A stretch of DNA of 64,000 nucleotides, from contig JAVKIA010000008.1 in the NCBI GenBank assembly GCA_031459715.1, positions 5,186 to 69,185 on the forward strand, in the 5' to 3' direction. Below are positions 1 to 64,000 of this stretch, piece after piece. The position numbers were made by a program, and so were the translations under genes. Source of the DNA: Candidatus Humicultor tengchongensis. Lineage in GTDB: Bacteria > Sysuimicrobiota > Sysuimicrobiia > Sysuimicrobiales > Humicultoraceae. Position 1 is the stretch's first letter. The number at the start of each line of letters is the position of its first letter. Below the pieces are notes generated by a model. It made no database searches. It was given only the letters and a program-made list of their open reading frames with translations, and was not told the DNA's origin.

Positions 1-561
1 CTCGCGCAGACGGAGGAAGAAGTAGCGCCGGTTGTACAGCCCCGTCAGCTCGTCGGTGATGGCCAGGGTCCACATGCGGGACATCAGCTCGAAGTTGGAG
101 AGGATCCAGGCCAGTTGCGCGGCCACCACGGAGATGATCAGCAGGTCGTCCGGCGTGAAGTCCTCCGATCCGGAGAGCTTGCCCACGTTGAGCACGCCGA
201 CGATCCGCTCCCGGGCGCGGATAGGGATGACCATGGCCGAGCGCGGCCGGAAGTTCTTGCGCCGGGAGGCGATCTTCCCGATGATCAGCCGTGGCCGTCC
301 CTGCACGACCACCTCGCCGGCCGGCCCCTCGTGCAGGCCCACCCGCATGCCGGGCCGCACCTCCCGGTCCAGGCCGCGCGAGGCGACGATGGAGAGGGCG
401 TCCTCCTGGAGGAGCATGATCGACCCCTGGTCGGCGCCCAGCCACCCGAGAAGACGGTCGAGGTAGCGCTCCAGCGTCCCCTCCAGGTCTCCCCCGGGCA
501 CGAGCTCGGCGGCGGTGTCGATGACCCAGTTGAGTGCGGCGTTCAGACGGATGGGTTCCAA
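1..561 (-). CDS. GAF-GGDEF signalling protein, N-terminal part only (C-terminus lies beyond the window start)
   Basis: Hand translation of the minus strand (absent from the ORF track because there is no ATG). LNAALNWVIDTAAELV...GSIMLLQEDALSIVASRGLDREV...AMVIPIRARERIVGVLNVGKLSGSEDF has a GAF-like pattern. It is followed by ITDELTGLYNRRYFFLRLRE, the canonical start of a GGDEF domain. There is an in-frame TGA near 630, and TTG at 561 is the first plausible start (uncertain). Confidence 0.7.
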   Translation of the reverse strand, partial: MEPIRLNAALNWVIDTAAELVPGGDLEGTLERYLDRLLGWLGADQGSIMLLQEDALSIVASRGLDREVRPGMRVGLHEGPAGEVVVQGRPRLIIGKIASRRKNFRPRSAMVIPIRARERIVGVLNVGKLSGSEDFTPDDLLIISVVAAQLAWILSNFELMSRMWTLAITDELTGLYNRRYFFLRLRE

Positions 562-648
562 CCCACTGGTGGTATTCCCCCGCCCGCGCCGGGGTAGACA
601 TGGGCAAACGGCCCGGCCGCCGCGGCCTCAGGAGCGGACCCTGCAGCC

Positions 649-1551
649 TCAGGCCACAGGCTCGCCGGAGCGCAGATCGTCGGCGCTGACCACGGTGTTG
701 CCGCCGAGGCGGCGGGCCCGCAGCAGCGAGTCCTGCGCCGCCGCCAGCAGGGCCGGGGGGCGGTCGCCGTGCAGGGGGAAGGCGGCCAGCCCCACGGAGA
801 CGGTGAGGTGCTCCACCAGGGACGAGCGCGTCACCCCCTCCTGGGTTTCTGCGGCGGCGCGGATCCGCTCGGCTACCCGGCTGGCCCTCGCCAGGTCGGT
901 CTCCAGGAGGAGGACGGCCAGCGTGCCCCCCTCCAGCGGCAGGCGCAGGTCAACCTCCCGCGTGTGCCGGGTGACGATCTCGTGGACCATACCAAGGGCC
1001 GCCTCCGCCACCGCCGCTCCGTGGAGGCGCCAGCGCTCCTCGTACCCGTCCAGGTGCACCAGCAGCAGGGCCAGCGGGCGGCGAAAGCGCAGCGCGCGGC
1101 GGACCTCTTTGGACAGGTGTCGCTCCAGCTCCGCCGCTGGCTCCCCCGAGGGCTCACGCCGCGCCCACGCCTCCCGCGCCACTTCTACCAGCATGAGGTC
1201 GAACGCGGCGACCAAGCGGGCGTAAGGATCCCCCGACGCGGCTTTCAGGCGCGGACCCAGCAGGTGAGCCGCCTGTTCCCGCAGGGCCATCAGACCGCGC
1301 AGGATCTCGGGCAGGTCCGCCTCGCGCACAAGCAGTAGCACGCCCTCGCTGCCCGCCGCGGTGCGCAGCGCCGTCGGGTCTCCCGTCTGCAGGTAGCGGA
1401 CCAGACCGTCGATGGCGGCGCGGCCGGCCGCCTTCAGGTCGTGAACGGAACGGTGGGCGAATGCCGGAGCCTGCCGACCCAGGGACCGCGCCCACCCCTC
1501 CGCCAGGTGATCCTGCTCTTCCGCCAGCAGCGCAGCCAGGTCGGCACTCAC
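649..1551 (-). CDS. Degenerate GGDEF-domain protein (predicted non-catalytic) with an unassigned N-terminal domain
   Basis: The C-terminal half aligns to a GGDEF fold (RRPLALLLVHLDGYEERWRLHG ... VSVGLAAFP ... LLAAAQDSLLRARRLGGNTV). The signature is EGGTL/GGTLA instead of GG(D/E)EF. An RxxD (REVD) sits 5 residues upstream. Confidence 0.75.
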   Translation of the reverse strand: MSADLAALLAEEQDHLAEGWARSLGRQAPAFAHRSVHDLKAAGRAAIDGLVRYLQTGDPTALRTAAGSEGVLLLVREADLPEILRGLMALREQAAHLLGPRLKAASGDPYARLVAAFDLMLVEVAREAWARREPSGEPAAELERHLSKEVRRALRFRRPLALLLVHLDGYEERWRLHGAAVAEAALGMVHEIVTRHTREVDLRLPLEGGTLAVLLLETDLARASRVAERIRAAAETQEGVTRSSLVEHLTVSVGLAAFPLHGDRPPALLAAAQDSLLRARRLGGNTVVSADDLRSGEPVA

Positions 1552-1603
1552 ATGCGCCGGCCGCCTCAGTCCCCGGGGGAAGCTCTGCCCCGCCAGGCCA
1601 TAA

Positions 1604-2218
1604 CTACCGCTCCTCCGGCAGCACGAAGGTGTTGGAGGTCACGGCCAGCCGCAGCGTAGGCAGCTCCTGCACGGCCAGGGTGAACTGCGTCATGGCGATG
1701 AACCGCGGGAAGTTCTCCAGCCGGCGGAGGAAGGCCAGCACCCGGTCGAAGGACCCCTCGAACCCCAGCTCCAGGCGGAACTGGCGGTACGGCGGCGCCG
1801 GCTGCTGACCGGCAGCCTGCTGACCGGCAGCCTGCCCGGCGGGAGGGGCTGCGCCCGCCTGCTGCCCCGCCTGCGGCGCCTCCAGAGGGCCCGGGCGCAG
1901 CAGCGTCAGGGTCACCTCGCTCTCTGTGGCCACCGCCTGCATCTGCCGCAGCAGCGTGGGGATCTCCCGCGCCGGCGGCAGCTTGGCCTCGATGGCCGCA
2001 ATGCGCTGCTGGCGCGCCGCGTACTCCTGTTCCAGCGCCTGCCGCTGCGCGGCCACCTGCTGCATCTCGGCCAGGCGCGCCTGCCGCTGTTGCAGGGTCG
2101 CGCTCAACTGGGCACGTCGCGCCATCAGGGGCGTATAGGCCAGGAAGTAGAAGACGGCGATGATGGCGATGGTGACCAGGACGCTGAGGAGGAGACGTTC
2201 TCTCCCGCTGAATCTCAT
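1604..2218 (-). CDS. pilO: Type IV pilus assembly protein PilO
   Basis: N-terminal TM segment, coiled coil and ferredoxin-like C-terminus (FRLELGFEGSFDRVLAFLRRLENFPRFIAM). It overlaps the pilN stop by 4 nt. It contains a Q/A/G/P-rich insert. Confidence 0.85.
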   Translation of the reverse strand: MRFSGRERLLLSVLVTIAIIAVFYFLAYTPLMARRAQLSATLQQRQARLAEMQQVAAQRQALEQEYAARQQRIAAIEAKLPPAREIPTLLRQMQAVATESEVTLTLLRPGPLEAPQAGQQAGAAPPAGQAAGQQAAGQQPAPPYRQFRLELGFEGSFDRVLAFLRRLENFPRFIAMTQFTLAVQELPTLRLAVTSNTFVLPEER

Positions 2219-2775
2219 GGGCGACCCTCCGGCACTTGGCTGGGGCGGACCAGACGGCCGTTCACTGAGAACTTGACCACAGGGGTGGTGCCGACGCGGT
2301 CGCGCTCCGCCGTGGTCAGGTCCAGCCCTTCAAAGATCCCGGCGCTCTCCAGGTTGTCCATCAGCCGGGCGACGGCCACGTAGCTCATGCCGTACCCCTC
2401 CAGGGAGAAGGTACGGGTGTCGGGCACGGTGAGGGTGGTCAGCCAGACGTCGCGGGGGATGAGCACCCGGATATTGGTGAGGATGGCCGAAGCTGGGAGC
2501 TGGGTGGCCAGCAGCCGGGCCAGGAGGTCCTCCTTCCGTCGCGCCTCCTCGATCCGCTTCTTCAGCTCCTCCACCGCCTGCACCTGGGGCTGGAGGCGGG
2601 CGATCTCCGCCTCGGTCTCCTTGACCCTGCGGTCGAGGGCGGCAACTGAGGCCTGCAGGCCCAGGTAGTAGACGAGCACGGCGACCAGTACCACCAGGGG
2701 GACCCCGATCTCCAGCAGCGGCCGCCCGCTGATGCGCCGGCGCGGCGCCCGGGGCAGCAGGTTGATCCGAATCAC
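2215..2775 (-). CDS. pilN: Type IV pilus assembly protein PilN
   Basis: Begins MIRINLLPR, the INLLP hallmark. It has a single TM segment and a coiled coil, and overlaps pilM and pilO by 4 nt each. Confidence 0.88.
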   Translation of the reverse strand: MIRINLLPRAPRRRISGRPLLEIGVPLVVLVAVLVYYLGLQASVAALDRRVKETEAEIARLQPQVQAVEELKKRIEEARRKEDLLARLLATQLPASAILTNIRVLIPRDVWLTTLTVPDTRTFSLEGYGMSYVAVARLMDNLESAGIFEGLDLTTAERDRVGTTPVVKFSVNGRLVRPSQVPEGRP

Positions 2776-3854
2776 GCTTCCTCCCCCCCTCGTAACGCCA
2801 GTCCCACCGCCACCGACATGATGGGGCCCATGGCCGCCAGCACGTCCGGGGGAAAGACCGCGCTGTTCACCTGGAGGCCAGCGAAGGGATTGCCGATCTC
2901 TACGGGGATGCCCAGCTCCGCGGCCAGCACACGACTGAGGTTGCGCAGCCGGGCCAGGCCTCCGGTGAGGACGATCTGCGAGACCACGGCGGCGCGGGCG
3001 CGCGTCTGGTAGTAGTCCAGAGAGCGGCGGATCTCCGTAACCAGGTCCCCGATCTGCGGGGCGATAGTATCGTGGATGCGCTGCACGGTGAGGTCGTCGG
3101 GGATGACGTTCTCGTCCAGGATCTCGGCGCGCTCCTCCAGCATGGTCTTGGCCGTGGCCGCATCCACGCTCAGGGTCTCCTGCAGGGCGTGGATCAGGGT
3201 GTTCCCTCCCACGGGGATGTTACGGGTCAGCCGCAGGCGCTTGCCCTCGCTGATGACGATGTCGGAGGCCTCCGCCCCTAGGTCGATGTAGACCACCGTG
3301 CGCGTCTCCGCCCCGTTCGCGGCCAGGGAGCGAAAAAGGGCGAAGGACTCTACGTCCATGATCACCGGGGTGAGGCGCGCCGCCTCCACCGTCTCCACCA
3401 GGCGCTGCACCACGTCGCGGCGGGTGGCCACGACGATCACGTCCAGCATCTTGCGGCCGTCCTCGCTGCTCTCCCCCATGACCTGGTAGTCCATGTGCAC
3501 GTCCTGCACATTGTAAGGCAGGTAGCGCTCCGCCTCGTAACGCACCGCGGCGGTTAATTCCTGAGAAGTCATGGGGGGAACGCGGACTTCGCGCACGGTG
3601 ACGTTCTGCCCCCCGGCGCCGACGACCACGCGATCGGCGCGGATGCCCGCCTTGTCCACCAGCGCCCGGATCTGGGCGCCAACCTGGTCGGGGGCGACGG
3701 GAACTCCGTCACGGAACGCGGCGGCGGGCGAGGGAGCGCTGGCCATGCGGGCCAGGTGGAAGGTCCGCCCGGTGCGGGTCAACTCCACGACCTTCAGCCG
3801 GTCGCTGCCGATGTCCAGTCCTACCAGGGTCGGAGAGGGTTTGAAGAAGCCCAT
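2772..3854 (-). CDS. pilM: Type IV pilus assembly ATPase-like protein PilM
   Basis: Actin-like fold motifs (LVGLDIGSDRLKVVEL, VYIDLGAEASDIVI, IVLTGGLARL). ATG at 3854 is preceded by GGAAAGGCGG. The 49-codon upstream extension in the track (to 4001) has no SD. Confidence 0.9.
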   Translation of the reverse strand: MGFFKPSPTLVGLDIGSDRLKVVELTRTGRTFHLARMASAPSPAAAFRDGVPVAPDQVGAQIRALVDKAGIRADRVVVGAGGQNVTVREVRVPPMTSQELTAAVRYEAERYLPYNVQDVHMDYQVMGESSEDGRKMLDVIVVATRRDVVQRLVETVEAARLTPVIMDVESFALFRSLAANGAETRTVVYIDLGAEASDIVISEGKRLRLTRNIPVGGNTLIHALQETLSVDAATAKTMLEERAEILDENVIPDDLTVQRIHDTIAPQIGDLVTEIRRSLDYYQTRARAAVVSQIVLTGGLARLRNLSRVLAAELGIPVEIGNPFAGLQVNSAVFPPDVLAAMGPIMSVAVGLALRGGEEA

Positions 3855-4033
3855 ATGGCGACCGCCTTTCCGGTCTGTTGTGACCCTGAATAATTCGACA
3901 GCCAGGGCAAAAGCCCTGCGGCCCGGGCCGCTGCCCACACCCCTTCCCGCCGGGAGGAGCCACATTGGGCACTCCCTGCGGGGAGGGGCCGCACTGAGCA
4001 TCCTACCCCGTGCCCGGTTGCGCTAGACGCTTC

Positions 4034-4534
4034 CTACTGTGGGGCGATGGTCACCCGGCCGCCCACGTTGACCGTGACCCGGCGCTGCTCGCCTGCGGGG
4101 CTGCGCAGCAGGACGGTGCCGGCATTGGGATGGCCGAACGGGGAGACAGTGAGGATGCCTCCGCCGAAGGTGGTGCTCTGGAGGTCCACGCCGGTGGGAA
4201 GGCGGCGGGGCGCGGAGGTGTACCCCGACCAGCTCCCCCGGCACCCGCCAGAGGGCGTCCACCTTCCCCCTTCCAGGTATTGAATCGCGTAGCTCTCCTC
4301 ACCCGGGTCGAACACCACCCGCCAGCAGCGCCGCTCCGTCCGTGCCCGCTGCTCCACCCAGCGGATGTCCGTCCCCAGGGCTCGGGCCGCCCCGGCCAGC
4401 CGACGGTTGTAGACCAGCCCGCGCCCGGAGAGCGCCAGGGCCAGGGCCAGGCCCACAATCCCCACGGCCACGGCACTCTCCACCAGCGAGAAGCGTTCTG
4501 TTCCTCCTCTGGCAAACCAGACCTTCCCTCTCAA
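4034..4534 (-). CDS. GspH/FimT-like minor pseudopilin (set A) with a non-canonical prepilin signal
   Basis: TTG at 4534 lies 8 nt after GGAGGA. The N-terminus is MRGKVWFARGGTERFSLVESAVAVGIVGLALALA (hydrophobic helix with Glu). The C-terminal GspH-like beta region ends ...RRVTVNVGGRVTIAPQ. The track's longer 295-aa ORF is rejected. Confidence 0.7.
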   Translation of the reverse strand: MRGKVWFARGGTERFSLVESAVAVGIVGLALALALSGRGLVYNRRLAGAARALGTDIRWVEQRARTERRCWRVVFDPGEESYAIQYLEGGRWTPSGGCRGSWSGYTSAPRRLPTGVDLQSTTFGGGILTVSPFGHPNAGTVLLRSPAGEQRRVTVNVGGRVTIAPQ

Positions 4535-4632
4535 GCTGCGTATCCTCCAGGTGGTCGCCCTCCCTGCGGGAGGCCCTCTGCCTTGGCCCCTCGGTCCTTC
4601 CGGCACTTCACACCCCGCAGCGCACACACCTC

Positions 4633-5454
4633 CTACCAGTGGGCCAGCTCCTCCCAGAGCGGGCGGTCGTAGAGCACGTCGGGGGAGAGCCGGGGGAAGC
4701 GCGGGGCGGCGTATCCTCCGGGTGCTCCGTCGTCGGAAGAAGCGGCGACGATCAGCAGCTGGAACCCGTGGTTCGGTGGCGGCGTGTCGAAGGCCGCGGA
4801 CCCTGGAGAGCGGGTGCCCAACCAGGCGCCGCACCCGGCCAGGTTCCCGGGGTTCTTCAGGCAGACGGTACGGGCCGCGTTGCCCGCCCCGCCCGTGGCC
4901 ACGATGAAGTAGTCGAACCACATCCGGTAGGCCTCCTCGCTGCCGGAGGTGCAGGTGTTGGCGGCGGGAGGAAGACCGTTATCTGCGGGCCGCACGTAGA
5001 TCCTGGCGTAGAAGGACCCCAGGGCCTCGCCATCCGCAGCCCGTACGTGGACTGGCGCGCTGGAGGTGCCCACGTCCAGGTAGGCCCGCCGGGTCCCCGG
5101 GGCGGCGGCGTCTTCGTCTACCCATCCGGGCCCGCCGTAGGCGGCGATGACCTCCCAGCCCCGGTTGGCCACGCAGGAGCCGCGAAGGAGCGCCCGATCG
5201 GCAGAGCGGACGGCGGCATCGAGGTCGGCGGAGAGGCGGCGGCGCAGCTCGGCCAGGGCGCGGTATGCGCCCGCCTCCGCCAGGTATAGAGCCTGGCTGC
5301 CGCGCCGCTGGTCAAGGGCGTGTACTGTCTCCCCCATAGTCGCCAGTACCAGCGCCGTCACCACCACCGTGAGGAGGAAGACGACCACCATGGCGCTGGC
5401 TAACGCTGCTCCCCTCTGCCCTCCACGCATCCGATGGCCGCTCCTGGGCTGCAT
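4633..5454 (-). CDS. PilX-N-domain minor pilin / pilus assembly protein (set A)
   Basis: MQPRSGHRMRGGQRGAALASAMVVVFLLTVVVTALVLATMGETVHALDQRRGSQALYLAEAGAY matches the PilX N-terminal pattern. ATG at 5454 follows GGGGAG. An alternative ATG lies at 5430. Confidence 0.7.
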   Translation of the reverse strand: MQPRSGHRMRGGQRGAALASAMVVVFLLTVVVTALVLATMGETVHALDQRRGSQALYLAEAGAYRALAELRRRLSADLDAAVRSADRALLRGSCVANRGWEVIAAYGGPGWVDEDAAAPGTRRAYLDVGTSSAPVHVRAADGEALGSFYARIYVRPADNGLPPAANTCTSGSEEAYRMWFDYFIVATGGAGNAARTVCLKNPGNLAGCGAWLGTRSPGSAAFDTPPPNHGFQLLIVAASSDDGAPGGYAAPRFPRLSPDVLYDRPLWEELAHW

Positions 5455-5480
5455 CTCCGGCTCCCCGCAAGACTCTCCCG

Positions 5481-6029
5481 CTACTCCCGGTGCCACGCCC
5501 CTCTGATCAACGCCGAGGTCACGCGTGCCGCCGGCCGGTCCTCGTCCCGGAAGAACACCTCCACGGTGACCCAGCGCACCCGGTTGTCCTGGGCGACAGC
5601 GGCGTCTGTAGCGCAGTCGGGCGCATACCCCGGCTGCGTCCCGCACCCCGCCCGCGGCCACTCCACCGACCAGCAGGGAAGCAGCAGGTCCTCCTGTCCC
5701 CCTGATGCGGCTACCGCCTGCTCGTTCAGCGTCACCCGATAGCTGTAGGCTCCGTGGGGCGGGGCAAGCGCCGTCGGCGGCTGCGTCGCTACATCACAGA
5801 AGGCCTTCCGCCAGCTTGTCCGGTCGGGCCGTGCCTCCACCCGCGAGCGGATCGCCTCCATCTGCCGCGCCGCCAGGGCCGAGGCCACCGTCACCCGCCC
5901 ACCCCACCCGGTGACGGTGAGCACGGTGACCAGGGCGCGGGTCGCCAGCAGGACCACTGTCGCCAGCAGCGTCAGGGCCACCAGGACCTCCACGATGGTG
6001 AAACCTGCCCTCCCCCGCACGGCCGCCAT
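5481..6029 (-). CDS. PilV-like prepilin-type minor pilin (set A)
   Basis: MAAVRGRAG|FTIVEVLVALTLLATVVL is a canonical type IV prepilin cleavage/methylation motif (G|FT.VE). The ATG is at 6029. Confidence 0.8.
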   Translation of the reverse strand: MAAVRGRAGFTIVEVLVALTLLATVVLLATRALVTVLTVTGWGGRVTVASALAARQMEAIRSRVEARPDRTSWRKAFCDVATQPPTALAPPHGAYSYRVTLNEQAVAASGGQEDLLLPCWSVEWPRAGCGTQPGYAPDCATDAAVAQDNRVRWVTVEVFFRDEDRPAARVTSALIRGAWHRE

Positions 6030-6088
6030 GCTGAAGCCGGCCCTGCGCCGCACGGCCCCCGTCGAGCCCAATCCCCCTTGTCGCACAG

Positions 6089-6127
6089 CCCTGTCCCACA
6101 CCCCTGTCCCACACCCCTGTCCCACAG
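6089..6127. repeat. Three tandem 13-bp direct repeats CCCTGTCCCACAC (the last copy ends in G)
   Basis: Read directly at 6089-6101, 6102-6114 and 6115-6127. They lie in the divergent intergenic region between minor-pilin set A (minus) and the GT-C gene at 6263 (plus). Confidence 0.95.
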
Positions 6128-6262
6128 GCCCTCACCCGGGAGCATCTCCCGTACCTCATAACGGCAACCGGACCGGATCTTTCGGGGGTCTCGCTCTGGG
6201 GGACTTCAGCACCTTTCCGTCGAATCTCTGCCGGCGAGGATCTGCCCTCCCATGCCGCTGCG

Positions 6263-7510
6263 GTGCCTGCCCTTGCGCCCCGTGACGTTTCCCCCGCCCA
6301 CCCGCTCCCTCACCCTCGCCCGGTGAGCGCAGCCGCAGACGACGGACCGCACCCGCACGCTGCCGGGCGCCGGTGGCTGGAGCCTGCCGCCGTCCTGGTC
6401 GTGGTGCTTGCGGTCTACCTGGCCGCCACGCCGCGCACCAACCAGGCCTACCGGCACTTCGTGTACATGGCCAGGGGCTTTCTGCAGGGGCGCGTGGACC
6501 TTCCGGGCGTTCCGGCCTACTACCACGACGTCATCCACCTGGGCGGGCGGACGTACGCGCCGTTCCCGCCGGTTCCGGCCCTCCTGCTCCTTCCTGCGGT
6601 GGCCCTGTGGGGAGAGGCGACAGACCAGGGCCGGGTGGGGCAGACGGTGGCGGCCCTGGCTGTCGCCGTCTTCGTTGCCGCTCTGCGGCGGATGGGCATC
6701 CCACCGGCTGTCCGCCTCTTCTGCGGCGCCGCTTTGGCCTTTGGCAGTGTCCTGTGGCCGGCAGCCGCCATCGGCACCACCTGGTTCTTCGCCCAGGAGG
6801 TCGTGGTGCTGGCCACGGCACTCCTGGTCTGGGAACTGGCCGGCGGCGCACGTCCATTTGTCCTGAGCGCCGTGGCGGTGGGAGGCTGGCTCACCCGCGT
6901 CACCGTCCTGCTGGCTGCACCGGCGCTTGGGCTGCTGCTCTGGCTGAGGCACCGACGGCCGGCGGCGGTAGTTGCCTTCCTGGCGGCAAACGCCGCGGGG
7001 GCGCTGGTCTACCTGACCTACAACCTGCTGCGCTTCGGCGACCCCCTGCAGACCGGTTACGGTATGCTGTCCATGGCCGCGCCCAATGCACAGGCCGTGG
7101 CGCGGTGGGGGTTCTTCAACCTGCGCTACGTCCCCCAGCACCTCTACGCCATGCTCCTTCGCCCGCCCGAGCTCATGCCCACCCCGCCCTACCTGCGGCC
7201 CTCCCCGTGGGGGATGTCCCTGCTCCTCACCAGCCCCTTCGTTGTCCGCCTGCTCTTCCCCCACAGCCGTGCGGGATGGGCCAGGTGGGCCACCCTCGTG
7301 GGCTGCATGGCCCTGCCCATGCTCCTGTACTTCTCCGTGGGGTGGGTGCAGTTCGGCTACCGTTACAGCCTCGACTGGTGGGTCTTCCTCCTGGTGATGC
7401 TGGCCGTGGCCCTGGGCGACCGTCCCCGGCCGGTGGATTACGCCCTGCTGGCGCTGTCGGTGGCGATGAACGGGCTTGGGGTCTACTGGGTACGGGTCCT
7501 GGGATGGTGA
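6263..7510 (+). CDS. GT-C-fold integral membrane glycosyltransferase (ArnT/PMT_2-like)
   Basis: About 11 predicted TM helices and a membrane-protein composition distinct from the shadow frames. The stop overlaps the next start (ATGGTGA). Confidence 0.65.
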   Translation: MPALAPRDVSPAHPLPHPRPVSAAADDGPHPHAAGRRWLEPAAVLVVVLAVYLAATPRTNQAYRHFVYMARGFLQGRVDLPGVPAYYHDVIHLGGRTYAPFPPVPALLLLPAVALWGEATDQGRVGQTVAALAVAVFVAALRRMGIPPAVRLFCGAALAFGSVLWPAAAIGTTWFFAQEVVVLATALLVWELAGGARPFVLSAVAVGGWLTRVTVLLAAPALGLLLWLRHRRPAAVVAFLAANAAGALVYLTYNLLRFGDPLQTGYGMLSMAAPNAQAVARWGFFNLRYVPQHLYAMLLRPPELMPTPPYLRPSPWGMSLLLTSPFVVRLLFPHSRAGWARWATLVGCMALPMLLYFSVGWVQFGYRYSLDWWVFLLVMLAVALGDRPRPVDYALLALSVAMNGLGVYWVRVLGW

Positions 7511-8841
7511 GGGCCGGCGGGGGCAAAGCGATGAAGCAGTTGCCAGGGACGTGGCGACAGATCGACGGCGACGAGCCGCTGGTGGCGGGTGCCCCCGCTG
7601 CGCCGGAGGTGCGCCTGTGGTGGGCGCTGGTGGTGCTGGCGGCGCTGGTGCGCACAGTGGTCATGCCCTACGGCGGCTTTCCCAGCGACATCGCCACCTT
7701 CAAGGGCTGGGCCGCGGCCCTTGCCCAGCGCGGCCCGCGGGGGTTCTACGGGACGGATTTCGCCGACTACCTGCCGGGCTACCTTTACGTCCTCTGGCTG
7801 ATCGGCGCGCTGCACGCGCACCTGCGCTTCAATGACCAGGCGCTGCTATTCCTGCTCAAGCTGCCGGCGGCGGCGGCCGACCTTCTGGGCGCCGCGCTGC
7901 TGCGGCGGGTGGCCGGGCGGTTCACCTCGTCCCGCACCGCTCTCCTGCTGGCGGTCCTCTACCTCTTCCACCCCGCACTTGTCTTCACGGGATCCTACTG
8001 GGGACAGTCGGACAGCGCAGGCGCCCTGCTGGCCCTGGCCGCCCTCGCCCTCTTCCTTCGCGGCGACCCCCTGGCCTGGAGCGCGGGGGCCGCCGCCTTC
8101 CTGGTCAAGCCGCAGACGGGGCCGTTGCTCGCGGTGCTGGGGACGGCCCTGCTCCGCCGGACGCTGCTGCCGCCCGGCCGGACGGTGGGGTTCCGCCCGC
8201 GTCCGGACCTCGTCCTGGGCGCCGCGCTCATCGCCGCGATGACCACCGCGGTGCTGGGCGCGCCCTTCAGGGTGGGGCCGGGGAGGCTGGCCGCGCTGGT
8301 GCGCAACGCGCTCGGCGTCTACCCCTACGGCAGCGTGGTGGCCTTCAACCTCTGGGGCGCGGTGCAGGGCTTCTGGCGCAGTGACGCCGAGCGGCTGGCC
8401 GGGCTGCCTCTGGCCCTGTGGGGGAGCCTGTTCAGCACTGCGGGTGTGGCCGTGGTCCTGGCCGGGACATGGCGCCGGCCCACCGATCGCGGGGTGGTCC
8501 TGGCCGCGGCAACCGTGCTGGTGGCCACGTTCCTGTTGCCCACGCGCGTCCACGAGCGCTACCTGCTTCCTGCACTGCCCTTCCTGGCCCTTGGTCCGGC
8601 GGTGGACCGGCGTATGTGGGGACCCTACATCACCCTGAGCGGGCTCCTCCTGGTGAATCTGGTGTACGCCTACAGCCGGCCCTACCTGCAGACCTTCACC
8701 CTGCCAGCCTGGATCGAAGGGACGCTGTTCAGCGACCCGGCCACGCGGGCGTGGAGCGCCCTGGCCCTGCTTGGGCTCCCCTGGCTGCTCTGGATCCTGT
8801 GGCGTCCGCGGGCGCCCGGCCAGGTTTACGGCGCCTGGTAG
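7504..8841 (+). CDS. GT-C-fold integral membrane glycosyl/mannosyltransferase-like protein
   Basis: This is the real part of track ORF 6373..8841. YGGFPSDIATFKGWAAALAQRGPRGFYGTDFADYLPGYLYVLWL is followed by many TM helices. ATG at 7504 is coupled to the upstream stop, and an alternative ATG lies at 7531. Confidence 0.65.
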   Translation: MVRAGGGKAMKQLPGTWRQIDGDEPLVAGAPAAPEVRLWWALVVLAALVRTVVMPYGGFPSDIATFKGWAAALAQRGPRGFYGTDFADYLPGYLYVLWLIGALHAHLRFNDQALLFLLKLPAAAADLLGAALLRRVAGRFTSSRTALLLAVLYLFHPALVFTGSYWGQSDSAGALLALAALALFLRGDPLAWSAGAAAFLVKPQTGPLLAVLGTALLRRTLLPPGRTVGFRPRPDLVLGAALIAAMTTAVLGAPFRVGPGRLAALVRNALGVYPYGSVVAFNLWGAVQGFWRSDAERLAGLPLALWGSLFSTAGVAVVLAGTWRRPTDRGVVLAAATVLVATFLLPTRVHERYLLPALPFLALGPAVDRRMWGPYITLSGLLLVNLVYAYSRPYLQTFTLPAWIEGTLFSDPATRAWSALALLGLPWLLWILWRPRAPGQVYGAW

Positions 8842-9272
8842 GAGATGCCTCCGGCGGGGTTCACCGAGACGGAGCCACTCCCGGTGCTGTTCTGCACGAC
8901 GACGGTGTAGGCGGTCGGCTGGCCCATCGCATCCACCGGGCGGCCGAAGGCGTCGAAGGTCACGGTCTGCGCGGCGGTTACCGTCACCCCGGAGGGGAGG
9001 GCGGCGTTCTCCACAAACCCTCCGCCGCTGCGGGCGATGAGGTAGGCGGAGGATCCTCCGGCGAAGGTCACGGTGTACGTCGCCCGCTCCGCCTTCGCCC
9101 GCTCCTGGGCCTGGCGCAGATCGGTGGCCACCTGGACGGTGCCGTAGCGCAGGCGTTGCTTCGCGGTGTAGCCCCGCCACCCGGTGAATGCCAGCGCCAG
9201 GAGCACGGCGGCCAGCCCCAGCGCCACGGCCAGTTCCAGGAGGCTGAACCCGCAGGCGCCGACTCGCTTCAC
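8826..9272 (-). CDS. FimT/GspH-like minor pseudopilin (set B)
   Basis: MKRVGACG|FSLLELAVALGLAAVLLALA is a prepilin motif. A GspH-like C-terminal beta domain follows. Confidence 0.8.
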   Translation of the reverse strand: MKRVGACGFSLLELAVALGLAAVLLALAFTGWRGYTAKQRLRYGTVQVATDLRQAQERAKAERATYTVTFAGGSSAYLIARSGGGFVENAALPSGVTVTAAQTVTFDAFGRPVDAMGQPTAYTVVVQNSTGSGSVSVNPAGGISYQAP

Positions 9273-11461
9273 GGGACTCCCTCGCGCCAGGTGGGCTTGA
9301 CCCCGGCGAGGTTGTTCGCATCCACGCGAAACAGGCTCGCCGTGGGGAAGTACGGCGGGGAGAAGCCGCGGGCCATCCTGCGGTCGTAGCGGAAGTCCCG
9401 CCCGTACCCACTGCGCGGCGCCCCCGTGCGGGCGTCAAAGGTGCCGAATGCCCCGTAGTACTCTTCAATGATCCCACCCAGTAGGTGTACCTGCCCCTGC
9501 ACCCGACGGGTGCTGTAGTTCTGGACGAACACGGCGCTGTTGTGGCCGTCGTCGACACCTGGCTCCCCGGCCATAAGCACGGCATGAATAACCAGATCGT
9601 CAGGGGATCCCACAGGGATCCGGATGTCATGGTTAGCTGAAAACAGCCCGAGCACGTTCAGCGGGTTGCTGTTGGGGTCGGCCGGGTCGGGAGGGCGCTC
9701 GTACCTCAGGTGGCCCGTGATGTCGATTCTCCCGTAGGGACACGGCCGCCGGCGAGGATAGCAGCCGGTCACTATGGTGGCCTGCTCCTTCTCCTCGAGA
9801 GTGCCGCCAAGAGCGCGGAGGTCTCCCTCCACGTAGACGAGCATGGCGTTCGAGGGATTGGGATCGACCTGGTAGCCCTTGGGCACGCCTCTGAAGGTGC
9901 GGGTCTGGGGGGAGGGCCAGGCGGTGTCGTTCACCGTCGTCGTCTGCGCCGCGCGGTCCACGATCACGGTGACCGTCCTCCCGCCCTGCACGAACCGGTA
10001 GAGGGCGCACCCATCCCTCGCGGTGCAGCCGGGCGACCCGGCGGTGACGGTGTTCAGGGTCAGGCTGTCCAGGTTCCCCTGCACCAGGATCGCGCCAGCC
10101 AGTGGCTCGTTGGGATCGGACCGACGGTTCCCGTTGTCATCCCGCACCGGGATGTAGATGCCCGGGGGAACGTCGTCGTCACCATCGTCGAGCTCGGGGA
10201 TGACCCGGCGGATGCGTTCGTTCCACTCCTCCTGGTCCCATCCAGTCGGCCCAGCCATGTCGCCCGGATCGTGCCCGATGGCGATGGCCTTCTGGTTGAA
10301 CGTAAAGCGAGGCACGACCACAACCGGATCGACTCCACGTTGAAAGTTTGCCGGGGGATTGTCCTGGTCGTCCGCAGGCGTGCCGTCGGGTTTCAACGGC
10401 GCGTCGATGCGCCGTCCCCGGGCATCCACGTTCTCGTAGGGGCCAGGGGCACACAGCCTCAGGTTGCTACCGGTGTTGTTGTACAGGGCGCATGGGCTGA
10501 CGCTGGTAACCTGATCGGTGAACTTCGGGAAGAATGCAAAGCGAAATTCGTTGTCTGTTCCGCTCCCGTTGGTGTGCACGGGGCCGTCGAAGGTGGTCCT
10601 GCTGGTGAACCAGATGGGCGTCCCCAGGGGGCCGCCATCGCCGCCGGGCATGGTGTGGGCGTGGGTGAAGAGCGCGTACTTGGCAAAGTTCTCCCTGCGC
10701 ACGGTGATGCTGAACCGACCCGCAAGGGTCACGCGACGCCGAAACTGCGAGGCGGCCTGGCCATCGCTGAAGACGCGGTACTCGAAGAAGAACTCGTACT
10801 CCTCCTGACCGGCCTCGGGACTGAGCTGGTGGACGAAGCACGGCTCCCCGGGAGGATCAACCTCTCCGGAGCAGGTCCACTTGCCGTCCCTGCGTCGGCG
10901 TGAGTTCTCTGCCACGGGCAGAAGCAGGACGGTAGCGCGGTAGCTTCCGGCACCCAGAGGATTCGCCGGGGGAGAGGCCACGCGCTGCGGGTCGGCCGGG
11001 GGCGCTCCTGACCCGGTCTGCGGAGGCATCCGCAGCTTCAGATGCGGGGTGGCCAGCCCCCAGTCCAGAGGGAAGACCGCCCAGTCGGTGTCGCTGGTAG
11101 CGGGCACGTCCAGCCGCTGCCCATCAACGATGAGGAAGCTCAGGATCCGCAGAGGGTTCTGGTCGCCCGGCCTGCCCCCTGCCCACAGGGTCTCCAGTAC
11201 GGGTCCGTTCAGGGAGGTGTCAACCCGCACGGTAGGGGTGGCTGCACCGGTGTTCATCACCGCCATGAGGGCCGACCGGGCGGCGTAGGCGCCGCCCTCG
11301 GCGATGGTCATCGCCTCCGCTCCTCTGGCCCGCAGCGCGCTCAGCCCGACTTCCTTTCCGCTGAGGTACAGCACCAGCGCGCTGAGCACGGTGAGCACGA
11401 ACACGACCGCCAGCACCCCCACCAGTGCCAGCCCTGCCTGGTTCTCCCCGCGTCTGGCCAT
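9269..11461 (-). CDS. Large (730 aa) PilX-N-domain pilus-associated protein, candidate tip/adhesin subunit (set B)
   Basis: MARRGENQAGLALVGVLAVVFVLTVLSALVLYLSGKEVGLSALRARGAEAMTIAEGGAY is a PilX-like N-terminus. GGAGGG lies 6 nt before the ATG. About 650 aa of unassigned beta-rich sequence follow. Confidence 0.7.
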   Translation of the reverse strand: MARRGENQAGLALVGVLAVVFVLTVLSALVLYLSGKEVGLSALRARGAEAMTIAEGGAYAARSALMAVMNTGAATPTVRVDTSLNGPVLETLWAGGRPGDQNPLRILSFLIVDGQRLDVPATSDTDWAVFPLDWGLATPHLKLRMPPQTGSGAPPADPQRVASPPANPLGAGSYRATVLLLPVAENSRRRRDGKWTCSGEVDPPGEPCFVHQLSPEAGQEEYEFFFEYRVFSDGQAASQFRRRVTLAGRFSITVRRENFAKYALFTHAHTMPGGDGGPLGTPIWFTSRTTFDGPVHTNGSGTDNEFRFAFFPKFTDQVTSVSPCALYNNTGSNLRLCAPGPYENVDARGRRIDAPLKPDGTPADDQDNPPANFQRGVDPVVVVPRFTFNQKAIAIGHDPGDMAGPTGWDQEEWNERIRRVIPELDDGDDDVPPGIYIPVRDDNGNRRSDPNEPLAGAILVQGNLDSLTLNTVTAGSPGCTARDGCALYRFVQGGRTVTVIVDRAAQTTTVNDTAWPSPQTRTFRGVPKGYQVDPNPSNAMLVYVEGDLRALGGTLEEKEQATIVTGCYPRRRPCPYGRIDITGHLRYERPPDPADPNSNPLNVLGLFSANHDIRIPVGSPDDLVIHAVLMAGEPGVDDGHNSAVFVQNYSTRRVQGQVHLLGGIIEEYYGAFGTFDARTGAPRSGYGRDFRYDRRMARGFSPPYFPTASLFRVDANNLAGVKPTWREGVP

Positions 11462-11499
11462 CGGCTGCCCTCCGCTTATGGTACCGGTGAGGACGTCGG

Positions 11500-12087
11500 T
11501 TAGGGCGTGGGAGGCGGGTACGCCCGCAGGGCGGCGTCCGCGGCAAAGGTCCGGCTGACGTCGCCCACAGTGGTGACCACGGTCACCCGGACGCGGGCTA
11601 TGGCCGAGAGGTCCGCGGGCGCTGAGCCCAGGGAAGCGCCTCCAGCCGTAAAGTACTCGAAGACCACCCCCGCACCGCCGTCTTCACGGACGATGTTGAA
11701 CGCCAGAACCTCCGCCGGTGCCGCACCCACCCGCCGGGTGAGCGTGCCCGCGGCAGAGTCGTAGGAGAAGGTCACCGCATAAGGGCCGGGAGAGAACAGG
11801 GTGTCCCCGGGGACGGACAACGTAACTGCGTCCGGCCCCGCCGCAGTCACCGCCTGGGCCCACCGCGCCTCGGCCACAACGCTGTCGATGGCCGCCCGCA
11901 CCTGGGCCTGGGCCTGGAGGAAGTCGTTGGTCACTTTGGCCGAGCGCCCTCCCGCCACGACGAGTGCGTATATTCCTCCCAGGGCCAGCGCCAGCAGCGC
12001 CAGGGCCATCACCAGCTCCACCAGGGAGAAGCCCTCCGCCAGGTGGATCCGATCGCGACGCCGCGGGTGGACTCCGTCAGCTGTCAT
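11500..12087 (-). CDS. PilW-like prepilin-type minor pilin (set B)
   Basis: ...IHLAEG|FSLVELVMALALLALALGGIYALV is a prepilin motif. It overlaps the upstream gene by 11 nt. Confidence 0.78.
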   Translation of the reverse strand: MTADGVHPRRRDRIHLAEGFSLVELVMALALLALALGGIYALVVAGGRSAKVTNDFLQAQAQVRAAIDSVVAEARWAQAVTAAGPDAVTLSVPGDTLFSPGPYAVTFSYDSAAGTLTRRVGAAPAEVLAFNIVREDGGAGVVFEYFTAGGASLGSAPADLSAIARVRVTVVTTVGDVSRTFAADAALRAYPPPTP

Positions 12088-12535
12088 CGAGGATCGTCGT
12101 CAGGGTCACCAGGGGGGAGCTTTCGGAGTCCCCGGGCCGGTAGACCCGTACCGTAACGGTGGTCAGGGTAAGCGCGTCGTCCAGATCCACATCCACCGCC
12201 ACCTGGAAGACGTGCGGTGTGGGGTTGACCACTCCGTCGTAGGGGCTGGGCAAGGGCAACGACGTCCGGGGCAGGCCGGTGAACCCGACCATCGTGTAGG
12301 GGTTGGCGCTGGCCCGGATCTGTTCCATCACCTGCATACCCAGGGTGGTGGCCGCAGCGCGCTCGTTGGACCGCCCCGCGTGGGCCATCCCGGCGATGAA
12401 CGCGCGCAGGATGAAAAGGGAGACCAGGGCCAGGAGCGATAAGGCCACGAGGAGCTCGACGAAGGAGAAGCCGATATGCGCGGTCGGCCGTCTTGATCCG
12501 CTCCTGCCCTCTCTCGCCAGGCCATCACTCACCAT
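12077..12535 (-). CDS. PilV-like prepilin-type minor pilin (set B)
   Basis: ...RRPTAHIG|FSFVELLVALSLLALVSLFIL is a prepilin motif. The start is uncertain (ATG 12535, or TTG 12565 as in the track). Confidence 0.75.
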   Translation of the reverse strand: MVSDGLAREGRSGSRRPTAHIGFSFVELLVALSLLALVSLFILRAFIAGMAHAGRSNERAAATTLGMQVMEQIRASANPYTMVGFTGLPRTSLPLPSPYDGVVNPTPHVFQVAVDVDLDDALTLTTVTVRVYRPGDSESSPLVTLTTILDDS

Positions 12536-12783
12536 ACAGGGTGCGGGGAAATTCCACGGTGACAAAGCAAAACCCTCTCCGTGGCACCGCGCGGAAAACT
12601 GCCCTGTCTGTGCTCCGGGGACGCTTCGTCTGATCCGAGTTGCAGGTCTTTGCCATGCTTATCTCGGCTGCACAGGGGAGGGCAGGAAAATCCGTCAGGC
12701 GACAGGTCACCCCTCTGTCAGGCTGGATGGCTGTTCGTCGTTCGATTGGGGGAGCAACCTGTGGAGGTATCCGCCGACGCGCG

Positions 12784-13551
12784 CTATCCGCCCCCGGGGA
12801 GGCGGCGAAGGCGCCGCCACAGAAGGCGACACCACAGGCGGACCAGCTCAATGCAGGCGCGCAGCAGGACGCGCAGGCTTCCCCCGGTCTGCTGTCCCCA
12901 CCGCCGCGGCAGGTGCGTCACCGCCACCTCCACCATGACCGCCCCAAGGCGGCGCGCCTGCGCCAGCAGCTCCGCGCTGATCACTGCCCCGTGTGCCTGC
13001 AGGTCCAGGGCCTGCACCAGCGACCGCCGCATCAACTTGAACCCACAGTTGGTGTCGCGCACCACCACTCCCAGCAGCGCCCACACCAACACCCGCCAGA
13101 CCGCCGCGAAGAGGCGCCGTGGCGCCGGGTCGGCGCGCGACCGCCGGTAGCCCAGCACCAGGTCGGCGCCCGCCGCCGCCTCCACCAGCCGCGGCAGCTC
13201 TTCAGGGAGGAACTGCCCGTCGGCGTCCAGCAGGAGGATCCACTGGTGCCGCGCCGCCGCAAACCCGGTGCGCAGGGCCGCGCCGTATCCCCGGTTGCGC
13301 GCATGGCGCAGCAGCCGCAGGGACGGCACCTCCTCCCCCAGGCGGCGGGCCACTTCCGCGGTCCGGTCGGTTGAGCCGTCGTCGACCACCAGGATCTCGT
13401 AGTCCGCAGCGACGCCGCTGAGTACGGGAACCAGCGCGCGCACCGTGCGCTCCAGGTTGGCCTCTTCATTGAACGTCGGTAGCACTGCGCTGATGGTGGG
13501 ACGGCCGACGCATGGGGCAGGGGGCTCGCTTACAGCCACGTGCCCAGCCAC
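12784..13551 (-). CDS. GT2 glycosyltransferase, polyprenol-phosphate mannose/glucose synthase-like (Dpm1/GtrB type)
   Basis: ISAVLPTFNEEANL...YEILVVDDGSTDRT...NRGYGAALRTG...LLLDADGQ are classic GT-A/GT2 motifs (DDGS, DxD). Confidence 0.85.
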   Translation of the reverse strand: MAGHVAVSEPPAPCVGRPTISAVLPTFNEEANLERTVRALVPVLSGVAADYEILVVDDGSTDRTAEVARRLGEEVPSLRLLRHARNRGYGAALRTGFAAARHQWILLLDADGQFLPEELPRLVEAAAGADLVLGYRRSRADPAPRRLFAAVWRVLVWALLGVVVRDTNCGFKLMRRSLVQALDLQAHGAVISAELLAQARRLGAVMVEVAVTHLPRRWGQQTGGSLRVLLRACIELVRLWCRLLWRRLRRLPGGG

Positions 13552-14735
13552 ATCAGGCGGTAGAAGCGCCCCGGGGCCAGGGGCAGCGCTGCCAGGACCG
13601 GGTAGTAGGCAGCAAACCAGGCCACAGCCACCCCCAGGTACAGGAGCGGCACTGCTGGACCCAGGGTGACCCGCAGGCGGGCCAGCACGGCGGCGGTGGC
13701 CATGACCATGAACGGCAGGGCGGGCAGCATGTGGTAGAGGAAGAGCGCCCGGCCGATGAAGGCGTAGGGCAGGTAGCTACCCAGGAAGCCGACGACGATA
13801 AACACCGCGCCGGGGTCCCGCGTCCGCACCGCGTGCCAGGCCACGAAGACGAGGGCGCCCAGGCTGAACCACCACAGGGCGGGGTTGCCGATGGCGACCA
13901 CGCCACGGTAGACGCCGGGGGGCGCCTCGACGAACTCATACCAGATGGGGCGCAACAGCAGCGGCCAGGACCACCACTGAGACTGGTAGGGGTGCGTGGC
14001 CGTCAGGCCGGCGTGGAAGCGAAACATGAAGACATGGAACTGAACCAGGTCGCGGGGCGAATGGCCCAGCAGGTACGGCGTCCACGCCGCCAGGTACACG
14101 GCGGCCGGGACCACCGTGTAGGCGACGACCAGGTGCAGCCAGTGGCGGCGCCTAGGAACGGTCCAGCGGTCCTGCCCCAGCAGGATGACCAGGTAGATGG
14201 GGATGGCCGCCAGCGGGGCCAGGCCGGTCCACTTGGTGGCCACCGCCATCCCCGCCGCCAGCCCGGAGAGGTAAGCCCATCCCGGCCGGCCACGCCGCAG
14301 GTAGCGCCAGAAGGCCCAGTAGCTGGTCACCAGGAACAGCGCCAGGAAGATGTCCGGTTTGGCGATGCGGCTCTCCACAAAGGCCAGCCCGTCCACCGCC
14401 AGGAGCAGCGCCCCTGCCAGGGTGGCGAAAGGCACCCGCAGCACCTCGGCGATAAGCAGGGCGCAGAGCAGAACCAGTAGCCCGCCGGCCAGGGCGCCGG
14501 CGAGGCGCCAGCCGAGGGGCCGGTCGCCGGCAGAGCGGATGCCCAGGGCGATGATCAGCTTGGACAGCGGCGGGTGGGTGATCTCCTCGGTGACCTCCTG
14601 CCCGTGCAGGTACTGCCTGGCGGCCTTGGCGTAGTAGATCTCGTCGAAGACCATGCGCGAGGGGACGTCCAGCCGGCCGACCCGCAGGGCGGAGGCGGCG
14701 ATCACCAGGAGGACCAGCAGCGCGGTGTGCCGCAC
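13530..14735 (-). CDS. GT-C family 39-like protein O-mannosyltransferase (PMT type)
   Basis: PSRMVFDEIYYAKAARQY carries the loop-1 DE motif of PMT/ArnT enzymes, followed by HPPLSKLIIALG and many TM helices. The start is GTG at 14735. Confidence 0.8.
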   Translation of the reverse strand: MRHTALLVLLVIAASALRVGRLDVPSRMVFDEIYYAKAARQYLHGQEVTEEITHPPLSKLIIALGIRSAGDRPLGWRLAGALAGGLLVLLCALLIAEVLRVPFATLAGALLLAVDGLAFVESRIAKPDIFLALFLVTSYWAFWRYLRRGRPGWAYLSGLAAGMAVATKWTGLAPLAAIPIYLVILLGQDRWTVPRRRHWLHLVVAYTVVPAAVYLAAWTPYLLGHSPRDLVQFHVFMFRFHAGLTATHPYQSQWWSWPLLLRPIWYEFVEAPPGVYRGVVAIGNPALWWFSLGALVFVAWHAVRTRDPGAVFIVVGFLGSYLPYAFIGRALFLYHMLPALPFMVMATAAVLARLRVTLGPAVPLLYLGVAVAWFAAYYPVLAALPLAPGRFYRLMWLGTWL

Positions 14736-14736
14736 G

Positions 14737-17013
14737 TCAGCGGATCTTCATCCGGGGTGGCTGCGGGCCTTGGAAAAGCGGGCGGCTGTCAGGGTCGACA
14801 TCCCGGCAGATTATACCCACCCGGAGAGCCGCCCGCACCCGCGCCACCATCTCCTCAAGCGCTGCCGCGTCGGTCACGCGCCCATCGGGCCCAAACAGCG
14901 CCGCCTCTACCACCGTGGTCAACACCTGGACCTCCGGTCCGCCGACCATAGGAGCCACGCGTGCGGCAAACTCCCGGGGGGTCTCAGCCGCCCTCCGGCG
15001 TAGTCCGCGTCGGGCCAGCAGGCCAAGCATCTGCCCGTATGCCCTCAGGACAGGATCCGCTGGCTCCGGGCCGGCCCCGCGTCGGGCGCGCACCGCTAGC
15101 AGCGCCACCGCTGCGGCGACACCAGCCACGGCCATCCGGGAGAGCGCCCGCCCCGCGGACGGGAACACGGTAGCCGCCCACCCCGGCGGGGTGACCGCGG
15201 CCAGGCGGGCGCTGAGGTAGCGGGCGAACCCCTCCCACCCCCAGCGCGGTACCGCAGGGTCGCCCAGTGTCGCCGGGTCGGGGAAGCTGGGCGTGGGCTC
15301 GAACTCCACCCACCCGACGTCGGGGAAGAACACCTCCACCCAGGCATGGGCATCGCTGTTGCGTACCTCCAGCAGGCCGGTAAAGGGGTGGAGGGTCCCG
15401 GGCGTGTAGCCGGTGACCAGTCGGGCGGGGATGCCCACGGCGCGCAACAGCACCGCCATGGCGCTGGCAAACTGCTCGCAGTACCCGCGGCGCTCCTCGA
15501 AGAGGAAGTAGTCTACCGCATCACCGGGACGGCGCTGCGGGCCGATGGTCAGGTCGTAGCGGTACTCCCTCCACAGGTACCGGTTCACTGCCACCACGGC
15601 GTCGTAGGGGGTGGCCGCCTCTGCGGTGACCGCACGGGCCAGGGCGACCACCCGAGCCGGCAGGGTCGGGGGAAGCTGCAGGTAGCGCTCCAGAATGAGC
15701 GGCGGGTACCGGACTCCGGCCTGCCGCAATTGCTCGGGTGTAGCCTCCAGAGGGCGGGAGACCACCGTGTAGATCATGCCGCGGTCCAGGGTGAAGGGCA
15801 GCCGCACGTTGCTGTAGCGGTCCACATAGACGCGGCCCCCTGGCAGGTAGATCTGCTCCACCTGCGGCACGGCGAAGGCCACGTTAGGCTGCTCCTGCTG
15901 GATGTAGAACGTCTGCACCAGGCGGCGGGAGCGGCCTCGGTAGGCGTAGATGTCGTCCTGACCGTGGGTGAGGTTGATGGGGGGCACGGCGGCGGAGTGC
16001 TGGCGGACGCGGTGGTCGTGGATACGCCAGCCGGTCCCGGTGTAGACGTCGAAAACCAGCCCCCGCCAGTTTCGCCGCTCCGCGGTGCGCACGCGCAGCA
16101 CCACCTGCTCGTTCAGCCGGCCGCGGAGGCGCAGGTCCACGCTGGGCCCGAACCCAAAGTAGCCCCGGGGGTTGAAAACCTGAGTGCCCTCGTCGTTCCC
16201 CGCCGGGTAGGCGGGGTTGACGATGCTCCCCTGCAGGCGGTCGCCGATGGGGACGGTGGGCGTAAACGGGAGCGCGGTGATGAACAGGCCGGGGAACCGC
16301 GGGGTCAGGAGGAAGACCACCCCGGCGACGGCGAGCAGCGCACCGAGCTGTCCCACGGCCAGGGGGACGACCTCCCCCCGCGCCAGCGGCAAGCGCGGCG
16401 AGGCCGGAGGTCTGTCCCCCTGTCCCCGGCCGGATGCCGGGCCCGCTGCAACCCCGCCGGCAGCAGCCAGACCGGCTTCGACTGTGTTGTAGACCAGGGC
16501 CACCGTGGCAGCCAGCGCGTAGGGGACCAGGAACAGGCCGAAGGTGACATCCACGCTGAAGGCCGCCGCCACCGCCATCAGCACCACCGAGGTGAGCAAA
16601 CTGAAGAGCAGGTCGCGGCGGCGTGGCAGGTCGAAGCTGTGCAGGGTCTGCAGCCAGAGCAGGAAGACGGTGAGCGGGATGCTGGTATGGTAGGGGTCCT
16701 GAGCGAGCGCCCGGAGGAAGGCCCCCGCCGCGGCCAGACATCCTGCGGTGAGGGCCAGCTTCACCCAGGTGTTGCGGCGCCGGCGACGGGTCCATGAGAA
16801 CAGGAACCCCAGGACAACCAGCGCGGCGATCTGGTAGCGCAGGGGGCCGAAGTCCTCGTGCGCGGTGATGGCAAAGACGCTGACCACTACCGCCAGCGCA
16901 GTCCAGGCGCGCAGCGCCGGTGAGCCTTCGTCCCCGATGCCGTGGGGGGATGCGCCGCGCCGCAGGCGCGTTATCAGACCCACCCCTGGCAGGCGCACAA
17001 TCAGCGGGCGCAC
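14737..17013 (-). CDS. Transglutaminase-like membrane protein (TgpA type)
   Basis: N-terminal multi-TM region plus a Cys-His-Asp core (RRGYCEQFASAMAVLLRAVGIPARLVTGY...SDAHAWVEVFFPDVGWVEFEPTP). GTG at 17013 follows GGAGG by 5 nt and overlaps the DUF58 stop. The track's start at 17235 is rejected. Confidence 0.8.
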   Translation of the reverse strand: MRPLIVRLPGVGLITRLRRGASPHGIGDEGSPALRAWTALAVVVSVFAITAHEDFGPLRYQIAALVVLGFLFSWTRRRRRNTWVKLALTAGCLAAAGAFLRALAQDPYHTSIPLTVFLLWLQTLHSFDLPRRRDLLFSLLTSVVLMAVAAAFSVDVTFGLFLVPYALAATVALVYNTVEAGLAAAGGVAAGPASGRGQGDRPPASPRLPLARGEVVPLAVGQLGALLAVAGVVFLLTPRFPGLFITALPFTPTVPIGDRLQGSIVNPAYPAGNDEGTQVFNPRGYFGFGPSVDLRLRGRLNEQVVLRVRTAERRNWRGLVFDVYTGTGWRIHDHRVRQHSAAVPPINLTHGQDDIYAYRGRSRRLVQTFYIQQEQPNVAFAVPQVEQIYLPGGRVYVDRYSNVRLPFTLDRGMIYTVVSRPLEATPEQLRQAGVRYPPLILERYLQLPPTLPARVVALARAVTAEAATPYDAVVAVNRYLWREYRYDLTIGPQRRPGDAVDYFLFEERRGYCEQFASAMAVLLRAVGIPARLVTGYTPGTLHPFTGLLEVRNSDAHAWVEVFFPDVGWVEFEPTPSFPDPATLGDPAVPRWGWEGFARYLSARLAAVTPPGWAATVFPSAGRALSRMAVAGVAAAVALLAVRARRGAGPEPADPVLRAYGQMLGLLARRGLRRRAAETPREFAARVAPMVGGPEVQVLTTVVEAALFGPDGRVTDAAALEEMVARVRAALRVGIICRDVDPDSRPLFQGPQPPRMKIR

Positions 17014-18158
17014 CGGACCCCTCCATCCCGATCGAACTCCCAGCCGGCCGCAGACCCCGCAGGAGCCACCAGCACCACCGGAGCTATCGGCGGCGCGGGA
17101 AGCTGCGAGGGACCCGACGGGCCGCTCGCAGCGATCAGCCGTGCGCTTCCGGCGGGGGAGGGGGTGTTTATACCAGCCGGTAGGGTGCTTGTGGCGGTCG
17201 GGAGGCTGGTTACGGCGACAGGTGCACTCCCGCACAGCCGCGGGCTGATCCGGGCCAGAGCCTGAGCCAGCGTCGGACCGTCAGCGCGCAGCCGGGCCAG
17301 GGCATCCCAGATCTGCTCCCAGGGGCCACAGATGGCGGCCGGGCCGTCCTGTCCGCACCACAGCAGGGTCACACGCCAGTCGCGGCGCAGGGCGGTCCAG
17401 GCGATGGAGGCGGCGGCCCGCGCCGCAGCGTCCAGGTCCGCCTCGGCCTGCCTGCGGTCCGTGTCCACGACAATCGCCACCTCGGGAGCCTGCGGGGCGG
17501 CAAACTCCTTGACCAGCAGCCGGCGGTGCCGGGCCGAAGAGCGCCAGTGAATGTGGCGCGCCGGGTCGCCTGACTGGTACTCCCGGATGCCGAAGAGCTC
17601 CTCGCCGCGGCGGCGCTGCGGGTCCTGCGGCCCTCCATCCGCGCAGAGGCCCACCGGCAGGTGACTCAGCCCCTGATAGCGGGGGCGGACCACCACCTCG
17701 GCCCGCCCGGGGAGCTCCCGCTCCGCGCGGAACATGCCCAGCAGGCCCAGGGAGATGACCCGGAGCTTCAACGGATAGACGCCGCGCGTTGGGGCGGGCA
17801 GGCGGATGGAGGAGTGCTCCCCGGTTCCGGTTCTCATCACCGGGAAGAAGACCTCGCCCCGCCGCCCGCCGGCCGCTGCCGCCAGGCGGAGGAAGCGGAC
17901 CGACCGGTCGGCGCGCACCCGGAGCAGCAGCGTGACCGTCCCCTCCTCCACCGCAGGAGAGGCGACCGCTTCCTCCACCCGAATTGCCCGCGTGCCCACA
18001 AGGGCAGTCGCCGCGCCCACCACCACTACCGCCACCAGGAACGCGGTCAAAAAGAAGAGCCAACCCGCCATCAGGTTGGTGGCCAGCAGGAAGAAGAACC
18101 CGCTGAGGGTCAGGGCGGCCGCGCCCTCAGGTGTCGGCCGCAACGACGGCACCCGCAT
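17001..18158 (-). CDS. DUF58 family protein (MoxR-associated)
   Basis: GEELFGIREYQSGDPARHIHWRSSARHRRLLVKEFAAPQAPEVAIVVD is the DUF58 signature. ATG at 18158 follows GAAGGGGTG. Confidence 0.85.
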   Translation of the reverse strand: MRVPSLRPTPEGAAALTLSGFFFLLATNLMAGWLFFLTAFLVAVVVVGAATALVGTRAIRVEEAVASPAVEEGTVTLLLRVRADRSVRFLRLAAAAGGRRGEVFFPVMRTGTGEHSSIRLPAPTRGVYPLKLRVISLGLLGMFRAERELPGRAEVVVRPRYQGLSHLPVGLCADGGPQDPQRRRGEELFGIREYQSGDPARHIHWRSSARHRRLLVKEFAAPQAPEVAIVVDTDRRQAEADLDAAARAAASIAWTALRRDWRVTLLWCGQDGPAAICGPWEQIWDALARLRADGPTLAQALARISPRLCGSAPVAVTSLPTATSTLPAGINTPSPAGSARLIAASGPSGPSQLPAPPIAPVVLVAPAGSAAGWEFDRDGGVRCAR

Positions 18159-18310
18159 CCGGCACCCCTTCAATGCTACATCCACCGAAAATATACCCAC
18201 ACAGGCGACGGCGGCCCCAGGTGCCGCACGGACGGACCTGAGAATCACTTCTTGAGAGCTTGAAGTGGCCTGGCGAGGCCCATGCGTGCTAGCATAGCCG
18301 GGGTGGTCTG

Positions 18311-18730
18311 ATGGAGATCAGCCCTGAGCAGGCTTGCGAGCTGAGACGCGTCGCCGAGCGGCATGGGCTGCGGTTGATCGTGGCCTTTGGGTCCCGCGCG
18401 ACAGGTCGAGCCCACGCGGGCAGCGATCTCGACCTCGCCGTCCTGCCGAGGCCGGGGAAGAGGATCTCCATGCGCGCATTCGGCGAGCTGGCCGCGGATC
18501 TCTCGCGGGTGTTTCCACAGGTCGAAGTCGACCTCTCGCTCATCCCGTATGCCGACGCGCTGTTCCTGAAGAAGATCTTCGAGACGGCGGTGCTGCTCTT
18601 CGGCGAGGAGACCGACTTCCGTCGCTACCGCGTTTACGCCTTCCGCCGCTTCAGTGAATACCAGCCCTACCTCCAGCGGGAGGCGCAGGCGGCCAGGGCG
18701 CTCATCCACCGGCTCCGCCATGCCGGTTGA
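18311..18730 (+). CDS. mntA: Nucleotidyltransferase-domain antitoxin (MntA-like, type VII TA)
   Basis: VAFGSRATGRAHAGSDLDLAV matches the GSx(n)SDxDL minimal nucleotidyltransferase motif. It overlaps the HEPN gene by 11 nt. Confidence 0.8.
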   Translation: MEISPEQACELRRVAERHGLRLIVAFGSRATGRAHAGSDLDLAVLPRPGKRISMRAFGELAADLSRVFPQVEVDLSLIPYADALFLKKIFETAVLLFGEETDFRRYRVYAFRRFSEYQPYLQREAQAARALIHRLRHAG

Positions 18731-19154
18731 CCGGGACGTCGTGGTCAGGAAGATCACGCTCATCGGCGAAGACCTGCTCCGCCTGCGCCCGCTGGCCGAG
18801 CTCTCTCCGGAGGAGTACCTGTCGCGCCTCGAGAGTCAGCTGGCCGCCGAGCGGCTGCTGGAGCGGATGATCGGGAGGATGCTGGACGTCAACTATCACA
18901 TTGCGCTGGAGACACGCGGCGTCGCTCCGCGCGACTTCTTTGATTCCTTCCTCAAGCTGGCCGAACTGCAGGTGCTGCCGCCCGAGTTTGCCCGCCGCAT
19001 CGCCCAGGCCGCCGGACTGCGCAACCGGCTGGCCCACGAATACAACGAGATCGATCCGGGCAAGGTCCACCAGGCCGCCCGGGCGGCACTTGCCGACATC
19101 CCTCTCTACCTGGAGCACGTGCAGCGGTTTCTTGACTCCCTGCCGCATCGCTGA
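18720..19154 (+). CDS. hepT: HEPN/DUF86 toxin (HepT-like)
   Basis: GLRNRLAHEYNEID is the Rx4-6H HEPN RNase motif. The ATG is at 18720 inside the mntA 3' end. Confidence 0.8.
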   Translation: MPVDRDVVVRKITLIGEDLLRLRPLAELSPEEYLSRLESQLAAERLLERMIGRMLDVNYHIALETRGVAPRDFFDSFLKLAELQVLPPEFARRIAQAAGLRNRLAHEYNEIDPGKVHQAARAALADIPLYLEHVQRFLDSLPHR

Positions 19155-19315
19155 CCCCGGCCGACAGGCGGAAGGGCCGGACCGCAGGGCGGCTCACGGA
19201 GGCGTTCCGAGAAGGAGTAGAGGCACGCCTCCGCGAATCCGGGTGCGCAAGATGGGAGTGGCAGCGATCCGCCCCGTGAGCCCTTCCGTTGCCCCGCCCC
19301 TCCCACCGCCCGCAG

Positions 19316-20701
19316 ATGGCCCCTGAGACCGGCACTGACCCCCACGTGGTCGCCTGGCTGCTCACCGGCGGGGTGAAACGCCAGACCCTGGTGAAGCTTG
19401 CCGGCCGCCTCGGCCTGACATTCCCCGGCACCCGGTTGAGCACCCTGCCTCCCGATGTGATCGCCGACGCCCTGGTGGACCGGTGGGACGAGCCCGATGT
19501 CCGCCGCGCCGTTGTCGAGGTCCTGAACCGATCGCTGCCGGACGAGCGTGCCGGTGTGGCCCGTGCCGGCACCGACGAGGAGGCGCTGAAGAACCTCGTC
19601 CGGGAGGTCATCCACGCCTCGGACCCAGGCCGCCTGGACGGGCTGATCTGGGCCCTGGCGCAGAGCCCCCACGAGGTGCCCCGGGGGCTGGCCAGGGGCC
19701 TTATCCACTCCCTCGAGCACATGGCGCTGCACCAGGAGGTCTCCTCCGCCTACGCTCAGGTAGATGACGCGGAGTCCGCCCACGCCGAGGCCCTGACCGA
19801 CCTGCGGGTGACCCGCCAGGAGTTGCGCCGCTCTGAGCGCGAACGCGACCGGCTCGCCCGCTCAAACGCCGACCTGAGCCGCAGGCTGGTTCAGGCAACG
19901 GCAGAGCTGCGGGCGGCCGCCTCGGAGCGGAAGGCGCTGCAGCGTGAGCTGGCCAGGCTCCGCCGTCAGCTCGACGAGGCCCGGGAGGCCGTAGCCACCC
20001 GCCTGGCCGGGGCAGCAGAACTGGCCCGCCTGCAGGAGGGATTGGAGGCCGCGCGTCAGGCTGAGGCCACCTGGCGCGCCCGGGTGGACGAAGTCGACGC
20101 GGAGCGCCGGCGGCTGCTGGCGGATCTCGAGGAGATGAGCCGCTGGCTCCACCGGCTGCCTGGTCGGCGGGAGGACCGCGACGTGCGTGTGGCAGTATTC
20201 CTGGACGGCGAGAACCTGCTCTACAGCGCCCGGGCGGCCTTCGGCGAGCGTAGCCAGGTTTCCCTGAGCCGGATCCTGGCTGCGGCCACGCGCGACCGTA
20301 CCCTGACGGAGGCAGTGGCCTACGTGGGCCGCCTCCCGGTGGAGGGCGTCTGGGAGCCGCCGCAGCCGACCCTGGCCGACTACCAGCCGCCCTACCGCGT
20401 CCGCTTCCAGCGTCCCATCAAGCGCGAGGGCGCCACGTGGAGCGGCAACTGGGACGTGGGCATCGCCGTGGACATCCTCACCCGCGCGGGCGGGGTGGAT
20501 GCCATCGCACTGGCCAGCGGCGACGGCGACTTCCTGCCGCTGCTGGTCTACTGCAGGCGGCATGGGATCCGCACCGAGGTGCTGGCCTTTCCGGGATCCG
20601 CTTCCAGCGCCCTGGCCCTGGCCGCCGATCACTACCAGGAACTTGGCCCCGACGTCCTCTGGGCGGCCGAGGAGGTGTCGGGAAGCATTCCCACGAGGTA
20701 A
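19316..20701 (+). CDS. Coiled-coil protein with a C-terminal NYN/LabA-like nuclease domain
   Basis: VAVFLDGENLLYSA, SGNWDVGIAVD and ALASGDGDFLPLL carry the conserved NYN/DUF88 acidic residues. A coiled coil of about 120 aa lies upstream (ELRRSERERDRLARSNADLSRRL...). The start is ATG 19316, or TTG 19289. Confidence 0.7.
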   Translation: MAPETGTDPHVVAWLLTGGVKRQTLVKLAGRLGLTFPGTRLSTLPPDVIADALVDRWDEPDVRRAVVEVLNRSLPDERAGVARAGTDEEALKNLVREVIHASDPGRLDGLIWALAQSPHEVPRGLARGLIHSLEHMALHQEVSSAYAQVDDAESAHAEALTDLRVTRQELRRSERERDRLARSNADLSRRLVQATAELRAAASERKALQRELARLRRQLDEAREAVATRLAGAAELARLQEGLEAARQAEATWRARVDEVDAERRRLLADLEEMSRWLHRLPGRREDRDVRVAVFLDGENLLYSARAAFGERSQVSLSRILAAATRDRTLTEAVAYVGRLPVEGVWEPPQPTLADYQPPYRVRFQRPIKREGATWSGNWDVGIAVDILTRAGGVDAIALASGDGDFLPLLVYCRRHGIRTEVLAFPGSASSALALAADHYQELGPDVLWAAEEVSGSIPTR

Positions 20702-20788
20702 TGCTCCTTACCCGTCGCTCTCCCACACCAGGGGCATCTCCCACCTGGTGTCCGGCGGTGACCGACCAGGTTGCCAGCAGCGCTGAGG

Positions 20789-21736
20789 TCAGGGGCGGCC
20801 GGCCGGGGCGTCCAGCGTCGGCGGGGCCGGGACCTCCTCCAGGAGCGTCCGGATAATGCCGGCGGCGGGGCCCGTCTCCGGCCGGACGAGCATCCGGTGG
20901 GCGAGCACGGGGACCGCCAGCGCCTTGATGTCGTCGGGCAGCACGAATTCCCGCCCGGCGGCTGCCGCTCGCGCCTGCGCCACCCGCAGGAGGGCGATCC
21001 CCGCTCGCGGGCTGCACCCCAACACCACACCGGGCGCGGTGCGCGTGGCCGCGAGAATCTGCAGGGCGTAGCGGCGCACTGCCTCGCTGACGAACACCGC
21101 GCGCACCTCCCGTTGCATGGCCACCACTCCCTCGGGAGTGAGCACCGGCGCCAGATCGTCGATGGGATGGCGCGCCACGTGCGTGCCCAGCATCTGGAGC
21201 TCGTCCTCGAAGCCGGGGTAGCCCAGGGAGGTGGCCACGGTGAACCGGTCGAGCTGCCCCTCGGGCAGAGGGTAGATGCCGTGGTGCTCCGTGGGGTTGA
21301 GGGTGGCCAGCAGGAAGAAGGGCTGGGGGAGCGGATGAGTGCGGCCGTCCACGGTCACCTGGCCTTCGTCCAGCGGCTCGAGGAAGGCGGCCTGCGTGCG
21401 CGGGGTGGCCCGGTTCAGCTCGTCGGCCAGGACCACGTTGGCGAAGATGGGCCCGGGGACGAAGCGTAGCTCCAAGGCCCGCTGGTCGACTACGGAGCTG
21501 CCGGTGATGTCAGCGGGCAAGAGGTCGGGGGTGCACTGGATGCGGGAGACCTCTCCGCCGATGGAGCGGGCCAGGGCCCGCGCCAGCATCGTCTTGCCTA
21601 CCCCGGGGACGTCCTGCAGGAGGACATGCCCGCCGGCCAGCAGCGCCGTGACCACCAGCTCCACGGGCTCGCGCTTGCCGACGATGACGCGCTCGATGTT
21701 GTCGACGAGGCGCCGGGCGTCAGTGGCAACCCTCAT
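20789..21736 (-). CDS. moxR: MoxR-family AAA+ ATPase
   Basis: VLLQDVPGVGKTMLARALA (Walker A) and NVVLADELNRATPRTQAAFLEPLDEGQVTV (Walker B / sensor) are present. ATG at 21736 follows GAAGGAGA. Confidence 0.9.
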   Translation of the reverse strand: MRVATDARRLVDNIERVIVGKREPVELVVTALLAGGHVLLQDVPGVGKTMLARALARSIGGEVSRIQCTPDLLPADITGSSVVDQRALELRFVPGPIFANVVLADELNRATPRTQAAFLEPLDEGQVTVDGRTHPLPQPFFLLATLNPTEHHGIYPLPEGQLDRFTVATSLGYPGFEDELQMLGTHVARHPIDDLAPVLTPEGVVAMQREVRAVFVSEAVRRYALQILAATRTAPGVVLGCSPRAGIALLRVAQARAAAAGREFVLPDDIKALAVPVLAHRMLVRPETGPAAGIIRTLLEEVPAPPTLDAPAGRP

Positions 21737-21930
21737 GGGCGAGGTCTCCTTCACCACGTAGACTGGCGGGGCGGGCTGGCTCCGATCAGCCGGCTCTGCT
21801 CCGACCAGAAGCCGGCGGCCCCTGAATTCTATGCCCAACGGGCCGATCCTTTCTGTCGGGCCCAGGGCGTGGGGACGCCGGCGGTATCCCCACCGGACTC
21901 CCGCGGCTCGGATCGGGCGTCGTGTTATGC

Positions 21931-21959
21931 TTGAAAAGCTACTGGGTGCCGGTTATCTT
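21931..21959 (+). promoter_or_regulatory. Candidate sigma-70-type promoter (TTGAAA-17 nt-TATCTT)
   Basis: Read directly. The -35 is at 21931-21936 and the -10 at 21954-21959. It would place the transcription start after GTG 21962, favouring GTG 21989 as the CDS start. Confidence 0.3.
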
Positions 21960-21988
21960 GCGTGGCAGGCGGCATCCGAGGAGAGGCG

Positions 21989-22396
21989 GTGCTGGAGGCG
22001 AGGGTTGGGCGGCTGGAATCGTCACTGCAGCGCCTGGCAGAGGCGCTGGAACAGCTGGCAGTCCGTATGGACCAGCTGGCAGCTCATGTCGATCGCCTCG
22101 CCCTGCGTGTCGACCGGATAGACCAGCGGCTTGCGTGGCTGAGCGGCGATGCCCTGGAGCGCCGGTATCGCGAGCGGGCTCACAGCTACTTCCAGGGCAT
22201 CCTCACCCGGATCCAGGTGGTGCCGGCTGACGCAGAGCGCGCAGCAAGACGGGCTGCGCTCCTTGAGCGCGCCATGGAGGTCCCCGTCATTCCGGCGGTG
22301 GCGGGAGAGCAGATCCTGCCAGATGCCGAAGCGGAGGCCAAAGCCGCACGTGTGTGGTGTGTCCTGGACGGGAGGGCCGAACCGCCGCCAGCCTAA
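21989..22396 (+). CDS. Hypothetical coiled-coil protein
   Basis: The ORF has the heptad-like repeat LEARVGRLESSLQRLAEALEQLAVRMDQLAAHVDRLALRVDRIDQRL. GAGGAGAGG precedes GTG 21989. No recognisable catalytic motif. Confidence 0.4.
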   Translation: MLEARVGRLESSLQRLAEALEQLAVRMDQLAAHVDRLALRVDRIDQRLAWLSGDALERRYRERAHSYFQGILTRIQVVPADAERAARRAALLERAMEVPVIPAVAGEQILPDAEAEAKAARVWCVLDGRAEPPPA

Positions 22397-22408
22397 GGCG
22401 ATTACCCG

Positions 22409-22906
22409 TCACCGGCGACGTCTCTTCCCCCAGGTCCAGACATTGTGCACCCAGTAGTTGAACACGCCTCCTGTGCCGATCGCCACAAGGTTAGCAAGAA
22501 ACAGCCGGGTGCCGAGAACCTCGACCAGTACCGTCAGGACAGCCAGGTAGATGAGGTTGCCTCCGCCGGTGGTCACGTAGTAGCGGACCAGACGCCCCGC
22601 AACCACACGCAGGTCGGACGAGCGCCGGTCCGACCACGTGAAGAAGTTGTTCAGGATGAAGTTCGTGAACGTGGACAGCGCCGCAGCCAGGACACCTGCG
22701 AGCGTGGTCTGGAGATACAGACCGGCCGTGCTCGCCCAGACAACCAGTGTGTTCACGCCGACCCCGGTAACGCCGACCAGGAGAAATCGCACGGGCCGCA
22801 CGTCCAACACTGTCAGCCAGCGAACGGTGGCCTGTACGGTGGGCACCAGTCTTCTGGGATAAGCCAAGGTCAGAGTCCCGTTGCCTTCCCGGCCGGCCGT
22901 CTGCAC
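22409..22906 (-). CDS. GtrA-family membrane protein (polyprenol-P-sugar handling)
   Basis: RFLLVGVTGVGVNTLVVW...FTNFILNNFFTW...FNYWVHNVWTW gives a four-TM GtrA pattern. Confidence 0.8.
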   Translation of the reverse strand: MQTAGREGNGTLTLAYPRRLVPTVQATVRWLTVLDVRPVRFLLVGVTGVGVNTLVVWASTAGLYLQTTLAGVLAAALSTFTNFILNNFFTWSDRRSSDLRVVAGRLVRYYVTTGGGNLIYLAVLTVLVEVLGTRLFLANLVAIGTGGVFNYWVHNVWTWGKRRRR

Positions 22907-22910
22907 GGAC

Positions 22911-24353
22911 TTACCGCTGCGAGGTGAGGACAGCAGACGCTGCGGCCTCCTTCCCCGACCTCTCCAGCGCCACTGCGATCCCTGCCAGGGTCCAGAAAAC
23001 GTTGGCCGGGCCGATGTGGCTCCAGGCGGACTGAAGCCACAGGAAGTATCCGGCCAGACCGGCCAAAATCCCTGCAGCCACGGCCCTGTGCTCGCCGCTG
23101 TGGCGGACGGCTGCGAGGAGCGCCTTGAGGACCACGGCCCAGATCCACAGGTACGCAGCCAGCCCGAGTAGACCCGTGCTGAAAGCTATGTGCAGGATCT
23201 CATTGTGAGCGGTGTCGATACCCGACAAGGCAAATCCGTAGATCTCAAAGTATTCCTTTGACCCGATGCCGGGCAGCCGTCCGGCGAGATTAGAGAACCC
23301 CCAGCCAAAGATCGGACGCTGGGCGATGAGGGGGAGGATATTCTTCCACACAAACAGCTTCATCCGCAACGACCCGTCCTGAGAGCTGACCCCTCCCCTC
23401 GCCCGGCCCATCAGTTCCTCTCCGGGTCCCGTCAGGGTGAGCAAGGCAGTCACCGCCGCCAGGACACCAGCCACCAGCACCAGGCGCTTCCACGGACGTG
23501 GAAGGCGTGGGGGAACCACCAAGAGCATCCCTACGGAGAGGACCAACCCGGCAAAGGCAGCGCGGCTCGCCGAAGCAAGCAGTGCTGCGTAGGTCCCGGC
23601 GAGAGCGGTAAGCAGAATATAGCGGGCGCACCGGCGATCTGAAGCCAGTACGAAGGCGATGATGACCGGCAGAACAAGCAGTGTGTAGCCCCCCAGAAAA
23701 ATAGGGTTCCCCAGCGTGCCAAAGCTGCGCCAGCCGTGGTAAGGAAGATCCGCGGTTGGCAGAGGGAGAATACCGAAAAACACGCCGGGGTCAACGGCGC
23801 GAAATCCCAGCAGGCGTAAAGGGTCGGCGCCATAGAACTGTCCCACCGCCACGGCCGCGATCACAATCGCGCCCGCCAGACCGCCCCTGAGCACAAGCTT
23901 TGCACTGTCGGGTCTCAGCCGCGCTGCGGCCCAACCCATCAGCACATAGACGACGTAGATCAGGAGCCCGTCGCCGCGGCTGCGGGAGGGGACGAAACTG
24001 AGGAAGGACCTGGGCGACAGCACGGTCGCCAGAGAGGCTGCAAGGATGAAGACGATGAGGGGCAGGTCTAGCCGGGACCGAGAGGACAAAGCCCCTCCCC
24101 GCCAGAGGAAGTACAGCCCCAGTACCAGGACGAGCCCGGAAAGGAGCGTAAGGTCTGCCTTCATGTCATTGGTGGGCATGAGGGGGACCAGAGCTGAAAA
24201 CGCCACGATGCCCACCAGGACGGCCACCCTTCCCAGCGACTGAACGTGCGTATGCGTTTGGCTCTTCCAGCCTTTGGAAACTGCCACGGGAGACTGGCCA
24301 GCCGGCGTGCTCGCAGGCAGCATGCTCTCCACAGTGACTTGCGGTTCAGCCAT
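22911..24353 (-). CDS. O-antigen ligase-like (Wzy_C domain) membrane protein
   Basis: Ten or more TM helices and a large loop with ...SGIDTAHNEILHIAFSTGLLGLAAYLWIW, as in Wzy_C/WaaL/TfpO-type proteins. ATG at 24353 overlaps the upstream stop (ATGGCTGA). Confidence 0.7.
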   Translation of the reverse strand: MAEPQVTVESMLPASTPAGQSPVAVSKGWKSQTHTHVQSLGRVAVLVGIVAFSALVPLMPTNDMKADLTLLSGLVLVLGLYFLWRGGALSSRSRLDLPLIVFILAASLATVLSPRSFLSFVPSRSRGDGLLIYVVYVLMGWAAARLRPDSAKLVLRGGLAGAIVIAAVAVGQFYGADPLRLLGFRAVDPGVFFGILPLPTADLPYHGWRSFGTLGNPIFLGGYTLLVLPVIIAFVLASDRRCARYILLTALAGTYAALLASASRAAFAGLVLSVGMLLVVPPRLPRPWKRLVLVAGVLAAVTALLTLTGPGEELMGRARGGVSSQDGSLRMKLFVWKNILPLIAQRPIFGWGFSNLAGRLPGIGSKEYFEIYGFALSGIDTAHNEILHIAFSTGLLGLAAYLWIWAVVLKALLAAVRHSGEHRAVAAGILAGLAGYFLWLQSAWSHIGPANVFWTLAGIAVALERSGKEAAASAVLTSQR

Positions 24354-25107
24354 GCCGGTCCCCCTGCGCGGAAGCAGGCGCAACCCCGGGCCTGACAAGT
24401 AACCGCAGGTACTCGACAATAGTCCGGGCCAGCCGAATCTTGCTTCTCCCCTGCTTGCGGTCGTAGCGCAGCCGCAGAGGAACCTCTGCGATCTTTGGAT
24501 GGAACACGCTCAACTTCACCAGCAGTTCTGGCATCACCGCGAACCCCCGTGTCGCAATGAGGCTGCTACCATAACGCTCGACTGCTGCCTGGAGGAGGCG
24601 GGCGCGGTACATCCGGAAGCCGGAGGAGTAGTCCCTAACGCCGCGCAGACCAAACCGAACGGCCAGGAGGATACGGGCACCGCGGCTGAGGATGCGGCGC
24701 AGTACAGGCACACCCAACTGGTCGGCGCCCGCCACATAGCGTGAGGCAACCACAACGTCCGCCCCGCGCTCGAGTGCTGCCACCATGCCGGGAATGAGTT
24801 CAGGAGGCTGAGTGTTGTCCGCGTCCATGGTGACGATGGCATCATCCTGCCCCGCCAAAGGGAGGACCCAACGAAAGGCTGCGAGCAGGGCAGCCGGCAG
24901 TCCATGATTGTGGTCGTGCCCGAGAACCCGGATGGGAAGACGTGCGGAGAGGGCAGCCGCCACGCTCCTCGTTCCGTCAGTGCTGCCGTCATCCACCATG
25001 ACAACCCGGTACGGCTGGCCCAGGCCATTCATGGTCCGGGCGATCCCTTCCCCTAATGCCGGGAGATTTCTGGCCTCGTTGTACGCAGGGAGGACAATCC
25101 AGATCAC
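24346..25107 (-). CDS. GT2 glycosyltransferase, polyprenol-phosphate-sugar synthase-like (GtrB/Dpm1 type)
   Basis: IWIVLPAYNEARNL...YRVVMVDDGSTDGT...NHGLPAAL...VTMDADNTQ are GT2 motifs. Confidence 0.85.
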   Translation of the reverse strand: MIWIVLPAYNEARNLPALGEGIARTMNGLGQPYRVVMVDDGSTDGTRSVAAALSARLPIRVLGHDHNHGLPAALLAAFRWVLPLAGQDDAIVTMDADNTQPPELIPGMVAALERGADVVVASRYVAGADQLGVPVLRRILSRGARILLAVRFGLRGVRDYSSGFRMYRARLLQAAVERYGSSLIATRGFAVMPELLVKLSVFHPKIAEVPLRLRYDRKQGRSKIRLARTIVEYLRLLVRPGVAPASAQGDRHG

Positions 25108-26651
25108 GGCGCAGCGGAGGCCGTCCTAACTCTGGATTTCAGGAGAAACAGGTATACGCGGTGGAAATCCCGCCCCCACGTCTCGATGAAATAGGGACCG
25201 AGTATCTCGTTGAGCCGGCTCCGCGCCGGATAGCCCAGCGGCAGCGTGGCCACAATCCAGAGCCGGGGGTGGCGCCGGGCCATGGCAGCAATCTTCTCGG
25301 CGCCCAGCACGGCTTGAGCGCCTGTGACATCCGTCTTGAGAACTTCGCCAGGATCCATGGCGAGTGATTCGTTCTTGTAGGAAAGATAGTAGCGCATCAT
25401 CTCCCTGCCGATCGCGGGCACGAACAGAAGTGCATCATCCGGCTTGATGCTTGCCTCAAGGTAGCGGGAGGCTGCACGCCAGTCGCTGTATCCGGGTACT
25501 CGGTAATACTCCGCAAGCACCGGGACAGAGAACGACACGGGCAACAGCAGCAGACCCACCACTGCCAGCCAGCGATAGGACGAAAATCCCGCCGCGAGGT
25601 AGTAGATCCCGGCAGCCAGGGCAATGGCAAATACCGGCTCCAGGAACGAGAAGTACCGAGGATAGAAGATGTTCCACTTGATTGAGAAGGCGAAAGCCAG
25701 GATGACTGGAACTCCTCCCCACGAGGCGAGGAACCACGCGGAGGATGTCGCAGCTAAGATGGACAACCCATAGGCGGCCAGCAGGAGAAACGGTAACAGC
25801 AAAGGAGCGAGGGTGACGAGATCGGCCCTTCCAACCGTGAAGTAGGTCCCCATGCCGAACAGGCGGCCGCCAAAAGCCAGAAAACCCAGCAGATCTGTGA
25901 TGGTGTGATAGGTAAGCGGAGGTCGGAACTGGGGCCAGCCGCGACCGGAAGCGACCTGCTGCGCCACCATGGGCACCCACGGCAGGTAGAGCACGCTAAT
26001 AGCGAGTAGACACGTCGCCCAGGCAATCATCTTTCGCCGAGAGGTGTGCGTAGCGGTCAGGTACACTGCGTGCGCGGGAAGCATGAAGAAGGCAAGGTAA
26101 TGCGTGTAGAGGCTCAGTACCGTTGCGAGACCGTAGAGGGCAAGCCACCCGCGGCGATCCCCATCGAGCCATTGCAGGAGGGCCCAGGCGCCCAACCAGA
26201 TCCACACACCCAGCCACGGATACATGCGCACTTCCTGCGTCGCTTGGATGTGGAAAGGTGACGTGGCGACGATCAATGCCGCTATCAGGCCCACTGCCGG
26301 TGAGGCGAGGCGAGCCGCCACCAGGTAGGTAAGAAAGACTGTAGTGAGACCTCCAAGTATGGAGAGCAATCGAAGCGCGACCTCACTGCTGCCGACAGCC
26401 GCCATCCACAGACGGAGCGTCGCGTAGTAAAGCGGAGGATGGGTGTCGTGTTGGCCAATCAGCCGCGTGATGCCTGAAAGCGTGTGCCGGGCTACGAAAA
26501 AGCTGTAGAGTTCGTCAAAGGACAGGCTCTTCGCTTCAAGGGCATAGAGGCGGAGAACCAGCGCAAGCAAGAGAACACCGGCCAGGGCGCTGACTTGAGA
26601 CTTTAGCCACAGGGCGGGAGCCGCACGCGTTGCAGGAATGATAGGAATCAC
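25104..26651 (-). CDS. GT-C family 39/83-like membrane glycosyltransferase (PMT_2/ArnT type)
   Basis: KSLSFDELYSFFVARH...HDTHPPLYYATLRLWM has the loop-1 DE motif, followed by many TM helices. It is a paralog of the next gene. Confidence 0.8.
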   Translation of the reverse strand: MIPIIPATRAAPALWLKSQVSALAGVLLLALVLRLYALEAKSLSFDELYSFFVARHTLSGITRLIGQHDTHPPLYYATLRLWMAAVGSSEVALRLLSILGGLTTVFLTYLVAARLASPAVGLIAALIVATSPFHIQATQEVRMYPWLGVWIWLGAWALLQWLDGDRRGWLALYGLATVLSLYTHYLAFFMLPAHAVYLTATHTSRRKMIAWATCLLAISVLYLPWVPMVAQQVASGRGWPQFRPPLTYHTITDLLGFLAFGGRLFGMGTYFTVGRADLVTLAPLLLPFLLLAAYGLSILAATSSAWFLASWGGVPVILAFAFSIKWNIFYPRYFSFLEPVFAIALAAGIYYLAAGFSSYRWLAVVGLLLLPVSFSVPVLAEYYRVPGYSDWRAASRYLEASIKPDDALLFVPAIGREMMRYYLSYKNESLAMDPGEVLKTDVTGAQAVLGAEKIAAMARRHPRLWIVATLPLGYPARSRLNEILGPYFIETWGRDFHRVYLFLLKSRVRTASAAP

Positions 26652-28348
26652 CGGGTCGCCGGAGTGAAGCGCTGAGAATCCCAGCGGAACACGTAAACGT
26701 AGCCAAAGCCGACGCCGGCAGCCTCACGAAAACTGCCGGGCACCTGCTGGAGCAGCTCATGGCGCCCCTCTACCCCAATCGGCGCCGCGGCGACGATCCA
26801 CAAGCGAGGGTGGCGTAGGGCGAGCGCGGCAATCGCTCTGCTATCAGCCTCCACGCGGAAACCCACTACTTGCCTCCCCTTGAGGATTTCGCGCGGGTTA
26901 ATCGAGACCGTAGCCTGATCTCCATGGAAATAGTACTCGAATGGCAGGCGGGTGAACGCGGGCATGAACAGCAGTACGTCCTCCCGCGAAGCATGTTGGC
27001 GAACGTATGCGGCCGCTGCACGCCAGTCATGAGTCGGCGGGGCAGTGAAGTAGGCGAAAAGAGCAGGAATAGTATACGCCCCTAGAAACGCGAGCAGCCC
27101 GGCTGCTGCAGCTACGGGCCTGATGTGCCGCACCGTATGGACCGTCTGCAGAATCCCCGCAGCGACCAGCACAGAGAAGAAAGGCGTCAAGAAGGAGAAG
27201 TAGCGCTTCTGGAAGAAATTCCACTGCAGTGAGATGAGCGCCACTATTAGGAAGGGAACGAGCCAGCACGCCAGAATCAGCAGGCGTCCTCGTCTTTCTA
27301 ACCGACTCACCCCTGTCAGGACCAGCAAGATAAACGGGATAAGTGCTAACAGGGGGTAGGCTGGCTGGTCCAGACAGACCTTGGGCGGCGACGGGTCAGT
27401 GAAGCGGAGTGGACTCAGAACGCACGTTTCTGGGATTACTCCTGAATAGAAACCCTTGCGGAAGTACGTTGCCGTCCCGAACAGGCCCCCTCCGAAGCTC
27501 CACATCGCAAGTACATCAACGAGGTCGCTGAGGCGCAACGGGGGCCGAATCGACGGCCACGACCGGACCGTGGTCACCTGTGGAGGCAAACTCGGAAGCA
27601 GTGGCAGATAGGCAATCACGATGACGAGGACGCATGCAAGCCACCACTTGAGCGCAGGACCATGCCGGAGTGTCGCAACCAGGTAGACCGCATGCGCCAG
27701 CAGGACCAGCAAGGCGAAGTGATGCGTGTAGACGGCCAGGACCATCAGAGCCGCATAGGCGACCCAGTAGCGCCGCCTGCCCTCTTCTAAGCCAAGCAGG
27801 AGCGCATAGGTAGCACCCAGGGTGAAGACCCCAAGGAACGAGTACATCCGTGCTTCTTGAGATGCGGCGATGAGGTACGGCGAGGAAGCCACAATCCCTG
27901 CGGCCAGCACCCCCACGGTTGCTCCGCTGAGCCGGCGGGCCAGGAGAAAAGTGAGCGGGATCAGGACCGCCCCGGCGAGCGCAGAAGGAATGCGAATCGC
28001 AGCCTCAGTTTGGCCTGCAATCGCCATCCAGACGTGGAGAAGCATGTAATAGAAGGGTGGGTGGGTATCGTAGACACGGAGTAGCCGGGGCACATCCAAG
28101 AGGGGCTGCCGGGCGATCCAAAAACTGTATGCCTCGTCAAACCATAAGCCCTTGCTAAGGCCGTATCCCCTGAGGGCAACACCGACCGCGGCAGCCGTTG
28201 TTACCAGAAGGGGAACGATGATAACGCGAAGATCGAGGCGCAGCTTTCTCGCTGCAACCACTACATCGGATCGCGTCTCAACGAGGTGAGCGTCCATCTG
28301 TGAACACGATAACGCGGAGGGCGGGATTTGTCCCACCCTCCGCGCCAA
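26648..28348 (-). CDS. GT-C family 39/83-like membrane glycosyltransferase (PMT_2/ArnT type), immediately downstream of the pilin gene
   Basis: KGLWFDEAYSFWIARQ...YDTHPPFYYMLLHVWM. It begins 16 nt after the pilin stop. The start codon is uncertain (TTG 28348 or ATG 28297). Confidence 0.8.
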   Translation of the reverse strand: MARRVGQIPPSALSCSQMDAHLVETRSDVVVAARKLRLDLRVIIVPLLVTTAAAVGVALRGYGLSKGLWFDEAYSFWIARQPLLDVPRLLRVYDTHPPFYYMLLHVWMAIAGQTEAAIRIPSALAGAVLIPLTFLLARRLSGATVGVLAAGIVASSPYLIAASQEARMYSFLGVFTLGATYALLLGLEEGRRRYWVAYAALMVLAVYTHHFALLVLLAHAVYLVATLRHGPALKWWLACVLVIVIAYLPLLPSLPPQVTTVRSWPSIRPPLRLSDLVDVLAMWSFGGGLFGTATYFRKGFYSGVIPETCVLSPLRFTDPSPPKVCLDQPAYPLLALIPFILLVLTGVSRLERRGRLLILACWLVPFLIVALISLQWNFFQKRYFSFLTPFFSVLVAAGILQTVHTVRHIRPVAAAAGLLAFLGAYTIPALFAYFTAPPTHDWRAAAAYVRQHASREDVLLFMPAFTRLPFEYYFHGDQATVSINPREILKGRQVVGFRVEADSRAIAALALRHPRLWIVAAAPIGVEGRHELLQQVPGSFREAAGVGFGYVYVFRWDSQRFTPATR

Positions 28349-28364
28349 TCACGGCTCGAATCGA

Positions 28365-28787
28365 CTAGAAACTGCAGCCCTGGTTGGAGTCGCCGTTGGT
28401 GCTAAGGACGACCGAACACGAGTCGGAGCTACCCACGGGGAATCCGCTGGACTGCCCAACAGCCTGCCACGTAATAGACGAAGCGCTACCTCCGCCAGCC
28501 GACACCGTCGGCGTCTGCCAGGCTGACCCGGCGGGCATCTGCAGGGCGATGTCGGTGATGTCGTCAGGGAAGACATTGTGCTCCTGGTAGTAGGCCCAGG
28601 AGAGCGTCTTCGCCTCCTGGAGGATGTTGTCGATCTCCGCCTTGTAGGCGCGCTTGCGGGCGCCCAGGTAGCGCGGCACGGCGAGCGCAAGCAGGATACC
28701 GAGAATGGCCAGCACGACCACCAGCTCGATGAGGGTGAAGCCCCCCTCGGCGGTGCGCCGCTTTTGGTCGACGAAGAACCGAAGCAA
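28365..28787 (-). CDS. pilA: Type IV major pilin candidate (copy 1)
   Basis: TTG start lies 8 nt after GGGAGGT. The leader is MLRFFVDQKRRTAEGG|FTLIELVVVLAILGILLALAVPRYLGARKRAYK. The Ser/Thr/Gly-rich C-terminus has a Cys pair (DSCSVVLSTNGDSNQGCSF). Confidence 0.9.
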   Translation of the reverse strand: MLRFFVDQKRRTAEGGFTLIELVVVLAILGILLALAVPRYLGARKRAYKAEIDNILQEAKTLSWAYYQEHNVFPDDITDIALQMPAGSAWQTPTVSAGGGSASSITWQAVGQSSGFPVGSSDSCSVVLSTNGDSNQGCSF

Positions 28788-29014
28788 GATACCTACCTCC
28801 CTTCAGTGCTTATTGGCGGTTTGTCATAGCTCAAGTCGGTGAAGGCCCCGGCACAACGCTCCCCTCAACACACCCACCTCCCCTTCCGGCCGATCCTTGG
28901 GGTTCACCACCCTCCTATGCCCGGATCGGCATCGACCTAGACATTTTTTGGGAGGGGGCTCCGGCGAGCCGACTCCTGAATACCCGGGGCGGAGGCTCTG
29001 GCTCGCGAGAAAGC

Positions 29015-29473
29015 CTAGAAGTTGCAGCCCTGGGACGCCGACCCGTCGGTGCTCAGCGTCACGGAGCACAGGTCCGCGGGTCCCACGAGGGCCCCGCCGG
29101 AAAGGCCGCTGGTGGTCCAGGTAATGAAGGTATCGCTGCCCCCTCCGGCGGCCACGATGGGCGTGTTCCAGACCGCTCCGGCGGGCATCTGGAACGGGAT
29201 ATCTGCCGGTGCGGTGGGGAAGAACTCGTGCTCGTGGTAGTAAGCCCAGGAGAGCGTCTTCAGCTCCTGCAGCAGGTGGTCAGCCTCGCTCTTGTAGGCT
29301 CGCTTGCGGGCGCCCAGGTAGCGCGGCACAGCCAGCGCCAGCAGGATCCCCAGCACAGCCAGCACCACCACCAGCTCGATGAGGGTGAAGCCCCCCTGGG
29401 CGGTGCGCCGTCTTTGGTTGTGGAAGCCCCCTGGGGTGGTGCGCTGTCTTCGGTTGAGGAAGAACGTAAACAC
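29015..29473 (-). CDS. pilA: Type IV pilin paralog (copy 2) with a duplicated leader segment
   Basis: ...NRRQRTTPGGFHNQRRRTAQGG|FTLIELVVVLAVLGILLALAVPRYLGARKRAYK. The C-terminus is ...DLCSVTLSTDGSASQGCNF. The GTG start lies 4 nt after the pilC stop. Confidence 0.85.
   Translation of the reverse strand: MFTFFLNRRQRTTPGGFHNQRRRTAQGGFTLIELVVVLAVLGILLALAVPRYLGARKRAYKSEADHLLQELKTLSWAYYHEHEFFPTAPADIPFQMPAGAVWNTPIVAAGGGSDTFITWTTSGLSGGALVGPADLCSVTLSTDGSASQGCNF
29387..29458. repeat. Tandem 36-nt duplication (about 30/36 identical) inside the pilin copy-2 leader coding region
   Basis: gaagcccccctgggcggtgcgccgtctttggttgtg (29387-29422) compared with gaagccccctggggtggtgcgctgtcttcggttgag (29423-29458). 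Confidence 0.85.
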
Positions 29474-29477
29474 GTCC

Positions 29478-30710
29478 CTACTTGATCCCCCCGCCCGTGG
29501 CCAGGGAGAAGATGGGCAGGTACAGCGAGATGACCATGGCGCCCACCACCACGCCCATGAAGATGATCAGCATCGGCTCGAGCAGCGAGGTCAGGCTCTG
29601 CACCGTGGTCTCCACCTCTACGTCGTAGAAGTCGGCCACCTTCTCCAGCATCTGCTCCAGTTGCCCCGTCTCCTCCCCCACCTTGGCCATCTGCACCACC
29701 ATGGGCGGGAAGACCCCGGAGAACTGCAGCGGGATGGCGATGGTCTGCCCCTCCCGGATGCTGGCGCGCACCGCGTCCACCGCCTCGCCGATCACCGTGT
29801 TGTCGATGGCCTTGGCCACCACCTCCAGGGACTGCATGATGGGCACCCCGCTGGCAATGAGCGTCCCCAGGGTGCGGGAGAAGCGGGCCACCACGATCTT
29901 GCGGTTGAGGTCGCCCAGGGCCGGCAGGCGCAGCTTCAGCCGGTCGTAGCGGGCCCGCCCCTGGGGGGTGCGCAGGTAGCGGCGCAGGCCCCAGACCAGC
30001 AGGATGATGCCCCCAAAGACCAGGTACCAGAAGCGGCGGATGACCACGCTCGTGGCCATGGCGATCTGCGTGGGCAGCGGCAGGCTCCCCTCCCCGCCCA
30101 GCTCCCGGAAGAGGTTCTGGAACTGGGGGAGAATGACCACGGTCATGAACATCAGCCCGCCCAGTGCCGCCACGGTGAGCAGGGCCGGGTAGACCATGGC
30201 CGCCTTCACCTTCTGCCGCAGCGCCTGCTCCTTCTCCAGGAAGGTGGCGATGCGGTTGAGGACCTCGTCCAGCACCCCTCCGGTTTCCCCGGCCTTGACC
30301 ATGTTCACGTAGAGGCTACTGAAGACCTTAGGGTGACGGGCCAGGGCCTCGGAGAGGGGGCGGCCGGCCTCCACGTCCAGCCGCACCTGTGCTGCTACCT
30401 CGCGCAGCTTCTTGTTGGAGGTCTGCTGTTCCAGGATGGAGAGCACCCGCACCAGAGACAGGCCGGCGTTGACCATGGTGGAGAACTGGCGGGAGAAGAT
30501 GGCCAGGTCCTTGAGGCCCACGCCGAACATCCCCTGCAGCAGCTCGCCCACGTCGCGGCGCTCCTGGGCCCGTTCCAGGTTGGTGATGAAGAAGCCCATC
30601 TCCCGCAGGCGGTCCACCACCACCGCATCGTTGTCCGCCTCGATGGTCCCGGCGATCACCCGCCCTGTGGGGTCCTTGGCGCTGTAGCGGAATACGGCCA
30701 TTGCCCTCAC
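29478..30710 (-). CDS. pilC: Type IV pilus platform protein PilC (GspF family)
   Basis: Two GspF repeats (LSRQFSTMVNAGLSLVRVLSIL...; FSRTLGTLIASGVPIMQSLEVV...) and three TM segments. Confidence 0.92.
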   Translation of the reverse strand: MRAMAVFRYSAKDPTGRVIAGTIEADNDAVVVDRLREMGFFITNLERAQERRDVGELLQGMFGVGLKDLAIFSRQFSTMVNAGLSLVRVLSILEQQTSNKKLREVAAQVRLDVEAGRPLSEALARHPKVFSSLYVNMVKAGETGGVLDEVLNRIATFLEKEQALRQKVKAAMVYPALLTVAALGGLMFMTVVILPQFQNLFRELGGEGSLPLPTQIAMATSVVIRRFWYLVFGGIILLVWGLRRYLRTPQGRARYDRLKLRLPALGDLNRKIVVARFSRTLGTLIASGVPIMQSLEVVAKAIDNTVIGEAVDAVRASIREGQTIAIPLQFSGVFPPMVVQMAKVGEETGQLEQMLEKVADFYDVEVETTVQSLTSLLEPMLIIFMGVVVGAMVISLYLPIFSLATGGGIK

Positions 30711-30716
30711 CTGCCC

Positions 30717-31904
30717 TTATGATCGCACCCGCAGGCGCACCGCCGGCTCCGGCTCCTCGCCGCCCGCCTCGCGGATCATCTTGCGCAGCTCTTCCGGGTG
30801 GATGGCCCGGCCGATGGCGTCCTCGTAGGTGATCAGCTTCTTCAGGTAAAGGTCGCGCAGCGACTGGTCCATGGTCTGCATGCCGTACTGCACCCCGGTC
30901 TGGATGGCTGTCTCGATCTGGTGGGTCTTGGCCTCGCGGATGAGGTTGCGTATGGCCGGGGTGGCCAGCATCACCTCCACCGCGGGGACCCGGCCGATCT
31001 CGTCCAGGGAAGGCCAGCCCCCCCGCGATGCGCTTCCCAGGCGGGATCGGGTGACCCGCCCCTCGGCCCTGGCGGCGTTGTAGCGGGCGTTGGCCAGCAA
31101 CTGCTGGGAGATCACCGCCTCCACCACGCTGCTGAACTGAATTCGGATCTGCTGCTGCTGGTGGGGCGGGAAGACGTCGATGATCCGGTCCACAGACTGG
31201 CTGGCGTTGGCCGTGTGCAGCGTGGCGAAGACCAGGTGCCCGGTCTCGGCGATGGTCAGAGCGGCGGCGATGGTCTCCAGGTCACGCATCTCCCCGATGA
31301 GCACCACGTTGGGGTCCTCCCGCAGCACCGCCCGCAGGGCGTTGGGAAAGGACTGGGTGTCGAAGCCCAGCTCCCGCTGGTTGACGATGGACTTCTTGTG
31401 GGTGTGCAGGTACTCGATGGGGTCCTCGATGGTGACGATGTGCACGCTGCGCTCGCTGTTGATGAAGTCGATCATGGAGGCCAGCGTGGTGGACTTGCCA
31501 TGCCCGGTGGGGCCGGTGACCAGCACCAGGCCCCGGGGCTTGCGGGTCAGTTCTTTGAGGATGGGGGGCAGGTTCAGCTGCTCCACGGTGGGGATGCTCA
31601 TGGGGATGACCCGGGCGGCGATGCCCACCGCCCCCCGTTGCCGGTAGATGTTCACCCGGAAGCGCCCCAGCCCGGGGACCCCGTAGGAGAGGTCCAGCTC
31701 CCAGAACTTCTCAAACTTCTGCTTCTGGAAGGTGTTGAGCATGCTGTAGCCAAGCTGGAAGGTGTCCTCAGGGGTCAGCACCTCGTACTGCTCCATGGGC
31801 TGCAGCTTCCCCCACACCCGCATGGTGGGCTTGATGCCCGCGGTGAGGTGCAGGTCCGAGCCCTGGTTCTCCACAACCTCGCGCAGCAGGTCGTCGATGT
31901 GCAT
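30717..31904 (-). CDS. pilT: Twitching-motility retraction ATPase PilT (with an insertion of about 30 aa)
   Basis: GSDLHLTAG, GPTGHGKST (Walker A), VVLIGEMRDLET, AETGHLVFATLHT and ATPAIRNLIRE are present. Confidence 0.9.
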   Translation of the reverse strand: MHIDDLLREVVENQGSDLHLTAGIKPTMRVWGKLQPMEQYEVLTPEDTFQLGYSMLNTFQKQKFEKFWELDLSYGVPGLGRFRVNIYRQRGAVGIAARVIPMSIPTVEQLNLPPILKELTRKPRGLVLVTGPTGHGKSTTLASMIDFINSERSVHIVTIEDPIEYLHTHKKSIVNQRELGFDTQSFPNALRAVLREDPNVVLIGEMRDLETIAAALTIAETGHLVFATLHTANASQSVDRIIDVFPPHQQQQIRIQFSSVVEAVISQQLLANARYNAARAEGRVTRSRLGSASRGGWPSLDEIGRVPAVEVMLATPAIRNLIREAKTHQIETAIQTGVQYGMQTMDQSLRDLYLKKLITYEDAIGRAIHPEELRKMIREAGGEEPEPAVRLRVRS

Positions 31905-31954
31905 GGCTGCCCCTCCCTGGATTCCTGTCGTCGCTCCTCCTCGAAGGCCGCGCC

Positions 31955-33805
31955 TTACTCCTCTACGAACACCACGCGGAGGACCTCCTCCAGCGAGGTG
32001 GTACCGTTCAGGACCTTGGCCAGCCCGTCGGTCTGCAGGGTGCGCATCCCCGCGGCGATGGCCGCTTCCTTGATCCGCCCGCTGGGCGCCCGGTCGACGA
32101 TCAGCCCCTTGATGGTATCGTCTACGGGCATGATCTCAAACAGCCCCGTCCGCCCCCTGTAGCCGATGTTGCTGCAGTACTCGCAGCCAGTGGCCCGGTA
32201 GAAAGTGGGCACCGGAGCTAGGTCGGCCAGCCCCACCCGCTTCAGCATCTCCGGGGTGGGGACATAAGACTGCTTGCAGTGCTGGCAGAGCACCCGCACC
32301 AGGCGCTGGGCGATCACCCCGATCACCGAGGAGGAGACCAGGAAGGGCTCGATCTCCATGTCCACCAGGCGGGTCACCGCCCCGGCAGCGTCGTTGGTGT
32401 GCAGGGTGGAAAGCACCAGGTGCCCGGTGAGGGAGGCGTGGATGGCGATCCTGGCCGTCTCCTCGTCGCGGATCTCCCCCACCATGATGATGTCCGGGTC
32501 CTGCCGCAGGAAGGCGCGCAGCCCGGTGGCAAAGGTCAGGCCGGCCTTGGGGTTGATCTGCACCTGGGCGATCCCCGGGAGCTGGTACTCCACCGGGTCC
32601 TCGATGGTGGTGATGTTGACCTCCACCTTGTTCAGCCGGTTGAGGATGGCGTACAGGGTGGTGGTCTTGCCGCTTCCGGTGGGGCCGGTGAGCAGGATGA
32701 TCCCGTGGGGCCGGGTGATGATGCGCTCGAAGCGCTGGTGGTCCTCCGGCAGCAGGCCCAGCTTCTCGATGCCCACAAAGGCCCCCTGTTTGTCCAGGAT
32801 GCGCATGACCACCTTCTCCCCCCAGACGGTGGGGATGGTGGAAACGCGCAGGTCGATGTCCCGGTTGTCCACCCGCATCTCGATGCGACCATCCTGGGGG
32901 ACGCGGCGCTCGGCGATGTTCATCCCGGCCATGATCTTGATGCGGGAGACCAGGGCCGCCTGCACGTGTTTGGGGGGCGTCATCACCGAGTACAGGGCCC
33001 CGTCGATGCGGTAGCGGATGCGCACCCGCTGCTCCTGCGGTTCCACATGGATGTCGCTGGCCCCCTGACGGATGGCCTGGACGATAACCTGGTTGGCCAG
33101 GCGGACGATGGGCGCGTCCTCGGCCACGGCGCGCAACCGCTCCGTGGCCACCTCCTCCTCGTAGGTCTCCGCGGGGCGGATCTCCGCCAGCGTCTGGTCC
33201 ACCCCCACGGGGTACTGGCTGAGGGCGCGCTGGAAGGCGTCGGGGGTTATCACCACCGGACGGATCTCCAGGCCGGTGAGCTTGCGCAGGTCGTCCAGGG
33301 CCACCACGTCCAGCGGGTCCTCCATACCCACCACCAGGCTGCTGTCGTCGGCGCTGATGGGGATGACGTGGTGACGGCGGGCGATATGCTCGGGGACGCG
33401 GAGCAGTACGTCCTCTTCCAGCAGGACGTCCGCCAGGTTGACGAAGTCGATGCCCAGTTGCTTGGCGATGGCCCGGGCGATGTCCTCCTGAGAGGCCAGG
33501 CCCATGCTCATGATCACCCGGCCCAGGCGCTCGCCTGTTTCCTTCTGCTGCTGCAGGGCGCGCTCCAGCTGGGCCTCGGAGAGGAGGCCGGCTTCCACCA
33601 GGATCCGCCCCATGGGCACGCGTCTGCGCATCGGGGCAACTCGCCGGGGATGACCCCGCAAAGCCTCAGTATAGCGACCGGGGCCGCCACTGTCCCGGGA
33701 CGGCGGAGCCGCGGGAGCGGCGTCTCCCCCCGCGACGTCCACCTCCACCCTGCGGGAGGTGGCCTGCCCGTGCGGGTCACGCACGGTGATGTTCAGCTCA
33801 GCCAT
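31955..33805 (-). CDS. pilB: Type IV pilus extension ATPase PilB/GspE (copy 1) with an MshEN-type N-terminal domain
   Basis: GPTGSGKTTT, IMVGEIRDEETA, LTGHLVLSTLHTN and the tetra-Cys motif CQHCK...GCEYC are present. ATG at 33805 follows GGCGGAGGG. Confidence 0.92.
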   Translation of the reverse strand: MAELNITVRDPHGQATSRRVEVDVAGGDAAPAAPPSRDSGGPGRYTEALRGHPRRVAPMRRRVPMGRILVEAGLLSEAQLERALQQQKETGERLGRVIMSMGLASQEDIARAIAKQLGIDFVNLADVLLEEDVLLRVPEHIARRHHVIPISADDSSLVVGMEDPLDVVALDDLRKLTGLEIRPVVITPDAFQRALSQYPVGVDQTLAEIRPAETYEEEVATERLRAVAEDAPIVRLANQVIVQAIRQGASDIHVEPQEQRVRIRYRIDGALYSVMTPPKHVQAALVSRIKIMAGMNIAERRVPQDGRIEMRVDNRDIDLRVSTIPTVWGEKVVMRILDKQGAFVGIEKLGLLPEDHQRFERIITRPHGIILLTGPTGSGKTTTLYAILNRLNKVEVNITTIEDPVEYQLPGIAQVQINPKAGLTFATGLRAFLRQDPDIIMVGEIRDEETARIAIHASLTGHLVLSTLHTNDAAGAVTRLVDMEIEPFLVSSSVIGVIAQRLVRVLCQHCKQSYVPTPEMLKRVGLADLAPVPTFYRATGCEYCSNIGYRGRTGLFEIMPVDDTIKGLIVDRAPSGRIKEAAIAAGMRTLQTDGLAKVLNGTTSLEEVLRVVFVEE

Positions 33806-33902
33806 GATCCCTCCGCCGGATGCCTCCGGGTGCTCGCCGCCCGCCGCCTCCGCTCATCGCCGCTGCCCGGGCAATGCTGCAGGGGAATTCCCGGACATGC
33901 GG

Positions 33903-34169
33903 CTAGGGGGCGCGCCAGAGGAAGACGTTGGGCTCGCTGGTGGGCTCCAGAGTCCCCTCGCTGGCCCGGACCTCGAAGGTGAGGGCGTCGTTTTCCGGGT
34001 CGCGGGCCACGATGGTCACCCGGGCCACCCCGCCCGAGGGCACCACCGGCGGGTCGATGATCACGTGCTCGATCACCGGCGGCTCGTCGATCGCCCCGCG
34101 GGCGTCCGCCACCGAGATGTTGCCCACGGCGTCTCGCACCGTCACGCTGAACGTCACTCCCTTGGCCAT
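33903..34169 (-). CDS. Small hypothetical beta-rich (Ig-like?) protein
   Basis: ATG at 34169 follows GGGAGGGAG. MAKGVTFSVTVRDAVGNISVADARG...VARVTIVARDPENDALTFEVRASEG. No signal peptide is evident. Confidence 0.45.
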   Translation of the reverse strand: MAKGVTFSVTVRDAVGNISVADARGAIDEPPVIEHVIIDPPVVPSGGVARVTIVARDPENDALTFEVRASEGTLEPTSEPNVFLWRAP

Positions 34170-34235
34170 CGTTCTCCCTCCCACAGTCCCGGTCGCAGCC
34201 CGCTGGCCCGGCCGGATCTGGTTGCCGCAGCCTCC

Positions 34236-34475
34236 CTAGGAGGCCTCGCGCTCCAGCATCATCACCACCTGCTGCCGGTTGAGCAGCGCCACCGGCGCCT
34301 CGTAGAGCAACTGCCCGTCCAGGGTGTAGACGCGGGCGTTGGTTATGGGCAGGAAGTCCCGCGCCTGGTTCAAGCGGTCGGAGATGCGGGCGGTCGGGGG
34401 CAGCGGCAGCTCGCCGTCAATGCGGTGCAGCAGGGTCCAGACCACGATAGGCTGGCGCTCCAGTTGGATCTTCAC
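34236..34475 (-). CDS. Small hypothetical protein, translationally coupled to the MerR gene
   Basis: GTG overlaps the MerR stop (GTGA) and is preceded by GGAGGGGAGG. 79 aa, family not recognised. Confidence 0.5.
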   Translation of the reverse strand: MKIQLERQPIVVWTLLHRIDGELPLPPTARISDRLNQARDFLPITNARVYTLDGQLLYEAPVALLNRQQVVMMLEREAS

Positions 34476-34750
34476 CGGCCTCCCCTCCCCTCGGCGGCCA
34501 GCTCCGCCGGTGGATGGGCCTGCAGCACCCGCTGGATGCCTTTCAGGCTCATCCCCCGGTCGACCATGGCCTTGATCCAGCGGATCCGTTCCACGTCCTC
34601 CTCGGAGAAGAGGCGGTGCCCGCCGCCGGTGCGCGCCGGCGCGATGAGGTGGTACTGCTCCTCCCAGGCCCGGATCCGCCGGGGGTTGACGCCGGTGAGC
34701 TGGGCCACCGTGCGGATGGGGTAGATGGGCGCTTCCCGGTCCACGATCAT
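34472..34750 (-). CDS. Short MerR-family HTH transcriptional regulator (no effector domain)
   Basis: YPIRTVAQLTGVNPRRIRAWEEQYHLIAPARTGGGHRLFSEEDVERIRWIKAMVDRGMSLKGI is a MerR-type HTH plus wing. GGAGGA lies 9 nt before the ATG. Confidence 0.85.
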   Translation of the reverse strand: MIVDREAPIYPIRTVAQLTGVNPRRIRAWEEQYHLIAPARTGGGHRLFSEEDVERIRWIKAMVDRGMSLKGIQRVLQAHPPAELAAEGRGGR

Positions 34751-34774
34751 GTCCCTGTCCTCCTCGCGCCGCCT

Positions 34775-36322
34775 CTAGGCCTGCGGCGCCACCTCGCGCG
34801 TGGGTATGTGCCCGCCCTCCCGCAGGTAGGTGTAGATCTCCTGGGTCTTGGCGAAGGCGTGGAAGTCGGGCCGGTACTCCTTCTCCAGCTTGTAGTCCAC
34901 CTCCAGGAACTTGTTCAGGGTGACGAAGAAGGCGTACTGCACGATGTAGGAAGCGGTCTCCGGCGCATCCCGGTTCTTGTCCACGAAGAGGTTGATGATG
35001 TCCACCTTGGGCATCAGCGCCGGGTCCAACCCCTCGCTGCGCGCCCGGGACTCCAGCAGGGTGGCCAGGTCGTGCGTGGCCTTCCAGTCCTTGGCCAGGA
35101 CCATGGCCACGTCCAGGTCGTACTCCAGGTCCCCGCTGCCCATGGAGTGGTGCATGGTGGGCCGGTTGTAGACGTTGAACTCCTCGGCCTCGTCCGCCGG
35201 ACGCTCGTCCAGGCGGCAGCCCTCCTTGTCCAGCGGGGAGATGGCAAAGATGGGACAGTTGAGCTCCAGGCTCATCTCCGCCAGGGCCGTGGAGATGAAG
35301 TCGGTGCGCGCCCGCTGGTCGTCCACATACTCGGAGAGCGGGATCTTCTGCAGGTAGTCGAAGAAGATGACGATGTCGGAGGTCTCGAACTCCTGCATCA
35401 GGTTGTAGGCGTGGGCGCGGATGCGGTCCAGGGTGTGCTGCCGCCCCGCCTCCACCACGTAGAGGTAGGGGGCGTAGCGGGCCATCCGCTGCACTGCCTC
35501 GCGCAGCCTGGGGGCGATGGAGCGCCCCTCCGGGTCGGCCCCGGCCAGGATCCAGGTGGGGTTCAGCCCGGTCTCGCGGGCCATCAGCCGGGCTCCCAGG
35601 ACGCGGCGTGTCTGCTCCCAGGTGTAGTAGAGGACCGGGGTGCGGTGGTTGGCGGCGATGAAGGTGGCCAGCTCCAGGGCGAAGTTGGTCTTGCCCCGGC
35701 GGGGCGCTCCGGCCAGCCCGTAGTAGAAGCCGCGGCGCAGCCCGGAGAGGACCTCGTTCAGGCGGTCGAAGGGGCGGATGGAGAATCCCAGCTGGCGCAC
35801 AGGGTCAGAGCGGTCGGCGAACTCCACCAGGTCTCCCAGCGCCGTGGAGACGGGCGCGACCTGCTTGCGCATGCGCCGCTTCTGAATCTCCATAAGCCGG
35901 CCGATGGCCTCGCTGGTTATCTGGATCATGTCCTGCGGCCGGTCTCCCCCCTTGTGCAGGAAGGCCCCCAGCTCCTCGTGCACCTTTTGCAGCAGCTCCC
36001 GGCTCTCCCGCGCCTTGAGCAGGTCCAGGTAGCCGATCACCTGCCCGGCGTTGGGCGGGGTGCGCGCCACCACCGCCCCCACGTACCGCTCCATCTCCGG
36101 AGAGAGCAGCCCGTGGTCGTCCAGGTAGGCGCGCACCGCCACCTCGTCCACCGCGGCGCTGCGCCCGTAGAGGTCGAAGAGGGCCTTCACCAGCCGCTTG
36201 GCCACCGGGGTGGCCAGCAGGTCCGCGTGAAACCCTTCGTTCAGGGCGATAGTTAACAGGTGGCGGTCGCGGAGGAAGCCGCTGAGCAGGGAGGCCTCAA
36301 CGTCGTGGTAGTCCATGCTCAC
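34775..36322 (-). CDS. Divergent DnaB-family hexameric helicase paralog
   Basis: DnaB N-domain pattern (EASLLSGFLRD...TPVAKRLVKALFDLYG...YLDLLKARESRELL). RecA-like core with Walker A GAPRRGKTNFALELA, DnaB-type Walker B IVIFFDYLQKI, and SGDLEYDLDVAMVL (compare E. coli SGSIEQDADLIMF). About 60 extra C-terminal residues. Confidence 0.8.
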   Translation of the reverse strand: MSMDYHDVEASLLSGFLRDRHLLTIALNEGFHADLLATPVAKRLVKALFDLYGRSAAVDEVAVRAYLDDHGLLSPEMERYVGAVVARTPPNAGQVIGYLDLLKARESRELLQKVHEELGAFLHKGGDRPQDMIQITSEAIGRLMEIQKRRMRKQVAPVSTALGDLVEFADRSDPVRQLGFSIRPFDRLNEVLSGLRRGFYYGLAGAPRRGKTNFALELATFIAANHRTPVLYYTWEQTRRVLGARLMARETGLNPTWILAGADPEGRSIAPRLREAVQRMARYAPYLYVVEAGRQHTLDRIRAHAYNLMQEFETSDIVIFFDYLQKIPLSEYVDDQRARTDFISTALAEMSLELNCPIFAISPLDKEGCRLDERPADEAEEFNVYNRPTMHHSMGSGDLEYDLDVAMVLAKDWKATHDLATLLESRARSEGLDPALMPKVDIINLFVDKNRDAPETASYIVQYAFFVTLNKFLEVDYKLEKEYRPDFHAFAKTQEIYTYLREGGHIPTREVAPQA

Positions 36323-36418
36323 TCACCGTCCGCAGGAGGGGCGCGGCGAGCACGCTTCCCGGGAACTTCTGACAAACTCACTGCGCTCTTCGATCAGGTT
36401 TGGATGCAACCGCAGCGG

Positions 36419-36445
36419 ATAGTAGGCTGAACCTCCGCATAGCAA
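36419..36445 (-). promoter_or_regulatory. Candidate promoter for the dnaB-like/merR/pilB string (TTGCTA-15 nt-TACTAT)
   Basis: Read on the minus strand in a locally AT-richer patch of the 228-nt divergent intergenic region. The spacer is short, so this is weak. Confidence 0.2.
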
Positions 36446-36550
36446 GTAGCCATATGCCCACAACCCGGGCCGCCTAGTCGCCGTCTGGTTTGCCCCGCGC
36501 CGGGGCATGAATCCCCTGGACCCAGCACCTCACGTGCCTGCGGAGATCCT

Positions 36551-38839
36551 GTGAGCGACGCCATCCGCCTGGAGGAGTACAAAGCCCGCCTGGGCCTGCC
36601 CCCGGAGGACCGGGTGCTGGAAGCCGCCCTGCGCTACCACGAGGCGCGGGCGAAGGCGCAACAGGGTCCGGTGGAGGAGGCCATCACCCTCTACCGCCGT
36701 CTCCTCGACCTGCTGCCCGACGAGCCCTGGGTCTACGTGGATCTGGTGGACCTGTACCTGCTGCGCGGGGCGACCGAGGAGGCGGTGGGCCTGCTGCTGG
36801 CCCTGGGGGACGTCTACCTCCGCCTGGGGCGCACCGACGGGGTGCTGCGAGCCTACCAGCAGGCGGCGGCCCTGGCCCCCCACGACCCGCAGATCCAGGC
36901 CCGCCTGGCCGCCTCTCCCGCCGCGTCGCCTGAGGCTCCCCCCCTGCCGCGCAGTCCCGCGCCTGCCCCTCCGCCTCCCGTCACCGCCCCGGGCTCCCCG
37001 GACGGGCAGGTGGGACCGCCTTCGTCGGGGCCCATGCCGACCCGGCCCACGCAGATGAAGCCCGCCGAGAGCACACCCTCCGCCCCCGGCCCGACACAGG
37101 CCGGGACGGAGGCGCGGCCCCAGGCCCCGGTGCGGCGCGGCACCCGGGTGGGGGGGCGGCGCACCGAGACCCTGGGGACGGTGCTGCAGGAGATGGGGCT
37201 GCTCACCCCCGAGCAGCTCTCCCAGGCCCTGGAGATCCAGAGCCGCACCGGGGAACGGCTGGGGCAGATCCTCCTGGACATGAAGGTGATCACCGAGGTG
37301 CAGCTGGCGCAGGCCATGGGCCGCCAGTGGGGCTACCGCTACGTCAACCTGACCGAGGTGAAGGTGGACCCCGACGCGGTGAAGCTTATCCCCCACTCCC
37401 TGGCCCTGCGGCTGCGGGTGATGCCCGTGACCTGGGAGCGCGGCCGGCTGGTGCTGGCCATGATCGACCCCTTAAACGTCATCGCCGTGGACGACGTCCG
37501 CCTGATGACCGGGCAGGAGGTGGAGCCGGTCATCACCACCGAGGACGACCTGCTGGCGGCCATCAACCGCCACTACCAGATGGAGACGGCCAGCGAGGCG
37601 GTGGCGCAGGAGGCCCTGGAGACGGCCGAGTCCAGCGAGGACGAGGTCTCCATCGAGCTATTGAAGACCCTGGTCGAGGACGCTCCTGTGGTCCGCCTGC
37701 TGAACACCATCATCGACGAGGGCATCCGCCAGGGGGCCAGCGACATCCACATCGAGCCGCAGCGGACCGGCCTGCTGGTGCGCTACCGCATCGACGGGGT
37801 GCTGCACGACGTGATGAAGCCGCCGCGGGACGTGCGCGCCGCCCTCATCTCCCGGGCCAAGATCATGGCCGACCTGGACATCGCCGAGCGGCGCCGCCCG
37901 CAGGACGGGCGCATCCACTACAAGTCCCCCAGCCGCACCGTGGACCTGCGGGTCTCCACCCTGCCCACCATCTTCGGGGAGAAAGTGGTGATGCGCATCC
38001 TGGACCAGTCCACCCCGCTCATTGGCCTTAACCGGCTGGGCTTCCACAGCGACACGCTGCGCCAGTGGGAGCAGGCCATCAGCACCCCCTACGGGATGAT
38101 CCTGGTCACCGGACCCACCGGCAGCGGCAAGACTACCACCCTCTACGCCACCCTGGGGACCATCAACAGCCTGGAGAAGAACATCGTCACCGTGGAGGAC
38201 CCGGTGGAGTACCAGTTGCCGCGGATCAACCAGGTGCAGGTCAATGTCAAAGCCGGGCTGACTTTCGCCAGCGCCCTGCGCAGCATCCTCCGCCAGGACC
38301 CGGACATAGTCATGGTGGGGGAGATGCGCGACCGGGAGACCGCGGAGATCGGCGTGCAGGCGGCCCTCACCGGGCACCTGGTTCTCTCCACCCTGCACAC
38401 CAACGACGCCGCCTCGGCCATCACCCGGCTGGTGGACATGGGGATCGAGCCCTTCCTGGTGGCTTCCTCCACCGTGGCCATCCTGGCGCAGCGCCTGGCC
38501 CGCCAGATCTGCCCCCACTGCAAGATCGCCTACACCCCGCCCCCCGACGCGCTGAAGCGGCTGGGACTGGACCCGCAGCGGGAGGTCTCCCTCTTCCGCG
38601 GCCAGGGGTGCGAGGAGTGCCGCTTCACAGGCTATCGGGGACGCATCGGCGTCTTCGAGCTGCTGATGATGAGCGACGCCATCCGCGAGCTGGTGGTGCG
38701 GCGCGCCCCCTCCTCGGAGATCAAGGCTCTGGCTGTGCGGGAGGGGATGCAGACCCTGCGCGATGACGGCCTGGAGAAGGTCCTCTCCGGCGTCTCCACC
38801 ATCGATGAGATCCTGCGGGTGGTCTACGTCGCCGACTGA
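36551..38839 (+). CDS. pilB: PilB/GspE-type ATPase (copy 2) with a long TPR-like + Pro-rich N-terminal extension
   Basis: GTG start lies 5 nt after GGAGA. GPTGSGKTTT, VMVGEMRDRETA, LTGHLVLSTLHTN and CPHCK...GCEECR are present. Residues 1-115 are helical TPR-like and 120-205 are Pro-rich. Confidence 0.9.
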   Translation: MSDAIRLEEYKARLGLPPEDRVLEAALRYHEARAKAQQGPVEEAITLYRRLLDLLPDEPWVYVDLVDLYLLRGATEEAVGLLLALGDVYLRLGRTDGVLRAYQQAAALAPHDPQIQARLAASPAASPEAPPLPRSPAPAPPPPVTAPGSPDGQVGPPSSGPMPTRPTQMKPAESTPSAPGPTQAGTEARPQAPVRRGTRVGGRRTETLGTVLQEMGLLTPEQLSQALEIQSRTGERLGQILLDMKVITEVQLAQAMGRQWGYRYVNLTEVKVDPDAVKLIPHSLALRLRVMPVTWERGRLVLAMIDPLNVIAVDDVRLMTGQEVEPVITTEDDLLAAINRHYQMETASEAVAQEALETAESSEDEVSIELLKTLVEDAPVVRLLNTIIDEGIRQGASDIHIEPQRTGLLVRYRIDGVLHDVMKPPRDVRAALISRAKIMADLDIAERRRPQDGRIHYKSPSRTVDLRVSTLPTIFGEKVVMRILDQSTPLIGLNRLGFHSDTLRQWEQAISTPYGMILVTGPTGSGKTTTLYATLGTINSLEKNIVTVEDPVEYQLPRINQVQVNVKAGLTFASALRSILRQDPDIVMVGEMRDRETAEIGVQAALTGHLVLSTLHTNDAASAITRLVDMGIEPFLVASSTVAILAQRLARQICPHCKIAYTPPPDALKRLGLDPQREVSLFRGQGCEECRFTGYRGRIGVFELLMMSDAIRELVVRRAPSSEIKALAVREGMQTLRDDGLEKVLSGVSTIDEILRVVYVAD

Positions 38840-39828
38840 CCGCGCCGGGCCGCCCGGCCGGAGCGTCCAATGACGCGCGGCTGCGGCACTTGCCAGAGGC
38901 CGGAGATGGGCAGGGCATACAGGTTGTCCCCAAAGGGCACAGCCTCCTCGCCGAAGTAGAGGAGGATTCCCCGGAGGAAGCGCCGCCCGGCGGCCTGGGC
39001 CAGGACGCGCAACCCCCGGAAGTCGCCGGCGTCGATGGAGACGGCCGCCTTGATCTCCACGCCGACCACTCTGCCGTCGGGGGCCTCCAGGACCACGTCC
39101 ACCTCCTCCCCCCGCGCGGTACGGAAGTGGTACAGCGAGCAGCGCGTGGCGCTCCACCCGGTCTGCTTGAGCAATTCAACGACCACAAACGCCTCGACAA
39201 ACGCTCCCCACAGTTCCACGTTCGCCAGCATGCCCCGACTGTCCAGCCCCACCAGATGCGCGGCGAGCCCGGTGTCAACCAGCAGGATCTTGGGGGACTT
39301 CAGCAGGCGCCGGCGCACCCCCGGCGTCCACGCCGGCAAGAGATACAGGAGGAATGCTGTCTGCAGGAGCGCCAGGTACCGCTGCAGGGTGGTCAGCGGA
39401 ATTCCCAGGGTGCGGGAGAGGTCGGCGGCATTCAGCAGGGCCCCCATCCGCCCCGCCAGCGCGCTGAGCAACCGCGGGACCTCGTGCAGCCGCTCGATCG
39501 CCGCCAGGTCGCGCACGGTGCGCTGCGATATCGTGGTAAGGTAGGAGCGGAACCATGCGGGACGACGGGAGGAGGCCCGGAGGACAACCTGGGGGAATCC
39601 CCCGCAGGCGATACGCCGCGCTACCTCTTCCCGAGGCACCACGGTGGCCCGCAGGGAAAATGTGGAAGCAAAGGCCCGATCAATGAAGTCCTCGACCACA
39701 CCGTCGATCTCGCCCTGCGAGAGTGGCCACAGGGTGAGGACCTCCATACGCCCGACCAGGGACTCGGACAGGCGGGGGAGCAGCAAGACATTCGCGGAGC
39801 CCGTGAGCAGCGGGTGAAATTCACCCAC
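38824..39828 (-). pseudogene. 5'-truncated AAA_14/DUF4143-family ATPase remnant
   Basis: The ORF begins at ...GEFHPLLTGSANVLLLPRLSESLVGRMEVLTLWPLSQGE, the end of the AAA_14 domain, and continues through DUF4143 (KILLVDTGLAAHL...). The Walker A/B region (about 100 aa) is missing. Only 38 nt separate it from the upstream gene. Confidence 0.6.
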
Positions 39829-39866
39829 TTAACGGCTAGATTGCGCTTCTATCGCAGATCTTTGCG

Positions 39867-41237
39867 TTACTGGTCTTTCCAGGCGCGCAGCCGGGTGAAG
39901 CTGCCGTAGGTGGGCGAAGCGATCTCCGCCGTGGGGTCGTAGGTGAAGACGAAGTCGCGGTCCACATCCACCGTCTGAGCCAGGACGGCGCCGTACATCT
40001 TGCCGATGTAGCCCACGGCTCGGTCCTCGTCCCAGCGCCCGTTGGGCACGATGAACGTGCCCACCACGATACTGGCCCGGTCGATCTGCACCGCGGCGGG
40101 ATCCTGGGCGGTGGAGCGGACGTAGATGCGCAGGCGGCCGGCGGGAGCCGGCTGGGGCGTCTCGGCGGTATCCGTGGGCAGCATGCCGAAGCGGCCGTAC
40201 TGCCCGACAACCAGCCCCTGGCTGCTGAGCTCGGCCACACGCAGCTCCACCTTCCCCTCCCCCAGCAGGATCAGCCGGCCGCAGCGGCCCAGGCGCAGGG
40301 TGCGCACGTTGACCACGGTGGTGGTACCGGCCGCGCCGGTGTCGATGCGCAGGTCCGTGAAGGGCGTAGCACCGGTGCAGCCGCCCGACTCTCCGGCCGC
40401 CTCCAGGACGATCTCGTCCCAGTCGTACCCGGTGGTGGCGTCCATGGTCCACCCCGCGGTGGTCACGGTGCGGTCGTTGGTTCCGGGGGAGAACTCGGGC
40501 AGCGCCACCGTCGGGCAGATGGGGCCGGGGGCGTAAGGCGTGGTCGTCCCCTGGACCTGGGTGGCGCACCCCTGCGAGCAGGTGATGGGACCCGTGGCCC
40601 GGGCGCTGCCCGTGTAGTAGCCGTTGTTGGTGTACGGCGGCGGGGGATCGGCGCGCACCCGAGCCGGGCTGCTGGCCGGGCCGAGCAGGCTGATGGAGCC
40701 GTCGGCGGCCACGTCCCCGTAGATGGTGATACCCTGGTTCACCGTGACCGAGGTGTAGGCGCAGATGACGTAGGGGCTTGTGCCCTGCGGAAACCCCTCC
40801 ACCGTCACCACCACTGTGCGGGTGGGCCCGGGCACAGACAGCGTGGCCACGGAGACGATGCGGCGGAAGGCGGCGGTGGCGCCGCTGCACGGCGGGGGCT
40901 GGCCGTCCAGGCAGCTAACGGTGACCGCCGCGCTGCCCAGCACGCTGCCTCCGGCCTCCAGGGTAACGGTCTCTCCCCGGTAGCCCACCGCCCCTGGCTG
41001 CTGCAGCCGCCCCAGCGCGTAGTGGATACCCGCCTCGGCGATGTTGAAGACGCGCACCGCCTGCAGCTGCCGGATACCCGCGGAGAGGTCGGCGGCGATG
41101 AAGCGCATCACCCCCAGGGTGATCACGGTGACAAGCCCCATCATCAGGAGGATGTACATCATCACCGACCCGGCGGCGGTGCCGGGGACGCCGACCGCGG
41201 TAGGGCTAGATGTCCTCGTTGGGGTTCTTCCAGGCAT
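39867..41237 (-). CDS. PilX-N-domain pilus protein (set C, 456 aa)
   Basis: ...GSVMMYILLMMGLVTVITLGVMRFIAADLSAGIRQLQAVRVFNIAEAGIHYAL is a PilX-like N-terminus. The start is uncertain (ATG 41237 overlaps the upstream gene by 32 nt; alternatives near 41165). Confidence 0.65.
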   Translation of the reverse strand: MPGRTPTRTSSPTAVGVPGTAAGSVMMYILLMMGLVTVITLGVMRFIAADLSAGIRQLQAVRVFNIAEAGIHYALGRLQQPGAVGYRGETVTLEAGGSVLGSAAVTVSCLDGQPPPCSGATAAFRRIVSVATLSVPGPTRTVVVTVEGFPQGTSPYVICAYTSVTVNQGITIYGDVAADGSISLLGPASSPARVRADPPPPYTNNGYYTGSARATGPITCSQGCATQVQGTTTPYAPGPICPTVALPEFSPGTNDRTVTTAGWTMDATTGYDWDEIVLEAAGESGGCTGATPFTDLRIDTGAAGTTTVVNVRTLRLGRCGRLILLGEGKVELRVAELSSQGLVVGQYGRFGMLPTDTAETPQPAPAGRLRIYVRSTAQDPAAVQIDRASIVVGTFIVPNGRWDEDRAVGYIGKMYGAVLAQTVDVDRDFVFTYDPTAEIASPTYGSFTRLRAWKDQ

Positions 41238-41961
41238 TGGCGTTGGGCTCGGGGTTGCGCAGCATCACGTCGCGCGTCCAGGTCTGGGCCTGCACGCCGG
41301 AGGAGCCCTGCGACGCCTGGACCGTGAGCGTGATTCGTATCAGGCGGATGCGCCGGATCTCTGCTGGGGAGGCCAGGTCCACTACCCGCAGGCCGGCGCT
41401 GGAGTAGTAGTCGAAGGTCAGGGCCGTCACCGTGACCCGAGGGTCGGAGAGGGGGATGGTAACCGGTGCGGCCCCCGGGGCGCAGGACTGCTGGTATTCC
41501 AGGACGACCTGGGTGCCCGTCTCCGGATCGGGACCCAGGAAGTAGCCCAGGGTGATCACCTCGTTGCCGGCGACCGTATCGCTGTTCAGGATCTCCCCGC
41601 TGACGTATACCGCCGTCGCTGTGGGCCGCAGGGCGGCGTCTTCAGCCACGACCATGTCCCGGCAGCGCGCCTCGCTCTGCTCTGCGGGGACCAGGTTCAA
41701 CCCGGCGTTGCGCAGCCGCTCCGACATCCACTCCAGGGTCTGCCGCGCCGTCTCTGTGTCGGCAGAGCGCACCGCCACGATGAGCTTGCTGCGGACCGCC
41801 GCCCCCACCAGCGTGGTCATGGATCCCGCCAGCGCCGCCATCAGTCCCATCACCACCAGCACCTCGATCAGGGTCATCCCGGCGGGACCGGGCCGGGATA
41901 CCCGTCCGGCCCTCGCTGCAGGGAGACGGGGCACGCTAGGGCGTGCTGAAGTTGGCCACAT
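41206..41961 (-). CDS. PilW-like prepilin-type minor pilin (set C)
   Basis: ...RPGPAG|MTLIEVLVVMGLMAALAGSM is a prepilin motif with Met at +1. The start is ATG 41961, or GTG 41934. Confidence 0.72.
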   Translation of the reverse strand: MWPTSARPSVPRLPAARAGRVSRPGPAGMTLIEVLVVMGLMAALAGSMTTLVGAAVRSKLIVAVRSADTETARQTLEWMSERLRNAGLNLVPAEQSEARCRDMVVAEDAALRPTATAVYVSGEILNSDTVAGNEVITLGYFLGPDPETGTQVVLEYQQSCAPGAAPVTIPLSDPRVTVTALTFDYYSSAGLRVVDLASPAEIRRIRLIRITLTVQASQGSSGVQAQTWTRDVMLRNPEPNANAWKNPNEDI

Positions 41962-42379
41962 AGGTACTGAGGATGGTATACGGCGGGGAGTCCGCCCGCT
42001 CGTAAAGCATGACCGTCAGCTTGCGCAGCGGTGGATCCGTAATGTCCCGGGCCTGGATCACGGCGTGGTGAAACCCCGCAGGGATCCGCGGCTCGGTGAG
42101 GTCGCCGTAGGTGGTATACCCGCCGTCGTGGGTCAGGGTGCGGGTCCCGGCGGCCACATCATCGGCCAGGAAGGAGTAGCCCTGCAGGCGCAGGTAGTCC
42201 AGCTCGGCCTGCACCCAGGCCGCGGCCTCAGCCCTCACCTTCCCCCGGCGCGCCTCGGTCATGCCGTAGAGCAGCCCGCCCAGGACCGTGGTGGCCATCA
42301 GGGCCAGCACGGTGGTAGCCACGACCAGCTCCACCAGGGTGAAGCCCGCCTCGTCTTCCCCGACGCGGGGGATCAGCAC
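41936..42379 (-). CDS. PilV-like prepilin-type minor pilin (set C)
   Basis: MLIPRVGEDEAG|FTLVELVVATTVLALMATTVL. Confidence 0.8.
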   Translation of the reverse strand: MLIPRVGEDEAGFTLVELVVATTVLALMATTVLGGLLYGMTEARRGKVRAEAAAWVQAELDYLRLQGYSFLADDVAAGTRTLTHDGGYTTYGDLTEPRIPAGFHHAVIQARDITDPPLRKLTVMLYERADSPPYTILSTYVANFSTP

Positions 42380-42388
42380 CGCTGCACC

Positions 42389-42877
42389 TCAGGGCTCGCT
42401 GTAGGACACCCGACCCGTGCCCTGGGTGATGCGCACGGTATATGTGCGCCCGGTGGTGGTGTTGGTCACGGTAATGGTGCCCGCGGCCAGGGGCACGCCG
42501 CGGCGGTTGAAAGAGCAAGCAGCCGCCGGGCAGGTGGTGCTGAGGACGATGTCCTCGGGAAGGAGGGCCTGGCGCAGCGTCCCTCCGTCGGCGGCGCCGA
42601 CGGTGTAGGCGTGGGAGGTGATGCTGACCGTCACCGTGGTGCGGCGCGTCAGGGCGGCCTGGCGGGCGGCGGCGATGTCGTAGGTTATGGTGCGCACCCA
42701 GCCGTCCACCCGCTCTCGGGCCAGGGCCCCGCGCACGCCGGAGATGCTCATCCCCACCACGACGCCCAGTACGCTGATCACGATCACGCTCTCCAGGGTG
42801 GAGAGGCCTGATGCGGTCCAGACAGGGCACACCTTCCAGCACCGGCGGGCGGCGCGGCGCGACCCGGATGGCGACAT
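42389..42877 (-). CDS. FimT/GspH-like minor pseudopilin (set C)
   Basis: ...VWTASG|LSTLESVIVISVLGVVVGMSI has Leu at +1 and Glu at +5. A GspH-like C-terminal domain follows. Confidence 0.72.
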   Translation of the reverse strand: MSPSGSRRAARRCWKVCPVWTASGLSTLESVIVISVLGVVVGMSISGVRGALARERVDGWVRTITYDIAAARQAALTRRTTVTVSITSHAYTVGAADGGTLRQALLPEDIVLSTTCPAAACSFNRRGVPLAAGTITVTNTTTGRTYTVRITQGTGRVSYSEP

Positions 42878-42948
42878 GGCTCTGACGACCTTCCCGTTGC
42901 TGCTCCGCAGGCATTATGCCCGCCGCTGCCCGCCCATAGACACGCCGC

Positions 42949-42981
42949 GGGGGCGTGGACCGGGTGGGAGTCCACGCCCCC
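42949..42981 (-). terminator. Perfect 12-bp GC hairpin (GGGGGCGTGGAC-9 nt-GTCCACGCCCCC) between the Roadblock gene and minor-pilin set C
   Basis: Read directly. No U-tract follows, so a terminator role is uncertain. Confidence 0.3.
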
Positions 42982-43058
42982 ATGCGACGCGGGGGGGCGG
43001 GGTACGATCTCGCACTCCGCGGACTTGCCGCCCTGCAATCCGCGGGGGCGCCCGGATC

Positions 43059-43412
43059 TCAGACCAGCGCCGCGGCCAGCTGGCTGTTGCGCTTCATCTC
43101 CAGACGGATGCGCCCCAGGTTACAGCGGGCATTGCCCACCACCACCAGCAGGGCATCAGGGCCGGCCGGCCCTACGGCCACGGGCCCCTCCTCGAACTCC
43201 ATGAGAAGGCCGCGCATCATCCCGCGCACCATCTCGGTGCCCATGGCCTCCGCCGCCGCCACGTTGCTGGCCACGATGGCGGCGATCCCCTCCAGGTCCA
43301 CATCCTCGGTGGTGATGCCTTCAATGACGAAGCCGTCGCGGCCCACGACCAGCACCGCCAGCACGCCCTCCACCTTGGCCAGCTCCGCCAGGACGTCCTT
43401 GATCTGTGACAT
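43059..43412 (-). CDS. Roadblock/LC7 (MglB-like) domain protein
   Basis: MSQIKDVLAELAKVEGVLAVLVVGRDGFVIEG...ALLVVVGNARCNLGRIRLEMKR matches the Roadblock pattern. ATG at 43412 lies 8 nt after GGGAGGA. Confidence 0.75.
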   Translation of the reverse strand: MSQIKDVLAELAKVEGVLAVLVVGRDGFVIEGITTEDVDLEGIAAIVASNVAAAEAMGTEMVRGMMRGLLMEFEEGPVAVGPAGPDALLVVVGNARCNLGRIRLEMKRNSQLAAALV

Positions 43413-43429
43413 CGTCCGGATCCTCCCGT

Positions 43430-44272
43430 TCACACCGCCGGGTCCAGCAGCGCCCTCAGCTTGGTCAGCGAGTTGGCCAGCACCCGGGAGACGTGTTTTT
43501 GTGAGATGCCGATCCGTCTGGCTGCTTCCATCTGGGTCAGGTCGGTGAAGAAGAGGTAGTAGAGCACCCGCCGCTGCAGCGGGTTCAGCTTTTCCATGGC
43601 CTCGAAAAGCACGATGCGGTCTTCCAGGGGGAGCTGGGTGGCGGTGGGAGACTTGTGCCGGGTGCGGTCGCGGTCGACGCGCAGGTCACCGGTCTCCTCA
43701 TCCGCCTCCAGGGAGATGGTGCGCAGCACCTCCCGCGTCTTCAGGGCCTCCAGGAGTCCTTCCTCCTCCACATTGAGCTCCGAGGCCAGCTGCTCCAGCG
43801 GAGGGAAGCGCCCCTCCTCGCTGATGTACCGGGCCGCCGCCTCCTCGATCTGGTGGTTAAGCTTCTGCAGCCAGCGCGGCTTGCGGATGGTGTCCCGGTG
43901 GTCGCGCAGGTAGTGTCGGATCTCCCCGCGGATGAGGTGGCTGGCGTAGGTGACGAACTTGACCCCGCGTGTGGGGTCGAACATCTCCACGGCATTGAGC
44001 AGACCGATGAAGCCTACCTGCATCAGGTCGTCGCCGGGGACTCCGGAGAAGATGAAGTCGGCCACGATGCGCCGCACCAGCGGCGTGCAGGTCAGGACGA
44101 TCTCCTCCCGCACCGCGGGGTCGCGGGTGGCCCGGTAGCGGGCGACCAGCTCGTCCTCGCCCCGCGCCGGTTGTTGCGGTGGCAGGGACGGCGCCGCCCC
44201 TCCGTCGTGCGGTGTGGACGTGCGAGAGGACGCTGCTGTGGGATATGTGCCCAGCTGGCCACGGGCTGCCAT
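43430..44272 (-). CDS. Group 3 alternative sigma-70 factor (SigB/SigF/SigG subfamily)
   Basis: Region 2 is DLMQVGFIGLLNAVEMFDPTRGVKFVTYASHLIRGEIRHYLRD. Region 4 is LNPLQRRVLYYLFFTDLTQMEAARRIGISQKHVSRVLANSLTKLR. The ATG follows GGAGGGGAG. Confidence 0.88.
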   Translation of the reverse strand: MAARGQLGTYPTAASSRTSTPHDGGAAPSLPPQQPARGEDELVARYRATRDPAVREEIVLTCTPLVRRIVADFIFSGVPGDDLMQVGFIGLLNAVEMFDPTRGVKFVTYASHLIRGEIRHYLRDHRDTIRKPRWLQKLNHQIEEAAARYISEEGRFPPLEQLASELNVEEEGLLEALKTREVLRTISLEADEETGDLRVDRDRTRHKSPTATQLPLEDRIVLFEAMEKLNPLQRRVLYYLFFTDLTQMEAARRIGISQKHVSRVLANSLTKLRALLDPAV

Positions 44273-44401
44273 CGGTGCTCCCCTCCGGCGGCGTGACCCC
44301 GAAAGCCGGTGAGATGCCCGCGGCAGGTTGAGCCTGTCGGGGCAGCAGGCTCAGAGCGGCGATGCATGCAGCGATGTGAGGTGCGATGTCCGCCTGAAAG
44401 C

Positions 44402-44437
44402 GAAGTCCCCCTCGGTGGTGCCACCGAGGGGGACTTC
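44402..44437 (-). terminator. Expression-platform hairpin of riboswitch 1 (17-bp perfect stem)
   Basis: The minus strand reads GAAGTCCCCCTCGGTGG-CA-CCACCGAGGGGGACTTC followed by GCTTTC. The 3' arm is also complementary to GGAAGTCCCC at the aptamer's 5' end. Confidence 0.6.
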
Positions 44438-44444
44438 AAACGCC

Positions 44445-44540
44445 TTTTTCCCTTCGGCAGCCCGGCCGACCGCTTCCCTGGTCCCGTGGCTTTGCGCCCC
44501 CACCTCGCGATGGGTTTGCCTTTTCGGGGACTTCCTATGA
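44445..44540 (-). promoter_or_regulatory. c-di-GMP-I (GEMM-I) riboswitch aptamer, copy 1
   Basis: The minus strand reads GGAAGUCCCCGAAAAGGCAAACCCAUCGCGAGGUGGGGGCGCAAAGCCACGGGACCAGGGAAGCGGUCGGCCGGGCUGCCGAAGGG. This has the hallmark GGCAAACC, a helix capped by GNRA, GCGCAAAGCC-CGGG and ...CGGGCUGCCGA. Compare V. cholerae Vc2. Confidence 0.85.
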
Positions 44541-44556
44541 AGTTGTGCTTCACCTT

Positions 44557-44562
44557 ATTCTA
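44557..44562 (-). promoter_or_regulatory. Candidate -10 box TAGAAT just upstream of riboswitch 1
   Basis: Read on the minus strand in a locally AT-rich patch about 15 nt before the aptamer. No convincing -35 was found. Confidence 0.3.
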
Positions 44563-44673
44563 CACACCTCCCGCAACTCCTGCTGCGTCGCGCAAGAAAT
44601 CTGTCCACAGCGGCCTTCGCCCCACCTTCCGCCGATTCCGCCCGGATCCTCCCGCCCCCTTCACGCCATTTTC

Positions 44674-45711
44674 TCAGGATGCGGACGGCCCGGCGCGGGG
44701 ACGAGGACTGTAGCGGCGGAAGACCAGCCGGCGGTCCACCAGGCCGCTGAGGACACCGTCCACCTGGTCCAGCGGGACGGCCGCCGCGCGCGCAACCTCC
44801 TCGAGGGTGCGGCTGCCGTCCAGCAGCGGGAGCCACCCGACGATCTCCTGGCCGAACCGGATGATCAGGTCGCGCAGCGCCTCGGGTTTGGCCAGGTCCA
44901 CGGTGGGGGCCAGGAGGAAGCGCTCGTCGCCCCGAAATCGACGAGACACCTCACTCCCGGCCGGGACCACCGTGGGCTCCCTGGATTCTGCCGGCACGGG
45001 TAGGGGAGACTCTACAGGTGGCGGGACCGCGGAGGGGGGCTCATCCGCCGCGACCGGGGAAACCGCCTCCGCCTCACCCGAGGGGACGGGCTCCTGCTGC
45101 CCGGGCTCCCGCTGCGACGGGGCGAGCTCTTGCTGTGCGGGCTCCCGCTGCGGTGAAGGCTCCGGGGGCGGGAAGAGGTCCACGGCCACGCGGCCGCGGT
45201 AGATCTGCAGCAGCCCCTCCTGCAAAGGGAAGGTACCGTCTGTCCCGAGGACAGCTCCCTGGTGGAAGCGCGCCGCCCGCACCAGGCCGTCCTGCACGAT
45301 CCACGCGGCCGCAGCATCGCCGATGAGCACGGCGACGCCGTTGAACCCGTGTTGCTGGGCCCACCGGACCCAGGCTTCTGTGGAGACGACCTCCGCCGGC
45401 AGGGCCGGATGTACCAGCGCCAGGTCGCGCAGTGCCGCCGCCCAGCGCGCCGGAAGAGGCACCTGTCCCCAGCGCGGCGGAGGCATCCGCTCCAGGCGGC
45501 GAGCCACTGAGGTGAGGGCGTGCTCCCCCTCCGCCCACCCTTTGCCGTCCCACAGGTGGATGCGGGGACGGCCGTCGACGAAGAGCAGGACCGCCTCGCT
45601 CTCGGGCCAGCGCAGCCAGAGGTAGCCGTTCCACTGGTGCCGCTGCGCCACCCAGGTGGCCCAGCGGGCAGGGGTGAGGACTAGCGACGCAGTGCCGCCG
45701 CGTACCGCCAT
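44674..45711 (-). CDS. Hypothetical protein: two DUF4388-like repeats, a Pro/Gln/Glu-rich repeat linker and a C-terminal wHTH-like module
   Basis: ATG at 45711 overlaps the upstream stop (TGATG). HGFNGVAVLIGDAAAAWIVQDGLVRAARF and QWNGYLWLRWPESEAVLLFVDGRPRIHLW resemble the DUF4388 pattern. The linker is PQREPAQQELAPSQREPGQQEP. The domain call is tentative. Confidence 0.5.
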   Translation of the reverse strand: MAVRGGTASLVLTPARWATWVAQRHQWNGYLWLRWPESEAVLLFVDGRPRIHLWDGKGWAEGEHALTSVARRLERMPPPRWGQVPLPARWAAALRDLALVHPALPAEVVSTEAWVRWAQQHGFNGVAVLIGDAAAAWIVQDGLVRAARFHQGAVLGTDGTFPLQEGLLQIYRGRVAVDLFPPPEPSPQREPAQQELAPSQREPGQQEPVPSGEAEAVSPVAADEPPSAVPPPVESPLPVPAESREPTVVPAGSEVSRRFRGDERFLLAPTVDLAKPEALRDLIIRFGQEIVGWLPLLDGSRTLEEVARAAAVPLDQVDGVLSGLVDRRLVFRRYSPRPRAGPSAS

Positions 45712-46472
45712 CAGAGTGCCTCGATCATCCGCCGGTGCCAGGTCCCGCTGGCGGAGAGCGCCGCAAGCCCGGTCACGCGCAACAGGTTGACCGGGTGAAC
45801 GTGCGTGTACAGCTCGTAGGAGGCCAGGTAGGCCAGGCCCGGACCGGCCAGGGCCAGGCAGGCCACGCCTGCAGCCACCCCCAGCCAGACGTATCCGGAG
45901 ACGCCGCCGCGGAAGGCGATGGCCGGTCCCAGGGCCAGCGGCACCAGCAGAGCCGGCATGCCAGCGTAGAAGAGGTCGAGACCCTTCTCCAGGGGGTGGA
46001 GCGGGCTGGAGAGCACCGGCCACATGAACCAGCCGACCAGCGTAACCCCCAGCAGCGCACCGCAACCCGCCAGCGCCAGCCGCTGCCACGACGGGAGCAT
46101 GGGGCTCACCAGGAGGAACTCATCCCCCAGGGCAGCGAGCAGCAGGAGGAAGGCCGTCACCTGGAAGGCGTCGGCCGCGGACGGGTAGAGGCGCGCCGGG
46201 CCGGACCACTCCCGCAGGGCGTAGACCAGCAGCCCTACCACCCACACCCCCGGTGCCCAGGCCGCCAGGTGCCAGACACGTCGCTCGCGGTCTCGGGGAC
46301 CGTAGGTGCGCGCCGCCCGCAGGAGGGCCGTCGTCGCAGCAGCCGCGGCCAGGACCTGCAAGGTGAGGCTGAGCAGGTGCTGCACCAGGCGCGCGCCCGC
46401 GTCTACCGGCACGGGCAGGAAGACCGCCAGGCCGGCGGCGACCAGGAGGAGCGGCAGCATCAGCGCGACCAC
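45711..46472 (-). CDS. Hypothetical multi-pass membrane protein (about 8 TM)
   Basis: Hydrophobic helices throughout (MVALMLPLLLVAAGLAVFL...). No catalytic motif recognised. Confidence 0.55.
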   Translation of the reverse strand: MVALMLPLLLVAAGLAVFLPVPVDAGARLVQHLLSLTLQVLAAAAATTALLRAARTYGPRDRERRVWHLAAWAPGVWVVGLLVYALREWSGPARLYPSAADAFQVTAFLLLLAALGDEFLLVSPMLPSWQRLALAGCGALLGVTLVGWFMWPVLSSPLHPLEKGLDLFYAGMPALLVPLALGPAIAFRGGVSGYVWLGVAAGVACLALAGPGLAYLASYELYTHVHPVNLLRVTGLAALSASGTWHRRMIEAL

Positions 46473-46475
46473 TTC

Positions 46476-47291
46476 TCAGTCTCCCTGCGCTGCGGACTGC
46501 AGGATCTGCTTCACGGCGTCCTCGCAGGCGAAGTCTCGGGCCAGCGTCAGCAGCAGCCGCTCCGTGAAGGCCGACCCGGCCACCCGCCGCAGCCCCTCTG
46601 CCACGCGGCGCAGGGCGGCGGCGCCCTGCTCCGGGCTGAGGCGGCCCTGTATCGCGCCCCCGGAGGCGGTGGCGTGTGGTGCCATCGCCGCATTGGCCGC
46701 CTCCTCCAGTTGCAGGGCCAGCGGGCTTCCACGGTGCCGTCGCACCCGCGCCAGCGCCTCAGGCAGCAACCGCTCCCACGGCACAGCTCCCGGGCTGCGA
46801 CCTGAACCCTCACCGCCAGCCGCCACCCGGGGGGTCGGCAGACCGCGCAGCCGGGCCACCAGTCCGGCCCCGCCGCCTGCGGCGCGCCCATCCGCAGGCG
46901 CGCCCCGCCCGTCCTTCTCCTCCGCCCCGCGCAGCGCGGCATCGGCGGCAGCGCCGAGTGGCGGAGCCGACCCCGGATGGACGGAGACCAGCGCGTCCGG
47001 GTCCGCCCACACCAGGCGGAGCGCCGCCAGGGGGTCCTCCTGCTGCAGCAGCACGTCGCCCGCACCCGCGGGCAGCACCCAGGCACCGTGCAGGCGACCG
47101 CAGTCAAACCACAGCGCCGCCTCTCCGGGGCGGCCGGCGGCGTACATCAGGCCGCTGAAGCCACGACGCCGCAGCAGCGCCACCAGCGGGTCGAGACGCA
47201 GATAGGCGGGCCGCAGGTCGTCGTACAGCGGCCGCTCCGCGCGGGCCACCCGCAGCAGCGTCTCCGCTTGCAGCCGGGAGAGGGCAGGCAT
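46476..47291 (-). CDS. Hypothetical protein with a DUF4388-like N-terminal module
   Basis: LDPLVALLRRRGFSGLMYAAGRPGEAALWFDCGRLHGAWVL. The assignment is tentative. Confidence 0.45.
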   Translation of the reverse strand: MPALSRLQAETLLRVARAERPLYDDLRPAYLRLDPLVALLRRRGFSGLMYAAGRPGEAALWFDCGRLHGAWVLPAGAGDVLLQQEDPLAALRLVWADPDALVSVHPGSAPPLGAAADAALRGAEEKDGRGAPADGRAAGGGAGLVARLRGLPTPRVAAGGEGSGRSPGAVPWERLLPEALARVRRHRGSPLALQLEEAANAAMAPHATASGGAIQGRLSPEQGAAALRRVAEGLRRVAGSAFTERLLLTLARDFACEDAVKQILQSAAQGD

Positions 47292-48236
47292 CTACCTGAT
47301 CCCCCGCTCCCTGTAGTAGCGGTGCGCCCCCGGATGCGCGGGGATGGGCATCCCCCGGCGGGCGGCCACAAGGCTGATATCCTGGCCACGGGCGTGGGCC
47401 CGGCGCAGTCGGTCAGCATGCTCCCACAACGCCCGGGTCAGGCTGTAGACGAGCTGCTCGTCCGCCTCCTGGCGCGTCAGCAGCATGGCCACTACCGCCA
47501 CGGTATCCACAGGACGGTCCTGCCCGCGGTAGGCGCGTGCCGGAATCTCCGCGGCGCTGTAGAGGGGATACTGCACGCGCAGGGCGTCCGCTGCAGCCCG
47601 CGGGATGGGTAATAGCTGCAGGTCCCCTCCGGCCGTCGCCTCCTGCACGGCGGCGGTGGAAATGCCCGCGGTGAAGAAGGCGGCGTCGATCAGCCCGTCC
47701 CTGAGCTGGTCGGCCGCCTCGGCGAAGGTGAGAAACTCCTGGTGCATGCGGGCGGCATCCAGGCCGAAGTGACGCAGGATCTGCCGGGCGTTCACTGCGG
47801 TCCCGCTCCCTGGTGCTCCCACCGCCACGCGCCGCCCCTTCAGATCGGTGATACCGTTGATCCCCCGACCCTTCAGCGTCACCACCTGCACTACCTCCGG
47901 GTAGAGCATGGCCACGCCGCGCAGGTTCCCTGCCAGCGGCCGGCCCAGCTCCGCGAACGGCTCCACCCCTCGGGCGGCATACCAGACGACGTCGTGCTGG
48001 GCGAAGGCCACGTCCGCATCACCGCGGGCGACCAGCCGAACGTTGGCCACGGAGCCGGCAGTTACCTGAGCCATCGCCTGTACTCCCGGAACCGTCGCCG
48101 ACCAGATCTCGGCCAGCGCGGTCCCCAGCGGGAAGTAGACGCCTCCCACCTCGCCGGTGGCCACCACGACGTACGTGCGCTGGCCCGCCTCCGCCGGACC
48201 GCTCAGGCCGATGGCGCCGGCCAGGATCAGGACCAC
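47292..48236 (-). CDS. TAXI-family (TRAP-associated) periplasmic solute-binding protein
   Basis: VVATGEVGGVYFPLGTALAEIW...VTAGSVANVRLVARGDADVAFAQ...GRRVAVGAPGSGT...AHPGAHRYYRERG. The start is GTG. Confidence 0.8.
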   Translation of the reverse strand: MVLILAGAIGLSGPAEAGQRTYVVVATGEVGGVYFPLGTALAEIWSATVPGVQAMAQVTAGSVANVRLVARGDADVAFAQHDVVWYAARGVEPFAELGRPLAGNLRGVAMLYPEVVQVVTLKGRGINGITDLKGRRVAVGAPGSGTAVNARQILRHFGLDAARMHQEFLTFAEAADQLRDGLIDAAFFTAGISTAAVQEATAGGDLQLLPIPRAAADALRVQYPLYSAAEIPARAYRGQDRPVDTVAVVAMLLTRQEADEQLVYSLTRALWEHADRLRRAHARGQDISLVAARRGMPIPAHPGAHRYYRERGIR

Positions 48237-48260
48237 CGCGCAGCGCGTCGGCCACTCCCC

Positions 48261-49367
48261 CTACTGCCTCACTGCCACAAAGCGCCCCCCGCTGAGGCGC
48301 GCTACCACCACAGCGCCCAGGGGGTCGCCGAAGCGGTCAAACGTCAGGTTGCCGGTGACGGCGGGGAAGCGCCGCAGCGTCGCCACCGCGTTCCGCATCC
48401 GCTCCCGGTCCGCCCCCGCGCGGCGCAGGGCAAAGGCCAGCACGCGCACCGCATCGTAGGCCTGGGCTGCGATCTGCTCGGGTGTACGGCCGTACCGTTC
48501 GCGGTAGGCGGCGACGAAGCTGCGGACAAGGGGGAGGGGGACGTCCGGCAGAAAACCCGCCGGCACGTACAGGTCGTTGGCGACGGTCCCGGCCCAGGTG
48601 GAGGTGTCCTCGGTGTATAGGGCGCCACCTGCTCCGACGGGCAGGCCGGGAGCCGCGGCGCGGGCCTGTCGCAGGAAGAGCGCCCCCTCCGGGGGATACG
48701 CCGCCAGGAAGATGGCCTGCGCCCCCTCGGCGAGAGCCCCCCGGAGGTGCCGGGTGAAGTCCCGCTCCCCCTGCCGGAAGAGGCGACACCCGGTGACGAC
48801 GGCACCCCTGGCCCGGACAGCCTGCTCAAAGGCCAGGGCAACCATGGTCCCGTAGGCGTTGCTGTCGTGCACTACAGCGATGCGGCGCGCTCCTAACCGG
48901 TCCACCAGGTGGGCGGCGACGGCCTGCGCCTGGCTGTGCGCCGGCAGCGCCGTGCGGAAGACGTAGTGTCCGCCGTAGGGCAGCGGGACGGCCGCGCCCG
49001 GCGTGATCAGGACCAGGCGGTGGCGCTCCGCCGCGGGGGCGGCGGCCACGGCGGAGGCGTCGCCAAGCGGCCCGAGGACGGCCACCGCTCCCCGCGCCGC
49101 CAGTGCGGCCACGAGCTGGGGGGCACTCTCGATGGCCCGTTCCTCAAGGCGCAGCAGGACCAGCGGTCGGCCGCGCACGCCTCCGTCGGCGTTGATCTGG
49201 CCTGCGGCCAGCTCGGCTCCCTCAAGGAAAGCGGCCGCACCGCGCGTCCCCTCCGCGGGCGGTACGATCACCCCCAGGGTGAGCGCCGCGCCGGCCGTGG
49301 AGGCGGCCGGCGCGCACGCCGGCAACAGGAGGACCGACAGGAGCAGCCCCCACGGTGGCCGGCTCAT
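48261..49367 (-). CDS. Type 1 periplasmic binding protein (LivJ/LivK-like, Peripla_BP_6) lipoprotein
   Basis: MSRPPWGLLLSVLLLPAC has a lipobox. LTLGVIVPP...GAELAAGQINADGGVRGRPLVLL...YVFRTALP follows. The upstream 70+ codons of the track ORF overlap the riboswitch and are rejected. An alternative ATG lies at 49379. Confidence 0.8.
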   Translation of the reverse strand: MSRPPWGLLLSVLLLPACAPAASTAGAALTLGVIVPPAEGTRGAAAFLEGAELAAGQINADGGVRGRPLVLLRLEERAIESAPQLVAALAARGAVAVLGPLGDASAVAAAPAAERHRLVLITPGAAVPLPYGGHYVFRTALPAHSQAQAVAAHLVDRLGARRIAVVHDSNAYGTMVALAFEQAVRARGAVVTGCRLFRQGERDFTRHLRGALAEGAQAIFLAAYPPEGALFLRQARAAAPGLPVGAGGALYTEDTSTWAGTVANDLYVPAGFLPDVPLPLVRSFVAAYRERYGRTPEQIAAQAYDAVRVLAFALRRAGADRERMRNAVATLRRFPAVTGNLTFDRFGDPLGAVVVARLSGGRFVAVRQ

Positions 49368-49426
49368 CGCTTGCCTCATCAGCCAATGGCACCTTCCTGC
49401 CGGAGGACGTCTCCGGAGCAACGAAC

Positions 49427-49479
49427 GGCGCAGCGCCCTCAGCCTCGCCTGAATGCCGAGAGGCCGAGGGCGCTGCGCC
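49427..49479 (-). terminator. Expression-platform hairpin of riboswitch 2
   Basis: The minus strand reads GGCGCAGCGCCCTC-GGCCTC...GAGGCT-GAGGGCGCTGCGCC followed by GTTCGTT. A long GC stem with a weak U-tract. Confidence 0.5.
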
Positions 49480-49499
49480 AGAATGAACCGTAGCTGTCC

Positions 49500-49610
49500 T
49501 CGCCTGTCGGCAGCCCGGCTGACCCTACCCGCAGCGCGCCCGCGGACGCTGCGGCATCTCCCCTGGGTCCCGTGGCTTTGCGTCCCCACCTCGCGGTGGG
49601 TTTGCCCTTA
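49500..49610 (-). promoter_or_regulatory. c-di-GMP-I (GEMM-I) riboswitch aptamer, copy 2
   Basis: The minus strand reads GCGAUAAGGGCAAACCCACCGCGAGGUGGGGACGCAAAGCCACGGGACCC...GGGUAGGGUCAGCCGGGCUGCCGACAGG. It aligns almost position for position with Vc2 (GGGCAAACCAUUCGAAAGAGUGGGACGCAAAGCCUCCGGCC...GCGGGGUUACCGAUGG). Confidence 0.9.
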
Positions 49611-49655
49611 TCGCAGGCACCTACCCGTCCTTCCCATACCCGGAGCGCGGCCTAC

Positions 49656-50600
49656 CTAGACCCTGCCCGCCCCTGCCGGGTAGACGACACGCAGCCGGCG
49701 GTAGAGGTCGCCCACGTTGCGCACGTAGAGCACCGTCTCCTCGTAGGGCGGGATGCCGCCGTACCGCTGCACCGCGCCCTTTCCGGCGTTGTACGCCGCC
49801 AGGGCCAGGTGGAGGTTTTCCCACCCGAAGTGATCCAGGTTCCCTCGCAGCACGCGTACCGTCCCGTAGATGTTCTGCACGGGGTCGTCGGGGTGGATGC
49901 CGAGGGCGGCAGCCGTCTCCGGCATCAATTGCCCCAGCCCTCTGGCGCCCCGGTGGGAGCGGGCGGTGGGAGAAAATCCGGATTCCACAGCGATGACGGC
50001 GGCAATGAGCCGGGGGTCGAGGTTGTACTGCCGGGAGAACCCCAGGATGGCCTCCGCGATGACCTGGGCGTCCTCTGCGGCCAGGCGGGCGTTGTAGAAG
50101 CGGGCCATGGCGGCGTAGACGCGCGGGTCCAGGGCGGGCGGCCACGCCCCCGCCGGGATGCCGCCCAGGGCCATTCCGCGGATGGCACGCAGCCCCTGGC
50201 GGGCCACCTCCGCCTCCGCCCCCCGGGGGACCAGGAGGAGCGCGCGCTGCAGCGCCCGCTCAGCCTGCGGCAGGTCGCCGCTGGAGGCAAGGGCGTGCCC
50301 CCACCACAGCCAGACGTGTCCGTCTCGCGGAGCAAGCACCGCAGCGGCCCGCAGCGCCTCGGCGCCCTCAAGGGGGCGGCCGAGACGGACCAGCGTGATC
50401 CCCAGCCAGAACCGCGGCTGTGCCTGGCCTCGCCGCTCCCGCACCGCCCGGTGGAAGGCCTCCGCCGCGGCCGCCAGGTGCCCCTGCCGGTAGAGGGCGA
50501 TTCCTGCGTCCAGAGTGGAAGCCGCGGCCAGGGGCGCCGGCCTGGCCGCCGCCACCGCCAGCGCCAGGGCCAGGCCCGCGGCAACCTGCCCGTCCCTCAC
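49656..50600 (-). CDS. Lytic transglycosylase (SLT domain) with an N-terminal TPR region and signal peptide
   Basis: AVIAVESGFSPTARSHRGARGLGQLMPETA...ALAAYNAGKGAVQRYGGIPPYEETVLYV is the SLT catalytic-Glu motif. The GTG start overlaps the upstream stop (GTGA). Confidence 0.85.
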   Translation of the reverse strand: MRDGQVAAGLALALAVAAARPAPLAAASTLDAGIALYRQGHLAAAAEAFHRAVRERRGQAQPRFWLGITLVRLGRPLEGAEALRAAAVLAPRDGHVWLWWGHALASSGDLPQAERALQRALLLVPRGAEAEVARQGLRAIRGMALGGIPAGAWPPALDPRVYAAMARFYNARLAAEDAQVIAEAILGFSRQYNLDPRLIAAVIAVESGFSPTARSHRGARGLGQLMPETAAALGIHPDDPVQNIYGTVRVLRGNLDHFGWENLHLALAAYNAGKGAVQRYGGIPPYEETVLYVRNVGDLYRRLRVVYPAGAGRV

Positions 50601-51001
50601 GTCAGCAGGTCGACCAGCTCGCTGCGGCGCTTCTTGATCGCCAGCCGGGCCCGGGCCACATTGCCCCCCGCACGCAGCACGATCACCAGGAAGTGCTCCG
50701 CCGTGAGCATGACCACCAGCAGGGAGAGGCGGTCGCTGGAGAGGGAGACGGAGTCCACCTCCCCTCCGTCCAGCTTGCGCGCACAGTATGCGCCCAACTT
50801 GAGCAGAACGGCCAGGTCCTGGCCCATCCGCCCCAGGTCGGCCTCCAGGTCCTTGACCACCGCCTGCACCACGGTCCCGTCCATGGCGCCGACCGCCGCC
50901 GCCTGCGCGTCGTCGGGGGTCAGTTCCTGGAGGATCGCCCGCAGGGACATGGATGACTTCGTCAGCGCGTCCAACGACCGGGAGGACTTCGACGACTCCA
51001 C
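50597..51001 (-). CDS. Roadblock/LC7-like protein (second paralog)
   Basis: LRAILQELTPDDAQAAAVGAMDGTVVQAVV...VDSVSLSSDRLSLLVVMLTAEHFLVIVLRAGGNVARARLAIKK. GTG at 51001 follows GGAGGG. Confidence 0.55.
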   Translation of the reverse strand: MESSKSSRSLDALTKSSMSLRAILQELTPDDAQAAAVGAMDGTVVQAVVKDLEADLGRMGQDLAVLLKLGAYCARKLDGGEVDSVSLSSDRLSLLVVMLTAEHFLVIVLRAGGNVARARLAIKKRRSELVDLLT

Positions 51002-51157
51002 TGCCCCGCCCTCCGGCCTCAGGCGGAGCCGTCCGGCGGCGACGGCGGGTATGGCTCGGTACGGGTCGGGTGGCGGCGCGCGCGCACAGAAGCCCCTGGA
51101 GGTCCTGATCTAGCCACTATATGCCCGCGCCTGCGTACCCACAGACCTGGGCCGCGC

Positions 51158-51697
51158 TCACGGACTTCGCGGGGAGCGCGGTGGGCCGGAGAGGCGCAGC
51201 AGCCGCAGGACCATCCGCTCCACCGTGCGGTTGATCCAGCGAGTGGCGGGAAAGTCCCGCCTCCCCAGAGGCTCCACCAGGATGGTGAACAGCCCCAGGC
51301 GGTTGCCCCCCAGGATGTCGGTGAGGAGCTGGTCGCCCACCAGCGCGGTCTGGTGCGGCGTTGTCCCCATCATCTCCATGGCCCGGCGGAACATGGAACT
51401 GGCGGGCTTGGCCCACCCCGGGGCGATGGGCAGGCCCAGACGCTCGGCCAGCGCGCGGCTCCGGGGGGAGCGGTTGTTGGTCACCAGCACCATGGGGAAG
51501 CCCGCTGCCTGCGCCCGCGCTACCCAGGCGCAGACCTCCGCGGGAGGGTCGGCGGCACCGTAGGGCACCAGGGTGTTGTCCAGGTCCAGGACAATGCCGC
51601 GGATCCCTCGCACCCGCAAGCACGTCACGTCCACGTCGGTGATGGAAGGAAGCCACAGGCGCGGCCGCAGGAGGTCGCGCAGCCTCACCGCCGCCAC
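51158..51697 (-). CDS. yqeG: YqeG-family HAD-IIIA phosphatase
   Basis: IRGIVLDLDNTLVPYG...VLVTNN...KP...LVGDQLLTDILGGN are the HAD motifs I-IV. Confidence 0.85.
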   Translation of the reverse strand: MAAVRLRDLLRPRLWLPSITDVDVTCLRVRGIRGIVLDLDNTLVPYGAADPPAEVCAWVARAQAAGFPMVLVTNNRSPRSRALAERLGLPIAPGWAKPASSMFRRAMEMMGTTPHQTALVGDQLLTDILGGNRLGLFTILVEPLGRRDFPATRWINRTVERMVLRLLRLSGPPRSPRSP

Positions 51698-52671
51698 CGC
51701 CGGATGTTGCGCAGGTGCTCCTGCAGTGTGGTGCTGAAGGCGTGACTGCCGTCGGGCCGCAGCACGTAGAACAGGTAGGGCGTCGAGGAGGGGCGGGCCG
51801 CCGCCTCGATGGCGGCCAGGCCAGGGTTGCCGATAGGACCGGGCGGCAGCCCGGCCTGGCGGTAGGTGTTGTACGGGGAGTCCACCAGGAGGTCGGCCGC
51901 GGTGAGCGGGCCGCCGCGCCGCCCCAGGGCGTAGAGGACGGTGGCGTCGATCTCCAGCCGCCAGCCCCGCCGCAGGCGGTTGTAGATCACCCCGGCGATG
52001 ATCGGGCGCTCCGCCTCCAGCCTGGCCTCCCGTTCCACCATGGAGGCGACGGTGATGGCCTCCTGCAGGGTCATACCCAGGGCGCGGATCTCCCGCCGCA
52101 GCTCGGGGCTGACCCGCTGGTCGAACCGGGCGAGCATCGCCTGCACGATCTGCCGCTCAACCAGACCTCGGGGAAAGGCGTACGTATCCGGAAACAGGTA
52201 GCCTTCCAGGTTGCGCCGCCCTTCCAGGAAGTCGAAGGCGAAGGAGCCGCCCTCCTCCCGCACCAGACGGAGGAAGGCCTCCCGCTCCGCCAGGCCCTTC
52301 ATGGCCACGAGGTCGGCGATCTGGTCTGCGGTGTAGCCCTCGGGGATGGTGACGCGGTGCAGCAGCACCTGACCCCGGACTAGTTTCTCCAGGATCTCCA
52401 GCGGGGACATAGCGGCCGAGAGGAGGTACTCCCCCGACTGCAGCCGCCCGCCTACGCCACGTATGCGGGCGGCCAGGATGAAGGCCAGCGGGGAGCGCAA
52501 TACGCCCGCCTCGGCCAGTACTCCGGCGATCTGATCCAGCGAGGCTCCCGGGGGGATGACCACCACCCGCTGCGGCGCCTCCCGCGCCGCGGGCTGCAGC
52601 CCGGAGGAGACGAGGACGGCCCCGGCCAGCGCCAGGGCCCCCACCATGACGACGGCAGTGATGCCGCGCAC
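51685..52671 (-). CDS. mltG: Endolytic murein transglycosylase MltG (YceG family)
   Basis: LEGYLFPDTY...ASMVEREA...IAGVIYNRL...LEIDATVLY...SPYNTYRQAGLPPGPIGNPG. Confidence 0.92.
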   Translation of the reverse strand: MRGITAVVMVGALALAGAVLVSSGLQPAAREAPQRVVVIPPGASLDQIAGVLAEAGVLRSPLAFILAARIRGVGGRLQSGEYLLSAAMSPLEILEKLVRGQVLLHRVTIPEGYTADQIADLVAMKGLAEREAFLRLVREEGGSFAFDFLEGRRNLEGYLFPDTYAFPRGLVERQIVQAMLARFDQRVSPELRREIRALGMTLQEAITVASMVEREARLEAERPIIAGVIYNRLRRGWRLEIDATVLYALGRRGGPLTAADLLVDSPYNTYRQAGLPPGPIGNPGLAAIEAAARPSSTPYLFYVLRPDGSHAFSTTLQEHLRNIRRWRR

Positions 52672-52681
52672 GCCTCAGGCA

Positions 52682-53008
52682 TCACTCCCCGGCGGATGGG
52701 TCCTCGTCCTCGCCTTCCGCCTCGCCATCCCCTGCTCCTTCTGCCTCCGCGTCGTCGGCGATCTCGATGGCGTCGTACTCCTCCAGGTCCCGCAGCGCGG
52801 CGGCCACGCGGTCGAACTCCTCCTCGTCGTCCACCGTGGTCAGCGTCTCGTCGTCCTCCACGCGGAAGATCACCGCCTCCTCCCCGCCCTCCGCAGGCTG
52901 GAGGATGGCGTAGCGCTGCTCCGCCACCTCGATGACGTCCACGATGCTGAACTCGTGCTCGTTCCCCTGGTCGTCCACCAGGCTGATGGTCTCACCGTGC
53001 TTGCTCAC
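52682..53008 (-). CDS. DUF1292 family protein
   Basis: ISLVDDQGNEHEFSIVDVIEVAEQRYAILQP with an acidic tail. GTG at 53008 lies 4 nt after GGGAGGTG. Confidence 0.8.
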   Translation of the reverse strand: MSKHGETISLVDDQGNEHEFSIVDVIEVAEQRYAILQPAEGGEEAVIFRVEDDETLTTVDDEEEFDRVAAALRDLEEYDAIEIADDAEAEGAGDGEAEGEDEDPSAGE

Positions 53009-53088
53009 GGGGCACCTCCCGCCGCGACGCCCGGCCGTCGCAGCTTCGACGTCGGGACGCGTGCAGTGTACCACCTCCCTGTCCCCGT

Positions 53089-53547
53089 TCACAAGGAAGG
53101 AGCCTCCTTCCCCTCACAGCGACGGGACCTTCCTTCTCCTTCCCGGTCCAGGTAGCCCTGCAGGAGAAGGGCGGCGGCGACGGCGTCACGCAGCCCGCGC
53201 CGCCGGGCGCGGCGCACGTTGCCGGCCAGCAGCGCCCGTTCCGCGGCCACGGTGGTCAGGCGCTCGTCGCAGGGGACCACCTCCGCCTCCACGGCCCCCC
53301 GCAGCCGGGCCATGAAGCGATCCACCCGACCGGCCTGCGCTCCCCGCTCCTTGCGCAGGGTGTAGGGGTAGCCGACGACGACAAGGCGGACACCGTGCGC
53401 GCGTACGAGTTCGGCGATCCGGGCCAGGTCCGCCTCCCACCCCCGCCGCTCTATTGTCAGCAGAGGCTGGGCCACGGTGCCGCTGGGGTCACTGAGGGCC
53501 ACCCCGATGCGGCGCTCCCCGACATCCAGCGCCAGGATCCGGCTCAC
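53089..53547 (-). CDS. ruvX: Putative pre-16S rRNA nuclease / Holliday junction resolvase-like YqgF
   Basis: MSRILALDVGERRIGVALSDPSGTVAQPL...VVGYPYTL...DERLTTV. Confidence 0.9.
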   Translation of the reverse strand: MSRILALDVGERRIGVALSDPSGTVAQPLLTIERRGWEADLARIAELVRAHGVRLVVVGYPYTLRKERGAQAGRVDRFMARLRGAVEAEVVPCDERLTTVAAERALLAGNVRRARRRGLRDAVAAALLLQGYLDREGEGRSRRCEGKEAPSL

Positions 53548-56198
53548 CGCCGTGCCGCCAGCAGCGCGGCCACCTGAGCCCTGGCCTCTTCCAGCGCCTG
53601 GGGCAGACGGCTGGGGTCGCGGCCGCCGGCCTGGGCCAGGGTGGCGTTTCCGCCCCCACTCCCGCCCACGATGGGCGCCACCTGCCGCGCCAGGGCCACC
53701 GCTTCGATCCCCTGCGCCGCCGCTTCCGGGCCGACCATGATCACCAGGTTGGCCTTACCGTCGCTCTCACTGCCCAGGACGGCCACCGCGGACGGCGCCA
53801 GGTCCCGCACCCGGTCGCCCACGCGGCGCAGGGCCTCGTGCGACAGGTTGTCCTTGCGGTAGATCACCACCTTCACCGTGCCGATCTGCGGTGCCTCCTC
53901 CACCAGGCGGCGCACCTCCTCCGGGCTGAGGGTGGCGCGCTCCCGCTCCAACTGCCGCAGGCGATCCTGGAGCTTGCGCACCGCGGAGACCACATCCGCA
54001 GGTGCCACCCGCAGCAGCTCTGCAACCTCCCGCAGCGCTCCTTCCTGGGCGCGCAGGTACTCCATGGCCCCCCGCCCGGTCACCGCCTCGATGCGACGGA
54101 TGCCGGCGGCGGCGCTGCCCTCGGCCACGATCTTGAACAGCCCCACCTGCCCCGTGTCGCTCAGGTGCGTACCGCCGCACAGTTCCCGGCTGTACCCGTC
54201 GATCTCCACCACGCGCACGCGCTCCCCGTACTTCTCCCCGAAGAGGGCCATCGCCCCCCGCCGCAGCGCCTCCTGGTAGGGCATCCAGCGCGGGCGTACC
54301 CGCAGCGCCTCCAGCACCTTTTCGTTGACCCGCTGCTCCACGGCGGCGCGCTCCTCGGGGGTGAGGGCGGAGAGGTGGGTGAAGTCGAAGCGCAGGCGCT
54401 CAGGGGCCACCAGCGAGCCGGCCTGCCGGGCGTGCTCCCCCAGGACCTCGTGCAGCGCCCGATGCAGCAGGTGGGTGGCGGTGTGGTTGCGCATGATGTC
54501 CCGCCGCCGTCCCCGGTCGATGACGGCGCGCACACCGTCTCCCACGCGCACCGTCCCCCGGACCAGACGGCCCCGGTGCACGATCACCCCCTCCCCCACC
54601 CGCTGCGTGTCTGTCACCGTCACCTCCCCGCGGCGGTGGGCGATGCGTCCGGTGTCGCCCACCTGCCCGCCACCCTCCGGGTAGAAGGGCGTGCGGTCCA
54701 GGACCACGTCCACCTCCTCGCCCTGGCTGACCTCGTCCACCCGGGTGCCCCCCCGCAGCAGGGCCAGCACCCTGGCCCGCGCCTGATAGGCACGGTAGCC
54801 GAGGAAGGTGGTCTCCGGCAGGTCGGCCAGCAGGCGCGCGGCCGCCGCCTCCTCGCCGCTGAACCCGCTGGCCGCCCGGGCCCGCTCCCGCTGCCGCGCC
54901 ATCGCCTCCTGGAAGCCGGCCTCGTCCACCGCCAGCCCCTGCTCGCGGGCAATGTCCCGGGTCATCTCCACGGGAAAGCCGAAGGTGTCATAGAGGCGGA
55001 AGACGACGGACCCGGGCAGGATCACCTGGCGGGTGCGCCGCAGTTCGGCGATGGCCTCGTCCAGCCGCTGCAGCCCCACGGCCAGCGTCTGGCCGAACCG
55101 CTCCTCCTCCGCGATCACCGTGCGGCGGATGAACTCGCGGCGTTGCTCCAGCTCCGGGTAGACCGCGCCCATGGCCTGCACCACCGCGTCGGCGACCTCG
55201 CTGAGGAAGGGGCGTTCCAGCCCCACCCGCCGCCCGTAGCGCACAGCGCGGCGGATGATCATCCGCAGGACGTAGGCCCGTCCCTCGTTTCCGGGCATCA
55301 CGCCGTCGGCGATGAGGAAGGCGGCGGCGCGGGCGTGGTCGGCCATGACCCGGTAGGCGACGATAGCCTCCTGCATCTCCTCAGCAGAGTGGCCCAGCAG
55401 CGTGCGGATGCGGGCCAGCAGCGGGGCGAACAGGTCGGTGTCGAAGTTGCTGTACCGCTGCTGCAGGACGGCGGCCATCCGTTCCAGACCCATCCCCGTG
55501 TCCACTCCCGGCCGCGGCAGTGGCGTGCGCCGGCCGTCGGGACCCTGGTCGTACTGCATGAAGACCAGGTTCCAGATCTCCAGCCAGCGGCCGCAGTCGT
55601 TGTCCAGGGCCACGCTGCAGTCGGGGCGGCCGCAAGTGCAGTAGGCCGGTCCCCAGTCGTAGTGCAGCTCGCTGGTGGGCCCCACCGGGCCCACGTCGCC
55701 CATCATCCAGAAGTTGGTCTTCTCCCCCATGCGGAAGATGCGCTCGGAGGGAATGCCCAGCTCTCGCCAGGCCTGCACCGCCTGCTCGTCGCCCTCGAAG
55801 ACGGTGAAATACAGCCGCTCCGGGGGCAGGCCGTACACCTGCGTCACCAGCTCCCAGGCGTAGCGGATGGCCTCCCGCTTGAAGTAGGCGCCGAAGGCGA
55901 AGTTGCCGCACATGAGAAAGAAGGTGTGGTGTCGCGGGCTGGGTCCCACCGCCTCCAGGTCGTTGTGGTGGCCGGAGACACGCAGGCACTTCTGCACCGT
56001 CACCGCCCGGTCGTACGGCCGCTGCTCCAGCCCCAGGAAGACGTTCTTGAACTGCACCATCCCGGCGTTGGTGAACAGCAGCGTGGGATCGCCGGCCGGC
56101 ACCAGCGAGGAGCTGGGGACCACAGTGTGCCCCCGCTGGGCGAAGAACTGCAGGAATGTCTCCCGGATGCGCGTCCAGGTCCAGGTTGTCTCCGTCAT
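53544..56198 (-). CDS. alaS: Alanine--tRNA ligase
   Basis: IRETFLQFFAQRGHTVVPSSSLVP..DPTLLFTNAGMVQFK, the editing-domain HTATHLLH...H and a C-terminal DHHA1 domain. ATG at 56198 lies after the T-box terminator. The track's extension to 56291 is rejected. Confidence 0.95.
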   Translation of the reverse strand: MTETTWTWTRIRETFLQFFAQRGHTVVPSSSLVPAGDPTLLFTNAGMVQFKNVFLGLEQRPYDRAVTVQKCLRVSGHHNDLEAVGPSPRHHTFFLMCGNFAFGAYFKREAIRYAWELVTQVYGLPPERLYFTVFEGDEQAVQAWRELGIPSERIFRMGEKTNFWMMGDVGPVGPTSELHYDWGPAYCTCGRPDCSVALDNDCGRWLEIWNLVFMQYDQGPDGRRTPLPRPGVDTGMGLERMAAVLQQRYSNFDTDLFAPLLARIRTLLGHSAEEMQEAIVAYRVMADHARAAAFLIADGVMPGNEGRAYVLRMIIRRAVRYGRRVGLERPFLSEVADAVVQAMGAVYPELEQRREFIRRTVIAEEERFGQTLAVGLQRLDEAIAELRRTRQVILPGSVVFRLYDTFGFPVEMTRDIAREQGLAVDEAGFQEAMARQRERARAASGFSGEEAAAARLLADLPETTFLGYRAYQARARVLALLRGGTRVDEVSQGEEVDVVLDRTPFYPEGGGQVGDTGRIAHRRGEVTVTDTQRVGEGVIVHRGRLVRGTVRVGDGVRAVIDRGRRRDIMRNHTATHLLHRALHEVLGEHARQAGSLVAPERLRFDFTHLSALTPEERAAVEQRVNEKVLEALRVRPRWMPYQEALRRGAMALFGEKYGERVRVVEIDGYSRELCGGTHLSDTGQVGLFKIVAEGSAAAGIRRIEAVTGRGAMEYLRAQEGALREVAELLRVAPADVVSAVRKLQDRLRQLERERATLSPEEVRRLVEEAPQIGTVKVVIYRKDNLSHEALRRVGDRVRDLAPSAVAVLGSESDGKANLVIMVGPEAAAQGIEAVALARQVAPIVGGSGGGNATLAQAGGRDPSRLPQALEEARAQVAALLAARR

Positions 56199-56470
56199 CA
56201 CACTCCCCCCAAGAAAAAACCTCTCATCCCAAGGGACGAGAGGTGCTCCCGCGGTACCACCCCGCTTCCGGACCCTGCAGCGGCCCGGCACTTATGCTCG
56301 CGCTAACGGGCGAAACCCGGCGGACTTGAACCCGGGGACCGGCCAGGTCCCGGCGGCGTCGCTCGTCCGCGGCTTGGGGGCGGCTTTCCCCCTGGCGACT
56401 GGAGGCTTGCACCGCCGCCTCCTCTCTTGGGGCCACCCCGGGGATTGACCCCCGCATCGCGGTTGTGGAT
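56199..56470 (-). promoter_or_regulatory. T-box leader (tRNA-sensing riboswitch) of alaS
   Basis: The minus strand carries the conserved T-box sequence GGGTGGTACCGCG (56250-56262; the UGGU bulge fits the A73 discriminator of tRNA-Ala). AGAGAGGAG and GGTGCAAGCC stem-I-like elements lie upstream, and several GCC codons are candidate specifiers. Confidence 0.8.
56211..56243 (-). terminator. Intrinsic terminator of the alaS T-box leader
   Basis: The minus strand reads CCTCTCGTCCC-TT-GGGATGAGAGG followed by TTTTTTCTT. Confidence 0.85.
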
Positions 56471-56478
56471 GCGTATCT

Positions 56479-56506
56479 ACTATAGCCGGATCTGTCCGCC
56501 CCTCAA
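56479..56506 (-). promoter_or_regulatory. Candidate sigma-70 promoter of the alaS leader (TTGAGG-16 nt-TATAGT)
   Basis: Read on the minus strand. The -35 overlaps the stop codon of the upstream aminotransferase gene. Confidence 0.4.
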
Positions 56507-57804
56507 CCCCCGGTGCCGGCTGAGGAGGACACCTCTGCCTCCGCTTCCGCCAGCAGCCCTGCCACGTCGGCCAGGGCCCCCTCCAGACGCTCCACTCCTG
56601 TGGCGATCTGCTCCGGGGTGATCACCAGGGGAGGGGCGAGACGCAGCACCATGGGGTTGTTCAGCGAGAAGTAGACGATCAGGCCCCGGCCCAGCGACCA
56701 GGCCGCCACCATCAGGGCCACATCCGCGCTCTCCAGCTCCACGCCCACCAGCAGCCCCTTCCCCCGCACGTCGCGGACAAGCCGCGGGTAGCGCTGCTGC
56801 ACGCGGCGCAGAGCAGCCAGTAGCAGGTCCCCCAGCTCCACGGCGCGGGGGATGAGTCCCTCCTCCAGGATGGTCTGGATGGTAGCCACGCCGGCGGCAC
56901 AGGCCGCCTGGTTTCCCCCCATGGTGGAGGAGTGGAGGAAGGGGTCGGCCGCCATCTTCTCCCACAGCGCCGGGCGGGCGATGAACGCGCCCAGCGGCAT
57001 CACGCCCCCGCCCAGGCCCTTGGCCATGGTGAGCACATCAGGAGTGACCCCCGCGTGCTCGCAGGCGAACATGCGGCCCGTGCGTCCCATCCCCGTCTGC
57101 ACCTCGTCCACCATGAGCAGGACGCCGCGGCGATCACAGATCTCCCGTACCTGCGGCAGGTAGTCGGGAGGCGGGATGATCACCCCAGCCTCCCCCTGGA
57201 TAGGCTCCACCAGAAACGCCGCCGTCTGGTCGTCGATGGCCGCCTCCAGCGCGGCCGCATCGCCGAAGGGCACGTGCCTGAAGCCCGGGACCAGGGGCTG
57301 GAAAGGCGCGCGGTACTTCTCCCGCCCGCTGGCAGAGAGTGCCCCCAGGGTCTTGCCGTGGAAGGCCCCCTCGGTGGCGATGATCCCCGGCCTGCCCGTG
57401 GCCAGACGCGCCAGCTTGATCGCTCCCTCGTTGGCCTCGGTGCCGCTGTGGCAGAAGAAGCTGTACTGCAGGTCCCCGGGGGTGACCTGGGCCAGCAGCG
57501 CCGCCAGGTCCGCCTCCGGCGGCCGGGCCATGGCCCGCACCGAGGCCGGCATGCGTCGCATCTGGGCAATCACTGCCTCCACCACGCGTGGGTGGCGGTG
57601 CCCCAGGATGAAGACCCCCGGCCCTCCGGAGAAGTCCAGGTACTCCTTTCCCTCGATGTCCCGGACGACCGCCCCTTCCGCCTCCCACTCCACAGCCTCC
57701 CCGCCCAGGCGGAAGAGCTTCACCAGCCCGGGGTTGATGAACCGGGCGTACTTGTCGAAGGTCTCCCGGACGATGCGCCGCCGCTGCTGTGGGTCGGGAA
57801 TCAT
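56503..57804 (-). CDS. Class III pyridoxal-phosphate aminotransferase (acetylornithine/GABA/putrescine type)
   Basis: FCHSGTEANEGAIKLAR, LMVDEVQTGMGRTG and MAKGLGGGVMPLGA (PLP Lys) are present. Confidence 0.88.
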   Translation of the reverse strand: MIPDPQQRRRIVRETFDKYARFINPGLVKLFRLGGEAVEWEAEGAVVRDIEGKEYLDFSGGPGVFILGHRHPRVVEAVIAQMRRMPASVRAMARPPEADLAALLAQVTPGDLQYSFFCHSGTEANEGAIKLARLATGRPGIIATEGAFHGKTLGALSASGREKYRAPFQPLVPGFRHVPFGDAAALEAAIDDQTAAFLVEPIQGEAGVIIPPPDYLPQVREICDRRGVLLMVDEVQTGMGRTGRMFACEHAGVTPDVLTMAKGLGGGVMPLGAFIARPALWEKMAADPFLHSSTMGGNQAACAAGVATIQTILEEGLIPRAVELGDLLLAALRRVQQRYPRLVRDVRGKGLLVGVELESADVALMVAAWSLGRGLIVYFSLNNPMVLRLAPPLVITPEQIATGVERLEGALADVAGLLAEAEAEVSSSAGTGG

Positions 57805-57817
57805 CGCCGGCCTCCCC

Positions 57818-58294
57818 TTATCCCCCGGCGGGGGCCGCCGACTCGGCCTCCAGCAGAGCGCGGGCGCGGCGGATGATCTCCCGCGTCTCCTTGTATCCGA
57901 CGCGCGCCACCGCCTCGTCCAGGGAGACCCATTCGCAGGCGATGAACCCCTCCTCCCGCTGCGGCACCGGCTCCTCCCCGCCCAGGAACTCCATCAGGTA
58001 GTAGTGCACCGTCTTGTCGTAGTAGGTGTCCTCGGCGCGCCAGAAGAAGAAATAACGTTCCAGTCCCAGGTCGCCGACCACACGCAGGTTGGAAAGGCGG
58101 GCTTCCTCCCGGACCTCCCGGCGGGCCACTGCCTCCGGCGTCTCCCCCGCCTCGATGGTCCCTTTGGGCAGCATCCACTTGCCCCCCTGGTGCTGCAGCA
58201 GCAGGATCTGCGGACCCTGGGGGGTGTGGCGGAAGACCACTCCCCCGGCGCTGCGGGCCCGCTTCACCGGTCTGCCTGCTCTCCGTCGTGCCAT
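57818..58294 (-). CDS. NUDIX hydrolase
   Basis: The Nudix box is GTIEAGETPEAVARREVREEARL. Confidence 0.85.
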   Translation of the reverse strand: MARRRAGRPVKRARSAGGVVFRHTPQGPQILLLQHQGGKWMLPKGTIEAGETPEAVARREVREEARLSNLRVVGDLGLERYFFFWRAEDTYYDKTVHYYLMEFLGGEEPVPQREEGFIACEWVSLDEAVARVGYKETREIIRRARALLEAESAAPAGG

Positions 58295-58333
58295 GGACGC
58301 TCCGCCGACCGCCCCGGCGCGGTGCTGCGCAGG

Positions 58334-58780
58334 TCAGCCCCCAAGCGCCTGCCGCACCAGCCGGCTGACCACCGCGCCCTCCGCCCGGCGCCGCACCCGG
58401 GGCATGACGGCGGCCATGACGCGGCCGGCCTCCGCCGAAGATGCAGCCCCCAGCTCGGATATGACCTCGGCGATGATCCGCCGCAGCTCCTCCTCCGATA
58501 GCGGCGCGGGCAGGTACTCGGTGAGTACGGCCATCTCCAGCGCCTCCCGGCGGGAGAGGTCCTCCCTCCCGCCGCGCTCGAAGGCCTCGATGGCCTCCCG
58601 CCGGCGTTTCACCTCGCCCAGGAGGATGTCCTGAATCTCCTCGTCTGACAGCGGCCGCTGCCTGGCGATCTCCGCGTTCTTGATGGCGGCGCGGACCAGC
58701 CGGATGGTGGAGACGCGCACGGCGTCGCCGGCCCGCAGGGCCTGCCGCAGGTCTGCCTCCAACCGCTCTCCCAGACTCAC
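58334..58780 (-). CDS. yqeY: GatB/YqeY domain protein
   Basis: LRAGDAVRVSTIRLVRAAIKNAEI...EALEMAVLTEYLP...G.VMAAVMP. Confidence 0.88.
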   Translation of the reverse strand: MSLGERLEADLRQALRAGDAVRVSTIRLVRAAIKNAEIARQRPLSDEEIQDILLGEVKRRREAIEAFERGGREDLSRREALEMAVLTEYLPAPLSEEELRRIIAEVISELGAASSAEAGRVMAAVMPRVRRRAEGAVVSRLVRQALGG

Positions 58781-58874
58781 CGCCGCAGGGATGCGCTAGC
58801 CCGCCCCGGAAATTCGCTGCCGCGGACTTCTGGGGGCTCCGGGCAGCGCTGCGCAGGAATCCCCGGACATGGGC

Positions 58875-59045
58875 CTAGCGGCCGCGCTTCCGCCGCGCCA
58901 GCTTCCGCCGCCGCTTGGCGCTGGGCTTCTCGTAGTGCTCGTGGCGCTTGGCCTCCGAGAGGATGCCCGACCGCTTCACCTGGCGCTTGAACCGTCGCAA
59001 GGCGCTGTCCAGACTCTCGTCCTTGCCCACGCGGACCTCTGCCAC
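58875..59045 (-). CDS. rpsU: 30S ribosomal protein S21
   Basis: [51 protein letters not shown] at 59045 follows AGGTGG. An alternative ATG lies at 59078. Confidence 0.85.
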
Positions 59046-59201
59046 GCCCCCACCTACTTTCTCGATTCGCCCGACCATGGAGATTTCCCGGACGTGCTCC
59101 CGGGGGCCACACCCTGCAGGGACGCACGGCCGCGGTGGCCAATCGCAAACTACCACTTATGATACACCACGAGGCCTCACTGCGCAGTCACCGCGCGGAG
59201 T

Positions 59202-60500
59202 TCACTCCCAGCGCCGCGTGTCCAGCAGCGGGGGAACCTCGGGCGGAAGCGTGCCCGGCGCCAGGACTTCCACCTCCACGCGCAGGGTGATCGCCTCCCG
59301 CAGTCGCGCCGCCACCGCCGCCGGGTCCAGCGGCGCACCGGCGGACGGCTCCACCCGGGCCAGCAGCCGGTCCCGGTGCCCCTCTCGGGAGACCACCAGC
59401 TGGTAGCGGTCCACCTGCGGAATGCGGATGAACGCCCGGCGCACCTCTTCGGGGTGGACGAACAGGCCCCGGACCTTCACTGCCTCTCCCACCCGGCCCA
59501 CCAGCCGTGCCAGGCGGGGACTCCCGCGTCCGCAGGGGCAGGGCGAGGGGTCCAGCGTGGAGAGGTCTCCGGTGGCCAGCCGCAGCAGAGGGTAAACCTC
59601 GCTGAGGAAGGTAACCACCACCTCTCCCACCGCGCCCGGCGCCTGCGGGGTACCGCGCTCGGGGTCAATGATCTCCACAAAGACACGGGGCGAGAGGTGC
59701 AGGCCGTTATGCTCTGGGCACTCGTAGGCCACTAGCCCCACGTCGGCGGTGGCATACCCCTGGAAGACGCAGATGTCCCTGGCCTGCAGGTCGCGGCGCA
59801 GCGCGTCGGGCAACATCTCCCCGGAAACGAAGGCCACAGCGAACGGCGATGGCCCGTCGATCTTCTGGAGGAGCGCGGCCAGGAAGGACGGCGTGCCGAT
59901 GTAGCCCCGGATGCGCAGGTCGCGGGCGGTGCGCGCCTGGATCTCGGTACTACCTACCCCGCCCGGGATAACCACGCACCCCAGGGCTGCCAGCGCCCGG
60001 TCGAACATGTGGCCTGCCGGAGTCAGGTGGTAGGCGAAGGTGTTCAGCACCAGGTCACCACGGCGAAACCCGGCAGCGTGCAGCGCCGGCGCAAACCCCC
60101 AGTAGTCCTCGCCCCGGCCGGCGGGATCGTAGATCGGCCCCGGGGAGACGAAGATGTGGCTCAGCTCCTGCACGGGTACCGCCACCCACCCGGCGAAGGG
60201 CGGGTCGGCCGCCTGCAGGGCGGGCAGGTCAGCCTTTCGCAACAACGGCAGGAGGGCCAGGTCCTCCGGCCAGCGCAGATCGGCTAGCGGACGCCCGGCA
60301 GCCGCCACCGCGCGGCGCCCCGCCGCGGTACGCGCCCAGGCCAGGGCCACGGTCTCCCCCAGCCTCCGGGCCAGCCGCGCATGCCAGGCCTCCGGGGACA
60401 GACCTTCTGCAGGGTCGTAGAACTCCGCCACCGGCCAGGAAGATTCGGCACCGCACCGCCCCTGACCTCGCCCGGGTGCAGAGCAGCGCTGCCCGGCCAT
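59202..60500 (-). CDS. Phenylacetate-CoA ligase family adenylate-forming enzyme (PaaK / F390 synthetase-like)
   Basis: Adenylate-forming motifs of the PaaK family (FVSPGPIYDP, GGVGSTE, GYATADVG, GRVGEAVKVRGLFVHPEEV). The N-terminal start is uncertain. Confidence 0.75.
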   Translation of the reverse strand: MAGQRCSAPGRGQGRCGAESSWPVAEFYDPAEGLSPEAWHARLARRLGETVALAWARTAAGRRAVAAAGRPLADLRWPEDLALLPLLRKADLPALQAADPPFAGWVAVPVQELSHIFVSPGPIYDPAGRGEDYWGFAPALHAAGFRRGDLVLNTFAYHLTPAGHMFDRALAALGCVVIPGGVGSTEIQARTARDLRIRGYIGTPSFLAALLQKIDGPSPFAVAFVSGEMLPDALRRDLQARDICVFQGYATADVGLVAYECPEHNGLHLSPRVFVEIIDPERGTPQAPGAVGEVVVTFLSEVYPLLRLATGDLSTLDPSPCPCGRGSPRLARLVGRVGEAVKVRGLFVHPEEVRRAFIRIPQVDRYQLVVSREGHRDRLLARVEPSAGAPLDPAAVAARLREAITLRVEVEVLAPGTLPPEVPPLLDTRRWE

Positions 60501-60554
60501 CCGTGACCCTCCCGGGCAGGAAGCGCCTGGGGGGCAGGCCTAATTCCCCTTTTA

Positions 60555-61427
60555 ATGGCCGAGCTGCCGCTGGTCGATACCGTCCTGGCCGTAGAGCGGC
60601 TCACCCTGGCCTTTGCCGGGCTGGTGGCCGTCGACGGGCTCTCCTTCTCCCTGCGCGCCGGGGAGCTGCTGGGCATCATCGGGCCCAACGGCGCGGGCAA
60701 GACCAGCGTCCTCAACTGCATCAACGGCTTCTACCACCCCCGCAGCGGGCGCATCATCTTCGCCGGGCGGGAAATCACCGGGCTGCCGCCACACCTGCGG
60801 GCCCGCCTGGGCATCGGCCGCACCTTCCAGAACATTGCCCTCTACCCGGCGCTGAGCGCACTGGCCAACATCACCTCCGGGCGGCTGATCCACATGCGTA
60901 GCGGCGTCGTGGCCAGCGGCATCTACTGGGGTCCGGCGCAGCGGGAGCTGCTGCGGCACCGTGCCCGGGTGGAGGAGATCATCGACTTCCTGGAGATCGA
61001 GGCGTTCCGCCACCACCGCGTCGCCGAGCTGCCCTACGGCATCCAGAAGAAGGTAGAGCTGGGCCGGGCCCTGGCCATGGAACCTGCACTGCTCCTGCTG
61101 GACGAGCCCATGGCCGGGATGAGCGCCGAGGAGAAGGCGGACATGGCCCGCTACATCCTGGAGCTGCGCGAGGTGCGCGGGCTGCCCATGATCCTCATCG
61201 AGCACGACATGGGCGTGATCATGGACCTGTGCGACCGGCTGATCTGCATGGACTACGGCAAGAAGATCGCCGAGGGGCCGCCGCAGGAGATCCAGCATCA
61301 CCCCGACGTGATCCGCGCCTACCTGGGCGAGGAGCACGCGGTGGCAAACGGGGGCGGGCCGGAGGAGGCCGCACCGGGCGGAACCGGCCGGGCAGGACCT
61401 TTTCCCCGCGGAAGGAGCGGAACGTGA
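60555..61427 (+). CDS. livG: Branched-chain amino acid-type ABC transporter ATP-binding protein (LivG-like)
   Basis: GIIGPNGAGKTSVLNCINGFY (Walker A), LPYGIQKKVELGRAL (signature) and LLLLDEPMAGM (Walker B). Confidence 0.88.
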   Translation: MAELPLVDTVLAVERLTLAFAGLVAVDGLSFSLRAGELLGIIGPNGAGKTSVLNCINGFYHPRSGRIIFAGREITGLPPHLRARLGIGRTFQNIALYPALSALANITSGRLIHMRSGVVASGIYWGPAQRELLRHRARVEEIIDFLEIEAFRHHRVAELPYGIQKKVELGRALAMEPALLLLDEPMAGMSAEEKADMARYILELREVRGLPMILIEHDMGVIMDLCDRLICMDYGKKIAEGPPQEIQHHPDVIRAYLGEEHAVANGGGPEEAAPGGTGRAGPFPRGRSGT

Positions 61428-63373
61428 CCGCCCGGGCCGTGGCCACGCCCACCCCTGCAGCGCCCGCGACCCTTGCGGCGGCGGACACCTTCCCCAAGCG
61501 TCTGCTGGCCAACGCGCAGCGGTTCGGCGGGCGCGTGGCCTTCCGGGAGAAGGAGTTCGGCATCTGGCGCCAGATCACGTGGCGGGAGTACCTGGAGCAC
61601 GCCCGGGCCGTGGCACTGGGGCTGGCCGCGCTGGGCCTGCGCCGCGGCGACGTGCTCATGCTCATCGGCGACAACCGTCCGGAGCTGTACTACATGGCCA
61701 TGGGGGCGCAGACCCTGGGAGCCGTCTCCTGCGGCATGTACCAGGACAGCCTGGCCGAGCAGCTGGCGGCGCTTATTGACTTCGCCGGCGCCCGCATGGT
61801 CTTCTGCGAGGACCAGGAGCAGACCGACAAGGTCCTGCAGGTGGAGGACCGGCTGCCCACTGTGAAGCGGATCGTCGTGGAGGACTGGCGCGGCATGTGG
61901 CGCTACCGCCACCCCAAGCTTGTCCCCTTCAGTCAGGTGGAGGAGCTGGGACGGGAGGCACACGCCCAAGACCCCGAGGCCTTCACCCGGCTGGTGGCTG
62001 CGACCCACGCCGAGGACGTGGCCATCCTCTGCCAGACCTCTGGCACCACCGCCATGCCCAAGCTGGCCATGCTTTCGCACCGCAACCTCCTCAGCCAGGC
62101 GGAAAACTTTCTGACGGTGGAACCGCACATCACCTCCAGCGACGAGTTCGTCAGCTACCTGCCCTTCGCCTGGATCGGCGAGCAGATGATCTCCTACAGC
62201 CTGCACCAGACCGTAGGCTTCACCGTCAACTTCCCCGAGGAACCGGAGACCGCGCAGCGGGACTTCCGGGAGATCGGCCCGCACTTCACCTTCGCTCCGG
62301 CCCGCATCTACGAGGGGATGCACACTATGGTCACGGTGCGCATCCTGGACGCGGGGCGTCTGCGGCAGGCCATCTACCGCGCGGCCATGCGCCTGGGCGT
62401 CCAGGCCGTAGAGCTGGAGGCGGCGGGGCGCCCCCTTCCGGCGTGGCTGCGCCTGCTGCGCGCCGTCTGCACCTGGACGGTCTACCGACCCATCCTGGAC
62501 AAGCTGGGGCTGGTGCGCATGCGCGTGGCCTGGAACGGCGGAGCCTCCCTGGGCCCCGACTACCACAAGTTTTTCCGCGCCCTGGGACTCAACCTGAAGC
62601 AGATCTACGGCCAGACGGAGATCGCCGGCATCTCCTGCGTGCACCGCGATGGCCAGGTGCGCTTCTGGACCATGGGCGCCCCCATCGCCAACACCGAGGT
62701 CCGCCTCTCGCCGCAGGGGGAGATCCTGGAGCGCAGCCCCTCGGTCTTCCTGGGCTATTACCGCAACCCCCAGGCCACGGCCGCAGCCCTGAAGGACGGC
62801 TGGCTCCACTCCGGCGACTACGGGACGCTGGACCCCTCCGGGGACATCATCCTCTTCGACCGCATGGGCGACGTCATCACCATGGCGGACGGCACCCGGG
62901 TGGCCCCGCGGGTGATCGAGGACATGCTCAAGTTCACCCCCTACATCAGCGAGGCCATGGTGGTGGGCGACGGGCAGCCCTACCTGGCGGCCATCCTCAA
63001 CATCGACATGCGCACCGTGGGCAAGTGGGCGGAAGACCGGGGCCTGGCCTTCACCGCCTACACCGACCTCTCCCAGAAGGCGGAGGTGCTGGAGCTGCTG
63101 CGCGGCCTGGTGCAGGAGACCAACCTCCGCCTGCAGCCGGCCTGGCGCCTGCGGCGCTTCGTCTCCCTGTACAAGGAGTTCCACCCCGACGACGAGGAGC
63201 TGACCCGCACGCGCAAGCTGCGCCGGGGACATATCCAGCAGCGCTACCGCCACCTTATCACCGCCATCTATGCGGGCGCGGAGAGCTTCCAGGCGGTGGT
63301 CACCGTGCGCTACGAGGACGGGCGCACTGCGGAGCTGCGGCCGGTGATGCGCATCCTCTCGGTGGAGGCGTGA
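61424..63373 (+). CDS. AMP-dependent (long-chain) acyl-CoA synthetase
   Basis: GTG at 61424 overlaps the livG stop (GTGA), 6 nt after GGAAGGAG. ILCQTSGTTAMPKLAMLSH (AMP-binding motif), YGQTE and SGDYGTLD are present. The track's start at 61229 is rejected. Confidence 0.85.
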   Translation: MTARAVATPTPAAPATLAAADTFPKRLLANAQRFGGRVAFREKEFGIWRQITWREYLEHARAVALGLAALGLRRGDVLMLIGDNRPELYYMAMGAQTLGAVSCGMYQDSLAEQLAALIDFAGARMVFCEDQEQTDKVLQVEDRLPTVKRIVVEDWRGMWRYRHPKLVPFSQVEELGREAHAQDPEAFTRLVAATHAEDVAILCQTSGTTAMPKLAMLSHRNLLSQAENFLTVEPHITSSDEFVSYLPFAWIGEQMISYSLHQTVGFTVNFPEEPETAQRDFREIGPHFTFAPARIYEGMHTMVTVRILDAGRLRQAIYRAAMRLGVQAVELEAAGRPLPAWLRLLRAVCTWTVYRPILDKLGLVRMRVAWNGGASLGPDYHKFFRALGLNLKQIYGQTEIAGISCVHRDGQVRFWTMGAPIANTEVRLSPQGEILERSPSVFLGYYRNPQATAAALKDGWLHSGDYGTLDPSGDIILFDRMGDVITMADGTRVAPRVIEDMLKFTPYISEAMVVGDGQPYLAAILNIDMRTVGKWAEDRGLAFTAYTDLSQKAEVLELLRGLVQETNLRLQPAWRLRRFVSLYKEFHPDDEELTRTRKLRRGHIQQRYRHLITAIYAGAESFQAVVTVRYEDGRTAELRPVMRILSVEA

Positions 63374-64000
63374 GCGGGACCTTCGTCCTGGAGGGGGCGG
63401 CGGTGGGCCTGGCCGTGGGCTCCATCTACGCCCTCATCGCCCTGGGGTTTGCCCTGGTTTACAAGTCCACCAAGATCCTCAACCTGGCCCACGGGGAGCT
63501 GGTCCTCTTCGGCGGGTACCTGGCCATCGCCCTCACCCGCAGCCTGGCCCTGCCTGCGCTGCCGGCTTTCCTCCTGGCGCTGGCGGCCACCCTGCTGGCA
63601 TCGGCCGCCCTGGGGGTGGCCGTGGAGCGGACGGTCATGCGGCCGCTGTTCGGGCAGCCCCTCCTCTCGGTGATCATCGTCACCCTGGCCCTGGGGTACA
63701 TCATCCGCGGGCTGATGGTGGGCATCTGGGGGGGCGACACCCGCCAGTTCCCCCCGGTGCTGCCCGCCGACGCTCTGCGTCTGGGGGACCTGGCCGTTCC
63801 CCGTGTGGGCGTGGTCAGCGCTGCAGCGGCGCTGCTGCTGCTGGTGCTCTTCTCCCTTTTCTTCCGCTACTCCCTGTGGGGCATCGCCATGCGCGCCGCG
63901 GCCAACGAGCAGCTCACCGCCTCCACGCTGGGGGTGAGCCTGCGACGGGTGTTTGCCACCGCCTGGGCCTTCGCCGCCGTGGCCGGCGCTGTGGGCGGTA
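63370..64000 (+). CDS. livH: Branched-chain amino acid-type ABC permease (LivH-like), 5' part (continues beyond the window)
   Basis: Hand translation. GTG overlaps the upstream stop (GTGA). VSGTFVLEGAAVGLAVGSIYALIALGFALVYKSTKILNLAHGELVLFGGYLA... is a typical LivH N-terminus. Confidence 0.8.
   Translation, partial: MSGTFVLEGAAVGLAVGSIYALIALGFALVYKSTKILNLAHGELVLFGGYLAIALTRSLALPALPAFLLALAATLLASAALGVAVERTVMRPLFGQPLLSVIIVTLALGYIIRGLMVGIWGGDTRQFPPVLPADALRLGDLAVPRVGVVSAAAALLLLVLFSLFFRYSLWGIAMRAAANEQLTASTLGVSLRRVFATAWAFAAVAGAVGG

Follow-up and report, generated by a model that had tools for sequence, protein, structure and literature searches.

A candidate pilin O-glycosylation cassette on a type IV pilus operon of a CSP1-3 (Sysuimicrobiota) bacterium

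An uncultured bacterium from a hot spring, a member of the candidate phylum CSP1-3 (Sysuimicrobiota), carries a type IV pilus operon in which five genes for glycosyltransferases and associated membrane proteins follow the pilin genes. Do these enzymes serve the pilus, or another glycan that happens to be encoded beside it? We assign a probability of about 0.6 to the first answer, that the five genes are a pilin-dedicated O-glycosylation cassette, and the evidence for and against it is set out below for the whole 64-kb stretch of DNA analysed, here called the window.

The operon and the junctions between its genes

The open reading frame list and Pfam place all genes of the string on the minus strand, in the order pilB-pilT-pilC, two paralogous prepilins, two paralogous GT-C enzymes of the PMT_2 type, a GT2, a Wzy_C protein and a GtrA-like protein. 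The string begins with pilB (31955..33805; extension ATPase, 616 aa), which is assigned by phmmer mapping and by MshEN and T2SSE domains on its orthologues in loci L001, L004 and L009. It is followed by pilT (30717..31904; retraction ATPase, 395 aa, T2SSE on orthologues), the presence of which marks a retractile type IVa-like pilus, and by pilC (29478..30710; platform protein, 410 aa, T2SSF_N and T2SSF on orthologues). There is no secretin gene within the 64-kb window, which does not by itself settle whether the envelope is of the monoderm type. Then come prepilin copy 2 (29015..29473; N_methyl, 5.3e-8) and prepilin copy 1 (28365..28787; N_methyl, 1e-7), the latter being the proposed glycan acceptor.

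The glycosylation genes proper are GT-C#1 (26648..28297; 549 aa from ATG 28297, the longest frame reaching TTG 28348; PMT_2, 1.1e-17), GT-C#2 (25104..26651; 515 aa; PMT_2, 5.1e-14), the GT2 (24346..25107; 253 aa; Glycos_transf_2, 2.5e-25), the Wzy_C protein (22911..24353; 480 aa from ATG 24353, the longest frame reaching 24419; Wzy_C, 1.7e-18) and the GtrA-like four-helix membrane protein (22409..22906; 165 aa; PF04138, 3.8e-20). GT-C#1 and GT-C#2, as well as GT-C#2 and the GT2, share 4-nt GTGA overlaps, and the GT2 and Wzy_C genes overlap by 8 nt (ATGGCTGA), provided that Wzy_C starts at ATG 24353. Four of the five genes are in this way linked by overlaps of 4-8 nt, the fifth, GtrA, follows Wzy_C after a 4-nt gap, and the five are translationally coupled, so that the same-strand, mostly overlapping string of the original prediction is borne out by the junction coordinates.

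The GC3 of the cassette is 0.69-0.78, compared with 0.91-0.95 in the flanks, and its GC is also below theirs. This, together with a Wzy_C gene that is split into two calls (213 and 251 aa) in the related locus L001, would fit a cassette that is decaying or recently acquired and has no current function. Such a state is very improbable, however, when all five reading frames are intact and coupled and the catalytic residues are kept in orthologues at 40-80% identity; moreover, a smaller GC3 dip is found in relatives, which fits low expression rather than foreign origin. One metatranscriptome of the same study contained no reads from the host organism at this locus.

The first enzyme gene had been placed 16 nt after the stop codon of pilin 1, which is correct for a start at TTG 28348. 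That spacing is unlikely, because a database entry identical to GT-C#1 and its close homologues, at 549 aa, start at the equivalent of ATG 28297, and from this follows a gap of 67 nt. The gap contains a G+C-rich, 16-bp hairpin (28311..28346, minus strand) with a folding energy of -44.4 kcal/mol (z = -5.1), equalled by none of 200 shuffled sequences, and hairpins with z from -3.8 to -8 occur at the same position in L001, L004, L008, L014 and L016. Lacking a T-run, it was missed by a simple terminator scan. The element is terminator- or attenuator-like and separates the pilin from the enzymes; it is probably a leaky terminator or an mRNA-stabilising structure, and if it were a full terminator it could uncouple pilin 1 from GT-C#1.

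Enzymes and pilins of the cassette

The two GT-Cs are 39% identical over 491 aa and carry the motifs FDEAYSF and FDELYSF, as had been noted; the FDEAYS of GT-C#1 lies in its first outer loop, and D54 and E55 are invariant in an alignment of 14 clade members. The AlphaFold2 model of GT-C#1 (pLDDT 80, pTM 0.83) has a GT-C_A fold with a small alpha/beta C-terminal domain, and its best Foldseek matches are STT3/OST, ArnT (5F15/5EZM) and AglB (E about 1e-8, TM about 0.55). The protein-modifying enzymes STT3, AglB, PglB, DPY19 and Pmt are among the top matches, which do not discriminate between acceptors. The two proteins are PMT_2-type GT-Cs and not true PMT (GT39) enzymes: both match PMT_2 only, with neither PF02366 nor PMT_4TMC and no solved structure found by sequence. 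A genuine Pmt (13530..14735), paired with a GT2, occurs elsewhere in the window, so that the genes beside the pilins form an additional, specialised system.

The GT2 has no membrane domain of its own. It aligns to residues 26-245 of the Pyrococcus furiosus dolichol-phosphate-mannose synthase (DPMS; 5MLZ) with E = 2.3e-30, the next match being ArnC at 1e-15, and the GtrA-like protein aligns to residues 246-372 of the same chain (E = 5.4e-6). The two proteins thus correspond to opposite halves of a single chain and resemble a split polyprenyl-phosphate-hexose synthase of the Pyrococcus type, with the GT2 as its putative catalytic subunit and the GtrA-like protein probably as its membrane half, as a flippase for the lipid-linked sugar, or as both. 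The GT2 and GtrA families first proposed agree with Pfam, but GtrB plus a flippase is a less apt description than the split synthase. The best NCBIfam matches of the GT2 are ArnC, PgfS, PpgS and a haloarchaeal Dol-P-hexose transferase, all under the family cut-offs; the PgfS model gives 6e-14 and 52 bits, far under its cut-off of 500 bits.

For the Wzy_C protein (AlphaFold2 pLDDT 84), the sole significant fold match in the PDB is WaaL (7TPG; E = 1.2e-6, TM 0.54/0.62), but the structures available do not tell a Wzy polymerase from a ligase. R264, R346, H383, N384, G394 and G397 are invariant in its clade, which is small, with about 15 clusters at 41% identity or more and then a sharp drop. The likeness to O-antigen ligases stands, but the PglL_A motif is matched by 0 of 15 clade members. 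The protein is a candidate pilin O-oligosaccharyltransferase. The cassette contains no initiating phosphoglycosyltransferase, Wzx-type flippase or chain-length regulator.

Pilins 1 and 2 are 68% identical. In both, the mature protein has 124 aa (in pilin 2 after ...AQGG|FTLIELV), contains Cys108-Cys122 and ends in Phe. The pilin peptide quoted in the original prediction is present, and the Ser/Thr richness claimed for the C-terminal halves is real but modest: serine and threonine make up 0.19-0.22 of the globular part of the pilins, compared with 0.08-0.15 in the other proteins of the locus. In pilin 1 the value is 22%, mostly from residues 61-120. The pilin family alignment contains no conserved acceptor sequon.

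Linkage to pilins among relatives

Consider now the genes that surround relatives of the GT-Cs. A prepilin gene adjoins the GT-C relative in 13 of the 18 loci where identity reaches about 30% or more, most of the pilin-linked loci coming from one candidate phylum, and it adjoins none of 61 more distant relatives (below about 32%), whose contexts are of polysaccharide type (Fisher p = 3e-11). Every relative at about 30% or more that has enough flanking sequence adjoins a prepilin gene, and the order varies: pilin-GTC-GTC-GT2-WzyC-GtrA in L001, L014 and L018; two pilins, three GT-Cs, GT2 and YfhO in L004; two pilins and then six GT-Cs in L008; pilin-GTC-pilin-GTC in L021; GT-Cs followed by pilin-pilin-GTC-GT2 in L025, L026 and L029; GT-C and then pilin in L024 and L019; and pilC, WzyC on the opposite strand, pilin and GT-C in L020. 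The number of GT-Cs per pilin-linked locus ranges from 1 to 6. Members of the Wzy_C clade have a link of their own with type IV pilus operons, in this case without GT-Cs: they stand at the end of other pilB-pilC-pilin-minor-pilin operons (L092, L093) and directly after pilB (L094). Conservation of the neighbourhood, proposed beforehand as a check, is thus found for both arms, and the survey strongly backs the core of the original prediction, a dedicated cassette in which a GT-C arm is joined by an O-antigen-ligase-like one, while its details have changed.

The same survey bears on the view that the genes form a general protein O-glycosylation system, or an envelope glycan system (S-layer, secondary wall polymer or lipoglycan), merely located beside the pilus operon. 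The GT-Cs would then put Gtr-like hexose branches on a polymer polymerised or ligated by Wzy_C, and pilin would be at most one substrate among many. The distant GT-Cs do occur in pilin-free polysaccharide clusters, where their neighbours are Wzy_C, Wzx-like, PGT and LytR genes (L011/L012; also L031-L091), YfhO, a teichoic-acid glycosyltransferase, takes the place of Wzy_C in CSP1-3, and L009 has polysaccharide genes (GT4, WecG, Bac_transf) clustered within 10 kb downstream. The hairpin stands between pilin and enzymes, and conservation extends to the flanks (DnaB-like, MerR, MoxR-DUF58-TgpA), so that inherited synteny could account for some of the linkage. Adjacency to prepilins nevertheless outlasts at least five gene orders and the whole range of copy numbers, pilin and GT-C genes alternate in L021, the Wzy_C clade sits independently in pilus operons without polysaccharide genes, the cassette lacks the polymer-assembly genes named above, and a general Pmt system is already present in the window. 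We therefore consider a general system unlikely.

Another division of labour would leave only one arm acting on protein: Wzy_C would be the pilin O-oligosaccharyltransferase, and the GT-Cs, GT2 and GtrA would only add decorations to the glycan, be it lipid-linked or pilin-linked, as a diversification resembling seroconversion, which could help against pilus-specific phages. In the classical three-component systems the GT-C acceptor is indeed a glycan (PMC11127046), GT-C number varies widely among relatives, as for diversifying decoration, the low GC3 of the cassette points the same way, and glycosylation of the P. aeruginosa pilin blocks pilus phages (10.1101/150227). But in many pilin-linked loci (L004-L009, L016, L021, L026, L029) no Wzy_C is found near the GT-Cs, which there cannot depend on a neighbouring oligosaccharyltransferase, and this makes the one-armed arrangement quite improbable; the protein-modifying enzymes among the fold matches of GT-C#1 tend in the same direction without discriminating.

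Known systems and a proposed pathway

The pilin-dedicated reading has precedents. In P. aeruginosa group IV, pilA is directly followed by the gene for the GT-C TfpW, which needs a GtrA-like protein and a polyprenyl-phosphate-linked sugar; the system comprises D-Araf genes, among them the GtrA-like PsPA7_6247, and several Ser/Thr of the pilin are O-glycosylated (10.1101/2020.04.19.049825). The present locus likewise has a GT-C right after the major pilin gene with an acidic motif, essential in TfpW, in the first periplasmic loop, and, as judged from its genes, a polyprenyl-monophosphate sugar donor and a GtrA-like partner. Its GT-Cs differ in domain make-up (PMT_2-type, small alpha/beta C-terminal domain, no TPR) and in number (two, against one TfpW), the donor pathway has a DPMS-like GT2 for hexose instead of the PRPP/DprE1/DprE2 arabinofuranose route, and the phylum is another. 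TfpO/PilO of P. aeruginosa group I and PglL of Neisseria and Acinetobacter resemble our Wzy_C membrane protein in the WaaL-like fold and the place beside a pilin; 21 of 31 PglL homologues adjoin their pilin target, and here as there glycan-synthesis genes are lacking, so that the donor would be supplied by another pathway (PMC3643930). Unlike theirs, our Wzy_C gene is the fourth after the pilin, not the first, and is accompanied by GT-Cs; the PglL_A motif is absent, and the last residue of the pilins is Phe, whereas TfpO uses a Ser in that position.

In S. mutans, a leaky terminator stands behind cnm, and after it come the GT2 gene pgfS and the genes for two PMT_2-family proteins; together their products modify Cnm (PMC5856776). 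The order cnm-pgfS-pgfM1-pgfE-pgfM2 shares with our locus a substrate gene (in our case a putative one), a hairpin or terminator, a GT2 and two paralogous PMT_2-family proteins, but the substrate is an LPXTG adhesin instead of a pilin, and Pgf has an epimerase and neither GtrA nor Wzy_C. Three-component systems (GtrA/GtrB/Gtr*; ArnC/ArnEF/ArnT; CsbB/GtcA/YfhO) also encode together a GT2 polyprenyl-phosphate-sugar synthase, a small GtrA-family protein and a GT-C (PMC11127046); here, in contrast, the GT2 is without the C-terminal membrane helices that GtrB has and corresponds, together with GtrA, to the single-chain Pyrococcus DPMS, several GT-C paralogues share one synthase, and the proposed acceptor is a protein. 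In actinobacterial and eukaryotic O-mannosylation (Ppm1/Dpm1 with Pmt, GT39), a DPMS-like synthase similarly supplies a GT-C with a loop-1 Asp-Glu, which targets Ser/Thr of exported proteins; the pilin-adjacent GT-Cs are distinct from GT39 Pmt in matching PMT_2 only, and the host's real Pmt is the separate gene at 13530..14735. The combination of GT-C and ligase, originally not recognised as described, has precedents for its logic in TfpW with its GtrA-like protein and in cnm-pgf, but belongs to neither family.

On the pilin-dedicated reading, the GT2 and the GtrA-like protein would use a nucleotide sugar to charge polyprenyl phosphate with a hexose at the cytoplasmic face, and the lipid-linked sugar would reach the outer face, possibly helped by GtrA. 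There the two GT-Cs, by means of their Asp-Glu loop motif, would attach it to Ser/Thr of the pilins while these are still anchored in the membrane and unassembled, or alternatively to glycan that the pilin already carries; each paralogue may serve a different site or linkage. The Wzy_C protein may add, en bloc, an undecaprenyl-pyrophosphate-linked glycan made elsewhere in the genome, as TfpO and PglL do, and the hairpin would allow bulk synthesis of pilin with low-level synthesis of the enzymes by read-through. Since these genes have been kept beside pilins across the phylum despite their reordering, they most likely put sugars on the pilus, in a cassette that probably acts in the manner of TfpW, of TfpO/PglL and of the Pgf system of S. 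mutans, yet is a member of none of those families.

Organization of the pilus region and its glycosylation cassette

The G+C content of the window is about 70%, and its minus strand holds a long type IV pilus region, which runs from pilB (31955..33805) through pilT (30717..31904), pilC (29478..30710), prepilin 2 (29015..29473) and prepilin 1 (28365..28787), the two pilins being 68% identical, to five glycosylation genes, here called the cassette. These encode two GT-C enzymes, GT-C#1 (26648..28297 or 26648..28348, with ATG or TTG as start codon) and GT-C#2 (25104..26651), a GT2 (24346..25107), a Wzy_C protein (22911..24353 or 22911..24419) and, at the end of the region, a GtrA-family protein (22409..22906). 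The junctions within the cassette are tight, with 4-nt GTGA overlaps, one 8-nt overlap, ATGGCTGA, and one 4-nt gap. Open reading frames and Pfam matches confirm the original prediction of pilin genes and a five-gene glycosylation kit at this place on the minus strand.

The distance of 16 nt that had been predicted between the pilin stop and the first GT-C gene holds for the TTG start alone. That there is a start-codon problem was recognized because the longest GT-C#1 reading frame (566 aa) had no match in an exact-sequence look-up, the recorded product being the 549-aa form. The database entry identical to GT-C#1 and its close homologues have 549 aa and a start equivalent to the ATG at 28297, which makes the distance 67 nt.

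These 67 nt contain a 16-bp G+C-rich hairpin (28311..28346, ΔG −44 kcal/mol, z = −5.1). At five homologous loci in other genomes (L001, L004, L008, L014 and L016) a hairpin occurs behind the last pilin gene, at the same position and with a different sequence (z from −3.8 to −8), while no hairpin is found between the two pilin genes of the window (z = −0.04). A simple terminator scan missed the structure, because it has no T-run, and placed its other calls inside genes. We infer that the hairpin is a leaky terminator or a stabilizer, which would set a high ratio of pilin to enzyme. In S. mutans, a leaky terminator has been shown between cnm and pgfS (PMC5856776).

The cassette also differs from its surroundings in composition. 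Its GC3 is 0.69–0.78, compared with 0.91–0.95 for pilB, pilT and pilC and 0.85–0.95 for the surroundings overall, and its G+C content (22000..28400) is 0.61–0.64, compared with 0.69–0.72. Low expression or an exchange of the cassette, or the two together, would agree with the low GC3. Recent horizontal transfer may be its cause, although the relatives show a dip of the same kind about half the size.

Enzymes and candidate acceptors

The GT2 aligns with residues 26–245 of 5MLZ, the dolichol-P-mannose synthase (DPMS) of Pyrococcus furiosus (E 2.3e-30), and further with ArnC (1e-15), the GtrB-like sll0501 (1.7e-9) and the Pfam GT2 family (2.5e-25). The GtrA-like protein matches PF04138 (3.8e-20), and it aligns with the membrane domain of the same 5MLZ chain, residues 246–372 (E 5.4e-6). 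Since the two proteins align to adjoining parts of one chain, the pair looks like a split polyprenyl-P-hexose synthase, with a sugar that is not nameable from sequence. From the alignment to the membrane domain follows further that the GtrA-like protein may be the anchor of the synthase, instead of or besides a flippase. All three gene components of the three-component lipid-carrier system, i.e., a GT2, a GtrA-family protein and a GT-C, are present in the cassette, and transfer of a single sugar from a polyprenyl-P-sugar to an extracytoplasmic acceptor is predicted for it.

GT-C#1 and GT-C#2 are 39% identical to each other, and their sole Pfam match is PMT_2. The motifs FDEAYSF and FDELYSF, noted in the original prediction, are present, and their Asp-Glu pair (D54, E55) is invariant in 14 of 14 clade members. 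When the GT-C clade profile and the Wzy_C protein were searched by sequence against the PDB, nothing matched even at E ≤ 1, which made fold searches necessary. The AlphaFold model of GT-C#1 has a GT-C_A fold (pLDDT 80, pTM 0.83), with STT3/OST, ArnT, AglB, PglB, DPY19 and ALG9/12 as best matches, followed by Aft/Emb and Pmt. In this search, GT-Cs that modify proteins could not be told from those that modify lipids or glycans, as OST, ArnT, AglB, ALG9/12 and DPY19 matched alike; the model confirms the GT-C class of GT-C#1 but not which acceptor it uses. The C-terminal outer domain (residues ~420–549) is modelled by AF2 as a small alpha/beta unit and not as TPR, and there is no Pfam match to TPR in either GT-C.

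Membership of the two enzymes in the protein O-mannosyltransferases (PMT, GT39) was considered and rejected, as they have neither the PF02366 core nor PMT_4TMC; the NCBIfam Pmt score of the pilin-adjacent GT-Cs is 26 bits at a cut-off of 800. An insertion of 30 residues with two Cys, YSGVIPETCVLSPLRFTDPSPPKVCLDQPAYP, lies in an outer loop of GT-C#1 (alignment columns 301–330). The stretch that holds it (27356..27493, minus strand; 46 residues, 269–314 of the 549-aa form) has an AF2 pLDDT below 50. The insertion is common to the closest relatives alone (proteins P0003 and P0005); neither GT-C#2 nor any other clade member has it.

The Wzy_C protein matches PF04932 (1.7e-18), a domain found in 15 of 15 members of its clade. 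Its AlphaFold model (pLDDT 84) has a single significant fold match in the PDB, the O-antigen ligase WaaL (7TPG_B; E 1.2e-6, TM 0.54/0.62, 19% identity). In the alignment within the clade, R264, R317, R346 and H383 are invariant, within an HN-x9-G-xx-G string; this resembles the ligase motif, and the residues may correspond to the Arg/Arg/His of the WaaL/PglL active site. The PglL_A motif (PF15864), by which PglL is told from WaaL, gave no match in any of the 15 proteins of the clade, even with a threshold of E ≤ 1. It is likewise missing in PilO/TfpO (PMC3643930). No donor for the Wzy_C enzyme is encoded within the cassette.

As for the pilins, the Ser/Thr richness that had been predicted for them is borne out as an approximately twofold enrichment, but without a conserved acceptor position: a search of 21 pilins for a conserved acceptor sequon or Ser/Thr column gave nothing convincing beyond general S/T/G richness. 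The C-termini are ...GCSF and ...GCNF, and the terminal residue is Phe in the subfamily.

In hot-spring metagenomes the locus is present at 99–100% of sampled words. In the RNA runs only 5–7% of the pilin words were found, corresponding to the conserved N-terminus of the relatives, and the metatranscriptome of the same study has zero depth over the cassette, with contigs of a related strain alone, at pilC and the pilin N-terminus. At 28705..29600, contigs from the sequencing runs X1 (DNA) and X13 (RNA) of the same hot-spring study join the 3' end of pilC to a pilin N-terminus with differing sequence between, such that 727 nt are skipped and 283 other letters are present, at ~91% identity. The DNA depth here is 86 for the related strain and 16 for Ca. 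Humicultor tengchongensis. From the differing contigs and depths follows that a more abundant related strain has a different, transcribed pilin allele at this spot.

Conservation of the neighbourhood

Contexts of GT-C homologues were gathered by exact look-up and a scan of 185,579 species genomes, and mapped by phmmer and a prepilin motif; arrangements were tallied for loci whose GT-C has at least about 30% identity to GT-C#1. The closest relatives are metagenome-assembled genomes that carry the labels Armatimonadota, CSP1-3, 'Candidatus Geohabitans tengchongensis' (58% identity) and 'Ca. Fervidifonticultor' (37–40%). These names fall within the candidate phylum CSP1-3, which was described under the name Sysuimicrobiota in a paper that does not mention pili or glycosylation; chemoautotrophic enrichments of the phylum are available (PMC11604079).

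The order pilin, two GT-Cs, GT2, Wzy_C and GtrA recurs in Ca. Geohabitans (L001) and at L014 and L018. Two pilins, three GT-Cs and a GT2 followed by YfhO occur at L004 and L005, YfhO taking the place of Wzy_C in CSP1-3; GT-Cs followed by two pilins, a GT-C and a GT2 at L025, L026 and L029; a GT-C followed by a pilin at L019 and L024; and pilC, Wzy_C on the opposite strand, a pilin and a GT-C at L020. At L008 (2038..11581) two pilins precede an uninterrupted run of six PMT_2 GT-C genes, and in Ca. Fervidifonticultor sextus (L021, 9205..13692) pilin and GT-C genes alternate. The last case had prompted the idea of a 1:1 pairing of pilin and GT-C copies, which was rejected, the ratios including 1:1, 1:2, 2:2, 2:3, 2:4 and 2:6. 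The flanks of the cassette are syntenic in the relatives as well.

In the genome scan, a prepilin gene is adjacent in 13 of the 18 loci with a GT-C at about 30% identity or more, the other five being short or cut contigs, and in none of the 61 loci with relatives below ~32% identity. These distant relatives, from Anaerolineae, Spirochaetia, Clostridia and Pseudomonas, are located in polysaccharide loci. Fisher's test gives p = 3e-11 for the contrast, a value that overstates independence because most positive loci share ancestry. As the arrangements vary, the survey shows that pilin and GT-C genes have stayed adjacent while the loci were repeatedly rearranged and duplicated or lost genes. Such a survey had been proposed as a check in the original prediction, and its outcome, the principal new evidence, strengthens the interpretation.

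The Wzy_C clade is small: in a search of 5.8 billion proteins, only ~15 clusters reach at least 41% identity, after which there is a sharp drop. Its gene adjoins a type IV pilin gene in the window and at L001, L014, L018, L020, L092 and L093. At L092 and L093 it ends another pilus operon, HTH-pilB-pilC-pilin-minor pilins-Wzy_C, which has neither pilT nor GT-C, and at L094 it lies directly behind pilB, with a prepilin peptidase gene and a PMT_2 gene close by. Because these members sit in or at other pilus operons, the clade is pilus-linked in its own right. The pattern is that of the PglL-type O-oligosaccharyltransferases, of which 21 of 31 adjoin their pilin target (PMC3643930).

Beyond the cassette, the minus strand continues with MoxR-DUF58-TgpA genes, a second glycosylation pair, minor-pilin-like genes and pilM-pilN-pilO. 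The second pair (12784..14735), between a TgpA-like transglutaminase gene and the minor-pilin-like genes, consists of a GT-C of Pmt type (13530..14735), with PF02366, PMT_4TMC and a match to yeast Pmt1 (6P25, 4e-12), and a second DPMS/ArnC-like GT2 (12784..13551). This GT-C has the Pmt (GT39) features that GT-C#1 and GT-C#2 lack, and its pairing with a GT2 suggests a general protein O-mannosylation system besides the pilin-adjacent cassette.

The trio of MoxR AAA+, DUF58 and TgpA-like transglutaminase genes lies directly behind the cassette both in the window (14737..21838, minus strand) and in Ca. Geohabitans (L001, 16093..21544). In L001 and L002 the TgpA-like protein has a weak N_methyl (prepilin-like) match, and a pilus link of the trio is possible. 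Between MoxR (20789..21838) and DUF58 (17001..18248), the window has a plus-strand insert (18311..20701) with an MNT/HepT-type nucleotidyltransferase-RNase toxin-antitoxin pair (18311..18730 and 18654..19154) and a 470-aa NYN-domain protein (19289..20701). As MoxR and DUF58 are contiguous in L001 and L002, the insert is lineage-specific.

Upstream of pilB, the gene of a second PilB-like ATPase, which has a TPR region at its N-terminus (36551..38839, plus strand), diverges from a DnaB-like helicase gene (34775..36322, minus strand), an arrangement conserved in L004, L009 and L016. In L001, L004 and L009, MerR lies between the DnaB-like gene and pilB, together with DUF6812 except in L001. At the other end of the region, pilM-pilN-pilO are followed by a GGDEF-domain gene and not by pilP/pilQ (649..4001, minus strand), and no secretin gene was found among the proteins scanned in the 64-kb window.

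Proposed mechanism and relation to known systems

In the proposed mechanism, the split synthase would make a polyprenyl-P-hexose, from which the GT-C paralogues at the outer face would transfer hexose onto Ser/Thr residues of the pilin or onto a glycan bound to it, and the WaaL-fold enzyme would transfer to pilin an Und-PP-linked glycan made elsewhere. With one synthase for one to six GT-Cs, the hexose decoration is expected to be homo-oligomeric or multi-site and to scale with GT-C gene number. That pilin is the substrate of the cassette is the favoured reading, with a probability of roughly 0.6. There is partial support for the interpretation as pilin glycosylation, which gains considerable strength from the comparative data.

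Most of what is known about pilin glycosylation comes from Proteobacteria, in which a single accessory enzyme is encoded beside pilA (TfpO, TfpW or PglL). The cassette shares with TfpW a GT-C gene directly 3' of the pilin gene (67 nt past the pilin 1 stop for GT-C#1, and likewise in the relatives), a GtrA-like helper and a predicted polyprenyl-P donor. TfpW, however, has a large periplasmic C-terminal TPR domain, which the cassette GT-Cs do not have, and a D-Araf donor pathway with DPPR synthase and DprE1/DprE2, whereas for donor synthesis the cassette encodes only a DPMS-like GT2 and GtrA; no DprE-type or PRPP-transferase family was found among the 37 window proteins scanned against Pfam. With PglL the cassette shares the Wzy_C domain and a gene adjoining a type IV pilin, but not the PglL_A motif. 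TfpO/PilO of P. aeruginosa group I targets a C-terminal Ser of pilin, while the pilins here end in Phe. WaaL is alike in fold, but the Wzy_C clade is located in pilus operons and not in an LPS core/O-antigen locus with a lipid A-core acceptor, and no LPS genes were found among the window proteins scanned. Pmt differs by its PMT core, which the pilin-adjacent GT-Cs do not have. The cassette would also work like the Pgf system of S. mutans. Because it is without defining features of the TfpW, Pmt, PglL and TfpO families, the cassette is a probable functional analogue of TfpW, TfpO/PglL and Pgf rather than a member. The arrangement belongs with the already known pilin-adjacent glycosylation accessory genes; a literature search on pilin with GT39 and on pilus glycosylation in Armatimonadota/CSP1-3 found no description of it.

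A wider and distinctly more doubtful idea is that of a CSP1-3-wide 'glycan island' on the major pilin, where a split DPMS-type synthase feeds one to six PMT_2-type GT-Cs that build hexose chains directly on Ser/Thr, and where some lineages add a WaaL-fold en-bloc glycan to the same pilin. If this were true, two mechanistically different O-glycosylation routes would converge on one pilin, GT-C pilin glycosylation would be found for the first time outside Proteobacteria, and array size would set glycan structure, e.g., for heat stability or for escape from pilus phages.

The same genomic logic as in Proteobacteria is met in a deep-branching, uncultured and largely thermophilic phylum, with other parts: PMT_2-type GT-C arrays, a split homologue of the archaeal/eukaryote-like dolichol-P-mannose synthase and a WaaL-fold enzyme. 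If confirmed, GT-C-mediated protein O-glycosylation would reach a new substrate class and a new phylum, and the loci, with one to six paralogues each, would offer a natural series for the evolution of GT-C acceptor specificity as well as thermostable enzymes for glyco-engineering. A GT-C or Wzy_C gene beside a prepilin gene would then be a rule by which pilus glycosylation can be predicted in metagenomes.

Follow-up and report, generated by a model that had tools for sequence, protein, structure and literature searches.

Riboswitches for c-di-GMP have usually been described directly on effector genes, such as those for pilins, adhesins, flagellar operons and cyclases. Geobacter GEMM-Ib riboswitches are tied to pilus genes. 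In C. difficile, the class II ON switch Cdi-2-4 precedes pilA1, and the class I c-di-GMP OFF riboswitch Cd1 acts on the flgB operon, which contains sigD, and through it on tcdR and the toxins (PMC6366702). SigF of Synechocystis, a group 3 sigma factor, is needed for pilin transcription and is autoregulated, and the promoter elements TAGGC (-32) and GGTAA (-12) are those of the pilA1 promoter (PMC2532724). In Streptomyces, c-di-GMP reportedly arms the anti-sigma factor RsiG against the sigma factor WhiG (PMC7005675). The locus described here lies in a 64,000-nucleotide stretch of DNA (the window) from an uncultured Armatimonadota bacterium, and its arrangement, with a riboswitch before a sigma-Roadblock operon beside pilus genes, is found in Armatimonadota, a poorly studied phylum. 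No description of this exact wiring was found in the literature searched. However, it is not a new principle because Cd1 and sigD are a precedent; the first-pass annotation, which knew of no described example, had missed the path from Cd1 through the flgB operon with sigD to tcdR (PMC6366702). We consider it moderately probable that the RNA is a c-di-GMP OFF riboswitch on a discrete operon of a SigF-like sigma gene and a coupled Roadblock gene, and that this sigma factor acts on pilus promoters of the form GWCTRN-N14-GGGYAT.

An Infernal search of the whole window with Rfam places the aptamer at 44452-44529 on the minus strand, in the 5' leader of the sigma gene, with RF03167 as the best model (66.5 bits, gathering score 59, E 1.6e-13) and an untruncated alignment over model positions 1-80 of 80. 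A match belongs to the c-di-GMP-I riboswitch clan (Rfam CL00126: RF01051 and RF03167) if, across the full model, its covariance-model score reaches the curated gathering score, and by this definition the aptamer is a member. Another clan member, presumably RF01051 (gathering score 35), also reached its gathering score at each locus and was suppressed by clan competition. The GEMM-I-type riboswitch first read from the minus strand, with GGCAAACC, GCGCAAAGCC-ACGGG and GCCGGGCUGCCGA among its features, is confirmed by this match; that the best model is RF03167 rather than RF01051 is a subtlety beyond that earlier view and leaves the ligand call unchanged. The RNA has the structure expected of RF01051, with P1b under a GNRA tetraloop, a P2 helix and the interhelical C44-G83 pair. 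P1b (CCCAUC/GGUGGG) is a helix of 6 pairs and not of the 5 first counted, but its GCGA cap had been correctly recognized, and the loop is GCGA or GUGA across orthologous aptamers. In the orthologue alignment, 100% of cells in P1b and P2 are paired; one pair has changed on both sides in a compensatory way, several have gone from G-C to G-U, and neither the C nor the G of the interhelical pair varies. At model positions 33 and 65, in the core beside this pair, G replaces A invariantly in the lineage. A second c-di-GMP-I aptamer (RF03167, 62.7 bits) lies at 49505-49615 on the minus strand, within an element spanning 49505-49661 that has GTCTAG-N14-GGGTAT upstream at 49636-49661. By sequence and Pfam, it heads a binding-protein operon that stops just short of the sigma promoter; three proteins of this operon had no Pfam or NCBIfam match, and its protein encoded at 46476-47291 had no match among PDB sequences.

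The ligand was judged from contact nucleotides, which were read by aligning the RNA with the consensus lines of RF03167 and RF01051. In Vc2, G20, A47 and C92 contact c-di-GMP (PMC4744006, PMC5888326). The corresponding model positions 10, 37 and 75 are occupied by G, A and C, respectively, in the window RNA as in all 10 orthologues. The two consensus lines differ at the position-47 region, where RF01051 has ACGC-A-AAG (ACGCAAAG) and RF03167 has ACGC-G-AAG (ACGCGAAG); the window RNA has A, and A47 is found, within GCGCAAAG or ACGCAAAG, at both window aptamers and in every orthologue. The c-di-GMP-I-GGC variant was reportedly defined by Weinberg in PNAS in 2017, and A20 is said to be the defining mark of GEMM-Ib, the 3'3'-cGAMP sensor, according to Kellenberger and Nelson in 2015, both cited in PMC7266159. 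In our own reading of the consensus lines, "GGC" would stand for positions 20, 47 and 92. The hallmark G47 is absent from all 10 sequences and position 20 (model position 10) is G in all 10, and an RNA with G20, A47 and C92 is thus neither the G47 variant nor a member of the cGAMP subclass. The GGC variant, which the best Rfam model would suggest as the ligand class, was therefore rejected, and the canonical contacts point to c-di-GMP as the ligand. The comparison of positions 20 and 92 that had been proposed for telling c-di-GMP from cGAMP gives G20 and C92, the c-di-GMP type. Moreover, the same aptamer subtype is found upstream of GGDEF and response-regulator genes in metagenomes.

The promoter box and the Shine-Dalgarno sequence of the first-pass annotation are both present. 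Its -10-like box, TAGAAT, is found at 44557-44562 (minus strand) and is conserved in 8 of 10 orthologous leaders, with TAGAAC in L004 and GAGAAT in L010, and the DNA further upstream is unalignable among these leaders. A sigma-70 scan did not call the box because there is no -35 match; transcription would start a few bases downstream of it. The strong Shine-Dalgarno (SD) sequence, GGAGGGGAG, is conserved and lies at 44278-44286 (minus strand) before the ATG at 44272. The leader segment between the hairpin described below and the SD (44287-44392, minus strand) is nearly invariant, with 87% mean column identity in 8 loci, whereas the flanking DNA diverges. It holds a palindrome, UGAGCCUG-N9-CAGGCUCA, at 44329-44353 and GCGGGCAU at 44314-44321, both on the minus strand. 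RNAalifold gave helices but no compensatory pairs for this segment, no Rfam match was found up to E 10, a possible small ORF does not keep its ATG across loci, and the segment is missing from lower-GC relatives. An autoregulatory SigF-type promoter within it (GACAGG-N13-GGGCAT) was considered and set aside as speculation, given a mismatch at the invariant T of the motif and a different spacing.

Downstream of the aptamer lies the perfect 17-bp GC-rich hairpin noted earlier (44402-44437, minus strand), followed by the pyrimidine- and U-rich tail GCUUUCAGG (44393-44401), which includes the CUUUC of the first description and is conserved as UUC-NC-UUUCAGG. Of 14 core pairs, 7 show compensatory changes, pairing extends to 95% of cells, and the hairpin is probably an intrinsic terminator. 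Together with UUC of the stem base, the tail reads UUCGCUUUC, which is weak as a U tract, and a terminator and promoter scan made no call within 42700-44800, the hairpin and tail included. In the lower-GC relatives L040, L065, L095 and L090, the same hairpin is followed by U tracts such as UUAUUCUUUUUCC, clear ones in L040, L065 and L095. The mutually exclusive fold that had been proposed is supported, but through other strands: the truncated transcript folds with the aptamer 3' strand GCUGCCGAAGGG (44450-44461, minus strand; C92 and the 3' half of P1), the proposed 5' half of an antiterminator, paired to the hairpin 5' arm, which contains UCGGUGGC. This helix has 90% of cells paired across 10 orthologues, and a duplex of the aptamer 3' strand with the first part of the downstream element (dG -20 to -30 kcal/mol) is predicted for 22 of 24 sigma-linked relatives. 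The helix has a z of only -0.5 to -4 against mononucleotide shuffles, it lacks covariation, as its aptamer side does not vary, and it is not kept in L002 and L007. The state with aptamer and terminator beats the alternative by 3-7 kcal/mol in the six closest sequences and by about 13-18 kcal/mol in L002 and L007; the hairpin being far stabler than any antiterminator, regulation would have to be kinetic. The pairing first proposed, of GAAGUCCCC (5' of P1) with GGGGACUUC in the hairpin 3' arm, is a real 9-bp complementarity in the window, but 41 of 500 shuffles do as well and it is not conserved, with z of -1.6 to -3.3 in the window's clade and about 0 elsewhere. With at best weak covariation and no counterpart in other lineages, it was rejected as the antiterminator and is possibly a clade-specific addition. 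In a divergent lineage, an anti-SD takes the place of the terminator and is complementary to both the aptamer 3' strand and the SD, and both transcriptional and translational expression platforms appear to be in use among lineages. Since the aptamer 3' strand pairs with a repressive element in nearly all loci, we infer an OFF switch. Without c-di-GMP, GCUGCCGAAGGG and the hairpin 5' arm would pair, no terminator would form, and sigma and Roadblock would be made; with c-di-GMP bound, P1 and P2 would hold GCUGCCGAAGGG, the hairpin would form and transcription would stop.

One may argue for the opposite sign, an ON switch in which c-di-GMP promotes read-through, for example through the helix of the 5' P1 region with the hairpin 3' arm. 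Type IV pilus genes of C. difficile are indeed turned ON by a c-di-GMP riboswitch (PMC6366702), both PilB-like ATPases carry MshEN domains, and the 9-bp complementarity with its negative z is present in the window's clade. However, all candidate competitor helices, including that first proposed, use a P1 strand that the ligand locks away and would give OFF logic, the anti-SD/SD pairing of the translational variants is set free once the aptamer folds, and the hairpin lies wholly outside the aptamer and therefore would not be sequestered by its bound form; an ON switch is unlikely. It is rather more unlikely that the hairpin serves constitutively in RNA structure, processing or stability, the aptamer working via Rho, RNase access or the downstream invariant leader. 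The poor U tract, the silence of the terminator scan, a stability far beyond that of any competitor helix and the unexplained invariant leader of about 110 nt from hairpin to SD in the window's clade would all suit such an element, but in lower-GC relatives this hairpin carries canonical U tracts, SD and ATG come directly after, and the extra leader is missing. As for a different ligand, either that of the RF03167 "GGC" class or that of the cGAMP-type GEMM-Ib, RF03167 does outscore RF01051 at both window aptamers and 9 orthologues, and the invariant G for A at model positions 33 and 65 could be taken the same way. Against this stand A instead of the hallmark G47 in all 10 sequences, G at position 20 unlike the A of cGAMP sensors, GGDEF among the genes downstream of the same aptamer subtype, and an RF01051 score that presumably also reaches the gathering score here, which together make another ligand very improbable.

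The gene that the c-di-GMP OFF switch would control (43430-44272, minus strand, 280 aa) encodes a group-3-like sigma factor of the SigB/F/G type, with Pfam matches to Sigma70_r2 (2e-15) and r4 (2e-12), a weak r3 and no region 1 hit, where factors of this group are expected to have regions 2, 3 and 4 but no region 1.1. Its best NCBIfam match is TIGR02980 SigBFG (183.9 bits, below the cut-off of 234.35) and the second is the SigF model PRK07408 (156 bits), both scores lying below the family cut-offs. The next gene (43059-43433, minus strand, 124 aa) encodes a Roadblock/LC7, MglB-like protein (Pfam Robl_LC7, 1e-17; PF03259, 64.1 bits against a gathering score of 23), whose PDB relatives are Roadblock/LC7 proteins and MglB. 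Pfam thus bears out the sigma and Roadblock genes first assigned downstream of the riboswitch. The GTG start of Roadblock and the TGA stop of sigma share bases in GTGA and, judging from this overlap, the Roadblock gene is translationally coupled to the sigma gene, a coupling for which no description was found in the literature searched. The neighbours of sigma that were scanned encode Roadblock, pilin and binding proteins. None gave a HATPase_c or STAS match that would point to anti-sigma kinase/STAS partners (the RsbW/SpoIIAB partner-switching module), nor was an MglA-type GTPase seen among the neighbouring genes scanned. A conserved 12-bp GC hairpin (14 bp with G-U; 42949-42981, minus strand) follows the Roadblock gene and is kept in 8 of 8 close relatives, whether pilins follow or not. 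This element had no significant Rfam match, lower-GC relatives have a hairpin with a U-tract terminator after Roadblock, and the operon probably ends here.

Aptamer, hairpin, sigma and Roadblock remain linked at 9 of the 10 orthologous loci of Armatimonadota and at no fewer than 16 metagenome loci. Nine of the 10 loci have an orthologous aptamer with a score between 59.6 and 72.7 bits, on the same strand and 175-225 nt before sigma; in L006 the distance is 20 nt, counted to the tblastn match, which covers sigma only from residue 38 onward. Across the nine riboswitch-bearing loci, sigma is 72-92% identical (67% in L006) and Roadblock 90-98% identical, except in L006 (69%). The riboswitch-sigma-Roadblock wiring is conserved across several Armatimonadota lineages.

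Beyond the post-Roadblock hairpin lies a minor-pilin set at 39867-42877 on the minus strand, assigned by Pfam as a GspH/FimT-like protein, two N_methyl prepilins and a 456-aa PilX/Y-like protein. Four minor-pilin genes had been reported after a GC hairpin; the hairpin, GspH and the two N_methyl proteins stand, whereas the fourth (456 aa) has only a weak DUF7305 match and no prepilin motif hit. The set follows Roadblock in 6 of 10 orthologous genomes and is absent in L002, L004 and L007. It is preceded by a SigF-like promoter motif, GTCTAT-N14-GGGCAT, at 42916-42941 (minus strand), and would form a separate transcription unit. The earlier statement that the sigma operon heads the pilin set does not hold, since a hairpin and a separate promoter lie between them, relatives have U-tract terminators and 3 of 9 relatives are without pilins. 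On the plus strand, 36483-38839 encodes a second PilB-like ATPase (TPR-MshEN-T2SSE by Pfam), with the motif at 36483-36508; MshEN domains are c-di-GMP-binding modules in other species. Such an ATPase gene adjoins sigma-Roadblock in all relatives with enough sequence, and in the divergent lineage sigma, MerR, two Roadblock proteins and a PilB-like ATPase are in one riboswitch-headed operon.

The motif GWCTRN-N14-GGGYAT has 7 occurrences in the window where shuffles would give 0.22, a statistic that is partly circular because the motif was derived from the same window, and 6 occurrences are intergenic and correctly oriented. It lies upstream of the minor-pilin operon, a pilin gene, the PilB-like ATPase gene, a Roadblock paralogue at 50597-51001, the second riboswitch operon and also a DnaB-like helicase gene; one site is at 28917-28942. 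The paralogue is homologous to Roadblock only via an intermediate protein of L089, and a direct BLASTP of the two was not significant. At the pilin promoter, the -35 and -10 parts are conserved and the spacer has diverged in L001, L003, L005, L008 and L010. In metagenomes, 11 of 12 motif matches are in sigma-bearing loci, an enrichment confounded by phylogeny. Recognition of the motif by the window sigma factor is a less certain step: sigma would drive the promoters of the pilins, PilB-like ATPase, Roadblock paralogue and second riboswitch operon, and low c-di-GMP would then switch on the type IV pilus programme. The cascade from sigma to pilus that had been proposed gains a SigF-like motif before the pilus genes, but nothing ties this motif to the window sigma, and the motif supports the cascade of riboswitch, sigma and pilus without proving it.

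The same riboswitch and operon might instead serve a sigma regulon unrelated to pili, with the motif read by another alternative sigma factor. The missing minor pilins after Roadblock in three relatives, the terminator-like hairpin between the sigma-Roadblock and pilin units, the motif before the DnaB-like helicase gene, which is no pilus gene, and the different type of the sigma gene's own promoter (TAGAAT) speak for this possibility. However, wherever a relative's sequence reaches far enough, sigma-Roadblock has the TPR-MshEN PilB-like gene beside it, and in the divergent lineage the two share an operon; the metagenome motif is nearly confined to sigma-carrying loci, and we regard an unrelated regulon as somewhat unlikely. 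A bolder extension of the pilus reading, which we consider unlikely, makes the locus a self-contained master switch of the type IV pilus: c-di-GMP would gate the SigF-like sigma, two Roadblock proteins (the coupled one and that of 50597-51001), not an anti-sigma kinase/STAS module, would control sigma activity, sigma would transcribe the pilins, the c-di-GMP-binding PilB-like ATPase and the second riboswitch operon, and a possible internal leader promoter might latch sigma ON. If true, one messenger would be read at three levels in a feed-forward loop. Returning to the preferred reading, an OFF switch over a SigF-like sigma for pilus promoters, a c-di-GMP RNA class directly before a dedicated alternative sigma means that one RNA could set a whole transcriptional programme. 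Two leads come with the locus: the promoter consensus is a candidate for a SigF-like sigma that is not cyanobacterial, and sigma and an MglB-type Roadblock gene are coupled in a tightly conserved way.

Compared with known systems, the RNA is like V. cholerae Vc2 (RF01051), with which it shares P1, P1b with a GNRA loop, P2, G20/A47/C92, the interhelical C-G pair, a location in a 5' leader and, by prediction here, an expression platform with a mutually exclusive helix; it differs in having G for A at the conserved core positions 33 and 65 of the model and a dedicated sigma gene downstream, and it comes from a very GC-rich lineage that scores slightly higher on RF03167. The RF03167 variant supplies the best-scoring model (66.5 bits) and has a similarly short P2 and GC-rich helices, but it has G47 (ACGCGAAG) where the window RNA and all orthologues have the canonical A (GCGCAAAG). 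Cdi-2-4 and the Geobacter GEMM-Ib RNAs are likewise cyclic-dinucleotide riboswitches tied to type IV pilus expression, but they act on pilin or pilus-assembly mRNAs, whereas the window riboswitch is on sigma and predicted to be OFF. The promoter elements of Synechocystis SigF resemble the G-T-C-TAGG ... GGGCAT/GGGTAT of the window before pilin genes; in contrast, no riboswitch on sigF is described in PMC2532724, the NCBIfam scores of the window sigma are below the family cut-offs and its recognition of the motif is putative. The MglB/MglC proteins of Myxococcus and Thermus share the fold family, the presence of two paralogues and the genomic link to type IV pilus genes, but in the window the Roadblock gene is coupled to sigma and no MglA-type GTPase is among the scanned neighbours. 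RsiG-WhiG of Streptomyces reportedly also places a group 3 sigma under c-di-GMP control, but by a protein (PMC7005675) and not by an RNA. Similar in logic is Cd1, a transcriptional OFF switch, as predicted here, over an alternative group 3 sigma and a motility-linked cascade. However, sigD lies deep in a long flagellar operon, whereas the window sigma is the first gene of a two-gene operon, is paired with Roadblock and is set in a type IV pilus context in a different phylum.

The element upstream of the sigma gene is, with near certainty, a riboswitch. All sequence features listed for it in the first-pass annotation (44393-44562, minus strand) are present, including a -10-like box, TAGAAT (44557-44562), and the aptamer motifs GGCAAACC, CCCAUC-GCGA-GGUGGG, GCGCAAAGCC-ACGGG and GCCGGGCUGCCGA, and the GEMM-I call is borne out by a full-length match to the c-di-GMP-I clan at 44452-44529 (minus strand; 66.5 bits, Rfam gathering score 59, E 1.6e-13). 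At gathering thresholds, exactly two Rfam matches occur in the whole window, both from this clan; the other is a second aptamer with a long P2 insertion (49505-49615, minus strand; 62.7 bits). Clan competition gives both to RF03167 ("c-di-GMP-I-GGC") rather than RF01051 (c-di-GMP-I), and the counts of matches left out indicate that a second clan model, presumably RF01051, also exceeds its own gathering score at each locus. In the cmscan consensus lines, the cores of the two models differ as ACGC-A-AAG (RF01051) versus ACGC-G-AAG (RF03167), i.e. at position 47 of Vc2, the Vibrio cholerae c-di-GMP-I riboswitch, in which the nucleotides at positions 20, 47, and 92 contact c-di-GMP (PMC4744006, PMC5888326). 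Both window aptamers carry A47, reading GCGCAAAG and ACGCAAAG, together with G20 and C92, and G20/A47/C92 is also found in 10 of 10 orthologous aptamers. They are therefore canonical-contact c-di-GMP-I aptamers: A47 rules out the G47 variant identity implied by RF03167, and G20 rules out the A20 cGAMP subclass. As a riboswitch of a familiar class, the aptamer is unremarkable, and these contact positions make c-di-GMP its likely ligand.

A peculiarity of this lineage is that model positions 33 and 65, adjoining the interhelical C-G pair, are G rather than A; in the second aptamer, as in the consensus lines of both Rfam models, each of the two is A. The difference between the two aptamers could reflect tertiary covariation, although the rule is not strict, since the second aptamer of one relative (L006) combines A33 with G65. 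A metagenome scan found at least 120 instances of the G33/G65 subtype, and the commonest Pfam families among 91 first downstream ORFs are Sigma70 (16), Response_reg (11), and GGDEF (9), which is the company expected for a c-di-GMP sensor. In these metagenome loci (L032-L151), the subtype also precedes peptidases and CAP-domain proteins, and two instances precede primary-like sigma factors (regions 1.1 and 1.2).

The perfect 17-bp hairpin reported earlier (44402-44437, minus strand), which is followed by GCUUUCAGG, is well supported by compensatory changes: both partners have changed in seven of its 14 core pairs, and the paired fraction of cells is 95%, values that no shuffle reached and that collapse in slid controls. 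Its tail in the window is weak (UUCGCUUUC), and a consensus scan called no terminator at this hairpin. In lower-GC relatives, the same hairpin is followed by UCUAAUUUUUCG, UUAUUCUUUUUCC or UUAUCUUUCUUCC, straight before the Shine-Dalgarno sequence (SD) and ATG, and with these U-rich tails in view it is probably an intrinsic terminator. That terminators with canonical U tracts occur in a genome as GC-rich as this one is seen from a textbook example at 56219-56244 (minus strand; 11-bp stem, then UUUUUUCUU).

How the aptamer competes with this hairpin needs revision. The helix proposed in the first-pass annotation, between GAAGUCCCC on the 5' side of P1 and the hairpin 3' arm, exists in the window, but its covariation is weak (41 of 500 shuffles were as good), and it is gone outside the window's clade (z about 0). 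A more general competitor pairs the aptamer 3' strand GCUGCCGAAGGG (including C92 and the 3' half of P1) with the hairpin 5' arm and loop. If the transcript is cut off ahead of the 3' arm, its minimum-free-energy fold contains this pairing. The pairing has 90% of cells paired across ten orthologues, recurs on different hairpin sequences (UCGGUGGC in the window's clade, GGCAGCCC in an intermediate clade), and in 22 of 24 relatives reaches duplex energies of -20 to -30 kcal/mol; in L002 and L007, two of the closest orthologous loci, the 5' P1 strand CCCCGAGA pairs with the 5' arm UCUCGGGG instead. Because the aptamer side is invariant, the antiterminator lies beyond the reach of covariation testing, and because no competitor comes near the hairpin in thermodynamic stability, control must be kinetic. 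In a divergent lineage, a CCCUCCUUCGGC segment is complementary to both the aptamer 3' strand and the SD, a platform that by its pairing is translational. In all versions, the folded, ligand-bound aptamer would release the repressive element; an OFF switch is predicted, in which c-di-GMP would lower sigma and Roadblock expression, and OFF regulation by termination seems rather probable.

Between the hairpin and the SD, the leader at 44287-44392 (minus strand) is nearly invariant in eight genomes, in contrast to the diverged DNA on either side and the likewise diverged N-terminus of sigma, and it is missing from lower-GC relatives. It contains the palindrome TGAGCCTG-N9-CAGGCTCA and GCGGGCAT, shows neither covariation nor an Rfam match, and may bind a protein or act as an internal promoter.

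The sigma gene (SD GGAGGGGAG, ATG at 44272, minus strand) encodes a 280-aa protein whose best families are SigB/F/G and SigF, at scores below their cut-offs, and overlaps the Roadblock gene by GTGA; Pfam and NCBIfam agree with the earlier naming of a SigB/F-type sigma factor and a Roadblock/LC7 protein. With the sigma protein as query, orthologous loci were found in Armatimonadota MAGs, such as CSP1-3 and Candidatus Geohabitans. A same-strand aptamer (59.6-72.7 bits) lies upstream of sigma in nine of the ten closest loci, the exception being a Fimbriimonadaceae locus (L009, 45% identity) without aptamer and without Roadblock, and Roadblock follows sigma in all nine riboswitch-bearing loci (L001-L008, L010). 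Eight of these nine have 90-98% identity in Roadblock and 72-92% in sigma; L006 has 69% and 67%, respectively. In the metagenomes, 18 of 122 instances of the subtype have a sigma homolog behind them, which is the studied sigma in 17 and a distant 28% match in one (L064), and Roadblock is present in all of these 18 that have enough downstream sequence. In the divergent group (sigma identity 42-46%), riboswitch, sigma, MerR, a 125-aa protein, Roadblock, and a PilB-like ATPase (TPR-MshEN-T2SSE) form a single operon on one strand. Its parts are all in the window but dispersed: MerR (34472-34750), the second PilB-like ATPase PilB2 (36551-38839), sigma, Roadblock, and a Roadblock paralog. The paralog is an unannotated 134-aa protein (50597-51001, minus strand), recognized only via an intermediate protein in L089: the 125-aa protein is homologous to both the window Roadblock (E 2e-9) and the 134-aa protein (E 4e-12), which points to a second, divergent Roadblock in the window. 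In the divergent lineage, the homolog of this paralog is one of the genes of the sigma operon.

The sigma operon was initially taken to head a set of four minor-pilin genes. A GspH-type minor pilin and two further prepilins are recovered by Pfam/NCBIfam, but the remaining 456-aa protein has only a weak DUF7305 match, and the heading role does not stand, as a GC hairpin (42949-42981, minus strand) intervenes and no pilins follow Roadblock in L002, L004, and L007. This hairpin is found in eight of eight close relatives, with or without pilins after it, and lower-GC relatives have hairpin and U-tract terminators at the same position. The transcript under riboswitch control therefore does not, in any straightforward way, include the pilins. 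What follows the Roadblock stop codon (42949-43010, minus strand) is conserved in sequence, including the loop UCCCACCCG, in eight of eight close relatives, and CCCCGCCCCCCC upstream is a potential partner of GGGGGCG in the 5' arm, so it may be more than a plain terminator. A DUF4143/AAA_14 ATPase gene between the minor pilins and PilB2 (38824-39828, minus strand) is shared with L001 and missing there in L005, L008, and L010, and so looks like an insertion.

A link from sigma to the pilins may nevertheless run through a promoter. Directly after the post-Roadblock hairpin and before the minor pilins lies GTCTAT-N14-GGGCAT (42916-42941, minus strand), and the same position in L001, L003, L005, L008, and L010 has GACTGA or GTCTAT, N14, and GGGCAT or GGGTAT; conserved ends around a diverged spacer are the pattern expected for a promoter. 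GWCTRN-N14-GGGYAT occurs seven times in the window against 0.22 expected, a statistic that is partly circular because the pattern was derived there. Six of the seven sites are intergenic and correctly oriented, and these six precede the minor pilins, a pilin gene (28365-28787), PilB2 (whose site was left out when the pattern was derived), a DnaB-like gene, the Roadblock paralog (SigF-like motif at 51121-51146, minus strand), and the second riboswitch. In independent metagenome loci, 11 of 12 matches belong to the 16 loci with the sigma gene, which account for 18% of bases, a distribution confounded by phylogeny. Two copies stand back-to-back in the divergent intergenic region 36322-36551, one (36454-36479, minus strand) facing the DnaB-like helicase gene and the other (36483-36508, plus strand) facing PilB2; the DnaB-side copy recurs at the matching position in L002, and similar matches occur in L040, L065, and L095. 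The motif resembles TAGGC (-32) and GGTAA (-12) of the Synechocystis pilA1 and sigF promoters, which are read by SigF (PMC2532724). The riboswitch's own promoter is of another type, TAGAAT, which fits a model in which a housekeeping promoter and the riboswitch would set sigma levels and sigma would then drive a pilus regulon. The cascade envisaged at the outset, now backed by a concrete promoter motif, is plausible if still tentative, and the original interpretation is supported in part.

Upstream of the second aptamer stands GTCTAG-N14-GGGTAT, and downstream of it comes a hairpin of 14 bp, GGCGCAGCGCCCUC...GAGGGCGCUGCGCC, whose tail is GUUCGUUGCUCC (49300-49661, minus strand); the operon headed by this aptamer, encoding a Peripla_BP_6 lipoprotein, an NMT1_3 binding protein, and three proteins without family matches, is syntenic with sigma-Roadblock in most relatives. 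The window also holds a full type IV pilus region (22911-33805, minus strand) with PilB1 (MshEN-T2SSE), PilT, PilC, and two pilin genes, followed by two PMT_2, one GT2, and one Wzy_C/O-antigen-ligase-like gene, a set likely to serve pilin glycosylation. Behind the second pilin gene stands a hairpin of 17 bp (28310-28347). MshEN domains bind c-di-GMP in other species, and those of both PilB-like ATPases contain the RLGxx[IL][LM] motif; by analogy, c-di-GMP may also act on these ATPases at the protein level.

The first-pass annotation knew of no described case of such wiring, yet the concept has been described in Clostridioides difficile, where Cd1, an OFF switch of class I, governs sigD as part of the flgB operon, and SigD activates tcdR (PMC6366702). 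In a full-text literature search of incomplete coverage, this was the only case combining a GEMM/c-di-GMP riboswitch with a sigma factor, and nothing relevant combined Roadblock with a sigma factor; such absence is weak evidence. Of all the elements, the coupling of sigma to Roadblock has the least explanation and may be the most novel. What Cd1 and, by prediction, the window have in common is that a c-di-GMP riboswitch governs a sigma factor and, through it, a cascade. In contrast to Cd1, the window has sigma leading an operon of its own with just two genes, and sigma is partnered there by a Roadblock/MglB-like protein instead of an anti-sigma factor. The setting also differs, being one of type IV pili, and two kinds of expression platform are seen as the arrangement recurs in different Armatimonadota lineages.

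Follow-up and report, generated by a model that had tools for sequence, protein, structure and literature searches.

Two predicted class I c-di-GMP riboswitches in the leaders of consecutive operons for orphan binding proteins and a SigF-like sigma factor

The 64-kb stretch of DNA analyzed here (hereafter, the window) carries two GEMM-I (class I c-di-GMP) riboswitches on its minus strand, one (U) ahead of five genes that begin with two orphan binding proteins, and one (D) ahead of a sigma factor gene. Judged from their own sequences and those of their relatives, U and D are very probably functional c-di-GMP-sensing aptamers. The explanation that we consider likely as a whole is that canonical GEMM-I aptamers occupy the leaders of two consecutive minus-strand units and that both, as we infer from the structure of the leaders, attenuate transcription as OFF switches. 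The RNA elements, in the order in which they would be transcribed, are as follows.

49502..49618, minus: U c-di-GMP-I aptamer (Rfam RF03167, covariance model R1, nucleotides read directly)
49618..49612 with 49509..49502, minus: P1 helix of U, part of the aptamer
49565..49525, minus: 41-nt distal extension of U in the P2 helix, the GCGA-capped hairpin also being present
49498..49504, minus: U linker GGCGAGG, comprising the last bases of the P1 3' strand and 4 nt more, proposed antiterminator strand
49427..49479, minus: U terminator-like GC hairpin (from folds), followed by GUUCGUUGCUCC
44556..44561, minus: candidate -10 hexamer TAGAAT, ~25 nt upstream of P1 of D (alignment A3)
44446..44534, minus: D c-di-GMP-I aptamer (Rfam RF03167, R1)
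44402..44437, minus: D terminator-like perfect 17-bp hairpin (inverted-repeat scan), followed by GCUUUCAGGCGG
44273..44401, minus: remainder of the sigma leader, ~130 nt, nearly invariant (alignment A3 and alignment fold)
44354..44323, minus: exact 32-nt block CTGAGCCTGCNGCCCCGACAGGCTCAACCTGC, unique in the window and found elsewhere only in syntenic loci

Two aptamers, their genes and their relatives

A cmscan of the 64 kb with Rfam 15 returned exactly two matches above the gathering score, both full length, both on the minus strand and both assigned to RF03167 (c-di-GMP-I-GGC, clan CL00126; gathering score 59). U matches at 49615..49505 (62.7 bits, E = 2e-12) and D at 44529..44452 (66.5 bits, E = 1.6e-13). 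An earlier note, made from the sequence alone, had put two elements on one strand about 5 kb apart, in agreement with these matches. Its plus-strand coordinates are corrected here, both riboswitch RNAs being encoded on the minus strand; it located the U element rightly but ended it at 49612, too short by the remainder of P1, which reaches 49618. The long GC hairpin that it had drawn at 49427-49479, before the first gene, was recovered, its arms (49479..49460 and 49446..49427, 20 nt each) forming a helix with one G-U pair around a loop of 13 nt, and the longer P2 that it had ascribed to this copy is seen in a distal part (49565..49525) about 35 nt longer than that of D.

The note had also reported that 39 of 41 core positions are identical between 49566-49606 and 44480-44520, and a recount returned the same two mismatches. 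When the 64-kb window was searched with the 41-mer at 49566-49606, this recurrence with 2 mismatches was the sole match; no other with up to 3 mismatches was found in the 64 kb (0.00 expected, from 100 shuffles). In the minus-strand RNA, one difference is a C to U change that turns a C-G pair into a U-G pair in the helix capped by the GNRA loop GCGA, as had been proposed, and the other is an A to G change in a 3-nt bulge (GAC versus GGC). A pattern of the core in which four positions were set to N and two to R matches at least 120 metagenome contigs, and the identity of the two cores largely reflects family-wide conservation. A recent duplication was considered as its source and rejected, as the core is found in more than 120 unrelated metagenome contigs and as the orthologues of U and of D each group separately. 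Since U orthologues are more alike mutually than they are to D copies, and vice versa, the pair is old and has been maintained. The core GGCAAACCCNNCGNGAGGNGGGGRCGCRAAG is common to more than 120 environmental contigs (loci L015-L134).

The genes of the two units, with the neighbouring secretion-type ATPases, are listed below.

48261..49367, minus: gene 1, lipoprotein-type Peripla_BP_6 binding protein, LivK-like (Pfam PF13458, E = 2.9e-46)
47292..48236, minus: gene 2, TAXI-family TRAP solute-binding protein (TIGR02122, E = 1.5e-97; NMT1_3, E = 1.4e-83)
46476..47291, minus: gene 3 (G3), conserved, 271 aa (35 homologues)
45711..46472, minus: gene 4 (G4), polytopic membrane protein, 253 aa (hydrophobic segments)
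44674..45711, minus: gene 5 (G5), 345 aa, DUF742-like C-terminal winged helix (start codon mapped)
43430..44272, minus: SigB/SigF/SigG-family sigma factor, 280 aa (TIGR02980, E = 3.4e-54)
43433..43059, minus: Roadblock/LC7 protein (Robl_LC7)
42877..39867, minus: pseudopilin/pilin-like genes (GspH and N_methyl)
36551-38839, plus, and 31955-33805, minus: T2SSE-family ATPases with MshEN domains, one with an N-terminal TPR (domain matches)

U thus precedes genes 1 to 5 and D the sigma factor gene, the arrangement of a bracketed five-gene unit followed by a sigma unit that had been described before. The five genes after U are closely spaced, with 24 nt between genes 1 and 2 and 3 nt between genes 3 and 4; gene 3 starts directly after the stop of gene 2 (TAG-ATG), and genes 4 and 5 overlap at TGATG. 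The translation of gene 1 begins with an N-terminal signal and an LPAC lipobox. For gene 2, the TIGR02122 hit comes from NCBIfam and the NMT1_3 hit from Pfam, and no DctQ/DctM permease gene is adjacent to it. Neither in the window nor in the homologous loci was a permease or ATPase partner found near genes 1 and 2, so that the description of this unit as an operon of orphan binding proteins, here of the Peripla_BP_6 and TAXI families, holds.

The remaining three proteins are less readily classified. G3 matches no Pfam or NCBIfam family; the named ones among its 35 homologues are labelled Armatimonadota or 'bacterium', it is 100% identical to a protein of a MAG labelled Armatimonadota, and none of the PDB matches to its AlphaFold2 model (pLDDT 75) reaches an E-value below 0.3. 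A family search with G4 gave no match. For G5, DUF742 was found in 4 of 20 homologues (best E = 1.1e-5), its model (pLDDT 51) is confident at residues ~260-335 only, and a search of its sequence against the PDB returned nothing meaningful. Actinobacterial 'conservon' signalling modules combine DUF742 with Roadblock/LC7 proteins; at this locus neither G5 nor the Roadblock/LC7 protein was seen with a GTPase or kinase as partner. MshEN domains have been reported to bind c-di-GMP, so this messenger may act on the pilus-like system twice, through RNA and through protein. In the 64 kb, open frames of 150 aa or more contain no GGDEF motif and no diguanylate cyclase candidate, and the EAL- and HD-GYP-type patterns that were also searched are too loose to inform.

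The window DNA is almost entirely covered by hot-spring metagenome runs, and the two-riboswitch layout is kept in at least 10 related metagenomic loci, several of them labelled Armatimonadota. The G3 proteins of these syntenic loci (at least 10) are only 49-82% identical, yet both riboswitches lie at matching positions. Every locus that spans both positions has both riboswitches, by Rfam and by our model R1; these are the window, L001-L005, L007, L010, L011 (cut at a contig end), L012 and L135. The conserved gene order runs RuvX, DUF1292, YceG/MltG, HAD phosphatase, a 117-aa protein and a TPR-SLT transglycosylase 5' of U; Peripla_BP_6, TAXI, G3, the membrane protein G4 and G5 between U and D; and sigma factor, Roadblock/LC7 and usually pseudopilins 3' of D, with a convergent TPR-MshEN-T2SSE ATPase.

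In L006, the closest relative, a deletion (site L006:4335-4438, set against window 49600-49730 and 47262-47330) has taken away the U aptamer with its hairpin, the LivK-like gene and almost the whole TAXI gene. Still present are the upstream flank with the 5' strand of P1, GGTGCCTG, apparently the last ~25 nt of the TAXI gene, G3 to G5 and an intact D riboswitch. As the U aptamer and both binding-protein genes are gone in one deletion, L006 ties the U riboswitch to those genes. On the minus strand of the window, the entry to P1 of U, GGGTAGGTGCCTGC (~49612-49630), is very similar to the junction of the TAXI stop and the G3 start, AGGTAGATGCCTGC (~47282-47297). The two form a short direct repeat that flanks exactly the module absent from L006; the likeness may be coincidence.

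Two variations were seen in L135, a 615-kb contig. A gene with GAF and HD_5/HD domains, possibly an HD-GYP c-di-GMP phosphodiesterase, is inserted upstream of the locus (L135:2845-4494), and a trypsin-PDZ protease replaces the pseudopilin genes after Roadblock/LC7.

Leaders and the direction of switching

Each aptamer is followed, within 5 to 25 nt on its 3' side, by a long GC hairpin. The U hairpin has an 11-bp core (CGCCCUCRGCC/GGCUGRGGGCG) that is present in 11 of 11 U leaders, and at the base of its stem a G-C pair of the window becomes A-U in L002, L003 and L010. The linker GGCGAGG, which joins aptamer and hairpin, can pair with CCUCG of the 5' arm. One linker base is C in the window and U in the relatives, and it is matched by G versus A at two places, the hairpin arm and the 5' flank of P1; such a G/C/G set in the window against A/U/A elsewhere, a single event, is the pattern expected if a base alternates between two partners. 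The D hairpin ranks second of the 62 short-loop inverted repeats in the window and is the only 100%-complementary pair among the best 25 of the 62. At 4 of its 17 pairs, both-sided compensatory changes are seen in L001/L004.

Upstream of D, the hexamer TAGAAT is present in 10 of 11 aligned leaders and reads TAGAAC in L005. An AGGAGT box, upstream of TAGAAT at a spacing of 13 nt, is found in 11 of 11 leaders and does not fit a sigma-70 -35 element. After the hexamer comes a small 5' hairpin of the form UGAAS-ACAA-SUUCA (44535-44555, minus strand), in which a C-G pair is swapped for G-C between the window and L003/L007. A sigma-70 promoter scan of 43300-50700 found nothing, including no full promoter at TAGAAT. 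Upstream of U, between the stop of the TPR-SLT gene and the aptamer, there is a G-rich motif, YGGGCAWGGGMA...GGG (~49625-49655, minus strand), that is kept in all loci, the L006 remnant included (alignment A8). No sigma-70-like promoter is evident near this motif (~49625-49655), and transcription of the U leader may come from the upstream operon by readthrough or start at an unrecognised promoter.

A switching mechanism is suggested by folds of transcripts truncated before the 3' arm of the hairpin, in which, for most loci, the aptamer 3' strand and the linker pair with the 5' arm and loop. In D, the aptamer 3' strand GCUGCCGAAGGG pairs with CCCCCUCGGUGGC of the 5' arm (8 + 3 bp). The partners in U are UGCCGACAGGYGAGG on one side and CCCUCRGCC and UCGGCA on the other; in the L001/L004 lineage it is the 5' strand of P1 that pairs instead. 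At 5 to 11 bp, the proposed antiterminators are short, and their details vary between lineages. Without ligand, the aptamer 3' strand, from the end of P2 through the C92 junction to the 3' strand of P1, would pair with the 5' arm, which would delay the hairpin and allow polymerase to read through. With c-di-GMP bound, P1 and the junction would be locked, the hairpin could form and transcription would be attenuated, such that high c-di-GMP would lower expression of both units. Because the equilibrium folds form the hairpins whatever the aptamer does, any such switching must be kinetic.

An OFF switch is the natural reading because both hairpin arms lie outside the aptamer. We lean, by a little over even chances, towards termination of this kind in both U and D, and our confidence in attenuation is moderate because the U tracts are weak: the tails in the window, GCUUUCAGG and GUUCGUUGCUCC, hold 3 to 5 U. 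A scan for consensus terminators called neither hairpin, and its whole yield over 43300-50700 was two weak intragenic sites, no excess over shuffled sequence. These results count in favour of a different logic, in which U and D would be functional c-di-GMP sensors that act as ON switches or through translation or Rho; under translational or Rho control the GC hairpins would serve stability or processing rather than termination. Two further observations point the same way. The ON type is common among related GEMM-I leaders from metagenomes, and the sigma leader has a separate conserved segment that is predicted to sequester the ribosome-binding site and AUG. Against this stand the hairpin arms, which lie outside the aptamer, so that ligand binding cannot sequester a terminator arm, and the placement of the hairpins directly 3' of the aptamers, that of D being ~130 nt from the ribosome-binding site. 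Moreover, runs of 4 to 5 U follow the U hairpin stem in L002, L010 and L012, and the D-copy stems end, after the GC core, in weak A-U or G-U pairs followed by UUCACUUU. We therefore hold these other modes of control to be improbable, at something like one chance in a handful, and continue with OFF attenuation as the preferred reading.

The ON-type leaders are informative in another respect. Their terminator is the same 3' strand itself (CUGCCGA...UCGGCAG followed by a run of U), which implies ON switches and makes alternative pairing of this strand a recurrent design. Terminators made from the aptamer 3' strand occur in many core-sharing contigs, for example L025, L028, L031, L055, L112 and L126.

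OFF attenuation by c-di-GMP does not explain the invariant 130 nt of the sigma leader that follow the D hairpin. This remainder is almost invariant across loci whose proteins are ~50% identical, and covariation is not visible in it because the sequence hardly varies. In the consensus fold, the sigma gene's ribosome-binding site and AUG are paired with it, and the segment may act as a further regulatory RNA or as a binding site for a protein. A more ambitious reading, which we offer as doubtful, has two parts. The sigma leader would join a c-di-GMP attenuator to the ~130-nt element, which could respond to a second input. The riboswitch-controlled genes may form a hitherto undescribed, c-di-GMP-gated signalling route from the cell exterior to the sigma factor, in which the binding proteins, G4, the DUF742-like protein and Roadblock/LC7 would signal to a sigma factor that drives the type IV pilus-like genes.

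Evidence for expression of the locus is slight. In one assembled hot-spring metatranscriptome run (X7, from the same study as the genome), an exact 246-nt contig covers 49454-49699, that is, the aptamer and half of the hairpin of U, at a depth of 2.2 with strand and ends not resolved, too weak a record to show termination. The same run has an exact short contig inside the TAXI gene (47861-48056), contig depths being 2 to 5, and a 2957-nt contig of another organism with a D-like aptamer.

Class, ligand and covariation

The label GEMM-I, given in the earlier note, has to be reconciled with the RF03167 assignment. The search of Rfam that the note had proposed puts both copies in the c-di-GMP-I clan above the gathering score, with RF03167 on top and RF01051 masked: for each window copy one lower-scoring clan match, its family name not given, also passed its own gathering score, the RF01051 score was hidden by clan competition, and a rescan of a shorter stretch displayed RF03167 alone. 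RF03167 is the top family for most homologues as well. Taken at face value, then, U and D, which exceed the gathering score of 59 with 62.7 and 66.5 bits, would be members of the c-di-GMP-I-GGC variant class, sensing another ligand or binding c-di-GMP differently.

The nucleotides speak against this. Where the RF03167 consensus reads GCGAAgCc, the window copies and their homologues read GCAAAGCC, and the match line is blank at that point (model position 37). This position we take to be A47 of Vibrio Vc2, with the numbering and contacts of Vc2 as generally known. Its equivalent is A, not G, in both window copies and all syntenic homologues, and A in 124 of 125 metagenomic core sequences among the matches listed, with G in one. 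Drawn through the Rfam consensus, the correspondence to Vc2 numbering places the equivalents of G20, A47 and C92 at G 49606, A 49579 and C 49510 in U, and at G 44520, A 44493 and C 44457 in D. These contact positions read G, A and C in 22 of 22 window and syntenic sequences displayed (10 U, 12 D), and all three are invariant across 19 aligned U and D copies. Additionally, some U orthologues score best on RF01051 (L005 with 51, L012 with 48 and L011 with 60 bits; gathering score 35). The name 'GGC' presumably denotes positions 20/47/92, a mapping that we use against the variant class, which Weinberg et al. 2017 defined.

With the defining G absent and the contacts reading G/A/C, the GEMM-I label is right, and we consider membership of the variant class very unlikely. 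The RF03167 label is an artefact of the model, which is high in information and built on a similar backbone of high GC; on the sequences at hand, its gathering score does not separate A47 from G47. Among the metagenome contigs listed, the G47 of the GGC variant was seen in L092 only. A c-AMP-GMP (GEMM-Ib) sensor was also considered and rejected, position 20 being G in an invariant column. The assignment of the ligand to c-di-GMP is secure at the sequence level.

The architecture and position agree with the class. Both copies show a P1-closed junction, a GNRA-capped hairpin with P2, and covariation; the GCGA or GUGA loop, the bulged C and the bulged G are present and invariant in the aligned copies, their tertiary docking being a prediction. 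Both lie 130-180 nt 5' of start codons on the coding strand, each followed by a conserved hairpin. The clan match, the contacts, this architecture and the place in a 5' leader together uphold the earlier classification.

Because the aptamer core is almost invariant within the syntenic set, covariation was assessed in a wider one, through covariance model R1, which was built from the 19 U and D copies and scores U at 87.3 and D at 92.1 bits. The alignment comprises 109 hits from the window and 91 loci; among the 107 distinct sequences that were scored, standard pairs fill 93.2% of cells and both-sided changes occur at 17 of 26 pairs. The covariation score is 0.392, compared with 0.171 in shuffles, none of 500 of which reach the observed value, and 0.03-0.10 with slid partners; an alignment fitted to R1 favours the structure, and the margin is large even so. 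In the U copy of the window, 26 of 26 modelled pairs are standard. The comparison with related loci that had been suggested earlier thus finds helices that covary in 107 relatives and both riboswitch positions kept. That U and D might be decaying relics or chance GC-rich structures with no regulatory role, for which one could cite an expression record of one low-depth metatranscriptome contig, is barely credible in view of E-values of 1e-12 to 1e-13, a near-invariant aptamer with compensating helices in loci whose proteins have diverged to ~50% identity, and the loss of U in L006 along with its downstream genes.

Significance and comparison with known systems

These results add two well-supported c-di-GMP-I riboswitches and a regulon for Armatimonadota, a poorly studied and largely uncultivated phylum. 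They point to c-di-GMP control of a SigF-like sigma factor tied to pilus-type genes, and also of orphan binding proteins and uncharacterised proteins. U and D belong to a well-known riboswitch class, whose mechanism as known is unchanged; it is the direction and mode of regulation at this locus that we infer. There is in addition a lesson for annotation. The 'GGC' model out-scores its parent on canonical high-GC GEMM-I aptamers (RF03167 over RF01051), so that automated labels can mis-file them, and a check of the defining nucleotide resolves the matter.

The closest known system is the RF01051 family with the Vibrio cholerae Vc2 aptamer, for which the numbering, the ligand contacts and the C44-G83 pair are established by published structures. 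U and D share with it the three-helix junction, the GNRA-capped hairpin (GCGA here), the G/A/C contacts and the location in a 5' leader, and they have, also invariant, a bulged C and a bulged G as counterparts of the C44-G83 tertiary pair. Unlike typical RF01051 members, they have a high-GC core of the GYRA-loop version, in a host of the phylum Armatimonadota. U differs further in its 41-nt extension of the P2 tip, and the D copies of the window and most relatives have a strand from P1 to the first hairpin that is one nt shorter. RF03167 resembles them in a score above gathering and a consensus nearly identical save for one position, and differs precisely there, as the G of the variant at the A47 equivalent is A in every copy that we examined.

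In Clostridioides difficile, the class I riboswitch Cd1 lies upstream of the flgB flagellar operon, which contains sigD, and acts as an OFF switch via a terminator, so that it controls a sigma factor together with a surface-motility apparatus. D is likewise a class I c-di-GMP riboswitch placed before a sigma factor and a surface-motility apparatus. In contrast to Cd1, the sigma gene comes first after the riboswitch and is of the SigB/F/G type, the associated genes are type IV pilus-like rather than flagellar, and a second copy precedes binding-protein genes. The c-AMP-GMP riboswitches have A at position 20, unlike both window copies and all homologues, which have G. A common scaffold is nevertheless shared with the c-AMP-GMP (GEMM-Ib) riboswitches of Geobacter (mentioned in PMC7266159).

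Finally, tandem c-di-GMP-I riboswitches have been described as 347 doublets and 12 triplets (PMC9481103). As in these tandems, the locus has more than one aptamer of the same class with the same predicted ligand. Unlike them, the window copies lie 5 kb apart, each with its own hairpin and its own genes, and D has its own candidate -10 element; U and D are parallel regulators, not a cooperative tandem.
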